From Octopus bimaculoides (Eukaryota): 64,000 nt of DNA. Shown piece by piece: positions 1 through 64,000 of the stretch (position 1 is its first letter; every line of letters starts with the position of its first letter). Location: contig NC_068990.1 in NCBI RefSeq assembly GCF_001194135.2, positions 88,037,504-88,101,503 on the forward strand. Reading direction: 5' to 3'. The notes under the pieces were generated by a model. The model was not told where the DNA came from. It was given only the letters and a program-made list of their open reading frames with translations, and did no database searches. The position numbers and the translations under genes are program-made.

Positions 1-120
1 GATTTTTAGGTAGACGTGTTCGTTCTTCAACGCTTGGTTGGCTTTCCTACAATTACCATTTTTTCTAATCAGTGACAGTGATGTTGGTTTGTTCAAAAAT
101 AGTTACAACTCATCATCTAC

Positions 121-173
<53 letters not shown>

Positions 174-563
174 GCATACAAACATGCATTCTTAACACAT
201 GCATCCACTTGCAGCTACTCAAAACTCTTTGCTTATAAAATGCATGACTTCTTGTCCACGTGATACTTAAAAACTATTATTACAGCAAGTATAAATTTCT
301 CTTGCCAGCATGTAAATGTCCCGTTTTAGAATCAGAGTTTCAGTGAAGACAGCACATGCTGCTTTTGGATTTAATGTGATAAAGTGTTGCTTGTTTGTTA
401 GCATTTTGTTTTGTTACTGGTGGTTTTCTTTACTTTCATTATTATTATTATTATTATTCATCTCATGAAATATAATAATAGAAACCGAATGTGTTTCATC
501 TAAACTTTTACTCTACATTGTTAGGCAAACTCTCATCTTTACATTTTGCTGCTCATCTTCAAT

Positions 564-623
<60 letters not shown>

Positions 624-1327
624 ATGTATATATTTTGATTGGCTAACAAGCAAAACTCTTAAAAGCTTTGATCTTGTTTTTACTTCTGCCAGAGCATCGT
701 GGATCTAAACTTGATGTAGAAGCAAGCTTGTAAACCATAGTCGAACAAATCTGGCCAACAACATTGTCTGTGCAGACTAGTCAGGAATTCTTGGCGATCT
801 AACATTAGTCTATTTCTTCAGTCCTTCCAACAGATGTGATAATCCTATTCAATCAATACAGGTGAGGGGTAGATGAATCACCTGATATATTTTCCTAAGG
901 TATCAGATGTTAGATAATATAAACATATTTCATTGACATAATTTCATCAACATTGTATTTTAGTGCTTTGTATTTTAGTTGTTTATTGTATTTTTTAAAT
1001 CAACATCATCACTATCATCATTATCATTATTACCATCACCATCACCATCATCATCAATACAATCATTGTCATCATCGCCACTACCATCATCATCATCATC
1101 ATCACCAACACTTTCACCATTGTTGTGTCAATGATATTGTTAGATCTAGCTTCTTCTTCTTCATTTTAAAGAGAAGGGTGCTTTCTGAAGGAGGTACAAC
1201 ACATGGTTGTGTCTCTGGTCATGACACTTCACTTTCAATAGAGCAGGGTGTAGTTGACAAGGGCTCAAACAAATATCATATGGCATTTTACCCGGCATAC
1301 TAGCAATTCTACCAATTGATCACTCTC

Positions 1328-1378
<51 letters not shown>

Positions 1379-2042
1379 CCTTTCTATTAAAGGCAGAAGA
1401 CCTAAACATTTGGTGGGTGGGGGATAGTCAATTACATCAACCCCAGAATTTGACTGGTGCTTATTTTATCAACCCTGAAAGGATGAAAGGCAAATTTGGC
1501 CTTGGCAGAATTTGAACTCAGAGCATAAAGGCAGACAGAATGCTGAGCAACATTTCATCCAATGTTCTAACAGTTCTACCAAGCTCACCATCTTAATAAT
1601 AATAATAATAAATAATACCAACAATAACAATAACAACTTAAGTGCAGATTTTCTCCATCTTTATGCAGTATGCAACATCTCTGCTGTCCTGACTGGGTTA
1701 AACTAAAAACAGTTCATTAATAATCAATTCGGTAAATCCTTGGTGAGAAAAGGAAAAAGTTGCTTCTTCGGCAGTCATTAATAGCAAGAAATTAACAGAC
1801 TGCCAAAAGTCAAATCCATCATCACAGTTGGATAGAAGCATCTAAAATGTCCAGCTTCATATTTTTCACTCTTTCCTATTGCTCGTTGTCTGCATTTCTT
1901 TATTTCTTTTTCACTGATCATCCTTTCACTTTCTCTGACCATCCCTCTCTCTCTCTCTCTCTCTCATTACTCTGTTGCCTCATGCACTCACGTATATATA
2001 CATATATATATATGAACACACATGCATATGCAGACATGAACA

Positions 2043-2088
<46 letters not shown>

Positions 2089-2229
2089 NNNNNNNNNNNN
2101 NNNNNNNNNNNNNNNNNNNNNNNNNNNNNNNNNNNNNNNNNNNNNNNNNNNNNNNNNNNNNNNNNNNNNNNNNNNNNNNNNNNNNNNNNNNNNNNNNNNN
2201 NNNNNNNNNNNNNNNNNNNNNNNNNNNNN

Positions 2230-2290
<61 letters not shown>

Positions 2291-2413
2291 TGTTTTATTT
2301 TCTGCCTGCTCTTTTCTCTTTCTCTTTAACCAAATCTTATTCTTTTCTCTGCCATCTCTATCTACATGTATAATGTATATGTATGAATACATGTACAGAT
2401 AGATAGATAGATT

Positions 2414-2487
<74 letters not shown>

Positions 2488-3476
2488 CTGACAGACATAT
2501 ACAGATGCATAGTTGTAACGAATCAAAAAGGAAGTACTCAATACCATAAAGTATTAATTTAATTTGAGTGGTTGAAATTAGCACTGGCCATTACTGATTG
2601 TTTCATTGTGTGGCAGCCATGCAATTAATGATAATGTGAAATGAAAGCAAGACTCATACTCTTTTCCATTTTCATACTGTTTGCTTTTATTTGAAGTTTA
2701 TTCCAACATGGTGACCTGATGAACTACATGTCTTCCATGCAAAGAGACAAAATTAGCAGTTGTCAATGCTGATTTTCAGGTGACCAAATTCAATGAAGAA
2801 ATGTGTGTGTGTATGTGTGTGTGTGTGTGTGTGTATGTGTGTGTGTGTGTGTGCATATGTGTGTGTGTGTGTGTGTGCGTGTAAGTATTCTTTTCTTTTA
2901 CTTGTTCCAGTCATTTGACTGCAGCCATGCTGGAGCACTGCCTTGAAGGGTTGTTTTTCAGTCAAACAAATTGACCCCAGGACTTAATCCTCTATACCTG
3001 CTCAAGTTTAAACCTCTTGAGCACTACTAACTGTATTCTGCACAGAAAATATTTGGCTCTCATCTATGAACTATATATATATATATACGTATATATATAT
3101 ATGNNNNNNNNNNNNNNNNNNNNNNNNNNNNNNNNNNNNNNNNNNNNNNNNNNNNNNNNNNNNNNNNNNNNNNNNNNNNNNNNNNNNNNNNNNNNNNNNN
3201 NNNNNNNNNNNNNNNNNNNNNNNNNNNNNNNNNNNNNNNNNNNNNNNNNNNNNNNNNNNNNNNNNNNNNNNNNNNNNNNNNNNNNNNNNNNNNNNNNNNN
3301 NNNNNNNNNNNNNNNNNNCCTTCAATAGATTTTTGCATTAGTTAAGGAAGGAAAAGCCAACTCTTTCCAAGTGTTTGTTGACAATGATAGTGGGAGTGGT
3401 GGAAGTGGAAGATGTAATGGTTCTGGCAGCAGCAGAAGTGCCAGTAATGGTGGTGGCAGCAGCAGCAAGGTTTTTG

Positions 3477-3533
<57 letters not shown>

Positions 3534-6230
3534 GAAGGTCTCTCTTGGTCAAGATTGACCATGGATCTGTGAATATATGCACAGTCTGGGCAACTGTTTT
3601 TTTGTGGAAGACAGACAGTTGTCATGTATGCAAGTTGCTCCTATCCACATCACTAATATTGCCCGAGGGAAAATCCATCACTTTAGAGCCATTATAGTTT
3701 GGTACCAGTGCCGTCACAAACATTGCTGTCAGAAAACAAGGGACCAAAACAAATACCACAAGGCGTTTCATCAAATGTTCTAACAGTTCTGCCAATCCAC
3801 TTCCCTGATTCATACCTTTTTATCAACCCCAAAAGACTGAAGGGCAAAGTTGCCTCATCAGGATTTGAACTCAGGGTACTTAGAATAGGAACAAATACCA
3901 CAAATCATTCAATTCAACACTCTAATAACTTGACCAAGTCACTGCCTTATATATGAAATAAAAGTATCTGTGTGCATGTATTTAATGTATTTATGTTTGT
4001 GTATGAGTTTGTCAGTATCTACACACAGACGCAGAGACAAGCAAGGAAGAGCAAACTTTGAAATGAAACAAAATTATATATATGTGTGCATGTGTATATA
4101 TATGTATATATATATATATATAATCTGGTTTAATAAATAATACAAATCACTGGCAGACACATAAATAGCCAGTCTCATTACTAACAGATTTCACTGTTTC
4201 ATTCCATCTTCAGTCTCAACTTTCACTGTCCTCCATGTCTACGACTGCATCTGATTGGGTTACTGGTTTTAACAGCTGTCTTTAATGAAGTATTTTAATT
4301 AATGAGTCATGAATCAATTAATTACAAAAAAAAATAAATAAACAAGAAACTGAGGAAATTTAAATCTCTGTTTAAGTGATAATGTCTTTAATAGGACAGC
4401 TGTTTGATTTCACTAGCATCTCATAAAACACAACTTAATATGCAGTCTTGCACACTCACATGGAAATTCATTTATCACTATTACTACAGCAAAGATGGTG
4501 AAGTTGATGCTTTGCTAATGAGCTCAGAATAATGCAGAAACATAGCTGAGATAGTTTCTTGTACATTCTAGAAAAATGAAAATAATATCAATCATTGCTT
4601 ACAATGTTTGTCCATTACTACATATTCATTTCATGTTAACATATATTTGATACTGCCTGTATTAAATATGTTAACATAACTTCACTATTGTTTTTTTATA
4701 CAGATGGCATCTCTGAATAATTTGTTTCCTAAACAATCCTAGTTTTCTACCACAGCCGCCAAATGTACACTCTTGCACATGTCTATTGTGATTTATTTAA
4801 TTACGAGGAAGTATATACTCTGCTAATGAGGTCAGAATAATGTTGAAACACATCTAGAGTTGTCTCCCATATTTACCAGGAAAATGAAAATATTATTATT
4901 GAAGACTATATTATCTAATTGTCCTTCTCATTTAAAAAAGACTGGATGTGATTTGAGAGACATTTGGCTGCTATTCCTAGCAGATAGCATGGTAACTTTG
5001 AGATTCTCTGACTTTGTTTGTGTAACAGTGTGTGTGTGTGTGTCAGTATGTATCAGTGTGTGTGTTTGAATGCATGAAGAGGTATGTAGTATTCATATAT
5101 GTAGATACATTGAAACACCTACACACGTACATACATGTGTGTAAGTTGTTGGCAATATAAATTCAAAATTTTTTTATGTCCAGTGTTTAATTTCATTGCT
5201 TTCTGATATTGGCTTTTCTTACATTTGTTTACACTACGTAAATCGATGCAAATCTTATTAATGCCATTGTCATCAAACTAAACGTGATATTTCTTACAAC
5301 TCTTTACATTCTGAGTTCAAATCCTGCAAAAATCAACTTTACTCTTCAACCCTCTAGAGTAGATGAAATAAATAAAAAAAGACCATCAGATATTAGGGTT
5401 GATATTATTTCATTAACCCCACCTCCTTTCAACATTACTGTGCTAATGCCTAAATTTGAAAATAATTATCATCATTATCCACACCCTCATTATTTTCAAT
5501 TTCATCATCATAGCCATCAAAACTAGCATCATAACCTTCATTGTTACTAGCCTCTTTACAAACCATCAAAGCCATCATTGCCATCATCAGTTTAATGTAA
5601 GGGAAACTTCAATGATAGGATATTAAAGAAATTGAAATTAAAAGAGAATAACACTCCAAAACAGGGGCTAACCTTGTATTGAATAATTACAATACCTTCC
5701 CTTGTATTGGGCCAGTGATGGGGACTCTATGCCAAGTTTAGGGAACCTTTCTAGTACCAGGACCAAATTGTAAGTAAATAAGAATGATGGGAGTGGGAAA
5801 TCCTCAATGAGTTAATTCACTGAAAATTTATTGTAAAGTCAACTCTGATCTAACAGACCAAGATTCAAAGGCAATAAATATAGCTATGACCATCATCACA
5901 AGGGAATATTTTGAGTGATTGTCTTGTATTATTGTCTTATCATTTCATTCTCAGGTCTTAATTATTTAGCAGTCTTTCATAGATCAACAGTATTACTAAC
6001 ACACACACACACACACTCTCTCTCTCTCTCTATTTATCTATCTATCTAACTATGTCCATTATAGTAATCTCCTATTCTGTCTCCCTCTATTCACTTCCTG
6101 CCTGTCCATTTCCTCTTTCTTTCAGCCTCTCATTCTCTCATTCTCTCATTCTCTCATTCTGTCCTTATTTCTAATTTTCGTTATTTCTTTTCTACTTTCA
6201 TTATTCTTTTTGGGCCATTGTCATACACAC

Positions 6231-6580
6231 CTCTGTGTAAACAACAGAGCACACACAACACGCGCCACTGTAAACAACAGGAGATCTTCAACATGTTTGT
6301 GTTAACAAGAGGACGCACATAATACATGTCTTTGTGAACAACAGAACATGCACAGCACATGTCTGTGTAAATAAAACACACACAATGCATCTATGTAAAC
6401 GACAGAACTTATACACACGCTGCATGTCTACATAAACAACAGAACATGTACAATACATTTGTGTAAACAGCAAAACATAGACTACTTCTGTGTAAACAAC
6501 AGGACACACTCACCATACATCTCTGTCAATAACAGAATGCCCATACAACACACATTTGTGTGTAAGAACCAGAACACACA
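6231..6580 (+). repeat. Degenerate ~30-33 bp minisatellite, ~11 units, core TGTGTAAACAACAG
   Basis: Core recurs at 6237, 6270, 6300, 6335, 6367, 6396, 6432, 6463, 6492. Confidence 0.75.
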
Positions 6581-6679
6581 CTATTTATTATGTTACTTAT
6601 GTTCCAGCTGTTCCATATCTGATTGTTTTGTTGTCGTAATTTGAGAGTAACTTGATCTCTGTTGTGCCAATGTGGAAGC

Positions 6680-6721
<42 letters not shown>

Positions 6722-6989
6722 TTTGCCATGCTGGACCGCTGAACTCTACGCATTTTTTTCATTCTCTCTCTCTTTATTTCCTCTTATTCCTTTCTGCTGA
6801 AGAGCATAGGCTCAAAACGTAAAAGACTTTTTCATTTTTCCCGAGCATCAAACTAATACACTTGGTTGTTGTTCACACACCTATCTTCATCTTCTGTTTT
6901 TTTATAAATTTCAACAATATATAAATATAAAGGTCTCAATCAGTTGTCACTGCCTCCAATTAATTGAGATCTTTGACGATATATCATGC

Positions 6990-7255
6990 TTGAGAAGACC
7001 TGTCAAGCCAAGTGAGATCACAGCCATGGTTGATGCCAGTGTTGCGTAACTGACACCTGTCCCAGTGGCACATAAAAAGCACTCACAAAACTCTTGGAGT
7101 GGTCGGCATCAGGAAGGGCATCCAGCCATAGAAACCAAGCCAGACTGGATTGTAACCTGGTGCAGCTCTCCATCTTACCAGTTTTCTGTCAAACCATCCA
7201 ACCCATGCCAGCATGGAAAAATGGATGTTAAATGAAGATGATGATGATGATAATG
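6990..7255 (+). mobile_element. RTE-tail SINE/LINE 3' fragment ending in (GAT)n (copies near 12740-13000, 18090-18220, 36490-36680, 48760-49010)
   Basis: Recurrent AGGAAGGGCATCCAGC...CCAACCCATGCCAGCATGGAAA...GTTAAA(TGA)n. Confidence 0.75.
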
Positions 7256-8124
7256 ATATATATATATATTTCAGGAACATAACTGATTCACTACATGCTG
7301 TTTTTCATCATAGATCAGAATTAAATTGATATTGGAAATCATCAGCATTTATACATATCTCAAAACATGGATAAATGGACGTAAAATTAAAGATAACAAT
7401 ATCTATCTGTCAGTCTGTCTGTCTGTATATGTGACGTCCATTTTTTTCCATTTTTTTTTAGTCATTCAACAATAGATTAAGAATATTTATTAGAGACACC
7501 TGCATAAGTTAGAATAAATTCACAACTCTTGAAGGAGGTCAACCTCAACTCACATCTTGGTGCCTCTTTTCAGCAGACAAAGCTGTTGATTTGCAGAAAT
7601 ATAATCACATCAGCATCAAAATACAAACATTGGAATATATATAATAAGAATTCAAAAATAATTTTTGACTTTGGTATAAAAGACCACAAAATATGTGACA
7701 GATTTAAAGTCAATTTAATCATTTTCAGTACTTGATTGATACTTATTTTAAATTCATATTGGCATTTATCTTCTTACAAACACACACACACAAACACACA
7801 CACGCACGCACATGTGCATGCACACACACACACACACATTATCTCAGTATTTAATTAATGCCCCATTGTCAATGAATGCACTGGTATGCAAATGAGAAAA
7901 ATCAGTGCTTTTAGTCATAGCATTTTTCATTCGTAGATACAAATTGCTCTTCTTATCTCACTCTCTCAAAGTAAACACACCTGATGAGCTGGCAATACCC
8001 AGGTGAAACTAGTCAAGTTATTCTTCAATTCATTCTGAAGAGAGATCATTATGGTTGAACAACAAGGTTTATTTACAGAACAAGGCTAAACATATATTAT
8101 TAAACATGCATGTAAACTTATTTA

Positions 8125-8204
<80 letters not shown>

Positions 8205-8343
8205 TGCACACACTTGATATTGGCATCAATGTTTTAGAAATCTCATCAATGGTTCTTCATTCATTCTTTCATTTGCCGTCATCCCATTCTCATCTTATCA
8301 TTGTAGTTGTTATTTTCATTGTAGTAATAATTATTGATGCTGC

Positions 8344-8378
<35 letters not shown>

Positions 8379-8663
8379 CCTACTCTCAATTGATAACACT
8401 TGTTTCAAAGAGCTGCTGAGAGATCAATATTCTTTGAGACAAGATGGCATTGTTCTGATATTTCTGTAGGGCAAAGAAATAGAGCCATAGATAAGTAGAA
8501 AGAGAGAATATAATAGAGAAAGAGAGAGAGAGAGAGAGTGTGTGTGTGTGGAAGAGAGAGGAAAAAGGGAGGTGTGGGGAAGACAATGATGTAGAGAAAA
8601 GGAGTCAGGATAGAGAGAGATAGTGTGCGTATGTGTGTGTGAAAGAGGGACAGTGGTAGGTTA

Positions 8664-8697
<34 letters not shown>

Positions 8698-9325
8698 GAA
8701 TGAGAGAGCATGTGTGAAAGAGAAAGAAAGGTATGTGTGGAAGAGAGAGAAAGAGAGAGAATTAGAACAGTGGGATGTGTAAAAATGAGGTTGTGTGTGT
8801 GTGTGTGTGTGTGTGGCACACTGAGAGAGAGAGAGAGAGAAACAGTTAATGTAGGGAACTGCGTTGTTGGTGTTGTTCAACAAGTGGTTAGTCAGACATA
8901 AGTACTTGCAGTGAAGTGCGACATATCAACAGTGAAAGTCTCTCCGATGTTAACAATTCCTGCTTAAAAACATGTATTTCTGTGAAAACACATCAGAACC
9001 ATGAAGGACCCTGCAAAGAATTGACCTCTCTATCTACATTGATTATAAGAGGGTGGTGCTTGTTGTGGCAGCAGATTTTGTTGTTGTTGTTGTTGTTTAG
9101 CTCTAGGTCAGCTCTGATAGATCAAAGACATTCTAGCCATGACCATCCTGTCGCCTTTTCTACCACTATTGCAATAGCCTTTGCTTCTCAGAAACTGAGT
9201 CTTGTACCACCTTCTTCTAAGCACAATTCTCTCACATGCTTCTTCCTTTCAGAAGCTATATTATTGTCCATCAGCCCCCACCAACACCACCAAAGCCTTG
9301 CCCTAATCATTATAGCTAATCTCGC

Positions 9326-9548
9326 TAAGGCAGCGAGCTGGCAGAAACGTTAGCACACCAGGCGAAATGCTTAGCGGTATTTCGTCTGAGTTCAAATTCC
9401 GCCGAGGTTGACTTTGCCTTTCATCCTTTTGGGGTCGATAAATTAAGTACCAGTTATACACTGGGGTCGATGTAATCGATTTAACCCCTTTGTCTGTCCT
9501 TGTTTGTCCCCTTTATGTTTAGCCCCTTGTGGGCAATAAAGAAATAAG
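9326..9548 (+). mobile_element. Second SINE family with a Deu/Nin-like core (copies near 1380-1590, 3780-3900, 5280-5420, 53440-53600)
   Basis: tRNA-like head GAGTTCAAATTCC followed by GACTTTGCCTTTCATCCTTTTGGGGTCGATAAATTAAGTACC. Confidence 0.65.
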
Positions 9549-9988
9549 AAAGAGGTAGGGAGAGAAAGAGTAAGTAGTCTCTAACCACCAACTAATTGCA
9601 ATTAGACTGTCATAATAGTCTATTCTCATTCAGTTTTGGACATAAAAGTGTGTGGTCACCATTTTCAAGATGGTATTTGGTGAGGGGTTGCTGGTTAGAG
9701 ACTACTTACTCTTTCTCTCCCTACCTCTTTCTCTCTCTTTCTCTCATCTTTTTCCTTACATTCCTCTCCTTTCTCTCTCTTTCTCACACACATACATAAC
9801 CTTTCCTTCTGATTTTCTTACACTCTCTCTCTCTTTCTCACTCTTGTACATGCACTTTCTTTCTCTCTCACACCCACACTCACAAATCTCTTTCACACTC
9901 ACTCACTCTTGCCAACACAAACACATTTTCACACCACAAACACACTCTGGCATACATACACACTCACTCTCAGTCACACACACACAGA

Positions 9989-10025
<37 letters not shown>

Positions 10026-11330
10026 TCTCTCCCTCTCTCTCTCTCTCTTAAAATAGAGTGAGGCCCTTATGTGATACTGGATGCTGCATTGAGCAGTTAA
10101 AAAAGATTACAGCCAGCCATCAGTTGGTAACATGTACTATTTTCCCTAATTGTTTTGGCTGCTTATGTAATCACGAGCAGATATGGATACCCTCTTGCTC
10201 CCCTCCTTACCCTTGATCCAGTGGAGCATTCAGGATGTGATTGCTGGAGAGAAAGAGGGCTGCATCTGGTTCTTATTACAACTGAACAGAATGGCGTATT
10301 GTGAAGTGAAGTGTCTCCCTCAAGAGCACAATATACCTCTTGGGCTGGAAATTGAACTCACAATTGTAAAACAATGAGTCCAAAATCTTAACTACCAGCC
10401 CACACACCTTTATATTGAACAGACATATATTGAAATATATTGAAGCTTCTTCTTTGGCTTTTGTAGCCATCTATTTTACAGATAGGAGAGAGTTGATAGA
10501 GATCTTATTGCTACAATAAGTTTATTGATATTGGTCCCATGACCCCTAATTTAGAAGCAGTACAAAGTTTGTTGATGTATCATTGAGAAGGTCTAATAAT
10601 AAGTTGCTTCATTGGTCTTGTGGTCTATTTTTTAACAAAATAGGAAGTTCGTTGAATGAAGTTTTACTATGTTGACTGAGTCACATATTCACATAGAAAC
10701 TGCCTCCATTTTCTCACTGGGTCAGCAACAAGATGCATTTTGTATGTAGTTGGTAAATTCTGTGAGCTTTAGAAAAGTTTATATTATACAAGAAATTGTA
10801 GCATCTATGCCTTTTCTTCAATGCACTAGCAAGTGATATATGCAACAAGTCAGAAACAAAATGGTTACAATTGAAAACAAGCAACGAACTACGTAGTGAA
10901 CTCAGATTACCTCTATAGTCTATATAAATTTCTTAGGTTTTTGTCATATATATTTTAGACAGTTATTCTGTAACACTGATGTCAGATAATGAAGAAAAAA
11001 GCACAAAGCAAATGCCATTGATAATGGTAAATGTATTGATAATGATAAAGTGTGGATAATGATAATGATGTTTATTGCTAAAACAAAACCTAAAAAAATG
11101 TATTATTTCCTATTCTAATCTATTTACAGATACTTTATAGATTTTGGTCAAAATGGTAGTGAGGTAGAATTAGGGGAAGCTCATGTTTTAATATTTGTTG
11201 ATATTCTTTGTTTTGTCAAATATTGTTTTGTCGCATTGTTTTTATAACTTATTTTTTATTGGCTTTCTGTTTGTTTCTCTAAACTGTGACGTTTGTCATT
11301 TATTTTCTCTGTTTTTAACACATTGTCTTT

Positions 11331-11366
<36 letters not shown>

Positions 11367-11507
11367 TTCTTTCTATATTTTTACTCATAGTGTCTCTTTC
11401 TCAAAGTGTGTGTTATTGTGTTAAGTGTGTATTTATGTAAAAGATTATATTTGTCAGAATTTGAAAATGAATTTATATTTGTACATCATCATCATCACCA
11501 TCATCAC

Positions 11508-11560
<53 letters not shown>

Positions 11561-11609
11561 CCATCATTACTTCTGGTGGGTTTTCTGTGTTACTGTGCTT
11601 GTATGGGTT

Positions 11610-11960
11610 AGATAGGTCTCCTTCAGCACAGAGTCTCACCATTTGCTGTGGTCCTTTGTCATACAGATCAGCCTTCACCACACTTTCCCATGTCTTCCTT
11701 TTCCATATGCCCTTTCCATAGGGATTAGCTGATAATTCTTTACACAACTATACACTTCCATACACATCACATGTCTGCACCTGTGCAGTCTTTTCTCTTG
11801 CACACTTACCTTATATATCCAGTTCAATTCATTTCTCTCCAACCTTCACATATTTTCTCCATCCAGTTCCCATGTATCACTCCCAAACAATATCACACTT
11901 TGTAAGCAAATATATAATCTTCCCTTCACTCATAGAGAGAATCCTTTTGTTGCTACCAAT
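11610..11960 (-). mobile_element. Old RTE LINE 3' fragment
   Basis: Reads KRKTWESVVKADL on the minus strand and ends in an (ATG)n tail. Confidence 0.55.
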
Positions 11961-12848
11961 GACGATAGCTCCTTAAAGTTTTTCCATGACGCTGATTTAA
12001 AAACTGGAGGACATTTGTATGTGGTTTATTTTAGTGTTGGACATGACCCTCTTAATGATTTTCACAGTTAGATACTTTGGTTCAATGGCAAGGTGTCACA
12101 AATGATTGAAGATAATAGATTGCTTCTGTAATCATCTACAGAAAATCATCTACAGAAAAATTAGCAAATGTGAACATCATGAGATGAGATGAATTTGGCT
12201 AGGGCCATCTTTACATGTACAAATTGTGCAAAGTGAATTGGATGGCAGTAAATTAGGTTAGAGAATGTAAAAATAAGAAAAATGGGGTTGAGATAAACAA
12301 GGGTAGGTTGCAGGCCAAAAAGACAAAGAGGTGAAGGATTAAGGTGAGTGTATATACCTTCTGTTCATTGATATGATATCAGGAGTATAGAAATACACCG
12401 ACCTTGCAGCTGCTGATTAATAAACTTTGTAAGTGAGGCAACATATGTTACTTCTCTAATCTAAATCCAAGATCTGGATATCTCTGTAAATAATCTACTT
12501 CCTAATTATTGACCCATTCTACCCCACCCCCACCCTACTGTCCTTCTTCAACCTCTATCTTTATTTCAACGATTTTGATAAACCTAACCACCACCACCGC
12601 TGCCCCTCCAGTCATTCTGTGCTGAAAATAATGTGAACACACACATGCAGTCTGTAGAGCTCATCTTTTCTGTTATTGTATTTCTTTCAGTTTTTTTTCT
12701 ATCCTTATTCATCTATACCATATATCATTATCATCATCATCATCATCATCGTTTAGCATTCGCTTTCCATGCAGGCCTGGGTTAGACAGTTTGATTGGAA
12801 CTAGTAAACCGGAGAGCTGTACCCAGTCCCAGTCTGATCCAGCATGGT

Positions 12849-12902
12849 TTCTACAGCTGGGCACCCTTCTACAGCTGGGTACCCTTCTACAGCTGGGTAC
12901 CC
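12849..12902 (+). repeat. 18-bp unit x3 inside a SINE copy
   Basis: TTCTACAGCTGGG(C/T)ACCC three times. Confidence 0.9.
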
Positions 12903-13016
12903 AACCACTCCAAGAGTATAATAGGTACTTTTATGTGTCACCAGCACAGGTGCTTTTACATGTCACTACCATGGGTACTGGTTACGTGATATTGGCATCG
13001 GCCATGACTACAATTT

Positions 13017-13050
<34 letters not shown>

Positions 13051-13105
13051 TGAGAGACAGAAGAGACAAGGAAAAGAAAGAAAGGAAAAATGAATGAAAG
13101 CAAGA

Positions 13106-13141
<36 letters not shown>

Positions 13142-14054
13142 TCTTGCTTTCATTCATTTTTCCTTTCTTTCTTTTCCTTGTCTCTTCTGTCTCTCACTTG
13201 CTCTCATTCTCTCCCTCCATCAGATACACACATGCTATCCACCTATCCATCTCTCTTGTTAACTTCTTCTCGTGCATGCTCCCACTTCAAAGACAATTAC
13301 ACTGAACACCAGTTGAAGAGAAACAATGAATATAAAGAGAAGACGTATGAATAACTTGCAGTTGACATTCAACATACACGTCACAACAAATCTCCGTCTT
13401 TGCAGCTATGGAAATTCCAAGAAATAACAAGTCGCGTTTGTTTCTTTATCTTTTGTCACACAAGTCAAGAAGGGAGCCTCTATGTTGTTGCTTGAAGTAT
13501 GCTAGAAACAGCAGTCAAATCTCCTTAATTCCCATGGTAATGTACTTTAAAAAAGGATGCAAACGTTGGATAATTTAACCCTAGATACACAATGCTGATA
13601 AAAAAGAATGCTCAGGGCTGAAATGCTGTGACCACAACTCTTCTGGATCAGAGCTGACTTGGGGCTAAAGAACAATAACAACTAAAATAACATTATGCAA
13701 TAATTTCCAATTATCTGGAATATATAGCAGTATTGTCGTCACACGTATACAGTAGCCATACTCTTGACAAGTTCTTTGGTTTATTCCAGCAACAGAAGAC
13801 ACTGGAGACATACGTCATAGGATAATTAGTAACACCTTTAGCTGGAAATACATAAGTGTGTGTGTGTGTGTGTGTACATAAACATATAAATAGACAAACA
13901 GACAGACAGACAGACAGATGTTTAATTATATTGTGTACTCCAGTTATAGAAGACTAGAGATAGGTGTTATAGTAATTAGTAACACACCCAACTAATAGTT
14001 TACTTTTATCAACTCTCTCTCTCTCTCCTCCTCCTCCTTTTTCTCTCCTCTCTA

Positions 14055-14086
<32 letters not shown>

Positions 14087-14102
14087 CTCCTCCTCCTCCT
14101 TT

Positions 14103-14136
<34 letters not shown>

Positions 14137-14247
14137 NNNNNNNNNNNNNNNNNNNNNNNNNNNNNNNNNNNNNNNNNNNNNNNNNNNNNNNNNNNNNNNN
14201 NNNNNNNNNNNNNNNNNNNNNNNNNNNNNNNNNNCTCCTCCTCCTTT

Positions 14248-14296
<49 letters not shown>

Positions 14297-16207
14297 TACT
14301 CACATGCACACAGATATGCATATATGTGTGTGTGTCATATCTGTGTGGCTTATAAGTTGCTTCTGAACCATGTGATTTCAGGTTCAGCCCTACTGCGTGG
14401 CACCTTGGGCAAGTGCCTTCCACTATAACCCTATGCAGATCAAAGCCTTGTGAGTAGATCTGGTAAACAGAAGTTGAAAGAGACCCATAGTATATGTTTG
14501 TGCCTTCTTGTCTTGACATGTAATAACTGTAAGCAAGCATCACCTTCATACATACAAGCAGAGACGTTTGTTTCCACTCTTCCATGAAAACATGTCTGGC
14601 TATGAGAAAACATTGCCTTGCTTGGAAATAGGTGAGGGTTGGTGACAGGAAGGGCATCCAACCATAGAAAATCTGCCTCAACAACTCTCATCAGCCTCAT
14701 GCAGGCATTAAAAAGTGAACACTAAAATACTGATATTAATATGTATATATGTGTGTATATATTTCTGTGTTTACACAGATGTACGCATGTATAAGTAAGT
14801 ATATATTTATACCCATATACATACATATGTGCATGCGTGTGTGTGTGTGTGTGTGTGTGTACACACTACAATCTGACAAAAGCAAGGAAATAAAATTGTA
14901 AGCCTTTAAGTCACTCCTACAGCTATCTCAGCCTGTGGAAATAAACCCCTTCTAGAGCTGGTGCCATGATAAAATGTGCCCTTGTTTGCATGAGAAGTGT
15001 TCTTCTCTTTACACAACATTCTCTTTATATAAGCTGTGATATGAAGGGTATTTGATAGGTATTCTAATAAGTCTTGTAGATATGTCGGTACTTCCTTGTA
15101 GGCATAAATTTTACAATAAATACAAGAGAAACACTGCATAACATGAAGCTTAATTCATAAAACAATGACCAAGTTAACCTTATTAAAAACGTTCTTGTGG
15201 ATCTATCAACTGAAAGACACTTGCCCAAGGTGTCACACAGTGGGACTGAACTTGGAACCGTGTGGTTGGTAAGCAAGCTACTTACCACACAGTTACTCCT
15301 GTGCCTATGAGTATGCATGCTTCAATTCTTTCTAGTCTTAGAAGTCCTTTGCATCCAATGCACATATCTCACAGTTCATATACAAATATCCTACTATCTG
15401 AGAGAGAAATACTTTGGAACCAGTTCTCACTCTGGCGCCTATATTTTCTGACCATCCACTTCCACTGTTTATTAGGTCTTCTAGTAAATAGAAATTATCA
15501 ACTATTTCTCAGAGTCTTTCCAGATATTTCAAAGAAAGTATTCCTCGTATGTTTTTAGTACTTGTTACTCCTTCACATGTGTCAAAGTCTGCCTTCTACA
15601 ATAGCCTGCCTCTTTCCAGCTCAACAGTAAGACACTTGTTCCTGTTCTTCTATCATACATTAGCTTCTCAACACCTAGCATAAAGCTGCCTCTCCCTCCT
15701 CTACACTCCAAATCAGTCAAGGAGGTTTTCCATCTTGTCAGTAACTTGGTGACCTTACTAGTGATGGTGCAAAAAAAAAAAAGCATCCAGTACATGTTGT
15801 AAAATGAGTGGCATCAAAAAGAATATCCAGCTGTAGAAACTATGTATGTCAAAGCAGATACTGGAGCTTGAAACAGTTCCCCATCACATCAGATTTTGTT
15901 GAACCATTCAGTGTGGAAGACAACATATGATGTTAATGATATATATATATATATATTGCACACACACATACACCCAACACACACACACATTACACACACA
16001 CATACAACCACCACACACCACAAACAAAACTGTCCAATGAACGGGAACATGAAACTCTGAGTAACAGTTTTTGTGATATTTTTGCTACTTTTTAATAAAG
16101 CATATTACTCTACCTCTGGTATTCGAGTACTATTTTTTCCATCTTGTTTCACATTTATGAGCTTACTCTAGCATGTATATACATATATATGTATATACAT
16201 ATATATG

Positions 16208-16238
<31 letters not shown>

Positions 16239-17204
16239 NNNNNNNNNNNNNNNNNNNNNNNNNNNNNNNNNNNNNNNNNNNNNNNNNNNNNNNNNNNNNN
16301 NNNNNNNNNNNNNNNNNNNNNNNNNNNNNNNNNNNNNNNNNNNNNNNNNNNNNNNNNNNNNNNNNNNNNNNNNNNNNNNNNNNNNNNNNNNNNNNNNNNN
16401 NNNNNNNNNNNNNNNNNNNNNNNNNNNNNNNNNNNNNNNNNNNNNNNNNNNNNNNNNNNNNNNNNNNNNNNNNNNNNNNNNNNNNNNNNNNNNNNNNNNN
16501 NNNNNNNNNNNNNNNNNNNNNNNNNNNNNNNNNNNNNNNNNNNNNNNNNNNNNNNNNNNNNNNNNNNNNNNNNNNNNNNNNNNNNNNNNNNNNNNNNNNN
16601 NNNNNNNNNNNNNNNNNNNNNNNNNNNNNNNNNNNNNNNNNNNNNNNNNNNNNNNNNNNNNNNNNNNNNNNNNNNNNNNNNNNNNNNNNNNNNNNNNNNN
16701 NNNNNNNNNNNNNNNNNNNNNNNNNNNNNNNNNNNNNNNNNNNNNNNNNNNNNNNNNNNNNNNNNNNNNNNNNNNNNNNNNNNNNNNNNNNNNNNNNNNN
16801 NNNNNNNNNNNNNNNNNNNNNNNNNNNNNNNNNNNNNNNNNNNNNNNNNNNNNNNNNNNNNNNNNNNNNNNNNNNNNNNNNNNNNNNNNNNNNNNNNNNN
16901 NNNNNNNNNNNNNNNNNNNNNNNNNNNNNNNNNNNNNNNNNNNNNNNNNNNNNNNNNNNNNNNNNNNNNNNNNNNNNNNNNNNNNNNATATATATATATC
17001 ATCATCATCATCATCATCATCATCGTTTAATGATGATGATGATGATATATATATATATTTGTGTATGTGTGTGAGGATAACAAGAACAATAGTGCTGGTG
17101 TGTGTGTGTATGTATATGGATAGATAGATATTGATTTCATATGTAGGTGCAATGACAAATTCAAGGTGTAATCAAGTGATTACATTCACACCATCCCATT
17201 TCCC

Positions 17205-17254
<50 letters not shown>

Positions 17255-17279
17255 GCATCATCATCATCATCCATTAAAC

Positions 17280-17328
<49 letters not shown>

Positions 17329-17560
17329 GGGAAATGGGATGGTGTGAATGTAATCACTTGATTACACCTTGAATTTGTCATTGCACCTACATGAAACCCA
17401 AAAGGATGGAAGGTTAAATTAACCTCAATAATATTTTAACTTTGAAAATAAATGCAATACTTATTCTATGGATGTATGTATGCATGTATGTGGGTGTGTG
17501 TGTATAAATATATGTATATATATATATACATATATGTGTGTGTGTGTGTGTACATATATA

Positions 17561-18092
17561 CGAGGTGGTATCAAACAGTTCCCAGACTAGTTCAGTGGTG
17601 CGCCAACAGATGGCAGCACACAGCTGTGTGCACAGTGAGAGCCAGAAGTGACCCTCGTGAGGCAGTGTACCAAGTGACATCGCTGTGTTTACTTCACAAG
17701 TTGTGAAATTTGTGTCTTTGTGATCGTGTGTATGCTGTAGTCTGCGATTTTTGTTATGGACAGGAAGTTGGAACAAGGAGCCAATGTGAAATTTTGCTTT
17801 GAACTTGGGAAGTCTGCTACAGAGACATTGAGCATGCTTTGGCAAGCTTATGGCAAAGAGGCAATGGTTCATATGTTATATTTCATGTGCTCATAATGTT
17901 TTTGACGCCTGTGGTATTGTGCATCAAGAATTCGTCTCCCAGGGCCAGACCATCAAAAGAGAGTTCTTCTGCGATGTTTTGAAGCATTTGAGGGAGAACA
18001 TTCAGCAAAAGTGATTGAATCTATGGAGTGTGAAGAATTGGAATCTTCACAGCGACAATGCACCCTGTCACCAAGCTCTCCTCACTCATGAG
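17561..18092 (+). mobile_element. Internally deleted mariner transposon relic
   Basis: TA|CGAGG end. ATG at 17756 gives MDRKLEQGANVKFCFELGKSATETLSML (mariner HTH); downstream FDACGIVHQEF...LHSDNAPCH (catalytic region) carries a stop. Confidence 0.9.
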
Positions 18093-18511
18093 GCTCCAAT
18101 CTGATCTGACAAGGTTTCTATAGTTGGATGCCCTTCCTAATGCCAACTACTCCAAGAGTGTAGTGGGTGCTTTTTACATGTCACCAGCACAGGAGCCAGT
18201 CAGGTGGCACTGGCAACGATCCAAGGCCGACCAAAGCCTTGTGAGTGGATTTGGTAGATGGAAACTGAAAGAAGCCCGTCGTATATATGCATGTATACGT
18301 TTGTGTGTCTGTGTTTGTACCCCCAACGTCGCTTGACAACCGATGCTGGTGTGTTTATGTCCCCTTAACTTAGCGGTTCAGCAAAAGAGATCGATAGAAT
18401 CAGTCCTGGCTTACAAAGAATAAGTCCTGGGATCAATTTGCTCGACTAAAGGCGGTGCTCCAGCATGGCCACAGTCAAATGGCTGAAACAAGTAAAAGAG
18501 TATACACAATA

Positions 18512-18544
<33 letters not shown>

Positions 18545-19822
18545 GGAAAGGAAGAAACTTCAGCTTCAAGTAATTTAAATAAATACATAGCATTGTTTTA
18601 ACATTGTTGTATGGATAAGAAATTTGCTAAGCAAACATGGGTTTCTGGATTTACTTCCACTGTGCAGCATCATAGGCAAATGTTTTCTTTGAGTCTAGGG
18701 TTCTCCAATGACTGGTGAGAGAAGTTTGGTAGATTTAAACTGTACAAAAGCTCGCCATATATACACATATATTTATGTATATATATATGTGCATATACAT
18801 GTAAGCACATGTATATGTATGTACAAGTATTAATAGCATGTCTGTGTGTGCGTATGTGTATAGATTGGAAACCAAAAGAACTGAGTACTCTAAGACAGTA
18901 GAGAGTATTTGTGTTTTAAAATGAAATTATTCAGTATGTCACGTACTTACCAATCTCAACTTTACACTTTTATGAAGACACTTTGAGTTGTAATTACGTG
19001 ACATGTTAAATTTCTCAGCATAAAGTTATGTGTCTGTATATATATATATATGCATATAAAAATGTGTTTGAAAAACATTACTGATACATACATACACACA
19101 TATATTCTATGTAAAAAAATGTATACATTTATCATATATATATATATATATAAATAGATATAGATTGATGTATATATATATATATATATATGTTAATTCT
19201 CTAAATGAAGTATTAACAGTAACTGCACGATAAAGTGTAGTATATTGCCACTTAAGTGTGGCTGACCCCTAGGGGTGGATGTTACTGTTGCTTTTAGCCC
19301 CAGGAGGACATCTCCTCCAGCTGGCTTATCGACACACGACTGTGTCCTGTTTGCCAAGGGAAGTTATCCCTCTCACCTCGATCTGCAGCACGAACCCTGA
19401 AATCCGGATACGTTCGTGCTGCAGATCGAGGTGAGAGGGATAACTTCCCTTGGCAAACAGGACACNNNNNNNNNNNNNNNNNNNNNNNNNNNNNNNNNNN
19501 NNNNNNNNNNNNNNNNNNNNNNNNNNNNNNNNNNNNNNNNNNNNNNNNNNNNNNNNNNNNNNNNNNNNNNNNNNNNNNNNNNNNNNNNNNNNNNNNNNNN
19601 NNNNNNNNNNNNNNNNNNNNNNNNNNNNNNNNNNNNNNNNNNNNNNNNNNNNNNNNNNNNNNNNNNNNNNNNNNNNNNNNNNNNNNNNNNNNNNNNNNNN
19701 NNNNNNNNNNNNNNNNNNNNNNNNNNNNNNNNNNNNNNNNNNNNNNNNNNNNNNNNNNNNNNNNNNNNNNNNNNNNNNNNNNNNNNNNNNNNNNNNNNNN
19801 NNNNNNNNNNNNNNNNTATATA

Positions 19823-19856
<34 letters not shown>

Positions 19857-20962
19857 CAACTAGTTAACTGATCAAGTAGTTAATTAATCAATTGTTTGAT
19901 TAATTGTTTTGTCAATCAATCAACAAGCTGATTGATTAATTGTATATATACACATGCGTAAATGGGTGTAAGTACATTTAAAACATACACATTTAAAATA
20001 TACACACACATATATTTATATGTATACATTTATGTATATATATCTTTCTTATCACCTGTTTATCATTTTTACCTCTTGCTATTATGCAAAATGATAAATT
20101 GGTGATAGTAAATATGTTAAATAAGAGAGATTCATCTCCCTGCTCCCATTTTAATATCCATTCTGCTACGCTTGCAGGAGGGGTTGGATTTCCCCCAGAT
20201 CAAAGTGACCCAATATAGGCTCTCTCATTGGCTCATAAACATTTGTTGTTGTTGTTCCCAGGTAAGCCTTGAACCAGCATATCTCAGCCATGACCGTCCC
20301 ATTTGGTGCATGTGTATGTCAGGGACTAATTGCATTCATTTTTGTCCTTCCATTTTTAAGATGGTAGGATGTAATTTGAGGAAGATTAGGCTGCTATTCA
20401 GGTCAAAGAGATCGTTTAGATGCTCTTTCATTGGCTCAAATTGGTTACGTTTATTATAGCACAATCTATGAAATGTGAAACAGATGGTTGGAACCCTAGA
20501 AGTAAAACATTAAATCAATAAACTTCCTTTGCCCTGAATATCAGACTACTAGGCACAGGCATGGGTGTGTGGTTAAGAAATTTGCTTTCCAACCACACAG
20601 CCTGGGGTCACTCTTACTACATGAAACTTTGGACAAGTGCTTTCTATTATACCCCCAAGCAGTCATGCCTTGTGAGTGAATTTAGTAGATGGAAACTGAA
20701 TGAATCCCATCAATATGTGTGTGTGAAAGAAAGAGAAAGAGAGCCCTTATGATCGTAAGATTGTAGTTTTGATTCATAGAATGGGCAATGCATTGTGTTC
20801 TTGAACAAATTCTTCATTTCACATTGCTCTGGTTCATTCAGCTGCCAAAAATGAGTAATCCTGCAATGGAAAAGCATTCCCCAGGGCAGGGAATAAATAA
20901 GACACAGAAACTGGTGTTACGAGCCTATGGCTTAGTGAAGGACCTTTTATCTTTTTGCACAC

Positions 20963-21178
20963 CCTAACAGTTGAGGGAACCCGTGGAAGAGGTAGGCCCA
21001 GGAAGACCTGGGCTGAGGTGGTGAGGCAAGACCTTCGTACATTGGGCCTCACCGAGGCGATGACTACGGACCGAGACCTTTGGAAATGGGCTGTGCGTGA
21101 GAAGACCCGGCAAGCCAAGTAAGATCGTTGCCAGTGCCCCTGGACTGGTTCTTGTGCGGGTGGCACATGAGATGCACC
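20963..21178 (+). mobile_element. RTE LINE 3' end
   Basis: LTVEGTRGRGRPRKTWAEVVRQDLRTLGL...DRDLWK-stop, then 3' UTR up to a gap. Confidence 0.85.
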
Positions 21179-23933
21179 NNNNNNNNNNNNNNNNNNNNNN
21201 NNNNNNNNNNNNNNNNNNNNNNNNNNNNNNNNNNNNNNNNNNNNNNNNNNNNNNNNNNNNNNNNNNNNNNNNNNNNNNNNNNNNNNNNNNNNNNNNNNNN
21301 NNNNNNNNNNNNNNNNNNNNNNNNNNNNNNNNNNNNNNNNNNNNNNNNNNNNNNNNNNNNNNNNNNNNNNNNNNNNNNNNNNTATATATATATAGTGGCA
21401 TTAGAAAGGACATCCAAGTCAAATCAAACAATAGTTTGGTACAGCTCTCCAGCTTGCTAGCTCTGGTCAAACCAGCCAACCCATGCCAGCATGGAAAACA
21501 GATGTTAAAGGATGGCAATGATGATGATGATGATGATGATATACATAGGGTGAGGTTGTGTCTCCTTGTCTTGACATTATGGAACAGTTATAAACATATA
21601 GCACTGTTTTCATCGAAGCATTTCTAATCTCCCATAAAAGCGTCCAACCAGTGACAGGTATTACCTTGTTTTGAAACACAAGGGATGACAACCTGAAGAG
21701 GACCTAGTCAGAGAAAATCTGTTGACATGAATTCCATCAGAACTAACCAAGCTTGGAAAAGTGAACATTAAAACAATGATGATAGGCCAGCAACAAGACT
21801 TAAATCCTTCACTGCTAGAGATAGCAGCTGTTCACTAACTTCTACACAAATTTGAAAGCCACATAGGACAAGGGGTACAGACTGAAACAAGGTTATACAA
21901 AGGTCAAATTGTCCATGCTATTGATTGTTATTATTAATCTTATTCGTTAGTTAATTCATTAGAGCTAGTCGGATTAGAAACACTAATTAGTGTATCAGAT
22001 AAAAAAAATCTGTTGCTTATTTGCTCATTTCTTTCTTTCTGTTTTCATTGTATTGTTGTTTTTTTTATATTATTTTGCTTCTTTAATATTTTTTTAACTT
22101 TTTTATTGTTAAGCCTCATTGAATAAATGTGCTATAGTGTGTATGTATATGTGGGAATGTAAGTATATGTGTATGTATACATAGGTATGTGCATGTATGT
22201 ATATATGTGTGTGTGTGTGTGTATATATGTGTGCACATACGTACACAAGTGGATAATCCTACTGAATCCAAAGCAGATTTCAAGCCATTTTGTTTATCTT
22301 TAATACAAGGTTTCTTTACAGCTCAATCAATACATACATAGAAGAACTGAAGACCCTAGTTCTAAAAGTACTTAGGTCACATGACAGTCAGTATGGCTTA
22401 GGCACTTTTAGCAGTAGGGCTTTCTGTTGCATTGCATGCTCTATGTGTGTGTGTGTGTGTGTGTCTGTCTGTCTGTCTGTCTGTCTGCCTGTTAGTCTGG
22501 TAATCTCTTAACTCATCAGAAATGTTTAAAACTATTACTGATGAGCTAAGAAATATATATAACATAATACTATGTAATGTAATACACATTCTACATGTAT
22601 TAAGTCCTTTCATGTTCCATTGGATTTTTATTTTTATATGCTACTGTCCAACCATCTCCTACCAATACAGATATTTTCCTTTTTTTTACTTTATAAGATG
22701 TCTTCGAAATTTGAATCACTTTCTGAAAGTAGTTCTAAAGTAGAAATTATCTTAGCTGAGACCCCCAAGTGTTAAAACCATCTGTAAAGAGTCTATGTTT
22801 TAGTATCTAAATAAAACAGTTGTGGGTCTATCAACCCCTTAAGATCTTCATAGAAGAGGGTTTTGTCATCAGCATGCAATAAATATTGACTATCATCTGC
22901 ATCAACTTTAAATTTCACATCCTGCATCATTGCTGAATGAGATTGCTTCAGCCTCTATCCTTTGATCTTCCTTAACTACGATTTTTTCCAAACTTCAATC
23001 AAACATGCAGATTTAACTTCTTATGAAGCATCTTTAATATTCTATTTTGCTTGCATAATGCTGTAATTTTTTCAGAATACTGTGACAGATTGATGTTTAT
23101 CATCAGTTGCGGTAATCAACTGACTTAAAGTTTTCCTAAGATAATGCACCGTGAAAACAAAATTAACTCCCTGATTCGTAGGGTCAATAGTAATGAACTT
23201 GTGTTTGATGGAATGAAAACAACTTCGGCAAGTACCCAGATTTGGAGTTAATCAAGATTTGAAGGATGATCAGGAGCATTGTCTAAAAGTGGAAATGCCT
23301 TAAGCTTAAAATAATTTTCAAACAGTAACATTTGACATTAGGGCAAAAATGTTCAGTGAATCTTTCTGTAAGCAAATTATATGTAATTCAAGGCTTTTTT
23401 GTTAGATTTCAATAGAATAGGTAATCAAAACTTGGAGATGCTTTTCATAAGCTTGAGAATGATAGAATGATGAACAAGCAATGAATTAAGCTTCTAGTCT
23501 CCGGTGGCATTTACTCCTAACAACAATGTTGGACAACATTTTCCTGTTAAAACTCATTTTTCCTCTTTTGGGATTAGAGTTTCAAAATGTAAGCATGTTC
23601 AAAATAGCCTCTATTTATTTACTGTGAAAATAGATTTTACAACATCCTTCAGTTGTGCTGGAAATTCCAATACTTGGATATCAAACTTGCTGATTAATAT
23701 TTTATGGAATTTTTGTTGCCAATTGGACCTTTAACAGACAGGATTTTTTTTTCCAGCCTCTAATGAAATCTTGACATTTTAAAATATTTTTTGCATGTTC
23801 TATGTTTTCCTTGTTTTGACTGTCACTTCTATGAAAAAACTAGAAACATGAAACTTTGGAATAACAGTTTGCGAAACTTTCAGCTTATATAAATGCACAA
23901 ACACACACACACACACACACACACACTTAGTGA

Positions 23934-24920
<987 letters not shown>

Positions 24921-25479
24921 TAATTATTTAAAAAAATAAAAAATTTTAAATTACTATATGTGAAAATATATAAAATATATGTGTGTGTGTATATATATTA
25001 ATATGTATATACCTAAAGATATACATACACACACAAATATATATATATACATATAGACACATAAAAAAATTCATATATATACACATACATATATTTATAT
25101 ATACCTATGTATGTATTTATGCATGAGTATATTGGTGAGTCCCATAGTCTATTGGGTCATTGTCGGGGCACTTGTGGAGACTTAGTCTTCAAACAATGTG
25201 TCTAGGGCAAGCCAGCCCTATCCTTCTCCTAGCTATTTATACCTATGGTAGGATTTGAACTCAGCACTGCAAGATAAGAACTCATTATTTAGACAGCACT
25301 CATTGCAACTTACAGCGTTAAGCTACGCCTACCTGTGGTACTAATTTACAGCTAGGTGGACTGAGTCAGTGAGAGTCAAGTATCTTGGCCTTTGACACAG
25401 AGCAGCACCATTGGCTGGATGCAAACCATCACATTTTAAAACAGCAGCCTGACACCCAATCAACTTGGCTAGCTGTAAC

Positions 25480-25497
25480 TCATATATATATATATAT

Positions 25498-25542
<45 letters not shown>

Positions 25543-26077
25543 NNNNNNNNNNNNNNNNNNNNNNNNNNNNNNNNNNNNNNNNNNNNNNNNNNNNNNNNNN
25601 NNNNNNNNNNNNNNNNNNNNNNNNNNNNNNNNNNNNNNNNNNNNNNNNNNNNNNNNNNNNNNNNNNNNNNNNNNNNNNNNNNNNNNNNNNNNNNNNNNNN
25701 NNNNNNNNNNNNNNNNTATACATATATACATATACATGTATGTATTTATAGGTGTGCGTATGCGAGTATATATATATATATATATATATACAAGTATGTA
25801 TGTATGTGTGTGTATATATACATATATATATGCAAGCATATATACACATATATGTATGTATATATATATATTCACATGGAAACATACAAATATATGTATA
25901 CAAATATTTATATATTCAATACATACATAAACACGTTTATATAAGTTGTGTGTGCATATATATGCATACATACATAAACATGTGCGTATATACAGATATA
26001 TAGATATATATATATATATAAACATTTGCATATATATATGCGTATATAGGCATGTGTATAACAATATATGTATATAT

Positions 26078-26109
<32 letters not shown>

Positions 26110-26144
26110 TTGCATGTATATACATATATATATGGAAGTGTTTT

Positions 26145-26187
<43 letters not shown>

Positions 26188-26329
26188 NNNNNNNNNNATA
26201 TATATATATATATATATATGTATATACATATATATATATATGCATGTGTGTAAATATACATATACATGTATATATATATGCACATATATATGCATATATA
26301 TATATATATATACACACATGTATATGTAT

Positions 26330-26373
<44 letters not shown>

Positions 26374-26424
26374 GCATATATATATATTCACATATATATA
26401 TGCATATATATATTTAGTGCATAT

Positions 26425-26495
<71 letters not shown>

Positions 26496-27297
26496 GCATA
26501 TATATATATATATGTATATATATATTTATATATATAAATGCATATACATATAAATGCACATACATATATATATATATATATATTTATATATAGATATATA
26601 TAAATGCATATATATACATATATATGCATATATATATAGATATATATGCATATATATGTATATATATATATAAATATATATGCATTTATATATATATATA
26701 TGCATATATATTTATATATAGATAGATATATGCATGTGTATATATATATATATATATANNNNNNNNNNATGTATTTGTACACATATATATATATATATAT
26801 ATATGTTTACATATACATGTATGTATATGTGTGCATAAATATATATGTGAACATGTATGTATGTATATATATGTACGTTTACACACATACACATATATAC
26901 ATATATATGTACTCAAATATAACACACAAATTCACTCATACACACACACACATATATCTTATATGCATGTGTGTATGTGCATGACTGTATATGTGTGTAA
27001 GTGTGTATGTGTGAGTGTGTGTTGTGTTATAATTTATCTATTTGGCTTTGGAGGAAAGAAAACTATCTAACAAACAAAAAAAAACACAAAGAAAATGAGA
27101 TATGTAATAAAAATTGAAGTTATGAGTTGTGTATTTTATCACTGATTTCTAATTATTTAATGAACTATTCTTTCATTTCACTAATGATGCTTTGCATTAA
27201 TTTAATATTTATTATGCTCAGTTGAAATATTTCATTGATATTACATGTACATTACATGCATACATTTATATTTACATATGTTTACACGTGTGCATCA

Positions 27298-27340
<43 letters not shown>

Positions 27341-27354
27341 GATGTATATATATA

Positions 27355-27446
<92 letters not shown>

Positions 27447-27510
27447 TAGGTATATATATGCATATATATGTTTGTATATATGTGTGTGTATATATATATA
27501 TATGTATGTT

Positions 27511-27541
<31 letters not shown>

Positions 27542-27680
27542 ATATATATATGTGTGTGTGTATGTGTTTATACATACATGTGTATGTGTGTATAAGTATG
27601 TATTTATACATATATATGTGCGTCTATATATACATATATAAATATATATATATATATATACTCATGTATAAATTTTAACA
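25480..27680. repeat. Long compound (TA)/(TG)/(CA) microsatellite block with gaps, downstream of the K2P stop
   Basis: Almost continuous dinucleotide repeats. Confidence 0.95.
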
Positions 27681-28394
27681 CAGATACATATATATGTTGC
27701 TTTTGTGATTTTTTTCTTCTTCTTTAGAATCTTTTTAATCTTTTAAATTATCACTAAAACCTATTTTTAAAAAAAAGAAAAACAAAAACAACCACCACAT
27801 TATCAACAAAATACAATTTCAACTAAAAGCTAAAAAAAAAAAATGAATCGATTGGGGTGTAGCACTGCCAAATTGAACCTTGCTGCCTCTAATATCTCCT
27901 TGATTAATCTTACTCTCATCATCTACTTCTTTGTTTTTTCTTGTTTTTTTACTTTTTTTGTTCTTTTGAGTTGAATTTTTTCTTTTAAAATTATTCATTG
28001 TTTTGTTGATTTTAATTTAAATGTTTATTTTTTTTTTCTGTTATATTTTGTCATTTTTATCAATGAAGTTACCCCCAAGTCCTTCTGTTCTCTATCTTCT
28101 ATCTATCTATATCTATCTCTTCATCACATTTTTTCTTGTTTTTTTTTTTGTTTTGTTTTTTGCAACATCCCCTACCTCCAGATTGGTGCTGTTTTTCCTT
28201 TGTTGCAGATATCCTGGTATTTATGATGAAATAAATTTTGAAAAAAAAAAAAATAATATATTATATGCATATATATATATTTCTGGATTTTTCTACAAAT
28301 TAATAACACAACAATAATTTTAGAATTCATTCAAATATAAATGCGCTACAATTCTAAAATGTCTAAATGAATTCTAGGATTTCCTACAATACTC

Positions 28395-29045
28395 ATAATA
28401 TTGGTTTCAAATTTTAGCCCTCGGCCAGCAATTTTGGAGGAGGTGTAAGCCAATTACATCGACATCAACCCCAGTGCTCAACTGGTACTTACTTTATCAA
28501 TCCTGAAAGGGATGAAATGCAAAGTCGACCTCAGCAGAATTTGTACTCAGAACATGCAGTTGGACAAAATGTGACTGAAAAGCATTTTGCTACCCTAATA
28601 ATTCTTTCTAATATTAGCACAAGGCCAGTAATTTTGACGGAAGGTGACAAGTTGATAACATTGACCCCAGTACTTGACTGATACTTTATTTTACTGACCC
28701 TGGAAGGATGGAAGACAAAGTTAACATCAGTAAGATTTGAGCTCAGGACATAAAGAGCAGAAGAAATGTTTGCTAAGCATTTTGTGGGACATGCTAATGA
28801 TTCAGCCAGCTCACGGCCCTCTTACTAGTAACAATAGTGACAACAATAATACCGAAATCCCAGTCTTAGTATTAATAATGATGATGATGGTAATAATCAT
28901 TTCTATTATAGGAACAAGGCCTAAGATTTGAGGGGAAGGGGCTAGTTGACCACATCAACCCTCAATGCTCAACTAATACTTATTTTAACAAACCTGAAAG
29001 GATGAAAGGTGAACTGGCAGGCTAACCATTCTGCCAGCTCACTGC
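28395..29045 (-). mobile_element. Three head-to-tail copies of the Deu/Nin-like SINE
   Basis: Core repeated near 28460, 28660 and 28950, separated by (AAT)n. Confidence 0.7.
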
Positions 29046-29051
29046 CTTAAC

Positions 29052-29125
<74 letters not shown>

Positions 29126-29723
29126 TAATAATATGATGATGATGACGACAACAACGATGATGACAGTGGCAGTGATGATGACAGAAGATAGTACAGAGAC
29201 ACCAGCAACAACAGCTAGAGAAAAAGAGGAAAATAACTAGAATTGTTATAGAAAATCTAGTACAAAGTAAGAAAATGTGTGGAAATAAGAGAGAGAGAGA
29301 GAAAGAGAACATTTGATTGAGTTTTAATGCAGGAGATAGTTGCAAAGATGCTAACTTTTTTCTTACTCTTAACCCCTATTGTAATCAATATGATATTGCA
29401 CTATTCACATTTGCAAAACAAAGAAACATGTCTATACACTATTATATATGAAATACGCTTGTTTCACCATGTTGCGTAATGGGAAGTCAAATTAAAGTAG
29501 AAGGAAATATCAAGGAAAATTTGGTGAGGGCTGATTTCAAAATGGTACAAAAAAATTGTTGACACTAGTAAGATATTCGGGGGAGATTAAGTGAAAATGA
29601 TTTAGTTTGTTTTACTTGGGAGCTAGTTGGACAGGATTTATAACAGTGTGGTGTCATGATGGAAATGGTTATGTATGTATATGTGTGTGTGTGAGTATAT
29701 ATATATATATATATATATGTATA

Positions 29724-29957
29724 CTGCATTGGCTAAAAGTCACCTGACAGTAAATAAAAATTCTATAAATGCTATCTATAATTCTGTATTGACTCGAATG
29801 GAAAAATGTGTCGCTCAAAGAAAGACTTCAATTTGAACAATTTTCGTGATGTTTCATATTTAGATGCTGCTTTTAAATTCATCCAGTTGTTAAACATAAA
29901 TAAAACTTGGAATTAAATGGCTTTGATTTACTATCAGGTGACTTTTGGCCAACCCTG
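29724..29957. mobile_element. Tc1/mariner-type MITE
   Basis: ~30-bp imperfect TIR (CAGGGTTGGCCAAAAGTCACCTGA), TA on both sides. Confidence 0.75.
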
Positions 29958-30774
29958 TATATATATATATATATATATTTATATATACGATGGGCTTCTT
30001 TCAGTTTTCTTCTACCAAATCCACTCACAAGTCTTTGGTCGACCTGAGGCTATAGTAGAAGGTGCCATGCAGTGGGACTGAACCCAGAACCATATCGTTG
30101 GGAAGTAAGCTTCTTATCACATAGCCACGACTGCAGCTATATATGTATACACACACACATACATGACAAGCTTCTTTCAGTTTCCATCTACCAAATCCAC
30201 TCATAACGCTTTGTTCGACCCAGGGTACCCACTTCCTTATAGTTTAATCATCACTTATGCACTCGCACATTAATACATACATGCATACATATGCACTACA
30301 AGATGATTTGCAAATGCCATCACAGACAAGCTATTGTTTTAGGTCAGACCCAATCACATGACTTGAAAAATAATGCGAGAGAATATTGTAGTTATCTCCC
30401 TTTTTGACGAAAATTAATTTTGGTTGAGTTACTTCCCTCGAACCATAGCAATGCCTAAACGTTACACCCTGCAACCAAACTCTTATCACGTGGCTCGGTA
30501 TATAGACTTGGATTCTAGTTTACAGCAACCAATAAGGAACCATCTTTCAAACTGACAACTGCTAAAGATTTATTCATCCCAAATGTCTACATGGGAGTCA
30601 TTAATTGCTAATATATATATATATTCGACAAAACATATTGTGTATTTTCTCTTGTTTGGGCAACGTTTTCTACAACATGGTAAATACACACACATATTTA
30701 CATATTCATATCTGTTTTGTTCCATACCCGCACATAGGTAAGACGAATATGCCAACACTCACTTGTTTTTCAAG

Positions 30775-31090
30775 GAAGAGATTGTATTCTTATATATTGT
30801 TCCGACAGTATTGCCCAAATGATATCAGTATCACTTTTAAAATCCACCCAAGGGTTGGTCCCCATGTCATGCGTCCTCTACAGAAATCATGCTCTCAGCA
30901 CATCACAACACTAAGACAGAACTACTTCTCCTCAACTAGACCTGCTCTTTTTAACATCATTCCGAAACACATAAAGGAGGAAAAAGATTTCATAAACTTC
31001 AAAATGTTCCTGGATGAATAACTCCAACAAATTCCAGATAAACTACCTACACCCAGATATACTGCTGCAAACAACAACTCTTTCATCGAA
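30775..31090 (+). mobile_element. CR1/L2-type LINE ORF2 C-terminal relic
   Basis: NYFSSTRPALFNIIPKHIK...FKMFLDE*LQQIPDK...NNNS matches the CR1-group C-terminal pattern. Confidence 0.7.
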
Positions 31091-31634
31091 AAAGCAATGG
31101 TGCCTAAAAATAGCTATACAAAAATACATTACTAAATGTCTTTTCCAGGTGGTGCTATTAATTGAGCTGTGTTGCTGTGGAAATAACTTCAGGAAAAAAC
31201 TTTCCTCATGGACAATATGCATGTAAACACATCAATTGGAATATTAATGACATCATTAGATCATAAGACATTCATGTTTCTATTCAACACTGCTGCTTTG
31301 TGCACCTTCAGAAAAGAAGCAGAGTGTTAGTACAGAATAGATATTAAATATCTCGCATTGCCTTCTGTCACCTAGAAATCACATGTGACATCAGTAAATA
31401 CTGATAACAACCCCCCACACCTTGCCAAGCCAGCACGAATCAATCTGAGAATGGCCAGATGTTGAGGATGTGTGACAGTTATTGAATATATGTATGCTTA
31501 TATGCCTACATGAGTGTGTGTGTGTGTGTGTTCTTTTTATATGCACACACACACATACACATATATACATACATACATTATAAATAGATAGCTATATAGA
31601 TACACATACAAATATGTACACATATATACGTGTA

Positions 31635-31666
<32 letters not shown>

Positions 31667-32529
31667 CAAGCATACATACGCTTACTCACAGACACACATA
31701 TATATACATGTTTCCTTTGAAATTGATTTACAAAAACAACATATTGTGCATATATCAGCAGCAGTAGCAGCTGCATGATCATTTTATGCATTTTCAGTAC
31801 AACATGGATTAGATGGTTGTCATGTTTTTTAACCAATATTTATTCAGAATTACTATCTTCCCGGGCAAATCAGAGAACTATGTCTTGTTTGTACATTTCA
31901 TTTTGGTAGGATTTCTACTAGTGGGATACCTTTTCTAATACCAACTACTTTACATAGTTTACTGGGTAGATATGATCATGTACCTACCACTATACTCTCT
32001 ACAAGCACCACAGAGGCATAAACACTAGAGATGTTGTCTTCAACAAGTCTAACAATGCACCTGCATCTTACATTACCTTCCTTTATTTGCCAACTGATAT
32101 ATGCCCTGATATGGGTAACAATCAGAACAGACTGTCAACCTTTGATATGTATGTGAGTGTACGTTTATAAATACACACATCAATGTGCGATTGCAGGTAG
32201 ACAGATGCAAGTACAGCAATGTGGTTAAGAGGTTTGCCTTCCAACCACTTATTTTTAGGTTCAGTCCCATTGTGTAGCACGTTGAGCAGTTGTCTTCTAC
32301 TGTAGCCCCGAGTCGACCATTGGCTTGCTAATGAATTTGGTAATTTTGCAATATGACGATGTTAGCACAAGTACCTGGATTGAAATGACTATTGGGGATT
32401 TGTTCAACTATACTCGTAAAGTCCGTGCCCCAGCATGGCCACACTAAAATCAATGAAACAAGTAAAAAGAGAGAGATTAAAAAGGAATGGGTGTGAATAC
32501 ACACGCGCGTATGTATGCAAACCTGGGAA

Positions 32530-32845
32530 CCAAACCGTTAATTTTTGATTAACGAAGTTAACATTTTCGTTAATGATCTAACTTTTAAGTTAACTTTGGA
32601 AATTATTATCAGACTAATTAACTTTCGTTAACTTCATTTGAATTGAAGTTAACAGATTTTATAGTTTTGGAACTTTTTAAAGCTGTTTTTAGAGCAAAAC
32701 CTGATTTTTTTTTTATAATAGAAATTAACTTTTAACGGTATATCGATAACTTCCGTTACATTTTTAAAGAATTAACTGATTAACGGTTAACTTTTTGGTT
32801 AATGGATTAACGAAGTTAAATTTTGGTTTAACGGTGGCCATCTTT
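32530..32845. mobile_element. Probable non-autonomous DNA transposon with many GTTAAC sub-terminal motifs
   Basis: Loosely inverted ends (...ACCGTTAA / TTAACGGT...) and repeated TTAACG/GTTAAC motifs; no TSD resolved. Confidence 0.45.
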
Positions 32846-34411
32846 GTTTGTTTGTATGTATGTATGGATACATGCATGACAGCATGAATCAGGACTGAAA
32901 CAATTCAAATATTACCATGCCTGAGTTGAGGGAGGAAATCCAGCTGCAGTATAAAGCTTAATTTCTGACTGCCAAGCAAACTGATACAACACTGGAGCTT
33001 TCTCTTTCACTGAGCTAAGGATGACATCGCAAATGAACTGAAGGTATTTCGTGTCTTTTTCATGGAGCTTGAAACCTGGACAAGTGTTAACGTATGTCTT
33101 GTGTTATGAACGGGTACTTCACCCTTCAGTTCAGTATCAAATGCGAATTACGAAGAGATGTGGTTAGAGAGCGATGACAAACGTTTTATCAAGAGATGTC
33201 TCAAAGTAAAACCACTGGCCATAATGTGGAAATCACAATAAAGAACGTATGTATGGGAAGTTACTCTCAGAAGCAAGTTTCTTTACGAAATGCTCCAAAC
33301 ATTCTCAAATTTCAAGGAACGCGTTAGTGGCTGTCAGAAATTCCGTCCTGTGAGACATTGGTGGCAAAGACCATCAGTTCTGGAACCAAACACTGTAGGA
33401 AGGGAAATGATTACCTTTCTGGCTTTATCTGAGGATAAATTGGAGCTCAGAAATCCAACTGTGTCATTGGAAGCTATCAACTACTGAGAGAGATTGAGTT
33501 GTCTGATAATTACACTAAGCAAAACTAGAAAGAATATGATGTCAAATTCACACTGAAAAAGAATTTTTTTTACTCAGTAGACTTGCTATAAGAAATAGTG
33601 AAGTTTCGAATTATCATTTCAAAGAAGTGTGATCCGGCTTCTTCGTGAGTTGTGTCGGTAGAGATAGAGATACTCATATTTGAAGGGGCCACAGGCAAAA
33701 CAACTGACTGTCCTTTGTGATTCGGTTGATTAACTTTGGCGTGCGTTCAAACTTACAATGTCAAAAATGAAGTGTGTTAATTTATAGTATGTTCCCAATG
33801 ATGCTATTTTCAACTACAGTAAAATCCTGATTCCATCTGTACACCACCAAAACTCAGCCAGACTGGAAAGCACTTTATTCTAAAATTGATACATTACAAA
33901 CCATACAAAAACCACTGCAATGTCCTTGACTTCAAGGACTACTAAAATTACTTTAATTCAACTACTCTAGCAACAATGGATTTGATTCAATTAACTATAT
34001 TCTTGCTTTGAAAAATTGTGATCTTTCGGGTCACACTCTTACCTTAGAAAGCTGTAGACTTATGGTCCCTGATTCAATTCACTTAAACCCTTATCTGAGA
34101 AAATTGACCTTTCACTTGAGTACAGCTCTCATGATAGAAACAAATGGTTTGCTCTGGAGTTTAGAGGAGAGCAAAACTTTGTCCAAGCAGATCATTTGCA
34201 TGTATTTCTATATTGGGTCTTTCATAAACATATGGTTATGGTTGTTAAAAGAATAGTGGTAGTTTATTGGCTTATTATTTGTTGCCATGGCAGGAGACGA
34301 AGTAAAGATTAAATCCAGATCATGAGCTCAGCTGAAGAGATAAAGAGAGAATTAAAAAAAACAAAGAGACCATTTTAGTTAACCTGGTGAAATTTATTAC
34401 AAGTTTCTCTT

Positions 34412-34620
34412 TTATGTCATTTTTCTGAGAAGGGGATTAATTTGGTTCTCTCTGTTGCCAAAATCACCTCCATCATTATAGTGGTTGTATTTGCGCACCC
34501 AGCCACCTCGTGGATTGTTTAACTTGAATGGCCATAGGAAGTTGGAAGCGTATTTGAAGTGTTTGCCAACAGTGTGGATTTCATGGATTAAATCTTCCAT
34601 ACAAATGATACCAAAGCGAC
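34412..34620 (-). CDS. RPL7: RPL7 last exon (G)[14 protein letters not shown]...NPLLRKMT-stop
   Basis: Acceptor cttcttttag, TAA at 34412-34414, AATAAA at 34393-34398. Confidence 0.97.
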
Positions 34621-37600
34621 CTAAAAGAAGGAAAAAAACCATAATATATCATAAATAATCAAGTGGATCAAAGAGATTATCAAACAAATTTAAAACAAAA
34701 TACATCAATATTTGTACAATCAAAATATTTATCACTAAAATACTATCCTTTTAACTCAACACATTCAAAGCACAACAAGCCAAAGTAACCACAAAGCAAT
34801 TCTATTTAATGCTTTATACAGTCAATTGGATGCTTTATGTGCATGTATATATAATTCACAATATGGATGTCTGTTCAGATTGTCTTTTAAATTCACTAAC
34901 AAGGATTCGGTCAGACCAGCATTATAAAAGACGTTTGCCCAAAGTGCAACGCAGCATAAATGAACTTAAAACCATGACTTCAGAAACAGTAAGTGGAAAT
35001 GACCAAACAAAAAGTACTAACAGGAACTGGTGACAATATGCTACTACACATGTTTACTGTAACTAAAATTTAATAACAAAATGTTTTTATGTTAGAGGGA
35101 ATTTGCTGCCTTTGTAGAAAGAGAGAGTGCTAAAATTTACTTACCAAGCTTCCTTTCAATGAGAGCATTATCAGTCAATGGAATACGTCGTCCTTCTATT
35201 TTACCATATCCTCTTTTATAGACCAATTCACGAACACTCTTCAGGTTAGGGTACCTAACAATAACAAAAAAAAAATCCATGTCAAAATCAAGATAAAACA
35301 AGCTTATTCAAAGCGACAAGATAAATGTATTTTAATATGATCAAACGATCCCACATCAGGCAAAATATATTTGTAATTTATTTGCCTCTCCGTATATCCA
35401 TAAAAAGATATTCTCACTTAGTCAACTGATAACCTTCAAAGGATATTTTGTCAGCTCATGTTATTCAACACCTCTTCTGTGTAACTTTAGCCTCATTCGA
35501 GAAAAAACTGTCAAAAGTGTTCCTATTTACACCATCTATGTGTGTTTTCTTTGCAGTTTATTAAGCAAACTTACGACATAAAAAAGTGGATTCCTTTCCT
35601 CCATGATTGAAATACTGAGTCGGCATGAAAGTAATTTCCTTTTCGGAAATAGAGTTACAATTTTTTTTTAATGACTTTTTTCTATGTTATCTTTTTCCTT
35701 CTGACATTTGATAGCTGTTACTTTTTGCTTACTTTAGAAGCAAACTACACATAATTCTGTTCACAGTTGTCAATTATAAAATGCTGTGCAAAATCGAACA
35801 CTCACATTTTACTGACACAAGCAACATTAGTAGTGCTCATGCTGAAGTTAAAATGAAAATCACACCACACGAATGATAACATGCCTGGATGGCTGCTTAC
35901 CCCCAAGTGATATAAGGTTCGCAAATCTTGATCATCTGTAAAGTTGCTTTGTTGACTTTGACAAAGACACCATTGTTAATCTGTCTCAGCCTAAACAACT
36001 GCATTACCTTTCTGGGTCGTGGATGGACTCCATTGATACTGGAAAATAGAAATATGAGATAACATACATGAAATATAGGAAACTGAAATAGGAACATTAC
36101 ATTTCATCAAAAGTTGGAGTTATTAATAGTGTTGTAAGGTAGCATTAACCCTTTCTAACACACCTTATGTGTTTCACTTAAATTCTAAAATAATCATCAA
36201 CATTTAACAACCATATTCCATGCAGATATCAACAGTAGATTAAAAAAAATTAGGTCCACAGGAATTGAAATTTGTGGACTAAAAGGTGGTTGAAAGTGGT
36301 GGAGATACAGGAAGATAAGCAAATATACTGACTAGTTCAGATTTTGCAGCCTTCACATACATGTTATTTACAGTTTAGACTGAAAATTAATTGCTTCTGC
36401 TAGATACATAGAACTTAAGATTACAAATGTTGAGCTAGTTCTGCACCAAGTCTATTGCTTTATTCTTTAATACAGGAAGTCACTTTTCCTTACATCATCA
36501 TCATTTAACGTCTGTTGTCCATGCTGGCAAGCAGGGAAGTTGCATCAGACTCTAGTCTGACTCGGCATAATTTTTATAGTTGGATGCCCTTCCAAACACC
36601 AACCACTTGACAAGATTGTGCTGGGTGCCTTTAAGTGGCACCAGCCTTGCAGGTCAATCTTCACCACCATGGAGACCAGTCCTAACAGTTCTGCTGTGGA
36701 ATACCGGTTTACTTGAGCACAGGAAGGTGTCAGGCATCTTGGTCTTCTTTCATCTCACCTGACAAGTCCAGAGTCCTGAGATCATTCTTCAGTACTTCGT
36801 CCCATGTCTTCCTGGGTCTCCCACTTCCACACTTTACATTTACTTTGAGAGATCGGCACTTCTTTATGGAGCTGTCAGCAACCCTCGTCACATGATCAAA
36901 CCAGCAGTCTTCTCTTACACGCAGCCATTAATTCCCATGCCTAACTTCTCTCTCAAAACATTAGCACCATCAGACATGTATACTTATGTATACAAATCCA
37001 GCAGGGTATACTAGCCTCATTCCTTTCTAACCTTCACATGTCCTCTGCATTCAGGGCTCACGTCTCACTATCATGTAGAATGTAAAACACTCATATACAC
37101 CATATAGTTCTCCAAAACCCCAATCTTCACCCAAAATCAAGAGAAAAAAATAAGCTGTTACAATGAGGAGTTAAGAATTTGAAGTAATCTTTTTGTAGTA
37201 ACATACCCTCTAATTCTTATGACAAAAGCCAATTTTGCACCACTGGGAACATAATAGTTTCCAGCTCGGCGAGCTTCACGACGCAGCCTGATCTCCTCAC
37301 GTGCCTGCATGCGATACTCTTTTACATATTTCTCAGCTCGATGAAAGATTGTTATCTTCTTCTTCTTGAGTTTCTGAAGTGAAAGATTAATTATTGGATC
37401 ACTCTACTGTCTTAAAACTAGAATTGGGAAGAGAAAACTCTTTTGCCATTCATCTGTGAAAAAATATTCAGATGGCATATATAAGCTAACAACTATTTAA
37501 CATTCATTCACCTGTTTCAGTTTATAAATCAATAATTCCTTACAGTTGAGTTACATAACCACTAAAGAGAGATTAAAATATTTTTATAAATATCTAGACT

Positions 37601-40600
37601 ACATTTTAACAGATTTTAATAAAAAAAAAAAAATTAAAAAAATTACTGTTCAATTTTTAATCAAAAACAATTTTCCCTTTTCAACATCAATATCTAGTTC
37701 TAATAAAACCATCTCCACTAAAAAGAATGCAAAATGATAAAGGAATAGTAAGAGATACCTACAGCTTTTTTCTGGAGAATATTAGCCTTTCGTTTAATAG
37801 CTTGAGCTTTCCTGGTTTTCCTTCTCTTCAATACACTTTCAGGTACTTTGGGGATTTTTTTTTCACTGGAAAGAAAAATAATTTTCAGATAGAGAAAATA
37901 CAGAAAAAACACTATATTCATGGAATTTAGAAATAACTTCGTAAGAGCTTAAATTAACAATACCAAAAGATGTAATAAGTAAATGAGAAAACAAAATCAC
38001 ACTTACCCATCAGTTTTTTTCCCAGCACTGAAAAATTAAAAGTACACATTGAAAATTTTTTTTGTTACTCAATATTTCAAATAAACCATTTAGAATTTTA
38101 AACTGATGATAATCATCTAAAATATATTTAACTAGAAAACACATATATATTGCATATTATTTGGACTGTTTTTAAAAGCACAATAAAGCACTCAGGATAT
38201 TGTAAGTTGACCTCATCAGCTGAACAGATAATCATCATCATCATCATCGTTTAACGTCCGCTTTCCATGCTAGCATGGGTTGGACGATTTGACTGAGGAC
38301 TGGTGGAATAATGTATAGATTAATAAGGTTTTAATGAAAGCTACAGGGTTAACTTTCCAGATGTTTATAAAATTTGTGTGGCATGATCCTTACTCTTATG
38401 TGGTATGCATTCATAATGCATGGTGCTCAGTATTATTTAACTAAAAAGTAAATATATCACATTCTTCAATGAATTTACTGTTGAAAACATGTAGAATGTT
38501 TGTGAATAAACATGTTTCAATGCTTCGATATTGCCAAAGTGTATGGAGTTAAAAAAGGTTTAACACAGAGTGAGTGATAGTGTGAGGTCTATTGGTTAGG
38601 GTACTGCACTCACAAATGCAAGATGGTGATTTCAATTCTTGGACTGGACAGGGCAAGCATTCCACTTTGCTCCTGCCCACGCAACAGTAAATGAGTAACC
38701 CTACAACTGACTGGCATGCCATTCAGTGGGAATCTGCTCCTGCCCACGCAACAGTAAATGAGTAACCCTACAACTGACTGGCATGCCATTCAGTGGGAAT
38801 CTTATAATCTCTCATATGCTACAAAAACTTAACTAACCCAATGAGCCCTAGAACTTGAAACAGTAAAGGTTGCACACAATAGTGTGGACAAGATATTCTA
38901 GTATCACCTTAACCATTTTAGCATTTAGATTACTCTCCCAAATTTATTGCTTACTTATTAAAACTGTTTTGTATAAATCATACATTATCTTGTAGCTATG
39001 AAATCTCACTGAGAATGATATAGTAGGGTAGGTGTGAGAGGCAGGATCTAGCTGGTTTGAATACAAAGCAGGTAGAATATTTCGCCAGGTTAAATGCTAA
39101 ATGGTTAAGCTCTAGAGCTTTAACAATTAAAAAATGGTTATCTACACAAACAAGACAACACCTGAGTCAATCAGAGGCCTCTACTAACAGTCCCAAATCC
39201 CTCAAACTCTAACCTACAGTTTTAAACAAGGACACATTGGATTCTATAGTTCTAAAACGTTCTGAAAGGACAAGTTAGTCACTGTTGGAATGCTTTTGAT
39301 GAATATGAATGGTGAGCCGGAATTAAAAATCTGATAAAATAATACTCACTCTCCAGTTTTCTTTGCAGCCCTGAAAAATTAAAATGACATCACAGTCATA
39401 TATTGACAAACACAACAAAGTAATTTTCAATATTACATAGCTAATGTTTATATTAAAATTAAGACGTATCTTCATAATCCTCATTAACATTTGTGTCTTT
39501 TTGCTTGCATGGATTAGACAAAATTCATTAAGACAGATTTTCTATGATTGGATGCCACTTCCGAGCACCAACCCTCACCCGTTTTCAAGTATGGTAATAT
39601 TTCTCTATGGCCAGATAACATCTTCACAGATTAGGACGACAGATTAGTAAAGCACGTTTACAACTAGGTTGATGTCAAGATAGAGACACAAGCACACACA
39701 ACTACCTAATTTCCACAAAGCTGTGATTGAACTGGGCTTACAAGACATTTGTCCAAGTGTCATTGCATGAGGCTGAACTGAAAATCATGTGGTTGGGAAG
39801 AACTTAACCACATAGTATTGCTTTAAATATTCAATAATTCTGAAATTTTTTATATGTATAACTTGTCAACAAAATTATTTAATTCCATAAAAGTACAGCC
39901 AGCCATCACTTACCAACAAGTATGGCATAATTATTTTAGGTACCTAGTCATGAGTAAACAGATCCCCCCACAGCCCCTTTAGAGGCAATATCCAGGATAT
40001 CAGCAGGAGGGAGAGAGGGCTGTTTCAGTAGCCTGTTAGTACCTTTAGAGCTGAGTAGATTAGAGCAATCCACTGTCCAGTTCAAGAATTGAACCCATGA
40101 CTTTACCCAGAGTCAAACATCCATAGACAATGACCTTTCACATACTCAACTACACATGAACAAGATAATACTCACACTCGAGTTTTCTTGGCAACACTGA
40201 AAAATTAAAATAACAGCATATTTAAGATCTATATTGATCAACATTTCAATTAAGTGATTTACAATATTATATAAATATGAAAAACATCTAAAGAATTTAC
40301 TGTCTTAAATTACTAAAATATACTGCTTTCATAATCATTTAATGTCTGTTTTCAATGCCGACATGGTTTAGACGGTTTGACTGAAAAGTAGTAAGCCAGG
40401 GAGCGGCACCAGGTTCCAATCTGATTTAGCATGGCTTCTACAGCTGTAGGCTCTTCTTTATACCATTGTGGAAAGTTCCAAGGGACTGTTGAAGAAAAGT
40501 GGGGCAATAATGGGGTGGCTATTCATGTAAAAACAACAAAATAATGGGTTCAATAGGTCAAGTTTTATTTGTGAAATACAGTTGCTTTGAATTTGTTTCA

Positions 40601-43600
40601 AAAAGAGTCCTATGTTTGTGACGTTTAGTTGGGGTGGGGGTGCCAGGAATGTTGCCCAGGTGTCAAGGGGGCAACAGCCCAAAAATTCCTGGGAACCAAT
40701 GATGTAGAACATATGTAAGGATTTACACCACTTCATTCTTCTATGAGACCACCTATCCTTATAGATGGTTGGTTATCACTTATCCTATTAAGTTTATTTG
40801 TAATTTCTTACTACCGATTACAGCTGAATAGATTTAAGCAATGCACTGCCCTGTTCAAGAATTGAACCCATGACTTTACTCAGAGTCAAACATCCATAGA
40901 CAACGAGCGTTCACATATTCAACTACATATCAACAAGGTAATACTCACGTTCTAGTTTTCTTCAAAGGACTGCAAAATAAAAATAACAGTATATTACACA
41001 TCTATATTGATCAACATTTCAAATTAAGTGATTTACAATATATTGGCACTGGTGCATAATTATTGCAGCGTTTTTTGGGCGAAATTTTATCAACAAAAAC
41101 ATCTTTAAATGATTATTCTGGAGCATATTTACCATCTACTTCAATTAATGCTCACAATTTGCTTGGCAGACAGTCAGGCCGTCATTTAAAGATGTTTTTG
41201 TGGCATTAAATTTCTTCAAACTAAGCCGCAATAATTATGCACCAACCCAATATGAATATGAAAACCATCTAAAGAATTTACGGTCTCAAATTACTAAAAT
41301 ACACTGCTTTCATAATCCTTTAACGTCTGTTTTCATCGCTGGCATGGGTTAGACAGTTTGACTGAAAAGCAGTAAGCCACACCAGGTTCCAATCAGATCG
41401 AGAATGGTTTCTAAAGCTGGATGCCCTTCCGTACACCGTTGTTAAAACGATGATAATCATTATTCACCTTTATACATGTAGAGCTGTGGTTCCCAAAGTG
41501 GACTATTGCCCATTCCACTCCACCCCCCTGGGAGCAGTGGAAGGTTCAAAGTGGACATTGAAGAAAAGCGGGGCAATAATTGGTAGTGATTCATATAAAA
41601 ACAAAATAAAGGGTTAGCTTAAGTTCTATTTGTGAAATATAGTAACTTTGAATTTGCTTCAGAAAGCAGTCTATATTTGTGATGGTTAGTTAGGGTGAGG
41701 GTGCTAAGAATGTCACCTGGGCGTCAAGGGGGCAACAGCACAAAAATGCCTGGGAACCACTGATGTAGAGCATGTGTGAGGATTTACACCACTTCATTCC
41801 TCTAAGAGACCACCTATCTTTATAAGTGGTTGGTTATCACTTATCTTATTAAGTTTATTTGTAATTTCTTACTACCCATTACAGTTGAATAGATTTGAGC
41901 AATGCACTGCCCAGTTCAAGAATCAAACCCATGACTTTACCCAGAGTCAAACATCCATAGACAATGACCTTTCACATACTCAACTACATATCAACAAGGT
42001 AATACTCACGTTCTAGTTTTCTTCACAGGACTGAAAAATTAAAATAATAGCATATTAAACATTTATATTGATCAACATTTCAATTAAGTGATATACAATA
42101 TATTTGCGCTGGTGCATAATTATTGCAGCATTTTTTTGGCAAAATTTATTCAACAAAAACATCTTTAAATGATTATTCTGGAGCATATTTACACTCTCTG
42201 AGTAGTTGGCGTTAGGAAGGGCATCCAGCTGTAGAAACTCTGCCAGATCAGATTGGAGCCTGGTGTAGCCATCTGGTTTCACCAGTCCTCAGTCAAATCG
42301 TCCAACCCATGCTAGCATGGAGAGCAGATGTTAAACGGTGATGATGATGATGATGATTTACCATCTACTTCAATTAATGCTCACCATTTGCTTGGCAGAC
42401 AGTCAGGCCATCATTTAAAGATGTATTTGTGGCATTAAATTTCTTCAAACTAAGCTGCAATAATTATGCACCAACCCAATATAAATATGAAAACCATCTA
42501 AAGAATTTACGGTCTCAAATTACTAAAATACACTGCTTTCATAATCCTTTAACGTCTGTTATCATCGCTGGCATGGGTTAGACAGTAAGCCAAAGAGCCA
42601 CACCAGGTTCCAACCAGATTGAGAATGGTTTCTAAAGCTGGATGCCGATCCTTACACCGTTGCTAAAACAATGATAATCATTATTCACCTTTATACATGT
42701 AGAGCTGTGGTTCCCAAAGTGGACAGTATTGCACATTCCACCCCACCCCCCTGGCAGCAGTGGAAGTTTCAAAGTGGACATTGAAGAAAAGCGGGGCAAT
42801 AATTGGTAGTGATTCATATAAAAACAAAATAATGGGTTAGGTTAAGTTTGTGAAATACAGTTACTTTGAATTTGCTCCAGAAAGCAGTCTGATTGTTAGG
42901 GTGGGGGTGCAAGGAATGTCGTCTGGGCGTCAAGGGGGCAACAGCCCAAAGATGCCTGGGAACCAATAATGTAGAGCATATGTAAGGATTTACACGACTT
43001 TATTACTCTTAAGAGACTACCTATCTTTATAGGTGGTTAGTTATCACTTATCTTATTAAATTTATTTGTAATTTCTTATTACCCATTACAGCTGAATAGA
43101 TTTAAGCAATGCACTGCCCAGTTCAAGAATCGAACCCATGATTTTACCCAGAGTCAAACATCCATACACAATGACCTTTCACATACTCAACTACATATCA
43201 ACAAGGTAATACTCACGCTACAGGTTTCTTCGCATCACTGAAAAATTAAAATAACAGCATATTAAACACTTATATTGATCAACATTTCAATTAAGTGATT
43301 TCCAATATAAATATGAAATATAAATATGAAAACCATCTGAAGAATTTACTGTCTCAAATTACTAATATACACAGCTTTCATAATCCTTTAACGCCTGTTT
43401 TCATCGCTGGCATGGGTTAGACAGTAAGCCAAAGAGCCACACCAGGTTCCAATCAGATTGAGAATGGATTCTACAGCTGGATGCCCTTCCTTACACCGTT
43501 GTTAAAACAATGATAATCATTATTCACCTTTATACATGTAGAGCTGTGGTTCCCAAAGTGGACAGTATTGTCCACCCCTGTGGCTGGTGGGAGGTTCAAA

Positions 43601-46600
43601 GTGGGCATTGAAGAAAAGTGGGGCAATGAGTAGTAATTCATAACAAAATAAAGGGTTAGCTTAAGTTTTACTTGTGAAATACAGTTGCTTTGAATTTGCT
43701 TCAGAAAGCAGTCTATGTTTGTAATGGTTAGTTAGGGTGAGGGTGCTAGGAATGTCACCTGGACGTCAAGGGGGCAACAGCCCAAAAATACCTGGGAACC
43801 ACTCATGTAGAGCATGTGTAAGGATTTACACCATTTCATTCGTCTAATAGACCACCTATCTTTATAGGTGGTTGGTTATCACTTATCTTATTAAGTNNNN
43901 NNNNNNNNNNNNNNNNNNNNNNNNNNNNNNNNNNNNNNNNNNNNNNNNNNNNNNNNNNNNNNNNNNNNNNNNNNNNNNNNNNNNNNNNNNNNNNNNGGTT
44001 AAGTTTTATTTGTGAAATACAGTTACTTTGAATTTGCTTCAGAAAGCAGTCTATATTTGTGATGGTTAGTCAGCCTGGGCTTCAAGGGGGCAGCAGCCCA
44101 AAAATACCTGGGAACCACTCATGTAGAGCATGTGTAAGGATTTACACCACTTCATTCCTCTGATAGACCACCTATCTTTATAGGTGGTTGGTTATCACTT
44201 ATCTTATTAAGTTCATTTGTAATCTCTTACTACCCATTACAGTTGAAAAGATTTGAGCAATGCACTGCCCAGTTCAAGAATTGAACCCATGACTTTACCC
44301 AGAGTCAAACATCCATAGACAATGACCTTTCACATACTCAACTACATAACAAGTTAATACTCACGCTACAGGTTTCTTCGCAGCACTGAAAAATTAAAAT
44401 AACAGCATATTAAACACTTATATTGATCAACAGTTCAATTAAGTGATTTCCAATATTATATAAATATGAAAACTATCTGAAGAATTTACTGTCTCAAATT
44501 ACTAAAATATACTGCTTTCATAATTGTCATTAAATGTCTGGTTTCCATGCTGGCATGGGTTAGACTGACTGAAAACTAGTAAGCCTGGTTCCAATCTTAT
44601 TTAGCATGGTTTCTACGTCTGGATGCCCCTCCTTACACGATTGTTAAAACAATGATATTGCCTTTAAACATGTAGAGCATGTGTAAGGTGTTATACCACT
44701 TCATTCTTCTAACTGACCACCTACTCTTATAGGTGGTTCGTTATCACTTATCCAATTAAGTTTATTAATTTCTTACTTTTATATGCTTATCATTAAAACT
44801 TGGCATATATATGAATGTTACTGTTTAATTTATGTCAACATAATTTTAATACAAATACTATTTTAATTATAAAAAAAATATTTACCCTTTATCAGCCACC
44901 TTCTTCCTAAAAAGAAAAAAACAAAAACAATTAGTTTGAAATTGAAGAGACAAAAATTCTAGTTAGCTTTAAATTCATTGCAATACAACACATTTTTAAA
45001 CTATCCCTTTTCCACAATAACTAAGAAATTAACCATTACAAAATGAAAAATATTTAATCCTTTAGCAACCAGCCAAAATATTTGACCCATTTTATATTCA
45101 AACTGACTAGATCCAACCTTTCCACCATACCCTACAATGCCATTCTAAGAATAAAAAACTGTCACACCATGCATTATCTCAAAGCTATGAGATAATGCAT
45201 GGTTAATACAAAGCAGTGATTAAAATAAGCATTACATTTTAACAATCTGAATGCTAATGGATTAAATCTGAAATTTTATTAGAATACTGAAAACACTTGT
45301 TTACAGTACCATATACTAACCAGATTAACACAGTTGGTATAACAAAATTTCAATGTAAATTTTATTAAATCATTGATCAAACATATTTTCATTAGGTAAA
45401 CGCTTATATATAATCTGACATTGATGTACCAAATTTTATGTTCTCTTGGAATTAGGCCATTTCTATTACATTCTAGTCTTTTTTTAAAAATTACATGAAC
45501 TTCAGATTTAGGAAAAGCAACTTAATTAGAAAGATTTCCAAAGGAAGTAGCTACAGTGAGACAAAGAAGAAGTATAATCCATAGCAGAGTTTTAACAAAA
45601 TGTGAATAGAATTTGAATAGCTGTACTAAAAGCAATAATAAATTGATTCTAATAAGTAAATAGAGTGAAAATATTTTCCCTATTTTATATTTGTCCTGGT
45701 TTAATATATATGGTAATATTTAGAGTAGCTTGCAGAACCTGTCAGTTGTACTCCAGATATCACTTGAAAATAATAAACTGTTTTCTATGAAAGTAGCTTA
45801 GAAAATTCATTAAAACACATTATAGTTAAAAAGTGTACTAACAAAAAAGTAAAAACTTATATTGAATATTTTAATACATTATATATAACAAAATAATACT
45901 CACTCTGCAGGTTTCTTTGCATCTCTGAAAAATTTAAATTATATCATATGAAAAGTGGTTTTCAATATTAATAATATAGGCAAATTGAAATAAAAAGATA
46001 AGTGCTTAAATAACTAAATATTAAAGCGTAGTGGTTTGATTACATTCATAGCAAAAGTGTATAAACTGATTTTCTGTTTCAGAATTATAGTTACAAGCTG
46101 ACTTTCTTCACTCTTGGAAGATGTTTCATACCAAAAAATGTTCATTGCCCATTCAATTCAATCTATTGATACTGTTAATTCTTTTCATATTATGAAACAC
46201 AATGTCTAATTGTTTGCTGTTAATCAAAATAATCTGCAGTTGTCTACCCAGCTATGTGGCATTATTTCTACAAACTTTATTACTATAACATTGATTTAGC
46301 ACTTTCGATGATAAACTATAATGAAAAATAGAAAAATACTTAGGAAGATTTTAGTTTGAAACACCAAGACTAACAAAAGCAAGGCAGTTGCTTCTAATCA
46401 GCCCTCAATAGATACTGTTGGCAGAAACAGTCAAACAATATTAGATACTTGTTTGAGGTCAAAAGAAGACTACATAATCTTAAATAAGCAATACTCACTT
46501 GCAATTTAGAAATTTCATAATTTTTCACAGCAAGAAACCCAATGAAACAGCATAAACAATTAAACCTTACACCTATAAGCTCTCTCTGGTATGCAAATAC

Positions 46601-49600
46601 TAAAATTTGTTTTAATGATTTAAAACAATGTCAACAAAACAATCAGCTGAGAAAGAAAAACATTTCCATCTCCAACAAAATACATAGTTCAATTAACTTT
46701 ATACTCACGGCTTCTTTGCTACTTCTTTCTTCCTACAAAAATAAGAAAAAAAAATGTTTAATCATCTACATTTTACTATTACGAGTGTAAAACAAGACGG
46801 CTATGCTGAAATATTCATCAGAAAGATTAGAAAGACAACAAAAGTCCCACAAGGTACATAGTTCAAAACTTTTGTTGAAAAATTATGGTTAGCATGACAG
46901 CAACTCCAAAACACTTAGACAAAAAATAAATTTAAAAATCATATTTCAGTTATCTCTCATCTCTATATGTATTCACCTCTTCAGCAAGACACTTGCCAAT
47001 TTCATATCCCTCAGTACCATAGCAAACTTAGTTGGCAGATCTTGTCTTAAAGGTATTTGATGACCTCACCAGTGCTGGTGCCACACACACACACACACAC
47101 ACAAGCACCCAGCAAACTCTTAAGTGGCTGGCACTAGGAAGGGCATCCAGCTGTAAAAAAAATTAAAAAGCATGCTACAGTAGACACTGGAGCTCAATGC
47201 AGCCCTCTGGCCCATCAGTTCATGTTGAACCGTACAACCCAAACCAATATGGATTATACAGTTCAACATGAACCAGACATCTATTACTGAAGAGATGGGA
47301 CATGTTGAAATCACGTGATCAGGCAGTTACAGCATCCATAGCTGACGATTCTTATCTGCCAGTACTATGCGTGTGCTTATATACACATTGCATCCACAGG
47401 AGGTCCTCGAGTTAGATAAAATGCAATATTTGGCACTAACAATATCCACATTAAGTTGGATATAGATTGCTTTTATATATATATATATATAGCAAAAAAG
47501 AGACACTGAGAGTGAATTAAGCAGACATGATGTGATAGTGAAATGTCTGACAAAAGCAATTCTGCCATAGACAGCATCTATGTCGGTTTCAATCTACTTA
47601 TAACACATGACAGCCAAAGCATCACACTTTAAACAGCTTGGTTCAAGAGCCACATATACAACTCATAGTGTCCAGAAATATTTTCTAGTGAATTATGATT
47701 GCATGATATTAAGACCATCTTTTTAAAAAATTAAAACAAATTGCTATTACTAAGACCTTGTTACAAACAAAGGTGACAAAACTACTTACTTCTCCACTTT
47801 CTTTGGCCTAGAAAAGAAGAAAATATTTTTGTTAGTTACATGATATATTTACAAACATTAGATGGGATTATATTTAATTTACAATAAATTATTTCAATTA
47901 TTTAAGGCAAACACAAGTAAAACGCTAATTTTTTTCACTTTAATGTTTTTGTCTGTATTTAATTTCAATTTGCATAGGTTCTTCAATTCGCTACAATATC
48001 TTTAAAGTAAACAAAATCAAAAATTTTAATTGGTGGCGGGGGAGAAGAGGTGGGGGGATTAAAATTTTTTTTGCATGTTTGTAATCTCCAACATCTAAAA
48101 TGTAGGAATCTGAAAAATTCTTTTTTTTTTAAATGCATTTTCCAAGGAGAGGTACGAAACTGCATTAGCCCCAAATATAATATTATTTAACAATGTCTTA
48201 TGAACACAAAATAGATACTTACGCTTCAGCCTTTTTTGGAGTCCTGAAAAATTAAAATACATAAATGATTTATATAAATGAACATGTCAATTTTTTTTAC
48301 AAAATTACATTTCTTACTGAAAAAGACTAAGCTATGCTGCCATCATATCACAGCAGTATTATAAAAGGTGAACTGTTTTTGCTATTCAAAGCTACATGTC
48401 AGCGGCAAAGATATGTGTGTGTGTGTGTGTGTATGTATGNNNNNNNNNNNNNNNNNNNNNNNNNNNNNNNNNNNNNNNNNNNNNNNNNNNNNNNNNNNNN
48501 NNNNNNNNNNNNNNNNNNNNNNNNNNNNNNNNNNNNNNNNNNNNNNNNNNNNNNNNNNNNNNNNNNNNNNNNNNNNNNNNNNNNNNNNNNNNNNNNNNNN
48601 NNNNNNNNNNNNNNNNNNNNNNNNNNNNNNNNNTGCCATGATTTAGTTCTTGACAAAAGAGGGGTGTTTGTTGACTGTGACATCTACTGAAGGTTACAGA
48701 TTATTTACAAAAACACCATTGACAAGAACAATGTGTACAGATGGATGAAAATGTGACATCATCATCATCGTCGTCGTTTAACGTCCGCTTTCCATGCTAG
48801 CATGGGTTGGACGATTTGACTGAGGACTGGTGGACCAGGAGGCAACACCATGCTCCAATCTGATTTGGCAGAGTTTCTACAGCTGGATGCCCTTCCTAAT
48901 GCCAACCACTCCGAGAGTGTAGTAGGTGCTTTTACGTGCCACCGGCACGAGGGCCAGTCAGGCGGTACTGGCGACGGCCACGCTCGAAATGGTGTAACTT
49001 TTACACAAATCACTAATAAGTGGGTGGATTGAATTAGACATATGAGTGGCAATCTCTGAGTTTGCTGCACAACTAGATTGTGGTCACAATGCATTATAAA
49101 AGATGGGAGTCTGAGGAATCACATTAACTCTTGATTTGAAGGAAAGAAGGGTGGTTTGCTCTGATGCAAGCATTTGAAGATTATGAAAACATTTTTCCTA
49201 ATTTAGTGACAAGGGATGAAACGTAGCCATATTTCATGATCCAGAACTGAAGGCTTAGTTCATGGTATAGTGACAGTCCTTCTCCAAAACCTGAAACATT
49301 CAAGAACCAGCAACCATCACAGAATGGGATGACAAAGGCCTCATTTTCCTTGCACCAGGAATAACAAGTAGTACATTGGGACACTCAAAAAGCTTAAAAG
49401 TCATAATAAGGAAGATATCCAGTAAGAATCTGAATTCACCATGACAATGTGCAAGCAGACAAGCAACAAACCAGACAATCAGTGAATTAGGCTGATCAAT
49501 GGCCCTTCATTAAGATCCGACACCCTCCTCAAACTTCCACCTATTTGATCGATTGATAGGCAGACCCCAGGTTTACAAAATGACCGCAAAAGGTACAACA

Positions 49601-51178
49601 GTGAGCAGCTCATTTTTTCAAAGATGATTCAAGTGTTAGGTCCAACGATAGTGCAGATGCATTGCCTGTGATAGAGGCTATCAGTAGTATCTTTACATAG
49701 AAGAGTTATTCTACTAACATGTGCAATTTGAATGACCAATACCAATAAGTCATCTTCTGCATTATTTTTGTCAGAATCCATGTGAAAACTTAAACAGGAT
49801 ATTAACAATATACGAATTTATTACACATACCGATAAAAAAGAAATAATTTCGTTGAAATCAGACCAAACCAGAGTGAAAAAATGTCCTAATCTATTAAGA
49901 TCTTGCTTTTAGTGTTATTTTTTTAATTATAAATGGTCGGGTACTGATATTCGCAGAGTTCAATACAATCTATCAACATATATCCACATTGATCACACTA
50001 TGACAAATTCAAAATATAATGCTTTTAACCAATTTACAAACGATTGATTTTGTTAGGGTAATGGGTACCGATAAATACATCTTAATATTGGTGACTAATT
50101 TTCAATATCAGTTATTGATATTATAAAGAACCCCTATACAAAAAAAAATCTCTATATAGTCTAAGGATGTTATAACATAATTTCCATAGAAGTTTCAAAC
50201 ACCAAGCACTCCATAAGAGTACTAAAGTAACATTCGACAGAACTCAACTAAATCAACAGAAGCAGGGCGCCAAGAATTTCAAGACTGATGTGTACAAAGT
50301 GATCAATCTTCTTGCATCTAGCTTCTAAAATCTAATTGTTGAATGGAAAATTCTACCCATCTTATAAACCACTGGTGGCAAAGAATACGTACAACACCCG
50401 TTTTCGGCCTAACAAAAACCCTAAACACTGGGTGTGCGTATTTTTTACTTTCACCAGTTTCAACACACAACACCGAAATAAAGCTGAACAGTTGCTCCAT
50501 CACCAGTAACACTGAGCAGCGATAAATCATAAACATTTGAGGTATTTAATGTTCAGAATATTAAGTCAAGTAGGACATGTAAAACAATAATTCTGTTTGA
50601 AAATTAAGGTGTCGCCTTTAACAATCGGGACAGCCTGTGCAGAACAAATATTTCTGATTCAAAGAACGTGTCCAGGACAACCAATATTCCATATGCCCAT
50701 CCCTTCGAATAATGAAGGTGCCTACTACTTCTAGCAGTTCGAATGATCAGAGAGAGAAGACACGTTAAATGATTGTTCCATCCCTTGAAGAGAAACTTCT
50801 CTCGGAGTATAACAGCTACATGTCTATACACAGAACCACTAAAGTCCATGACACTCAAGTACACTGAATATAAGATTTACAAAACTGGTTTATGTTATTG
50901 ATCAACTTTAAATGTCTTTTTAATAATCCTCAAAAAAATAACGCACTTCTTATTCTGCTCGTGCTTCTGGATGTATTTCAGTGCCACATAAACATTATTC
51001 AGTAATTCTGATTCATTTGATTAAAATGTTTTACGTTATAGATTTCGCATGCAAGTATTTTTAAAAGGTTGCCAATATTTAAGTGTGGATGCCACAAAAA
51101 GATAAACTGATGCTGGGAAATTATACAAAGTTGATGTATTTAATGTATGAACTTAAAATATACTCACTCTACAACCAT
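34412..51178 (-). CDS. RPL7: 60S ribosomal protein L7 (uL30), whole spliced CDS span; 18 coding exons, 990 nt, 329 aa in this model
   Basis: The exons join in frame with GT-AG boundaries. Core peptides [70 protein letters not shown] and NFLWPFKL...GGDFGNRE are diagnostic of uL30. Confidence 0.95.
35145..35254 (-). CDS. RPL7: RPL7 exon [36 protein letters not shown]
   Basis: 110 nt, ttgttag acceptor / gtaagt donor, phases 2 to 1. Confidence 0.97.
35901..36038 (-). CDS. RPL7: RPL7 exon [45 protein letters not shown]
   Basis: 138 nt, ttttccag acceptor / gtaagc donor. Confidence 0.97.
36715..37080 (-). mobile_element. Degenerate RTE LINE 3' fragment in an RPL7 intron
   Basis: Similar to the 20963-21178 fragment (GRPRKTW-type coding) and upstream ETWALNAED...RLERNE, with stops. 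Confidence 0.7.
37207..37373 (-). CDS. RPL7: RPL7 exon [20 protein letters not shown]...KLAFVIRIR
   Basis: 167 nt, ctttcacttcag acceptor / gtatgt donor. Confidence 0.96.
37763..37865 (-). CDS. RPL7: RPL7 exon [34 protein letters not shown]
   Basis: 103 nt, tttctttccag acceptor / gtaggt donor; starts in phase 2. Confidence 0.95.
38007..38027 (-). CDS. RPL7: RPL7 micro-exon, 21 nt (xAGKKTDG)
   Basis: ttttaatttttcag|TGCTGGGAAAAAAACTGATGG|gtaagt. Confidence 0.88.
38668..38801 (+). repeat. Perfect 67-bp tandem duplication inside a SINE relic
   Basis: TGCTCCTGCCCACGCAACAG...GTGGGAATC twice (38668, 38735). Confidence 0.9.
39350..39370 (-). CDS. RPL7: RPL7 micro-exon, 21 nt (xAAKKTGD)
   Basis: ttttaatttttcag|GGCTGCAAAGAAAACTGGAGA|gtgagt. 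Confidence 0.86.
40176..40196 (-). CDS. RPL7: RPL7 micro-exon, 21 nt (xVAKKTRV)
   Basis: ttttaatttttcag|TGTTGCCAAGAAAACTCGAGT|gtgagt. Confidence 0.82.
40949..40969 (-). CDS. RPL7: RPL7 micro-exon, 21 nt (xPLKKTRT)
   Basis: tttttattttgcag|TCCTTTGAAGAAAACTAGAAC|gtgagt. Confidence 0.78.
41041..41252. mobile_element. Mariner-derived MITE (second copy 42101-42481 carries a nested SINE piece 42193-42355 with ATTTAC duplication)
   Basis: TIR TATTGGGTTGGTGCATAATTATTGCGG resembles mariner TIRs; TA flanks. Confidence 0.8.
41484..41762 (+). mobile_element. hAT-type MITE with 8-bp TSD (further copies 42705-42968, 43544-43804; partial copies ending near 40702 and 44120)
   Basis: Termini C(T/A)GTGGTTCCCA / TGGGAACCACTG flanked by ATGTAGAG on both sides. 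Confidence 0.85.
42010..42030 (-). CDS. RPL7: RPL7 micro-exon, 21 nt (xPVKKTRT)
   Basis: ttttaatttttcag|TCCTGTGAAGAAAACTAGAAC|gtgagt. Confidence 0.8.
43217..43237 (-). CDS. RPL7: RPL7 micro-exon, 21 nt (xDAKKPVA)
   Basis: ttttaatttttcag|TGATGCGAAGAAACCTGTAGC|gtgagt. Confidence 0.82.
44365..44385 (-). CDS. RPL7: RPL7 micro-exon, 21 nt (xAAKKPVA)
   Basis: ttttaatttttcag|TGCTGCGAAGAAACCTGTAGC|gtgagt. Confidence 0.82.
44886..44906 (-). CDS. RPL7: RPL7 micro-exon, 21 nt (xKKVADKG)
   Basis: gttttttctttttag|GAAGAAGGTGGCTGATAAAGG|gtaaat; weaker donor than the others. Confidence 0.72.
45904..45924 (-). CDS. RPL7: RPL7 micro-exon, 21 nt (xDAKKPAE)
   Basis: tttaaatttttcag|AGATGCAAAGAAACCTGCAGA|gtgagt. 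Confidence 0.85.
46709..46732 (-). CDS. RPL7: RPL7 micro-exon, 24 nt (xKKEVAKKP)
   Basis: cttatttttgtag|GAAGAAAGAAGTAGCAAAGAAGCC|gtgagt. Confidence 0.83.
47790..47807 (-). CDS. RPL7: RPL7 micro-exon, 18 nt (xPKKVEK)
   Basis: tcttcttttctag|GCCAAAGAAAGTGGAGAA|gtaagt. Confidence 0.83.
48223..48243 (-). CDS. RPL7: RPL7 micro-exon, 21 nt (xTPKKAEA)
   Basis: ttttaatttttcag|GACTCCAAAAAAGGCTGAAGC|gtaagt. Confidence 0.86.
49140..49720 (+). mobile_element. Heavily decayed mariner transposase in an RPL7 intron (antisense to host)
   Basis: Fragments across frames: LVTRDET* (IVTGDETW), [24 protein letters not shown]; many stops and frameshifts. Confidence 0.7.
51168..51178 (-). CDS. RPL7: RPL7 start-codon exon (17-nt exon 51168-51184; coding part MVV+GA)
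   Basis: ctattttcag|GACATC-ATG-GTT-GTA-GA|gtgagt; ends in phase 2, matching all downstream micro-exons. Confidence 0.82.
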
Positions 51179-51548
51179 GATGTCCTGAAAATAGGGAAAC
51201 ACAAAAAAATAATTAGTATACAAAATACATTAGATTTAGAAATTTAACTACAAAAAGAAGACAAAAAATAGCTGAACAAAATATAATTATTGCTTAAGAA
51301 CACGTGTTAAATGATCGTATCAAAAAATAAGGAAAATAAATCGGCCATGGAGTACGTTACCACGTTGTTGAGTAGAATGTAGATTTTAAACGGATAATCT
51401 ATGATTTACAAAGACATATAAATAATAATTACTATTAAATAATATTAAATGAATATATACGATACATTTGTTAATGTTTACGAAGGAATTTTACCTCTAC
51501 AAATGCCGATGATAAAAGATTTAAACGCGAGTAACAATATGTACTTAC

Positions 51549-51631
51549 AATTTAGCTGACAAGCAACACTAAAAAGGAAGTCACGCAGAGAATTCTTCCC
51601 GAATAGCACATCTGCGAAAAAACCCGGAAGT
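51549..51631 (-). promoter_or_regulatory. RPL7: RPL7 non-coding exon 1 with 5'-TOP/TCT start (CTTCCTTTTT at 51580-51571) and an upstream ETS/GABP-type site
   Basis: The pyrimidine run typical of ribosomal protein mRNA 5' ends lies 32 nt before a gtaagt donor (51543-51548). CCGGAAGT is at 51624-51631. Confidence 0.75.
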
Positions 51632-53805
51632 TGATCATTTCTTTTTAACATTTATTTCAGCAATAATCTTTTCAGTAGCAATGCTTTCTTATATCGCTTG
51701 TTTTTTTCTTTAATATTAATAAAATTATTTTGAACAATTTCTAAAATTAAATTAAAACAAAATTTTTTTTTTAAATGTGGCTTGAAATTATCTCCCTTTG
51801 TCCCTCATTCTAATTCAAATTTCTATAATAGGCGCACTTGCTACAAACCCTGAGAGCATGTGCTTGACCAGGTCGTTCGGAATCGACTTACTATGGGATA
51901 TGATCTCCGAAAGTAAAAAAAGCGTAAATAAACTGACATTCCTCCGCATGTGTACCCCTCCCCACGATTTTTGTTGCCTCATAACTTCCAGAAAAATTTA
52001 TATTTTTTAATGAAATTTCATCCAAATACGCTTCAGATGGGTAGATTCCGATTGTAACGGAATTTATTGTGAAAATATTTTTTCGAGGATGAGGTGAGGA
52101 GTTTCGGAAAATTCATACGAAGTTGGTTTTGTTTTCTCATAACTTTCAGAAAATTGGGTGTTTTTTTCGTTACGATCATATCGGAATTTAATATGAAGAA
52201 ATAAATTTGGTGAACTCGCATGTTGACAAAAAACATCATCTACATTCACATTAGCAGTTTGGAAAAGCCTGCAGATAATTTCTGAATACCATTTTTTTTT
52301 TCTCTTGCTCTCACTAAATAATAGTACTAATAGGAATTTTTAACAAAGCAAGAACTCTTATAGGTGCACACAATTAGTCAGCTATATTGACCAAGTACTT
52401 ACGGTAAATTTTGATCCTTTCACCCGCACGATTTTCACTCAGGAAAAAAAAAACTCGGATCTTATGTGTGGAATCAAGTACCCTAACCTCCTAATATGCT
52501 GCAAATCCCTTATTTTGGTTCGGAAAGGGTGGGGGGGCCGAAACCTCCCCCATATCCGGAAATCATTGGAAATTTTTTTTCTTTTTGTTGAATGAATTCC
52601 GGTGACCTCCTAATATGCTATAAAACACTTTTTGGGGTCCGGAAAACTGGATGGAGGGTGGTGGAACCCTCGGAAATTTCACCCCCAACCCCATTTTCAA
52701 ATATTTTTTGCTCTTTCTTTCTTTACCCATAATTTTAGATAAGATTTTGCAGAAATACGTTTTCGAGAGATTGTGGATTACATTAGATTGAAAATTCAAA
52801 GAAGTTAGAAATGAATAAGTGAAAATGCAGAGGTTATAGAAGATAGTGGTAACGAAGTGTGTGGAGAGATAACGAACAATAAATTTATCTAAAAAAAAAA
52901 ACACGTTAGAGTTTTGCATGTATGTGTGAAACGAAGTAAAAGTATAATATTAAAACAAAAATATATTTTTCCTTCCTCTTAAAATCACTGGATATAATAT
53001 ATATAATAATCTCAGATTGCAAAATAAATTTGAAAAAGCATTTTCCCTTTGCAATTTTTGGTGCCGAAATGAGTTTCGTTTTTGTGTGAAGAGAGGGGTG
53101 AGAGAAAGAGAGAGAGAGTGAGTGAGTGGGTGACGAGGTTTACCCAAACTTTGAATGATGATGGTGATGATGATGATGATCTATAATGATATATATAATT
53201 ATGAAATATTGTTACACCATTCTCTCTTCCCACACAAAAATGAAAATCATTTCATTACCACTACTACCACCTCCACCACCATCAATTGTCATCATCATCA
53301 TCATCATCATCATCATCGTCAACATCATCGTCATCATCATCATCGTCATCATCATCATCTTCATCATCATCGTCTTCGTCGTCATCGTTGTCATCCTCAT
53401 TATTATTGAAGCTGCAATCATTAACATGCTGGACAAAAATGGATAGCAACATTTTTCAGACTCTACCTTCAGAGTTTGAACTCCACCGAGGCCGACTTTG
53501 CCCTTCATCCTTCTGGAGTCGATAAAATAAGTATCCGTGTAGTGCTGGGTTTGATCTAATCAACTTCCCCCTCCCCTCAAAGCTGCTACTCTCTTGTATC
53601 TTTTTCAAAAAGATAGTATTTGTAATTAGATATTTCCATTGTTAATTAACTAAAATTGTATGGATATGGGCATAGGATTCTAGGTTCAGTCCTACTGTAT
53701 GACACCTCAGGTAAGTGCTTCTACTGTAACCCTAGTCTGCTGAAAGTCTCATAAGCAGATTTGATATATGGAACTGAATGTATGTGTGAGTATATATATA
53801 TACAT

Positions 53806-53863
<58 letters not shown>

Positions 53864-55831
53864 TTACATTTGACAGATATTTGTCCTCATCTTGTTTGTT
53901 AACACAATGTTTCAGCTGATATACCCTCCAGCCTTCATCAGGTGTCTTGGGAAATGGAGGAAATACTGAAAAAATGGTAAAGAAACATTGGTCAAGGATG
54001 TTGTGAGTGAAGTAGACTGGATTGTTATAAAAGATCGGCAGTGTTTCAAAACTGAATTATTTTCTGACCATATAATAAAAATTTCCTTTATCGTCACAAA
54101 AGATTATTATAATGATTAACACTTTCCTTTAATCACATACAGAAATCTATAATACAGTGACCTACTTTTTATCATCATCATCATCTTCATTATTGATATT
54201 TTGCTTGATTTGAGACTCACTGATTAAGATGATAAACTTACAAATCTAAAATGTTGAAGGTCATTGCCTGTTCCAAATATTACAGTCAATGAAATACTAG
54301 GCACGTGTCTTCTACCAGACTCTCAAGTAGAATAAAGCTTTGTGATTGAAATTTGAGGGACATAAGCTGTGTGGAAGCCTGTAGAAGTGACAGTACCTGT
54401 TCTTGGATTACAGACTTAATCCACCACCTATTTTACCACAGCCACCTGGCCATTGAATGTTTTTAATGGTGTCTGCTCTTGCAAGTATTAGGGACATATC
54501 TTTATTCATCAGATAACTTACTTCTTTACTCACACCACTTTCGGAAACTCTGAAAATGCTAATGTATGCTGCTCTCCTTTCTCTCACTCAGTGGTTATAA
54601 ATAAAAACTGCTCTTTATTTACATTTGACAAATATCTGTCAAATGTAAATAATGTACATAATTCCTCATCTCTTAAATATAGAACTGATGCTTTTCTTGT
54701 CCCCAACCTTCTCATGTTTCCAAGCAATGTAACATTCACCCATGGCTGGACATGTTTCCAAGGAAGGTTGGAAACAAATGACTGCTTGTATGATGGTGAC
54801 ATTCATTTACAACTACTATGTGATGTCAAGACAAGAAAACTCAAACAAGCACACACACACACACACATACACGAGTTATATACATCAGTTTAATGGGATC
54901 ATGTGGTCAATAGGTTGTTAGCGTCTGACATACATATGGCTTGTATAGAACTCTCAAAGGAAAAATATTAGATCAATGAAACTTATTAATCAATATAAAA
55001 GATTCACTTTATTCCATATCAAAATTAATGGGGTAATTTTGGATAAGATGACAAATGCAACACAACTCCGAATTCAATACTGTGCCAGAACTAAAGAGTC
55101 CCCTCCTCTGCATTGTCACAACTGTAATGTCTTTTCTCATAGATGAACTTGACTAGGGCTGGCCTATGTCTAAAGAATAATAGAAATAAAGTAATATCAT
55201 TGTAAATGAACCAACAAAGAGCCCTATGTGGACACTTGCCCTGCTAGAAGTAGAACCAGGCCTAAACAACAACAGAATAAAACATCAATAGAAGAATAAA
55301 ATAAACTCTATACCAATAAAAATTTTGTTTATATATTACAGCCTCAGATATTTTCTGATTTTTTTTTCTTCTGTAAATTCATTTTTCAGGGTGAGACTGG
55401 AAAATGGGGAGAGTTATATTTTTATAAACAACCTATTCTTTTAGCTAAAACAAGACTATTTTTGCACGGATATTCAAGGAAATATTGCATAAAATTAGTT
55501 TAATTCATTGGTTGATCAGAGACATGAGAAGTTTTTGGCAAAATTACAGATGATTTATTGAACATATTTCGCTTCACATGCTTTTTTTAATGATAAGGTA
55601 GACACAAACATGTGTGTATACATATATATATATATATACACACACATATATATATATATACATATACACATACATACAAACAAATCTATATATATATATA
55701 TATACATACATAATATATATATTATGTATATATGTTTGTATGTATATATATATATATCATAAACCTGATAAAAAGCAATTTAGAGCACAGTTTCTTTCTC
55801 AATTATTACAGAGGTAAAAGCATTTACCATC

Positions 55832-55844
55832 ATGAAGCTTTTTG
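55832..55844 (+). CDS. Unknown secreted protein, first coding exon (MKLF+G); exon 55812-55844
   Basis: ttattacag acceptor, ATG AAG CTT TTT G|gtaagt; phase 1 matches the next exon. Confidence 0.65.
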
Positions 55845-57373
55845 GTAAGTAAACACTAAGCTTCCCTGTTATGTTTCTGGTCCTTTCAAATGTTGTTCAT
55901 GCCTTATTTCTGGAAATTTTGAGTTTGTTTGTAGCTGAGGACTATTTGTTGTTGGTTACCTGTTTATTGACATAATCTATTTCATAAAAACTAGTCTGCA
56001 AGTGAGAAGCTTGTGGTCTAAAATCATATTCACATATAATAGCAATTCTGATCCAATTTCTAGTCTTTCTTTATTCTATCAATAGCATCTTTTCCTTCCC
56101 TAACAACACCTCTACCTCTTTTCTGATCAAAAAAAAATTCCAGACTGGGATGCTTTTACAAATTAAAATTGAAAACAAAAGAAAAAAATATAATGGTAAT
56201 TTTATTTTAGCTAAATAACTTGAATGAAATATGAACTGAAATTTTAAAATAGATCATTTTGAAATTAAAAGAAAAATTAAACATTTGCTTTAATGATTCA
56301 TATTAAACTTCAAATTTTATTGGATTTCAGTTTAAGTTTGATTTTCAAATTCACACAAAATGTTTTTTGTGAATTTTTACTATACCCCTACCAATTTTTG
56401 ATTTTTAAAAATATTTTTCCTCATTTTGAAAAACCTCAAAATATAAGATATAAAACCTTAAACTTTCAGTCTATATAACACGAAATACATGACAGAACTC
56501 TTCTGAGATAACTCAATTTTTTCCGTCTGTGATGACTGAATTCAGCCCATCAATATTGCAGGGCAGCTTCTAGTTGAAATACTGCATACTTAAAAATCAG
56601 TGAACAGTGCTATCTATTAGTGCTTACTTATAGCTAGGTGAACAGTACCACTAAGTAATACCAACTTGCTACTAGATGCATTTTCTATGATCAACAAAGA
56701 CTGTATTTGAAGTGAATTTGAGTGGGGTTTACATCTTGTAGCAGAGATGTCTTAGAAATACCTGTAGTAGGGTTGTTTTAAGGGGAATGCCTCTGGGCAA
56801 ACCAGTTAGTGCATGTAAACATAAAATATCAAATAAAATTTTGCATTTCTATTGTTATTCTGCTTCTTATTAACCCTTTCCATACCAACCTGCTTGAGTC
56901 TGTCCCTGATTCTTGTAAAAAACACTTAATTGAAACAAAGGCAAAAAATTTTACAGAAATATCATGATAAACGGGTTAAGTTCCCTATCCTATTCGTTCT
57001 TATTCTTTGTAGTTTTGCCTAATACTTTCTTGTGCTACACTTTATTAACTTTCACATATTTTCTGAATCAATCTTATATTTTTCTGTTTTTTGATACATT
57101 TTTTTATTCTTTCCGATACTTTCTTATTGTTTTCTATAATTTCTTGTACTTTTTATGTTTCTAAGTGATTGTAATCTTTCATACACTTTAGTTTACTTTT
57201 TAATACCTTCCTATACCACTCTGTTCTTTTTATACTTCTTACTAAGCTGTCTAATACTTTCCCATACTTCCTTATATATTTCCATGCTTTTTATATGAAT
57301 CTTAATCAAACTCAGCTGCAAAGTAAAGATGATGTTTTTTTTCTTTCTTTTTTTACCTTTCTTTGGTTTTCAG

Positions 57374-57543
57374 CATTCCTCGTTTGTTCCATGTGTTCCA
57401 TGGTGTTGTTTCACCACATCGATGCTACAAGCTATCAGTTTGACATAAAACAATCTCTGGCAACAATCGACCTATTGCTCAAGGCTGGTCTGAGTAGCTT
57501 AAAAGTGCATGTAAGCAGCCTTTTTAAATCAACAAGTGGAAAG
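57374..57543 (+). CDS. Unknown secreted protein, coding exon 2 (AFLVCSMCSMVLFHHIDATSYQFDIKQ...STSGK)
   Basis: Very long pyrimidine tract + CAG, 170 nt open in the required frame, AAG|gtaaga donor. Confidence 0.75.
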
Positions 57544-57683
57544 GTAAGAACAAGAAGAGATAACTCTAACCGATGGGGTGCTCCTATCGTATTTAACAAG
57601 TTCTAAGTTAATATTTGATGAACATGTTTACATTTCATAAGTTATATAAAATAATTTCTCGTTATTATTCTTATAATGAACAG

Positions 57684-57765
57684 ATTCCAATTGATGGCAC
57701 ACCACTTATCATGAATTACTTTGCTCATGATTGTGATATCCATATAGGAAGAAAGAGAATGTTTC
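57684..57765 (+). CDS. Unknown secreted protein, coding exon 3 (IPIDGTPLIMNYFAHDCDIHIGRKRMF); an alternative in-frame acceptor at 57642 would add 14 aa
   Basis: Phase 0 to 1, gtaagt donor at 57766; I cannot decide between the two acceptors from sequence alone. Confidence 0.65.
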
Positions 57766-59101
57766 GTAAGTTTATGGTTTTGCTTTCTTTTTTCTTCTTG
57801 TTGTTATTGTTGTGTAATCCCAGACCATCCTTGCTCAACCAAAGCTATGGTTTACAGACAGTTGGTCAAAATCTGGGCATGACTCAGATCAGTTTTCCCA
57901 ATTATTTTGTCAACCGTAGTATACACTCCAACATGCATCATATGAATTACATGCATGACAGATTAAATATACTGCACTCTCTCCACTGAGCAATCTATTT
58001 CTGTACATCTGCAGATTCTAGTGGCAGCTACAGTAGACGCAAAAAAAAAAAAAAAAAAGACTTGAGGAGAAGGCTGCTGCCCCTTATCACTTACCAAAGT
58101 AGTAGCTCTGTTGTATTCTAATGGCATCTGCCATGAGAAAGAAATATTTCAGTGATGAAACTTCATCATATAAGTTGTGATCATCTTGTCCCCTTTCCTG
58201 CCATGTTATTTTCAAGATTTTTCTATCTAATATATTTATTGATTTTAAAAGCATTAAGGTCAAATAAGTGCAAAGAGATCCTTTTGATGGTTTGTTATTT
58301 GATTATATTTTGGTAGAGGTAAGGATCCAATGTAACATCATTTAGGAAGGGTAGCCAACCAAGTAAATAAAGTGCTAACCAACCTGAAAGGGCTTGAGGT
58401 CCTTTCCTATAGCCAATATTATCTCATATGCTCAAACATTTAAAATAGTGGACTTAACAATTACACTGGCTATTCACTTGATAGGCAAGCCTTTATCGAC
58501 CAATGTTTGACGATGCATAGATGTGTTGTGTCTTTCCCTCTACCTCATCTTTCTCTCTTTGAAGAATAGGAAAGAACCAGCAGAGAAATAGGAAGACCAT
58601 TCTTCAAATTAGAACTCAATACACATGTTGGGTATAATGGATATATTTATATTCACACTAAAGAGCTCAGTCTGTTTCTCAGGATCTAGGGATCATAGCC
58701 AAACTCACATCAACAGGGGCAAATAACTTTGTGTATGGAATGTTTAGTGGAGAGTTGAAAGTTCATGGGTTAGCCAAGCATGACTGGTGCTGCATATACA
58801 GTTAGTGTTGGTGTATGTCTGTATGTAAATTTTCAATTTTTTTTTTTTGGGGGGGGGGTCTCGTATAAGTGGTTTATGGTCATTTTCATTATGTGAGTGT
58901 ATGCAAGGGAGCATTAGTGACCATGCAAGTGTTTGCAGATAAGTGGGTGTGTTTGGATCTGTGTATTTTTGTGTGTAAGATTCTTTTAATGCCACTTGTG
59001 TATACTGTTCGGTCATCATTTAAAAAGACCAGACTTTAATTTATAGTGGTAGTGATGATGATGGTTATACCAATCTTCTTTTAACTTATTTTTTTATACA
59101 G

Positions 59102-59265
59102 TTGACAAAATAATTTCCTGTGAAGCAGAAGTTACTGAAGCTGTTACGAAAACTTCACGCACATGTGTGAAACCGACTCAGACAGAGGCAGTCCAATGTG
59201 CAGTAAAAGAGATCCTTGAGAAAATTAAATCCGATGCTGAAAAGGATAAAACCACAACATACTGA
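59102..59265 (+). CDS. Unknown secreted protein, last coding exon (LDKIISCEAEV...KDKTTTY-stop)
   Basis: tttaac branch-like site + pyrimidine tract + CAG, phase 1, 54 open codons to TGA, AATAAA at 59354-59359. Confidence 0.75.
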
Positions 59266-60935
59266 TTTACAAGCTTTGCTTTGATTTCTTTTTGCATATT
59301 ACATCCTTTGCCACCCTCATTTTTTTTTTTTTTTTTAATAATATTTCCCTTTGAATAAACAGATTAACTAGTTTGATTATTACTGTTTCTAATTTATAAA
59401 TTGTAATTACAAAATGTTTCCTTTATTTGTCTATTTACTCTGTTACCTTGTAATTTTCTTTAAAAAAGTGTTGCTGTTTAACCTAGAATCAAACCAGACA
59501 CTAGAATCAAAGAAAGTGAAAAGCATAATACAAGTTTTATACACGCAACAAAGAAATTGTATTTCTGTAATTGAAGATAAGATAATATGCATCTGTTTGC
59601 TTTATTAAGTATGTTAAACACATTCTTATTAGATTAAAGCTTGCCATCAGCAATAACTTCCAGGTACCTTGCATTTTTTTACAAAAGCAATGAAATCAAC
59701 TGAGGGACAAAAGATGTCTTGATATAAAAGTAACAACAATCCATTTGTTGACAGAGAGCATCAAACAACAGTTAGCATACTAAAGTTCAGCATAATTTCA
59801 ACCAGAATATACAGAAGATATTGCAAGTGAGAGGAGTCAATTGTCTTAAATAATCTGAGATAAAAGTTATCTTCTCATATATATATATATATATATATAT
59901 GTAGTGGATCTTGCAGGCATGATGTAGATTCGATCCTAGATAGCCAAATTTAAATTAACACTTCAACAGCACTTTTCTCACGGTAAACCAATAGTTTTTC
60001 TGTGACAGCAGTTTACATTTGCCAGATGCCTTAGCTAAGCAAAATAATGTCTTCGCCACTTGAACCTTCTAACCTCTTATAAGCCATCAAAAGCTAGAAT
60101 TAAGATAACAAGTACCACCAACGGAATCTATTGTTTTCAACAATATGTCTATCCTTCTGGACAGTTATAAAAACAAGAACCCCCAAGCAAAAGTCAGTTA
60201 GTGAGAACAGAGTCTGGCTGACTGGCTGAACAAAATGCTGTCACAAAAGAAAAGGGCACAAAAGGACCACTATGGTAACTCACCAACGAAGCAGTTGTTT
60301 CATCCCACACTCTCTCACTCTCACTAGCTCACTTTATTTTCTCTTACAACATCACTCTATTTCTATCTGTAATTACTACTACACAATGATGAGAACACAA
60401 AAACAAACTATACATGGAAAATCTACAACATCTAACTTTACTTTGCATGCTTTATGATTTTATCACCTGCCCATCGAGGCAAGGTATTTTGACAATAACA
60501 ATAAAATGAATATTTTCTTTACAACTTCAATCACTGTTCTTTCATCTTTACATAATGGCAATCAACGAAGAATCCTTACAAACTGATTACGACTCTGATA
60601 TTCCATACTATTGTTTACAAATTAATCTCAACCATTACAAAAATAACTTCTACTGTTTCATATATATATTTGTTTAGAAGATATGTTAACCTCATAAAGA
60701 GATGATTACAAGGAAATATTGGTTCTATACCTAGTATTTTGGGGAAATAAAATTTCCTTAAATCAATAGGTATATATTAAGAATATAATTTATGTTCAGT
60801 TAATTGAAGGAAAGAAAATAGAGAGGTGAAAGTTAATAACTATTTGTTATTAACAAATTGATAATCTTTACTTCTGACAGCTGTTTCCATTAGTGCCCAA
60901 TAGGTAAATTACAGCTTTATGCATTAAATTTGCCT

Positions 60936-61098
60936 GGAGTGGCTGTGTGGTAAATAGCTTGCTTACGAACCACATGGTTCTGGGTTCAGTCCCACTGCAT
61001 GGCACCTTGGGCAAGTGTCTTCTACTATAGCCTCAGGCTGACCAAAACCTTGTGAGTGGATTTGGTAGACGGAAACTGAAAGAAGCCCATCGTATATA

Positions 61099-61139
<41 letters not shown>

Positions 61140-61364
61140 GCATGTGTATATGCTTGTGTGTCTGTGTTTGTCCACCTAACATCATTTCACAACCGATACT
61201 GGTGTGTTTATGCCCCCGTAACTTAGAGGTTTGGCAAAAGAGACCGATAGAATAAGTACTAGGCTTACAAAGAATAAGTCCTGGGGTCGATTTGCATAAC
61301 TAAAGGCGGTGCTCCAGCATGACCACAGTCAAATGGCTGAGACAAGTAAAAAAGTAAAAGAGAG
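60936..61364 (+). mobile_element. tRNA-derived SINE, near full length (related copies near 14340-14500, 15200-15300, 18230-18500, 20560-20710, 29990-30230, 32205-32470, 53660-53780)
   Basis: A-box TGGCTGTGTGG, B-box GGTTCAGTCCC, internal (TG/TA)n, shared tail. Confidence 0.8.
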
Positions 61365-62171
61365 TATATGTTATGAGCATAATTTCTTCAGTTTATGCCA
61401 ACAGACTAAATATATTTAGCCTGCTGGCATGAACTGATAGGTCGGCATGTAACATCTTAAGGTACATCTTTTTCTCCAAAGAAATAATCCTTAAATGCAA
61501 ATTTAATGCATAAATCTGTAATTTACCCATTGGGCACTAATGGAAATGGCTTTAAAGATTACCAATTAATTAATAATAAACAATTATGAACTGTCAACTC
61601 TCCATTTTCTTTCCTTCAATCAGCTGAACATGATTGATTGATTGATTGACAGACAGAGATAGATAGATAAATAGTTGTTGAATCCAAATATATTTGGCAC
61701 CCCTAAGTAGGGGGCTTAGGGCCACAGCAACACCACAGAAGACTTCGTCATCATACAGTGCAGCTTGATGTCACTCCAATAAAGTTTATCTTTATTGGAA
61801 TGCAGCTTGGGAACCCAGGCGAGTTAGGGGGACCGAATTTTTTGGGGAATGAAAAAATATTTTCTTGTATGATTGTAATCTCCGACATCTAAAACGTTGG
61901 AATCCGAAAGATTTTTTTCAAAAAAAAAATGCATTTTTCAAGGAGAGGTGCGAAACTGCACTGGCCCCGATTGTTGGGAGCGAAATATTGTGATCTAAGC
62001 CATTATGCGATATTTACATTTGACTGGGTTGACAAGAGTTAAGGGAGTCTTAGCCATAAACATTGTACAAGGTGTCAGCTAACAGCTAAGCGGACTGAGC
62101 CTATCAATTTTCGCAATCAAGGGAGGTAACTCTAAACAGGAAGTAAACAAATGTTGCGTGCTCGATCGAAA

Positions 62172-62292
62172 ATGTCTCGGAGAGCAAAATGGATGTGGGG
62201 ACTATTTAAAAATTCTTTGTATTCTGTCAAACAACAGCAAAGAATCATTGGAAAAGATCATTTTGGGAATGTATATTACGAAAAGGAAGCAA
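62172..62292 (+). CDS. NDUFAF2: NDUFAF2 (mimitin) / NDUFA12-family complex I factor, exon 1
   Basis: MSRRAKWMWGLFKNSLYSVKQQQRIIGKDHFGNVYYEKEA contains the family GxDxFGNxYY motif; gtaact donor; CAGGAAGT ETS site at 62137-62144. Confidence 0.8.
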
Positions 62293-63258
62293 GTAACTGT
62301 TTCTTTTAGTTAAAAAAAAAAAAACAATTTTTTCTCTTGTATCAATTATATTTATTAAACATAACTTAGTGGAATGAAATTATGTAACATTGAATGTCTC
62401 TGTCAAGGGTGTTCAAAATATCGAAAATGTTTTATTTGTTCCTCGCCGTGTCTTTGTCTTTATAGCTACAGAACTGCGTGTTGAATTGATGTTGTTTAAC
62501 TCCAGATCGATTCTGATTAAGTAGACCTTTGATCAAAAGCATTCCAGCCATGACCGTCCCATATATTCAAGGACATCGAACAATACTTTATCTACCGTGT
62601 CATTTTTTTTTTTTTTTAATGTTGGTAGAGTGCGATCTGAAGGTGATTTGACTGTTATTTCTAAGAGGTCGAACTATAATGGAGATTCCCACTATATCTC
62701 ATGTGGGTTTGTTTGTAGATAGTACCGAGTTCAGTTTCCACCGAAATTGGTTTTGCCTTTCTTCCTTTCGGTAAAAGAAAGTTCGGCGGAGGTAAAGATC
62801 ACGGACCGCACCCCCTTTGCGATATGTTGGGGTTTTATTTTTTAAAGGAACACACTATATCGAAGGCGGAGATTCCGAATCTGAAAAATAATCTGCAGTT
62901 CAAAATTTAAATCCACCCCCTTCACCCCACGCTAAATTTCTTAAATTTTCACTTTTTATTAAAACATTTTTTTGGCGAAATACATAGAAAAACATGCTGG
63001 TAACAGAAAACAAACCCTGTTGACCTCTTGGATTGGACTAACTGAACATGGGGTAAGGGTTCTAATCTGCTACTATCCAGAAAGAAAGATTTCTTTCTCA
63101 TCTGCTGAGCACCATAAAAGTGGAGCTAAGCCTTTAAAAGCTTGCCAAAGTTCTGGAGACATATAATTGACTGTTAATTAGCTGATTAACTTTGTTATAT
63201 GAAATTATGAAACATTACAGAAAATTCAAAAGATTAATCTATTTCTCTGAAATTTCAG

Positions 63259-63348
63259 ATCCTTCTCGAAACTTGAGAGGGGCTCGATGGGTTGAACCTG
63301 CAGATGGAGATCAGATGACACCCCCAGATATGCCTATAGAATGGGAAG
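63259..63348 (+). CDS. NDUFAF2: NDUFAF2/NDUFA12-family exon 2 (NPSRNLRGARWVEPADGDQMTPPDMPIEWE); gene continues beyond the window
   Basis: tttcag acceptor and gtaatc donor, phase 1 to 1. PxEWE resembles NDUFAF2 (IPTEWEAW) more than NDUFA12 (VPPEWHRW). Confidence 0.8.
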
Positions 63349-63628
63349 GTAATCCAGTATTTCTTCTTCTTTCGTTTGTTTAGCCCTTTGTGTCACTTTT
63401 CTCTGTATGTGTGTGTGTGTGTATGTTTACTGGTATTGATAGCCAAGTTGGGCCTCATATATTATTGATGCTACTGTAAATGCAAGAGATGTGCTCAACA
63501 GAAAATAAAACTTGTAAAATCTCATAAACCCAGGGTCTCGTAAAGCAGGTTCTTGTAAAATGAGGTATTACTGTAACATACTAATTATTTAAATTCAACA
63601 AAATTCTTGATTAGTTTCAAATTGTAGC

Positions 63629-64000
63629 AGCATCATAGTCAACTGCTACAAAGGTAAAGGGGACGCTTTAGATACAAATAATTACAGAGGCATCAAGCTG
63701 TTAGATCAGGTTATGAAAGTTACAGAGAGGGTCATAGCCCAACTAATTAGGGAGCGAATCAATTTAGATGAGATGCAGTTTGGGTTCGTGCCAGGTAAAA
63801 GCACTACTGATGCCTTATTTCTAGTGAGACAGTTGCAAGAGAAATACCTAGCCAAGGATAAACCTCTGTACCTGGCTTTCGTTGACATGGAGAAAGCCTT
63901 TGACAGGGTCCCCCGATCCCTTATCTGGTGGTCAATGAGGAAACTTGGGATAGAAGAATGGCTAGTGAGAGCTGTGCGAGCCATGTACAGAGATGCGGCC
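63629..64000 (+). mobile_element. RTE-clade LINE reverse transcriptase, 5'-truncated, in NDUFAF2 intron 2; runs off the window
   Basis: Uninterrupted frame YKGKGDALDTNNYRGIKLL...QFGFVPGKSTTDA...AFVDMEKAFDRVPR. Confidence 0.93.

Follow-up and report, generated by a model that had tools for sequence, protein, structure and literature searches.

How does the gene of a core ribosomal protein come to carry, ahead of its conserved domains, a long series of exons of 18–24 nucleotides, and are these exons joined in one way or in many? The question is raised by a locus on the minus strand of a 64-kb window of Octopus bimaculoides DNA (64,000 nucleotides; positions are counted from the first letter of the window). 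In textbooks, ribosomal protein genes serve as the example of compact housekeeping genes. Judged by similarity, the locus, extending from about 51.6 to 34.4 kb, is the O. bimaculoides uL30 (RPL7) gene. Its product contains the Pfam domains Ribosomal_L30_N (PF08079) and Ribosomal_L30 (PF00327), with scores of 83.0 and 63.7 bits against curated cut-offs of 31.6 and 23, respectively, and matches the uL30 chains of solved 80S ribosomes with E-values from 1e-94 to 1e-180. The spliced product is 100% identical to the RefSeq protein XP_052826945.1 (O. bimaculoides L7, partial), 89% identical to L7 of O. sinensis, and about 70% identical to L7 of bivalves and gastropods. The identity with XP_052826945.1 includes the N-terminus, and thus the assignment of the micro-exons to RPL7/uL30, made in the original prediction, is confirmed.

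All exons of the gene are on the minus strand. A putative non-coding first exon, read from the sequence (51549..51580), has a TOP-like start CTTCCTTTTT... and is followed by a GTAAGT donor; its boundaries are inferred. This region aligns collinearly with the locus of O. sinensis (84.6% identity). The start exon (51168..51184) reads GACATC ATG GTT GTA GA, ends with two bases of a codon and has the donor GTGAGTAT; the O. sinensis and Argonauta orthologues have a start exon of the same type. The conserved uL30 N-terminal domain begins in the first conventional exon (37763..37865, with a GTAGGT donor), followed by conventional exons at 37207..37373, 35901..36038 and 35145..35254, and by the last coding exon (34412..34620), which includes the stop codon. 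The ordinary exons encode the conserved core of 245 aa, Ribosomal_L30_N starting at residue 95 of the 329-aa model. The micro-exons, situated between the start exon and the first conventional exon, contribute 255 of the 990 coding nucleotides, about 26%.

The original prediction listed twelve micro-exons, one of 18, ten of 21 and one of 24 nt. All of them are found on the minus strand at the predicted positions, but the number itself has become a lower bound, at least 12, since the array is interrupted by two assembly gaps, both in introns. Micro-exon 1 (e1; 48223..48243, 21 nt), encoding (E/A)TPKKAE-A, coincides with O. sinensis 8418-8438 at 20 of 21 positions. Micro-exon 2 (47790..47807, 18 nt, PKKVE-K) coincides with O. 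sinensis 10238-10255 at 18/18 positions and is skipped in the O. sinensis isoforms X6 and X7, and micro-exon 3 (46709..46732, 24 nt, KKEVAKK-P) coincides with 11338-11361 at 23/24. The remaining exons are all of 21 nt. Micro-exon 4 (45904..45924, DAKKPA-E), identical to its O. sinensis orthologue at 19/21 positions, is a paralogue of the e6–e12 family; micro-exon 5 (44886..44906, KKVADK-G) has a GTAAAT donor. Micro-exon 6 (44365..44385, AAKKPV-A) is the first of five young tandem units, the others being micro-exon 7 (43217..43237, DAKKPV-A), 8 (42010..42030, PVKKTR-T), 9 (40949..40969, PLKKTR-T, with the acceptor variant TTTTTATTTTGCAG) and 10 (40176..40196, VAKKTR-V). Micro-exon 11 (39350..39370, AAKKTG-D) matches its orthologue at 15 of 21 positions, while its flanks match at 228 of 237, and the array ends with micro-exon 12 (38007..38027, AGKKTD-G). 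The introns of the array contain interspersed repeats, read directly from the sequence.

The predicted splicing features were recovered throughout. Each micro-exon is preceded by a pyrimidine tract with AG and followed by a GTAAGT, GTGAGT or, once, GTAAAT donor; one identical acceptor, TTTTAATTTTTCAG, is shared by seven exons (e1, e6, e7, e8, e10, e11, e12). In 12/12 cases the length is a multiple of three and the introns on both sides are of phase 2, so that the first base of a micro-exon completes a codon and its last two bases open another one, the unit being six to eight residues with the pattern x-x-K-K-x-x-x. Any subset can be spliced in frame (4096 of 4096 subsets are open), and no frame other than the one used is open in every one of the 12 exons. 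When the window was scanned on both strands under strict conditions (a pyrimidine tract, AG, 15–27 nt open in phase and a GTRART-type donor), 17 candidates emerged, of which 11 are exons of the array, clustered, co-oriented and coding for KK. Chance as the origin of this pattern is excluded.

The micro-exons could still be an artefact of annotation or assembly, that is, be unused in mature mRNA or result from misassembled repeats. This would be in line with the two gaps in the array, one of them flanked by paralogous copies, and with the fact that no match came from searching proteins with the tail by itself or from two spliced-junction scans. However, the same architecture is seen in other assemblies: 14 micro-exons are present in O. 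sinensis, where the locus is free of gaps, and five in Argonauta hians, compared to at least 12 in O. bimaculoides, with phases and splice-site types as in the latter. The micro-exon architecture of RPL7 is thus common to Octopoda. Moreover, the exons are included in four independent annotations. The earlier statement that standard gene predictors miss them is wrong for the NCBI pipeline, as both the RefSeq and the O. vulgaris models contain micro-exons; the related L7 models have 343–322 aa in O. sinensis, 336 aa in O. vulgaris and 281 aa in Argonauta. These models are probably based on transcript evidence, since ab initio prediction is unable to place exons of 21 nt. The inclusion of all 12 exons in O. 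bimaculoides rests on one 5'-partial RefSeq model. Chain F of the PDB entry 9EHO lists the 343-aa sequence of L7 isoform X1; uL30 is not mentioned in the paper behind this entry.

Comparable tails are also present in two intronless metatranscriptome contigs of 961 and 1169 nt, encoding uL30 proteins of 295 and 341 aa with Lys/Ala/Pro tails. One of the two proteins is 78% identical to the octopus protein, while non-cephalopod uL30 among the matches listed do not exceed 72%. By their sequence, these contigs seem to be mRNA-like and to come from another cephalopod lineage. With cDNA-like tails in relatives added to the independent assemblies and annotations, an artefact is hardly credible. The micro-exons are already in public gene models, and a literature search found no published description of the RPL7 micro-exon architecture, which is apparently undescribed in papers.

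The first gap (48440..48633) is situated in the intron after the start exon, between the latter and position 48243; with this gap in between and the RefSeq model being 5'-partial, a direct junction of the start exon to 48243 is only tentative. Its upstream flank corresponds to about 5112 on O. sinensis L001, and its downstream flank to 7039, 7654 and 8234; the matching O. sinensis interval contains exons at 5330, 7239 and 7838. This gap probably hides one to three more micro-exons, of the 18-nt SKKGDK and the 21-nt ASKKAEA types. The second gap (43897..43996) is in the intron that separates micro-exon 6 from micro-exon 7 and hence breaks no codon. Its two sides, 214 nt before and the first 236 nt after, are identical at 203/214 positions (94.9%) with a 22-nt indel, and thus represent paralogous copies of a single intron segment instead of continuous sequence. 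The gap may represent a partial duplication of the intron, or it may conceal at least one whole unit with a 21-nt exon. The reading frame is unaffected by any unit hidden in either gap. Short-read assemblies collapse such arrays into gaps, and therefore exon counts and "partial" models at loci of this kind need long-read confirmation.

The common origin of the micro-exons, proposed originally from the shared acceptor, is borne out by detectably paralogous flanks at nine of the 12 sites. The array grew as units of about 0.6–1.2 kb, each an exon with intron, were duplicated in tandem, and the copy number, different in sister species, was changed by the same process. No decayed copies of micro-exons were found within the 64-kb window. 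In the units e6–e10, the pairwise difference is 27% in the exon and 8.3% in the flanks, and the fraction of variable columns is 10/21 vs. 37/201 (Fisher p = 0.004); between O. bimaculoides and O. sinensis, the exons are 87.8% identical and the flanks 92.4%. The letters of the exons thus evolve faster than the adjoining intron, while the length, frame, splice sites and the AAGAAA (Lys-Lys) core persist; the frame, splice sites and Lys-Lys core are retained in all 31 micro-exons of the three species. All subsets are in frame because one symmetric Lys/Ala/Pro-coding exon was duplicated. Frame preservation is automatic after such duplication and is therefore no evidence of design.

One reading of this variability is that the tail is functionally indifferent low-complexity sequence, the number of exons drifting by unequal crossing-over between repeat-rich introns; the drift would be tolerated because the tail is disordered and at the surface. 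The copy numbers across species and genera (5, at least 12 and 14), the exon sequence being no better conserved than the intron, the interspersed repeats in the introns and the tail having no match among protein families are all consistent with such drift. On the other hand, the features kept in 31/31 exons, the lack of decayed copies and the tail of similar composition in the mRNA-like contigs of another cephalopod lineage argue that selection acts on the tail, both on its presence and on its charge. Hence neutral drift is a possible explanation, but a rather unlikely one. As the number of units is 5, at least 12 and 14, respectively, in three species of one animal order, the locus is a clean natural system for studying the recognition of tiny exons, the growth of disordered tails and splice-level variation of a ribosomal protein.

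The tail, about 85 residues long, consists of 33% Lys, 18% Ala and 10% Pro and has a net charge of +22. It precedes the uL30 domains, outside the conserved core, and is of low complexity, like H1-like extensions; no Pfam family matches the tail itself. The N-terminus MVVETPKKAEAPKK is hydrophilic, and no signal peptide is apparent, as judged from the sequence. The tail is predicted to be disordered: in the AlphaFold2 model residues 1-93 are coil with pLDDT of about 50, and a helix starts at residue 94. The low confidence of the tail is weak evidence for disorder, since the whole model is poor, with a mean pLDDT of 59.

We consider it quite probable that this is a uL30 gene with a conserved core and a flexible polycationic tail of about 85 or more residues, encoded by at least 12 symmetric and mostly constitutive micro-exons. 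"Mostly" applies here because some exons are alternative in O. sinensis isoforms, and constitutive inclusion of the majority is what we infer. The tiny exons may be recognised due to the long pyrimidine tract and CAG/TAG at every micro-exon and to donors whose complementarity to U1 reaches position +8 (GTRAGTAT), and the purine-rich AAGAAA core, besides its Lys-Lys codons, is a candidate splicing enhancer. How the spliceosome recognises chains of 18–24-nt exons in a highly expressed, ubiquitous gene is a question opened by this locus. The product would be a flexible, disordered polycationic tail ahead of the long uL30 N-terminal helix. By analogy with the H1-like tails of insects and trypanosomes, it might contact or neutralise RNA on the subunit surface; alternatively, it might help in nuclear import and assembly. 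Since every unit is in phase, skipping of single units now and then would be tolerated.

A modular, length-tunable protein was a further part of the original prediction, and here the outcome is mixed. In O. sinensis, the RefSeq isoforms X1–X7 have five lengths (343, 336, 335, 328 and 322 aa) and differ by exactly whole micro-exons, namely a 21-nt exon, a 24-nt exon and an 18+24 pair. However, the differences are confined to the 5' part of the array, and the O. bimaculoides model has all 12. One of the events involves two identical exons with identical flanks, and the placement of short-read junctions is ambiguous there. These isoforms weakly support regulated mixing of the micro-exons.

In its full form, regulated combinatorial splicing would mean that tissues or stages pick subsets of the micro-exons, tuning the length and charge of the tail and producing functionally distinct ribosomes. 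It agrees with the whole-exon differences between X1–X7, with the exon-flanking introns being conserved between species (92%), as is typical of regulated micro-exons, and with the fast divergence of the exon sequences. It also agrees with all 4096 subsets being open, although, as noted, this follows automatically from duplication of a symmetric exon. Against it, besides the restricted and partly ambiguous isoform evidence, stands the fact that O. bimaculoides and O. vulgaris are each represented by a single model of near-full form. Neural micro-exons are marked by a UGC-containing enhancer close upstream of the acceptor. In the array, TGC occurs within 40 nt upstream of only four of 12 acceptors (e6, e7, e8 and e10), all of them recent copies of one unit, and hence the SRRM4-type signature is not seen. 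The array does resemble the bilaterian neural micro-exons dependent on SRRM4/eMIC in exon length (at most 27 nt, multiples of three) and in the conserved flanking intron; it differs in that the host gene RPL7 is ubiquitously expressed and in the rarity of the upstream UGC. Regulated splicing is therefore unlikely. Does a ribosomal protein vary at the level of splicing, and is such variation of consequence? This question is timely, since a structure of the O. bimaculoides ribosome (9EHO) now exists.

The closest analogues of the array are schistosome micro-exon genes (MEGs), the mini-exons of troponin T and the Lys-rich tails of insect and trypanosome ribosomal proteins. According to PMC4350168, MEGs have series of tiny symmetric exons, with lengths that are multiples of three, between conventional exons; they form species-specific family expansions with fast-evolving exons, and skipping can give near-identical protein sets. 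Their products are secreted, with signal peptides, the coding sequence is mostly micro-exonic, and they are said there to be restricted to platyhelminths. Octopus RPL7 shares with MEGs the array of very small symmetric exons between conventional ones, but it is a housekeeping ribosomal protein gene without an apparent signal peptide, and most of its coding sequence, all but about 26%, is outside the micro-exons. The strongest version of the regulatory reading, that octopods use a MEG-like array in a ribosomal gene for regulated, tissue- or stage-specific uL30 tails of varied length and charge, is in our opinion very doubtful. If true, ribosome heterogeneity would be set by a splicing dial written in the genome, and selection on the tail would be reflected in a divergence that is faster in the exons than in the introns and mostly non-synonymous.

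Fast skeletal troponin T has alternative exons 4–8, with seven tandem P exons in some birds; its consecutive phase-compatible mini-exons produce a charged variable N-terminus, and tandem duplicates produce a peptide repeat (PMC11016001, citing Breitbart et al. 1985). Both genes thus have adjacent phase-compatible mini-exons encoding a charged N-terminal segment. In troponin T the segment is acidic, with documented developmental splicing, whereas in octopus RPL7 it is basic and belongs to a ribosomal protein. Candidates for exon combinations of the troponin T kind are seen only in the RefSeq models of the sister species O. sinensis, as the five protein lengths.

Histone-H1-like extensions rich in Lys, Ala and Pro are present in mosquito RpS6 and RpL23a and in Trypanosoma cruzi L7a. 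They originated independently in different lineages, and the number of repeats varies between strains or species. As in octopus RPL7, a low-complexity Lys/Ala/Pro tail is attached to a conserved ribosomal core, but the proteins are different, and the source papers are silent on how the tails are split into exons. The special feature of octopus RPL7 is one repeat per micro-exon: by a MEG-like mechanism, the tandem duplication of tiny exons, a core ribosomal protein has been given a charged tail of changing size, and the growth of disordered ribosomal protein tails can be addressed here.

A parallel exists within the family itself. Lin et al. reportedly described, in 1987, basic 12-residue repeats at the N-terminus of rodent RPL7. 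As in the octopus, a variable number of basic repeats is located just upstream of the conserved N-terminal helix, the uL30 chains in PDB being of 270 aa in mouse, 260 aa in rat and 248 aa in human. The rodent extension is much shorter than the octopus tail, and we know of no encoding of it by micro-exons.

The RPL7 gene, encoding ribosomal protein uL30, lies on the minus strand of the window. As read from the sequence, it opens with a putative TOP-like non-coding exon (about 51580-51549) and a 17-nt start exon, ATG GTT GTA GA (51184-51168), and is completed by five conventional exons (37865-37763, 37373-37207, 36038-35901, 35254-35145 and 34620-34412). Between the start exon and the conventional exons lie 12 micro-exons spanning 10.2 kb, eleven of 21 or 18 nt and one of 24 nt. 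In the transcript order, these are e1 (48243-48223, 21 nt), e2 (47807-47790, 18 nt), e3 (46732-46709, 24 nt) and, all of 21 nt, e4 (45924-45904), e5 (44906-44886), e6 (44385-44365), e7 (43237-43217), e8 (42030-42010), e9 (40969-40949), e10 (40196-40176), e11 (39370-39350) and e12 (38027-38007). All 12 are preceded by a pyrimidine tract with CAG or TAG and followed by GTAAGT or GTGAGT, or, in one case, GTAAAT. Codons are split at both edges of each micro-exon: its first nucleotide is a third codon position and its last two are the first two positions of another codon, so that the introns on either side are in phase 2. The full splice product is a 329-aa uL30/RPL7 protein, and removal of all 12 micro-exons yields an in-frame protein of 245 aa, the usual size of mollusc L7.

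The original prediction of 12 micro-exons of 18, 21 (ten times) and 24 nt, in phase 2 on both sides, is thus borne out both by the sequence and by the RefSeq protein XP_052826945.1 (60S ribosomal protein L7, partial, Octopus bimaculoides), to which the spliced product is identical (100%) over 99% of the length. The sequence also bears out two further claims: every one of the 4096 micro-exon subsets stays open, and the acceptor TTTTAATTTTTCAG is indeed shared by seven of the exons. No frame other than the one used is open throughout the 12. On the other hand, the expectation that standard gene predictors miss these exons was wrong, as the identity with XP_052826945.1 demonstrates that the NCBI pipeline places all 12. 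When both strands of the window were scanned under strict criteria (a pyrimidine tract and AG ahead of 15-27 nt that are open in the correct phase, then a donor resembling GTRAGT), 17 candidates emerged; 11 of these are RPL7 micro-exons, all clustered, co-oriented and coding for Lys-Lys, and the twelfth is narrowly below the threshold on the pyrimidine count. Hence the array is real and not a chance occurrence. In the intron 51167-48244, a search for further micro-exons left one lax candidate, KKYAHP (50447-50427), which was rejected for its poor donor and the lack of a pyrimidine tract. Scanning the window for Rfam families and tRNAs revealed no intronic snoRNA or tRNA-like gene.

Comparable tails are present in the O. 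sinensis isoforms X1-X7 (343 to 322 aa), in O. vulgaris (CAI9728784.1, 336 aa) and in Argonauta hians (GAB1603021.1, 281 aa). Mapping of the X1 protein onto the gapless O. sinensis locus (L001) gave 14 micro-exons: 18, 21, 21, 21, 18, 24 and 24 nt, and then a run of seven 21-nt exons. Their acceptors and donors are of the types found in O. bimaculoides. Two of the micro-exons, at 7239-7259 and 7838-7858 of L001, have the same sequence, and the identity extends over at least 16 nt of acceptor and 9 nt of donor flank. The Argonauta gene is compact, 6 kb, and has five micro-exons (18, 21, 21, 21 and 21 nt). From these two exon maps it follows that the array is older than the split between argonauts and octopuses and has expanded in Octopus.

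At the mRNA level, two intronless metatranscriptome contigs (961 and 1169 nt) encode uL30 of 295 and 341 aa, both with Lys/Ala/Pro-rich tails. One of these proteins, the only one compared directly, shares 78% identity with the octopus protein, above the listed non-cephalopod uL30. The contigs therefore provide evidence of such tails in a related lineage that is probably cephalopod. Neither the junction of micro-exons 1, 2 and 3 nor a 35-nt junction of conventional exons, identical in three octopods, had a match among the JGI metagenome and metatranscriptome contigs, and a protein search with the tail and the first 50 core residues gave no scored match, the probable cause being the low-complexity bias. 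In the O. bimaculoides ribosome structure (PDB 9EHO), uL30 is chain F, entered under the name "L7 isoform X1" with 343 aa; its sequence is that of the O. sinensis model and not of the protein encoded in the window, presumably owing to the partial state of the O. bimaculoides model. The preprint behind 9EHO, which names BioProject PRJNA1199547 and GEO GSE284564, deals with a break in 28S rRNA and nowhere mentions uL30 or any extension.

The incompleteness of the model is caused by an assembly gap at 48440-48633. The window sequence upstream of this gap aligns with L001 at about 5112, and the downstream sequence aligns at 7039, 7654 and 8234. The replaced L001 interval of about 2-3 kb carries an 18-nt exon and two identical 21-nt exons, named SKKGDK and ASKKAEA by the encoded residues; hence the RefSeq model is 5'-partial. 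With up to 3 mismatches allowed, the SKKGDK exon is not found anywhere in the window, consistent with its location inside the gap. Thus the O. bimaculoides gene model probably lacks its first one to three micro-exons, predicted to be an SKKGDK-like exon of 18 nt and zero to two ASKKAEA-like exons of 21 nt, 12 is a lower bound for the micro-exon number, and the direct junction between the start exon and 48243 is only putative.

The second gap, 43897-43996, is situated in the intron between e6 and e7 and interrupts no codon. The sequence beyond it begins by repeating the last 214 nt or so that precede it, so that the flanks are non-continuous. The gap might be spurious, the flanks being overlapping ends of one sequence, but the two copies are 94.9% identical, and these 5% differences together with a 22-nt indel rule this out. 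Judged by their alignment, the flanks represent a single intron segment in two paralogous copies, and the gap accordingly hides either a partial duplication, predicted at about 200 nt, or one or more whole units, predicted at about 1 kb, each carrying a 21-nt exon. In both cases, the frame is retained.

The common origin of the exons suggested by the original prediction is supported by the fact that nine of the 12 sites (e1, e4 and e6-e12) are paralogous including the flanks. No dead copies of the exon units were found in the window. The e6-e10 exons (44385-40176) are young tandem duplicates with units of about 0.8-1.2 kb. This unit structure was established by alignment; the array is absent from the output of Tandem Repeats Finder, whose longest period, 500, is below the unit length. 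By alignment, the pairwise difference between e6-e10 is 27% in the exons versus 8.3% in the flanks, that is, about threefold, and the variable columns are 10 of 21 in the exon and 37 of 201 in the flanks (Fisher p = 0.004). The exon changes are mostly non-synonymous, and the AAGAAA (Lys-Lys) core is invariant. Relaxed or diversifying selection on the exons could account for this excess, as could constraint on, or homogenisation of, the flanks. In the comparison of O. bimaculoides with O. sinensis, identity is 87.8% for orthologous exons and 92.4% for their 120-nt flanks; for the four 3' micro-exons it is about 80%. The second 24-nt exon is present only in O. sinensis, and the extra AAKKPV/DAKKPV and PVKKTR/PLKKTR pairs only in O. 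bimaculoides. The pattern of exon and flank divergence implies that selection keeps the length, phase, splice signals and charge, rather than exact residues. In this small sample of non-independent units, the pattern fits a disordered tail and is compatible with diversifying selection as well.

The O. sinensis isoforms X1-X7 differ by exactly whole micro-exon units. By protein alignment, X2 and X3 are devoid of one of the twin ASKKAEA exons, X4 of the 24-nt EKKVAKKP exon, X5 of both one ASKKAEA twin and EKKVAKKP, and X6 and X7 of the 18-nt exon, the first 24-nt exon and one ASKKAEA twin. The shorter isoforms were read as whole-exon skips from this alignment, as splice-mapping gave spurious split exons because the duplicated exons are identical. 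For the same reason, the loss of one ASKKAEA twin in an isoform is assignable to neither 7239-7259 nor 7838-7858 of L001, and short-read support for it is ambiguous. The proposed length-tunable protein thus finds support in the loss of whole units, but all skip events are confined to the 5' part of the array, and one of them involves identical exons, with ambiguous read placement; taken from isoform sequences, this support is real but limited. UGC precedes the acceptor in only four of the 12 micro-exons. The regulatory interpretation in the original prediction is a possible, weakly supported one.

Chains of 18-24-nt exons are difficult for the spliceosome to recognise. The micro-exon donors match the U1-complementary sequence GTAAGTAT at 7-8 of 8 positions, as opposed to 5-7 for the conventional exons of RPL7, and all units have a long pyrimidine tract and the purine-rich AAGAAA core. 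Recognition may be aided by the long tract and the strong U1-type donor, with the AAGAAA core possibly doubling as an exonic enhancer, and most units would then be included by default. Such inclusion would give uL30 a flexible, polycationic tail on the large-subunit surface, where it might bind or neutralise RNA, or help import and assembly.

The tail has a net charge of +22, and Lys accounts for 33% of its residues, Ala for 18% and Pro for 10%. No Pfam family is matched by the tail, and the Ribosomal_L30_N domain begins shortly after its end, at residue 95. In the AlphaFold2 model (37-sequence alignment), residues 1-93 form a coil with pLDDT about 50 and residues 94-155 a long helix; the model is weak overall (mean pLDDT 59) and has supporting value only. 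The closest protein chemistry is found in Lys/Ala/Pro tails of other ribosomal proteins: mosquito RpS6 and RpL23a have H1-like Lys-rich extensions, and L7a of Trypanosoma cruzi has an Ala/Lys/Pro repeat domain with a strain-variable number of repeats, both similar to the octopus tail in composition.

In architecture, the closest systems are the schistosome micro-exon genes (MEGs) and fast troponin T, whose N-terminal mini-exons include, in some birds, seven P exons in tandem (PMC11016001). MEGs have very small symmetric exons, variants generated by splicing and fast evolution, and are said to be restricted to platyhelminths (PMC4350168). They are also characterised by a secreted product and a mostly micro-exonic coding sequence, features that octopus RPL7 does not share; the locus resembles a MEG in its mode of operation without belonging to the class. 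A search of one literature library found no publication joining micro-exons, ribosomal proteins and octopus. The structure, already present in public annotation, appears to be undescribed in the literature.

The introns of RPL7 contain several repeats. Insertions with inverted ends GGGTTGGTGCATAATTATTGC...GCAATAATTATGCACCAGC (about 42490-42100 and about 41250-41050, in the minus-strand reading) are situated in the introns after e7 and e8; read by eye, they look like MITEs, and the former seems to have a further element nested inside. A short interspersed element (...GGGCATCCAGCTGTAGAA...CCATGCTAGCATGGAAAGCGGACGTTAAACGATGATGATGA) occurs in both orientations at about 48990-48760, 42380-42200, 38310-38230 and 36640-36500. 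It is not tRNA-like by ARAGORN and matches no Rfam family; its copies could serve as substrates for unequal crossing-over. The intron between e11 and e12 contains a perfect tandem duplication of 67 bp (38668-38802).

Downstream of RPL7, on the opposite strand, an open frame of 254 aa (24156-24920, plus strand) contains the pore motif TIGFGD and has a Pfam match to Ion_trans_2 at E = 2e-15. A gene for a two-pore-domain potassium channel probably has its final exon here. The 25400-27700 region is extremely AT-rich and microsatellite-like (GC 0.18 at 26-28 kb), with several small gaps, and a similar low-GC block with a gap of 749 N is seen at 16-18 kb.

Follow-up and report, generated by a model that had tools for sequence, protein, structure and literature searches.

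In Octopus bimaculoides the gene for the ribosomal protein uL30 (RPL7) carries a run of very short exons ahead of its conserved core, and comparison of the locus with its orthologues and with deposited proteins confirms, as far as sequence can, that it really encodes an additional Lys-rich N-terminal tail of ~90 residues. The most notable feature is the array itself, a fast-evolving tandem series of phase-symmetric heptad microexons within a housekeeping ribosomal gene. Ribosomal proteins are among the most conserved of all proteins, and one animal lineage has added a polycationic tail of ~90-100 residues to a core 60S protein. The genome records how the tail arose, by repeated duplication of one 21-nt exon together with an intron of ~1 kb, and the locus is a clean natural case of protein elongation through microexon duplication. 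It also offers a test of how the spliceosome copes with 12-15 microexons in a row in a very heavily expressed gene, and the tail is a candidate for lineage-specific ribosome specialisation in cephalopods, beside the break recently described in octopus 28S rRNA.

Within the 64,000-nucleotide stretch of DNA analysed here (the window), the gene lies on the minus strand and runs from ~51580 to 34412 (Table 1). An ATG exon, 12 microexons of 18-24 nt and five core exons join into a 990-nt open reading frame of 329 aa, with GT..AG boundaries at 17 of 17 introns; an earlier note on this DNA had joined the exons in the same way, and our spliced product is identical to its model. The 12 microexons follow one another without interruption from the ATG exon to the first of the canonical exons, measure 18, 21 or 24 nt, and are separated by introns of 141-2924 nt, within which copies of dispersed repeats lie. 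All 12 share a single phase (1 nt + codons + 2 nt), and each supplies one unit of about seven residues centred on Lys-Lys. The 7-aa blocks of the tail peptide were all matched by tblastn on the minus strand (48242-37838), each bounded by a polypyrimidine tract with AG and by a GT[AG]AGT donor (microexon donor sequence, GTGAGTAT).

Table 1. Exons and assembly gaps of the uL30 locus, in window positions; L002 is the O. sinensis sequence used for comparison.
Feature	Length	Peptide	Positions	Strand	Evidence or remark
Putative non-coding first exon			51549..51580	-	5'-terminal oligopyrimidine (TOP) motif CTTCCTTTTT at start; GTAAGT donor; read directly
ATG exon	17 nt	M-V-V + first two bases of E	51168..51184	-	GACATC-ATG-GTT-GTA-GA; ATG at 51178
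Assembly gap			48440..48633	.	intron between ATG exon and microexon 1
Microexon 1	21 nt	TPKKAEA	48223..48243	-	O. sinensis L002:8418-8438, 20/21 nt identical
Microexon 2	18 nt	PKKVEK	47790..47807	-	O. sinensis L002:10238-10255, 18/18 identical
Microexon 3	24 nt	KKEVAKKP	46709..46732	-	O. sinensis L002:11338-11361, 23/24 identical
Microexon 4	21 nt	DAKKPAE	45904..45924	-	splice signals and O. sinensis comparison
Microexon 5	21 nt	KKVADKG	44886..44906	-	donor GTAAAT; splice signals and O. sinensis comparison
Microexon 6	21 nt	AAKKPVA	44365..44385	-	first of five recently duplicated units
Assembly gap			43897..43996	.	intron between microexons 6 and 7
Microexon 7	21 nt	DAKKPVA	43217..43237	-	splice signals, spliced model
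Microexon 8	21 nt	PVKKTRT	42010..42030	-	splice signals, spliced model
Microexon 9	21 nt	PLKKTRT	40949..40969	-	splice signals, spliced model
Microexon 10	21 nt	VAKKTRV	40176..40196	-	splice signals, spliced model
Microexon 11	21 nt	AAKKTGD	39350..39370	-	splice signals and O. sinensis comparison
Microexon 12	21 nt	AGKKTDG	38007..38027	-	orthologue O. sinensis L002:21510-21530
Core exon 1			37763..37865	-	canonical uL30 starts here; without in-frame ATG
Core exon 2			37207..37373	-	long N-terminal helix of uL30
Core exon 3			35901..36038	-	Ribosomal_L30 domain
Core exon 4			35145..35254	-	spliced model
Core exon 5			34412..34620	-	TAA stop at 34414-34412 ends exon

The 5' end of the gene is conserved between octopus species. 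A putative TOP-like first exon and the short ATG exon that follows it, candidate hallmarks of a ribosomal-protein gene, are both kept in O. sinensis, and the first exon, promoter and first intron are ~93% identical between the two. Orthologues of the ATG exon are the annotated O. sinensis CDS start (L002:3001, ATGGTTGCAGA) and the Argonauta start (ATGGTAGCGGAGACCGA). The next ATG in frame downstream falls within the conserved core, and thus a full-length uL30 must start at 51178. The exon joins in O. bimaculoides are predicted from splice signals, orthology and a 5'-partial RefSeq model that lacks the ATG exon.

Chance can be excluded as the source of the array, because 12 symmetric KK-coding AG..GT segments were observed on the gene strand, against a mean of 0.003 in 300 Markov simulations; the opposite strand holds none and the other 46 kb one. 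Scanned with the conserved acceptor motif, the window shows no further microexon units, degenerate ones included. One further AG..GT segment of 33 nt (47009-46977) is kept in O. sinensis and is present in no annotated isoform, and was classed as conserved intron rather than exon. Weak tblastn matches to RPL7 at 62829-63305 (E 0.8-3) were dismissed as chance, and long open reading frames that cross runs of N (e.g., 16144-17127) as artefacts. The window has no Rfam match, and hence the repeated intron units do not carry a snoRNA family known to Rfam.

Downstream of the tail, residues 89-329 form a uL30 core that is 65-72% identical to other protostome uL30 proteins. It contains Ribosomal_L30_N (PF08079; 83 bits over residues 95-165, gathering cut-off 31.6) and Ribosomal_L30 (PF00327; 63.7 bits over residues 171-221, cut-off 23). 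A Foldseek search with an isolated AF2 model of the core, itself of moderate quality (mean pLDDT 61), returned ribosome or pre-ribosome entries for all of the top 50, and the top matches that could be cross-checked were all uL30 (E to 7.6e-18, 52-66% identity). The core shares both Pfam domains and the fold with canonical uL30 of the 60S subunit; the octopus protein differs in its tail of at least 88 residues and in 12 more introns. That the protein exceeds a typical uL30 in length, as the earlier note had stated, is borne out by the 243-247 aa of mollusc uL30 against its 329 aa.

The protein is already in databases, and the tail and its gene structure seem undescribed. The spliced model is 100% identical to the partial RefSeq protein XP_052826945 of O. 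bimaculoides, and tail-bearing uL30 models are also present in O. sinensis, O. vulgaris and Argonauta. For chain F, the uL30 of the octopus 80S structure solved by cryo-EM (PDB 9EHO), the deposited sequence is a 343-aa tail-bearing form; the paper on that structure makes no mention of uL30, ES7 or extensions, and a literature search found no publication that mentions the uL30 tail. Two intronless metatranscriptome contigs, L001 and L004, encode uL30 with K/A/P tails of 57 and 103 aa and are sister to octopods in a core-domain tree (bootstrap 100/100). The tail, in varying length, is present in three species of Octopus, in Argonauta and in two sister-lineage mRNAs, and is, on the sequences compared, common to the coleoid cephalopod lineages sampled. 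All of the uL30 proteins inspected from bivalves, gastropods, annelids, brachiopods and nemerteans lack it and measure 243-247 aa. No tail-less octopus uL30 occurs among the best matches of the protein search, and the gene, the single one annotated as uL30 in O. bimaculoides, appears to be the sole copy. A search with residues 1-178 recovered no Octopus transcript fragments and mainly returned arthropod uL30 with shorter basic extensions. The RefSeq and 9EHO records, the coleoid-wide tail, the tandem microexon array and the exons possibly hidden in gaps had all been missed by the earlier note.

The same microexon layout is found at the O. sinensis and Argonauta loci, and frame, KK cores and splice sites are kept in every unit in the three genomes. 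Copy number ranges from ~5 in Argonauta through at least 12 in O. bimaculoides to 15 in O. sinensis. Five of the O. bimaculoides units have flanks that are 82-96% identical to one another, and comparison of units shows that the array grew by duplication of segments of ~0.8-1.2 kb, each containing one intron and one microexon. Because both assembly gaps are intronic and the phase is the same for every microexon, neither gap can disrupt the reading frame. They may each hide microexons, which makes 88 aa for the tail and 329 aa for the protein lower bounds for O. bimaculoides. When the flanks of the gap at 43897-43996 are aligned to the paralogous units, the left flank extends to about unit position 403 and the right picks up again at about 179; flanks so out of register may reflect an internal duplication, or a collapsed repeat in which one or more further 21-nt exons are hidden. 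At the place that matches the gap at 48440-48633, O. sinensis has two extra ASKKAEA microexon units. The SKKGDK microexon of O. sinensis has no match in the O. bimaculoides window with up to 3 mismatches allowed.

The 88-residue tail directly precedes the conserved KIPKVPE start of the core and contains 28 K, 15 A and 8 P, with a net charge of +21; acidic residues make up ~11% of it, and it is rich in Val and Thr. Our recount of its lysines agrees with the earlier note, and the KK spacing of 7 residues reported there is true across the last seven repeats, with spacings of 4-9 in the first half. Both CDK-type T-P-x-K motifs that had been pointed out are present (TPKK at residue 5, TPLK at residue 60); the first is conserved, and the T60 site is not conserved in O. 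sinensis. The disorder proposed for the tail is likewise predicted by structure modelling of the RefSeq 5'-partial O. bimaculoides protein, in which residues 1-90 are coil with no secondary structure (pLDDT 46-56) and a confident helix spans residues 94-155. At the nucleotide level, the microexons are 69% purine versus 49% in the region, their KK cores are mostly AAG-AAA, and their splice sites are near-consensus.

The overall best explanation, and one we hold to be probable though by no means secure, is that the microexons build a disordered polycationic tail that most likely binds flexible rRNA non-specifically. The uL30 N-terminus contacts ES7L, as the earlier note had correctly stated (PMC10281867). 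Helices H22 and H88 of octopus 28S rRNA are numbered 324-329 and 4314-4324, compared with 317-322 and 4355-4360 in human (PMC13321053), and this nearness of the octopus numbering to the human implies large expansion segments. The tail would be an intrinsically disordered polycation that emerges from the solvent face of the 60S subunit, at the meeting point of the uL30 N-terminal helix and ES7L. Most likely it would bind flexible rRNA electrostatically and without specificity, neutralising its charge; the rRNA concerned would be the expansion segments of the unusually long octopus 28S. The tail might also aid nuclear or nucleolar import or assembly. Selection would then act on the charge, spacing and length of the tail rather than on its exact sequence. 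Besides coding for Lys-Lys, the purine-rich AAG-AAA cores probably act as GAA-type exonic splicing enhancers, which, together with near-consensus splice sites, would allow such small exons to be recognised. Skipping of phase-symmetric microexons could yield isoforms that differ in tail length. Any binding of the tail to ES7L, to mRNA or to chromatin is purely inferred.

Orthologous microexons of O. bimaculoides and O. sinensis diverge at 10.9% of sites, the same as their flanking introns (10.9%), which agrees with weak constraint on the exact sequence and also fits a nearly neutral appendage. Unequal crossing-over between the repeated intron units, helped by SINE-like repeats, may simply resize the array, leaving a tail without specific function, tolerable since the N-terminus of uL30 faces the solvent. 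The copy-number range of 5-15 and the dispersed repeats within the introns are in keeping with such a process, as are the variable basic N-terminal extensions of 25-55 aa in arthropod uL30. We nevertheless consider it unlikely: frame, KK cores and splice sites are intact in every unit of three genomes, the tail is kept across the sampled coleoid lineages, and the strong selection for efficient expression of ribosomal protein genes would make 12-15 extra introns costly.

A different view grants that the microexons are real and holds that most are left out in most tissues, so that bulk uL30 would be short or near-canonical and the long tail minor or tissue-restricted. Runs of consecutive microexons are intrinsically difficult to splice. 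Since all 12 microexons are phase-symmetric, any subset could be skipped in frame, including all of them, with the ATG exon joined directly to 37865. O. sinensis has seven RefSeq isoforms (Gnomon predictions) of 322-343 aa, with tails of 81-102 aa, whose differences correspond exactly to microexon blocks of 7, 8 and 14 aa, and in which three or four exons behave as cassettes. From these sequences the microexons are probably spliced in alternative combinations, although two of the variable O. sinensis exons are identical paralogues, and ambiguous read mapping could mimic skipping. Yet none of the seven isoforms lacks more than 3 microexons, splice sites are near-consensus, long tails occur on sister-lineage mRNAs, and the 9EHO depositors picked the longest isoform; wholesale skipping therefore seems to us quite improbable. 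We give equally little credence to a further reading, in which the array would serve as a dial for ribosome heterogeneity: combinatorial, possibly tissue-specific (e.g., neuronal) inclusion of the 12-15 heptad microexons would grade the length and charge of the uL30 tail and tune contacts with the very long 28S expansion segments or with mRNAs, and the array would evolve quickly by unit duplication, with exons outpacing their flanking introns.

The description of the tail as histone-H1-like holds for its composition only, as judged from sequence. Against all PDB chain sequences at E<=10, phmmer with the tail returned no H1 chain and only 9eho_F, which is octopus uL30, in a search where the composition filters of HMMER lower sensitivity for sequences of this kind. 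A tail-only search (104 aa) of a 5.8-billion-protein database had no match, not even its own protein, presumably through composition filtering, and is thus uninformative on H1 similarity. H1-like N-terminal extensions are documented on Drosophila RpL22 and RpL23a, as the earlier note had said (PMC3074143), and H1-like extensions are also known on mosquito RpS6 and RpL23a (PMC11764897). Like the octopus tail, these insect extensions (N-termini of Drosophila RpL22/eL22 and RpL23a/uL23, the mosquito RpS6 C-terminus and RpL23a N-terminus) are lineage-restricted, Lys/Ala/Pro-rich, low-complexity and presumably disordered, and sit on a terminus of a conserved ribosomal protein with a role that is putative in each case. 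The octopus tail differs in being on uL30, in cephalopod molluscs, with no detectable H1 similarity, a clear heptad period and 12-15 tandem microexons.

By analogy with the chromatin-type role proposed for Drosophila RpL22 and RpL23a (PMC3074143), the tail might resemble a linker-histone C-terminal domain and bind DNA, chromatin or H1 partners in the nucleus, rather than act on the ribosome. The Lys/Ala/Pro-rich composition, the one conserved CDK-type TPKK motif and the insect precedent would suit such a role. We regard it as very unlikely, given that no H1 sequence similarity was detected, that the acidic content of ~11% and the abundant Val and Thr are unlike an H1 C-terminal domain, that the second CDK-type site is not conserved, and that uL30 is apparently single-copy, so that the tail would enter every ribosome that uses uL30. 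Finally, that the microexons are an annotation or assembly artefact and do not occur in mRNA, as the partial flag on the O. bimaculoides RefSeq model and the two gaps in the locus might suggest, is barely credible in view of 12 canonical exons where 0.003 are expected, an architecture conserved in three genomes, no other start codon that gives a full-length protein, and tailed intronless mRNAs in the sister lineage.

The gene structure has a parallel in the micro-exon genes (MEGs) of Schistosoma. These, like the octopus array, string together many tiny symmetric exons whose lengths are multiples of 3, with far longer introns between them and ordinary exons on either side. Consecutive exons of <=36 nt that are multiples of 3, in one phase and flanked by normal exons, are what define MEG-type architecture, and the octopus array has each of these. 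In Schistosoma, MEGs give disordered products, and variants of these proteins arise when exons are skipped (PMC10526429, PMC10399815); MEG-like skipping in the octopus array is suggested by predicted isoforms in the sister species only. MEGs are not homologous to the octopus gene and code for small proteins that the parasite secretes, whereas the octopus array encodes the N-terminal tail of a cytosolic ribosomal protein in near-identical heptads.

Other animals also have extended forms of uL30, of 270-277 aa among hemipterans, orthopterans and termites, 287-295 aa in metatranscriptomes, and 260-270 aa in rodents, whose RPL7 has short N-terminal repeats. Each of those repeats is 12 residues long, and rodent uL30 chains are longer among PDB sequences. 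Like the octopus tail, these extensions are basic and K/A/P-rich and stand directly before the K-[LI]-P-x-V-P-E core start; unlike it, they are 15-55 aa long without heptad regularity, compared with 88-103 aa for the tails described here.

The 7-residue blocks of the Lys-rich tail that the earlier note had placed at the N-terminus of uL30 (RPL7) map one by one to the minus strand at 48242–37838 when that peptide is used as a tblastn query, and the conserved uL30 core lies on the same strand at 37861–34418 (tblastn, human RPL7 query). The surrounding 64 kb are eukaryotic and AT-rich, and 11 N runs interrupt them (2246 N in total). Each tail block is flanked by a polypyrimidine tract with AG and by a GT[AG]AGT-type donor; the real exon borders start one base before the codon blocks as first read and end two bases short of them, and all of these microexons are built as 1 nt, whole codons, and 2 nt, in a single phase throughout. 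Joining the ATG exon, 12 microexons, and five core exons yields a 990-nt ORF of 329 aa, identical to the sequence first proposed, with all 17 introns bounded by GT..AG. Further 5′, a putative first exon combines a TOP-motif start with a GTAAGT donor, an apparently typical ribosomal-protein gene layout. The next in-frame ATG after 51178 falls within the conserved core, so full-length uL30 from this gene must include whatever tail is spliced in.

Coordinates of the uL30 exons and of the SINE-like repeat copies in the window
Feature	Position	Strand	Remark
Exon-like segment 5′ of ATG exon	~51580-51549	-	starts CTTCCTTTTT (TOP motif), GTAAGT donor at end
ATG exon	51184-51168	-	ATG at 51178
Microexon 1	48243-48223	-	spliced model
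Microexon 2	47807-47790	-	spliced model
Microexon 3	46732-46709	-	spliced model
Microexon 4	45924-45904	-	spliced model
Microexon 5	44906-44886	-	spliced model
Microexon 6	44385-44365	-	spliced model
Microexon 7	43237-43217	-	spliced model
Microexon 8	42030-42010	-	spliced model
Microexon 9	40969-40949	-	spliced model
Microexon 10	40196-40176	-	spliced model
Microexon 11	39370-39350	-	spliced model
Microexon 12	38027-38007	-	spliced model
Core exon 1	37865-37763	-	spliced model
Core exon 2	37373-37207	-	spliced model
Core exon 3	36038-35901	-	spliced model
Core exon 4	35254-35145	-	spliced model
Core exon 5	34620-34412	-	spliced model
SINE-like repeat	48990-48755	-	
SINE-like repeat, further copies	42190-42355, 38307-38231, 40465-40335, 41430-41316, 43491-43436, 47103-47159		
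SINE-like repeat, further copies	36645-36550, 7035-7251, 18218-18093, 12947-12732, 21466-21529		

When phase-symmetric segments of 18, 21, or 24 nt running from YAG to GTRA[GA]T, free of stops and coding for KK, were counted, the gene strand of 37866–51167 held 12, its opposite strand 0, and the other 46 kb of the window 1, against a mean of 0.003 when the region was simulated 300 times under a first-order Markov model. Recounting the 88 residues gives 28 Lys, in agreement with the earlier tally, together with 15 Ala, 10 Val, 8 Thr, 8 Pro, 5 Glu, and 5 Asp (net charge +21), and the reported 7-residue spacing of KK appears as a period of 7 over the last seven repeats. Both CDK-type T-P-x-K sites that had been noticed are present: TPKK (residue 5) and TPLK (residue 60). 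The former is common to O. sinensis, O. vulgaris, and one sister-lineage mRNA; the latter is not conserved. The description of the tail as histone-H1-like holds for composition but not for sequence, as searches of PDB chain sequences (E ≤ 10) and a large protein database returned no H1 match, and the tail is ~11% acidic and rich in Val and Thr.

The joined model is 100% identical to RefSeq XP_052826945.1 (“60S ribosomal protein L7, partial [Octopus bimaculoides]”, 326 aa), which is flagged 5′-partial and lacks only the ATG exon. Tailed uL30 is also found in O. sinensis (seven RefSeq isoforms, 322–343 aa), O. vulgaris (a 336-aa model), and Argonauta hians (a 281-aa model, tail ~40 aa). By comparison, the uL30 proteins inspected from bivalves, gastropods, annelids, brachiopods, and nemerteans are 243–247 aa and begin directly at K-[LI]-P-x-V-P-E, bearing out the view that the octopus protein is unusually long; no tail-less second octopus uL30 occurred among the top hits of the protein search. 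The O. sinensis and Argonauta loci share the microexon architecture, with 15 microexons in the former and, in the latter, an ATG exon followed by five (18, 21, 21, 21, and 21 nt). In O. sinensis the annotated start codon is orthologous to 51178, and across promoter, TOP exon, and ATG exon the two species of Octopus are ~93% identical. Two JGI metatranscriptome contigs encode uninterrupted tailed uL30: L001 (961 nt; 295 aa with a 57-aa K/A/P-rich tail) and L004 (1169 nt; 341 aa with a 103-aa K/A/P-rich tail). A neighbour-joining tree built on the core domain places both as sister to octopods (100/100 bootstrap), so they most probably derive from decapodiform cephalopods. They show that tailed uL30 occurs at the level of mature mRNA and that coleoid cephalopods have the tail in common.

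Two N runs, 43897–43996 and 48440–48633, fall within introns of the uL30 gene. The assembled sequence may be discontinuous across them; because the microexons are all symmetric, the reading frame is independent of the gap contents. Relative to paralogous units, sequence left of gap 43897–43996 aligns to unit positions 1–403 and that on the right restarts at ~179, placing the flanks out of register. The simplest reading of this alignment is a collapsed tandem repeat that would conceal ~1 kb and at least one further 21-nt exon, the alternative being an internal duplication of ~225 nt. As with a collapsed repeat at the first gap, the second may hide exons: at the place matching 48440–48633, O. 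sinensis carries two extra ASKKAEA microexon units with a ~590-bp period. The O. sinensis SKKGDK microexon was not found in the 64-kb window. Together, the evidence at the two gaps makes 88 aa a lower bound for O. bimaculoides, and as such the observation of the tail is confirmed, with its overall interpretation partly supported. XP_052826945.1 opens with an R ahead of TPKKAEA (window 48245–48243), which corresponds to an AGG codon read from the AG of the acceptor and one base of the exon. The RefSeq model thus starts two bases inside the intron, unjoined to the ATG exon (51178), which fits annotators failing to bridge gap 48440–48633.

To compare units, every microexon was aligned with 100 nt on each side. 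Five units (those with the microexons at 44385, 43237, 42030, 40969, and 40196) prove to be recent duplicates, 82–96% identical; what the older units share is chiefly the TTTTAATTTTTCAG acceptor motif and the GTGAGTAT donor. O. sinensis has three units at the place corresponding to these five, and has duplications of its own elsewhere in the array (ASKKAEA twice, and EKKVAKKP), indicating that copy number changes after speciation. Orthologous microexons of the two species differ at 16 of 147 sites (10.9%), equal to the divergence of the 150-nt intron flanks on each side. Most of the exon differences alter the amino acid; frame, splice sites, and the central AAG-AAA are kept. Among microexons 6–10 (44385–40176, minus strand), exons differ by 29–38% between sub-families and ~220 nt of adjacent intron by only 5–15%, a comparison based on very few sites in which the exons change faster than their flanks. 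This hints at diversifying selection on non-Lys positions in the recent paralogues, or else at flank constraint or gene conversion. A dispersed SINE-like repeat of ~230 nt, ending in a GATGATGATG tract, has at least 12 copies in the window. Several sit within introns and repeat units of uL30, positions at which they could favour unequal crossing-over.

Nine of the 12 microexon donors are GTGAGTAT, two start GTAAGTA, and one, GTAAAT, is weaker; long pyrimidine tracts with a terminal TTTTTCAG mark most acceptors. Purine content is 69% in the microexons and 49% across the region, and the Lys pairs are mostly coded AAG-AAA. Purine-rich elements of the GAA type are classical exonic splicing enhancers, and the KK core may double as Lys codons and a putative enhancer. 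Differences among the predicted O. sinensis isoforms amount to exactly one ASKKAEA exon (7 aa), the EKKVAKKP exon (8 aa), or PKKVEK plus KKEVAKKP (14 aa), the pattern expected of cassette skipping, although these are predictions and some variable exons are identical paralogues. A 33-nt stop-free AG..GTGAAT segment (47009–46977, minus strand) lies 5′ of the KKEVAKKP exon; its counterparts are conserved in both O. sinensis duplicates (L002, the O. sinensis uL30 locus, 11058–11090 and 14166–14198) and occur in no annotated isoform. The segment probably represents conserved intronic sequence and may be a splicing element.

AlphaFold2 (40-sequence alignment) predicts no secondary structure for residues 1 to ~90 (pLDDT 46–56), consistent with the disordered tail proposed earlier, and a confident N-terminal helix at 94–155 (pLDDT 80–94); the core matches the two Pfam domains of uL30 and has the uL30 fold. 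An O. bimaculoides 80S structure solved by cryo-EM is deposited as PDB 9EHO, with the 343-aa X1 sequence of O. sinensis as the entity for its uL30 chain. The preprint that accompanies it deals with a break in 28S rRNA helix 88, and the words uL30, RPL7, extension, ES7, and N-terminal are absent from it (PMC13321053). In the ribosome the uL30 N-terminus contacts ES7L (PMC10281867). The octopus 28S numbering of H22 (324–329) and the H88 loop (4314–4324) is near that of human (317–322 and 4355–4360) (PMC13321053), so between these points the octopus 28S is nearly as long as the human one, which requires large expansion segments. Such a length would be unusual for an invertebrate and bears on the earlier suggestion that the tail could bind an enlarged ES7L, a point that the preprint's authors do not analyse. 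The best-supported role is that a disordered polycationic tail on the 60S solvent side would bind and neutralise flexible rRNA, with nuclear import or assembly as possible additional roles.

Lineage-specific Lys-rich tails are known in insects on RpL22, RpL23a, and RpS6 (PMC3074143, PMC11764897), and those on RpL22 and RpL23a match the Drosophila eL22 and uL23 extensions that the earlier note mentioned (PMC3074143). Arthropod uL30 also carries basic N-terminal extensions, of 25–55 aa, which makes the uL30 N-terminus a recurrent hot-spot and the octopus tail an extreme case rather than a new category. Symmetric microexon runs resemble those of schistosome micro-exon genes (PMC10526429, PMC10399815), although the latter encode secreted proteins. 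Novelty appears to lie in the combination of a core ribosomal protein, a ~90–100-aa heptad tail, a fast-duplicating array of 12–15 microexons, and apparent alternative inclusion. The tail sequences are already public; no description of the cephalopod uL30 tail or its microexons was found in the literature that could be searched.

Elsewhere in the window, only one more symmetric, microexon-sized AG..GT segment codes for KK (57748–57765, plus strand; GAAGAAAGAGAATGTTTC, KKENV); it stands alone and most likely arose by chance. Most of the listed long ORFs cross N runs, and those at 16144–17127, 19326–19871, 20964–21627, and 25385–26115, among others, were rejected as gap artefacts. A 254-aa ORF at 24156–24920 (plus strand) matches the two-pore-domain/Ion_trans_2 potassium-channel family (PF07885, E = 2.3e-15) and probably belongs, as one exon, to a K2P-type channel gene next to uL30.
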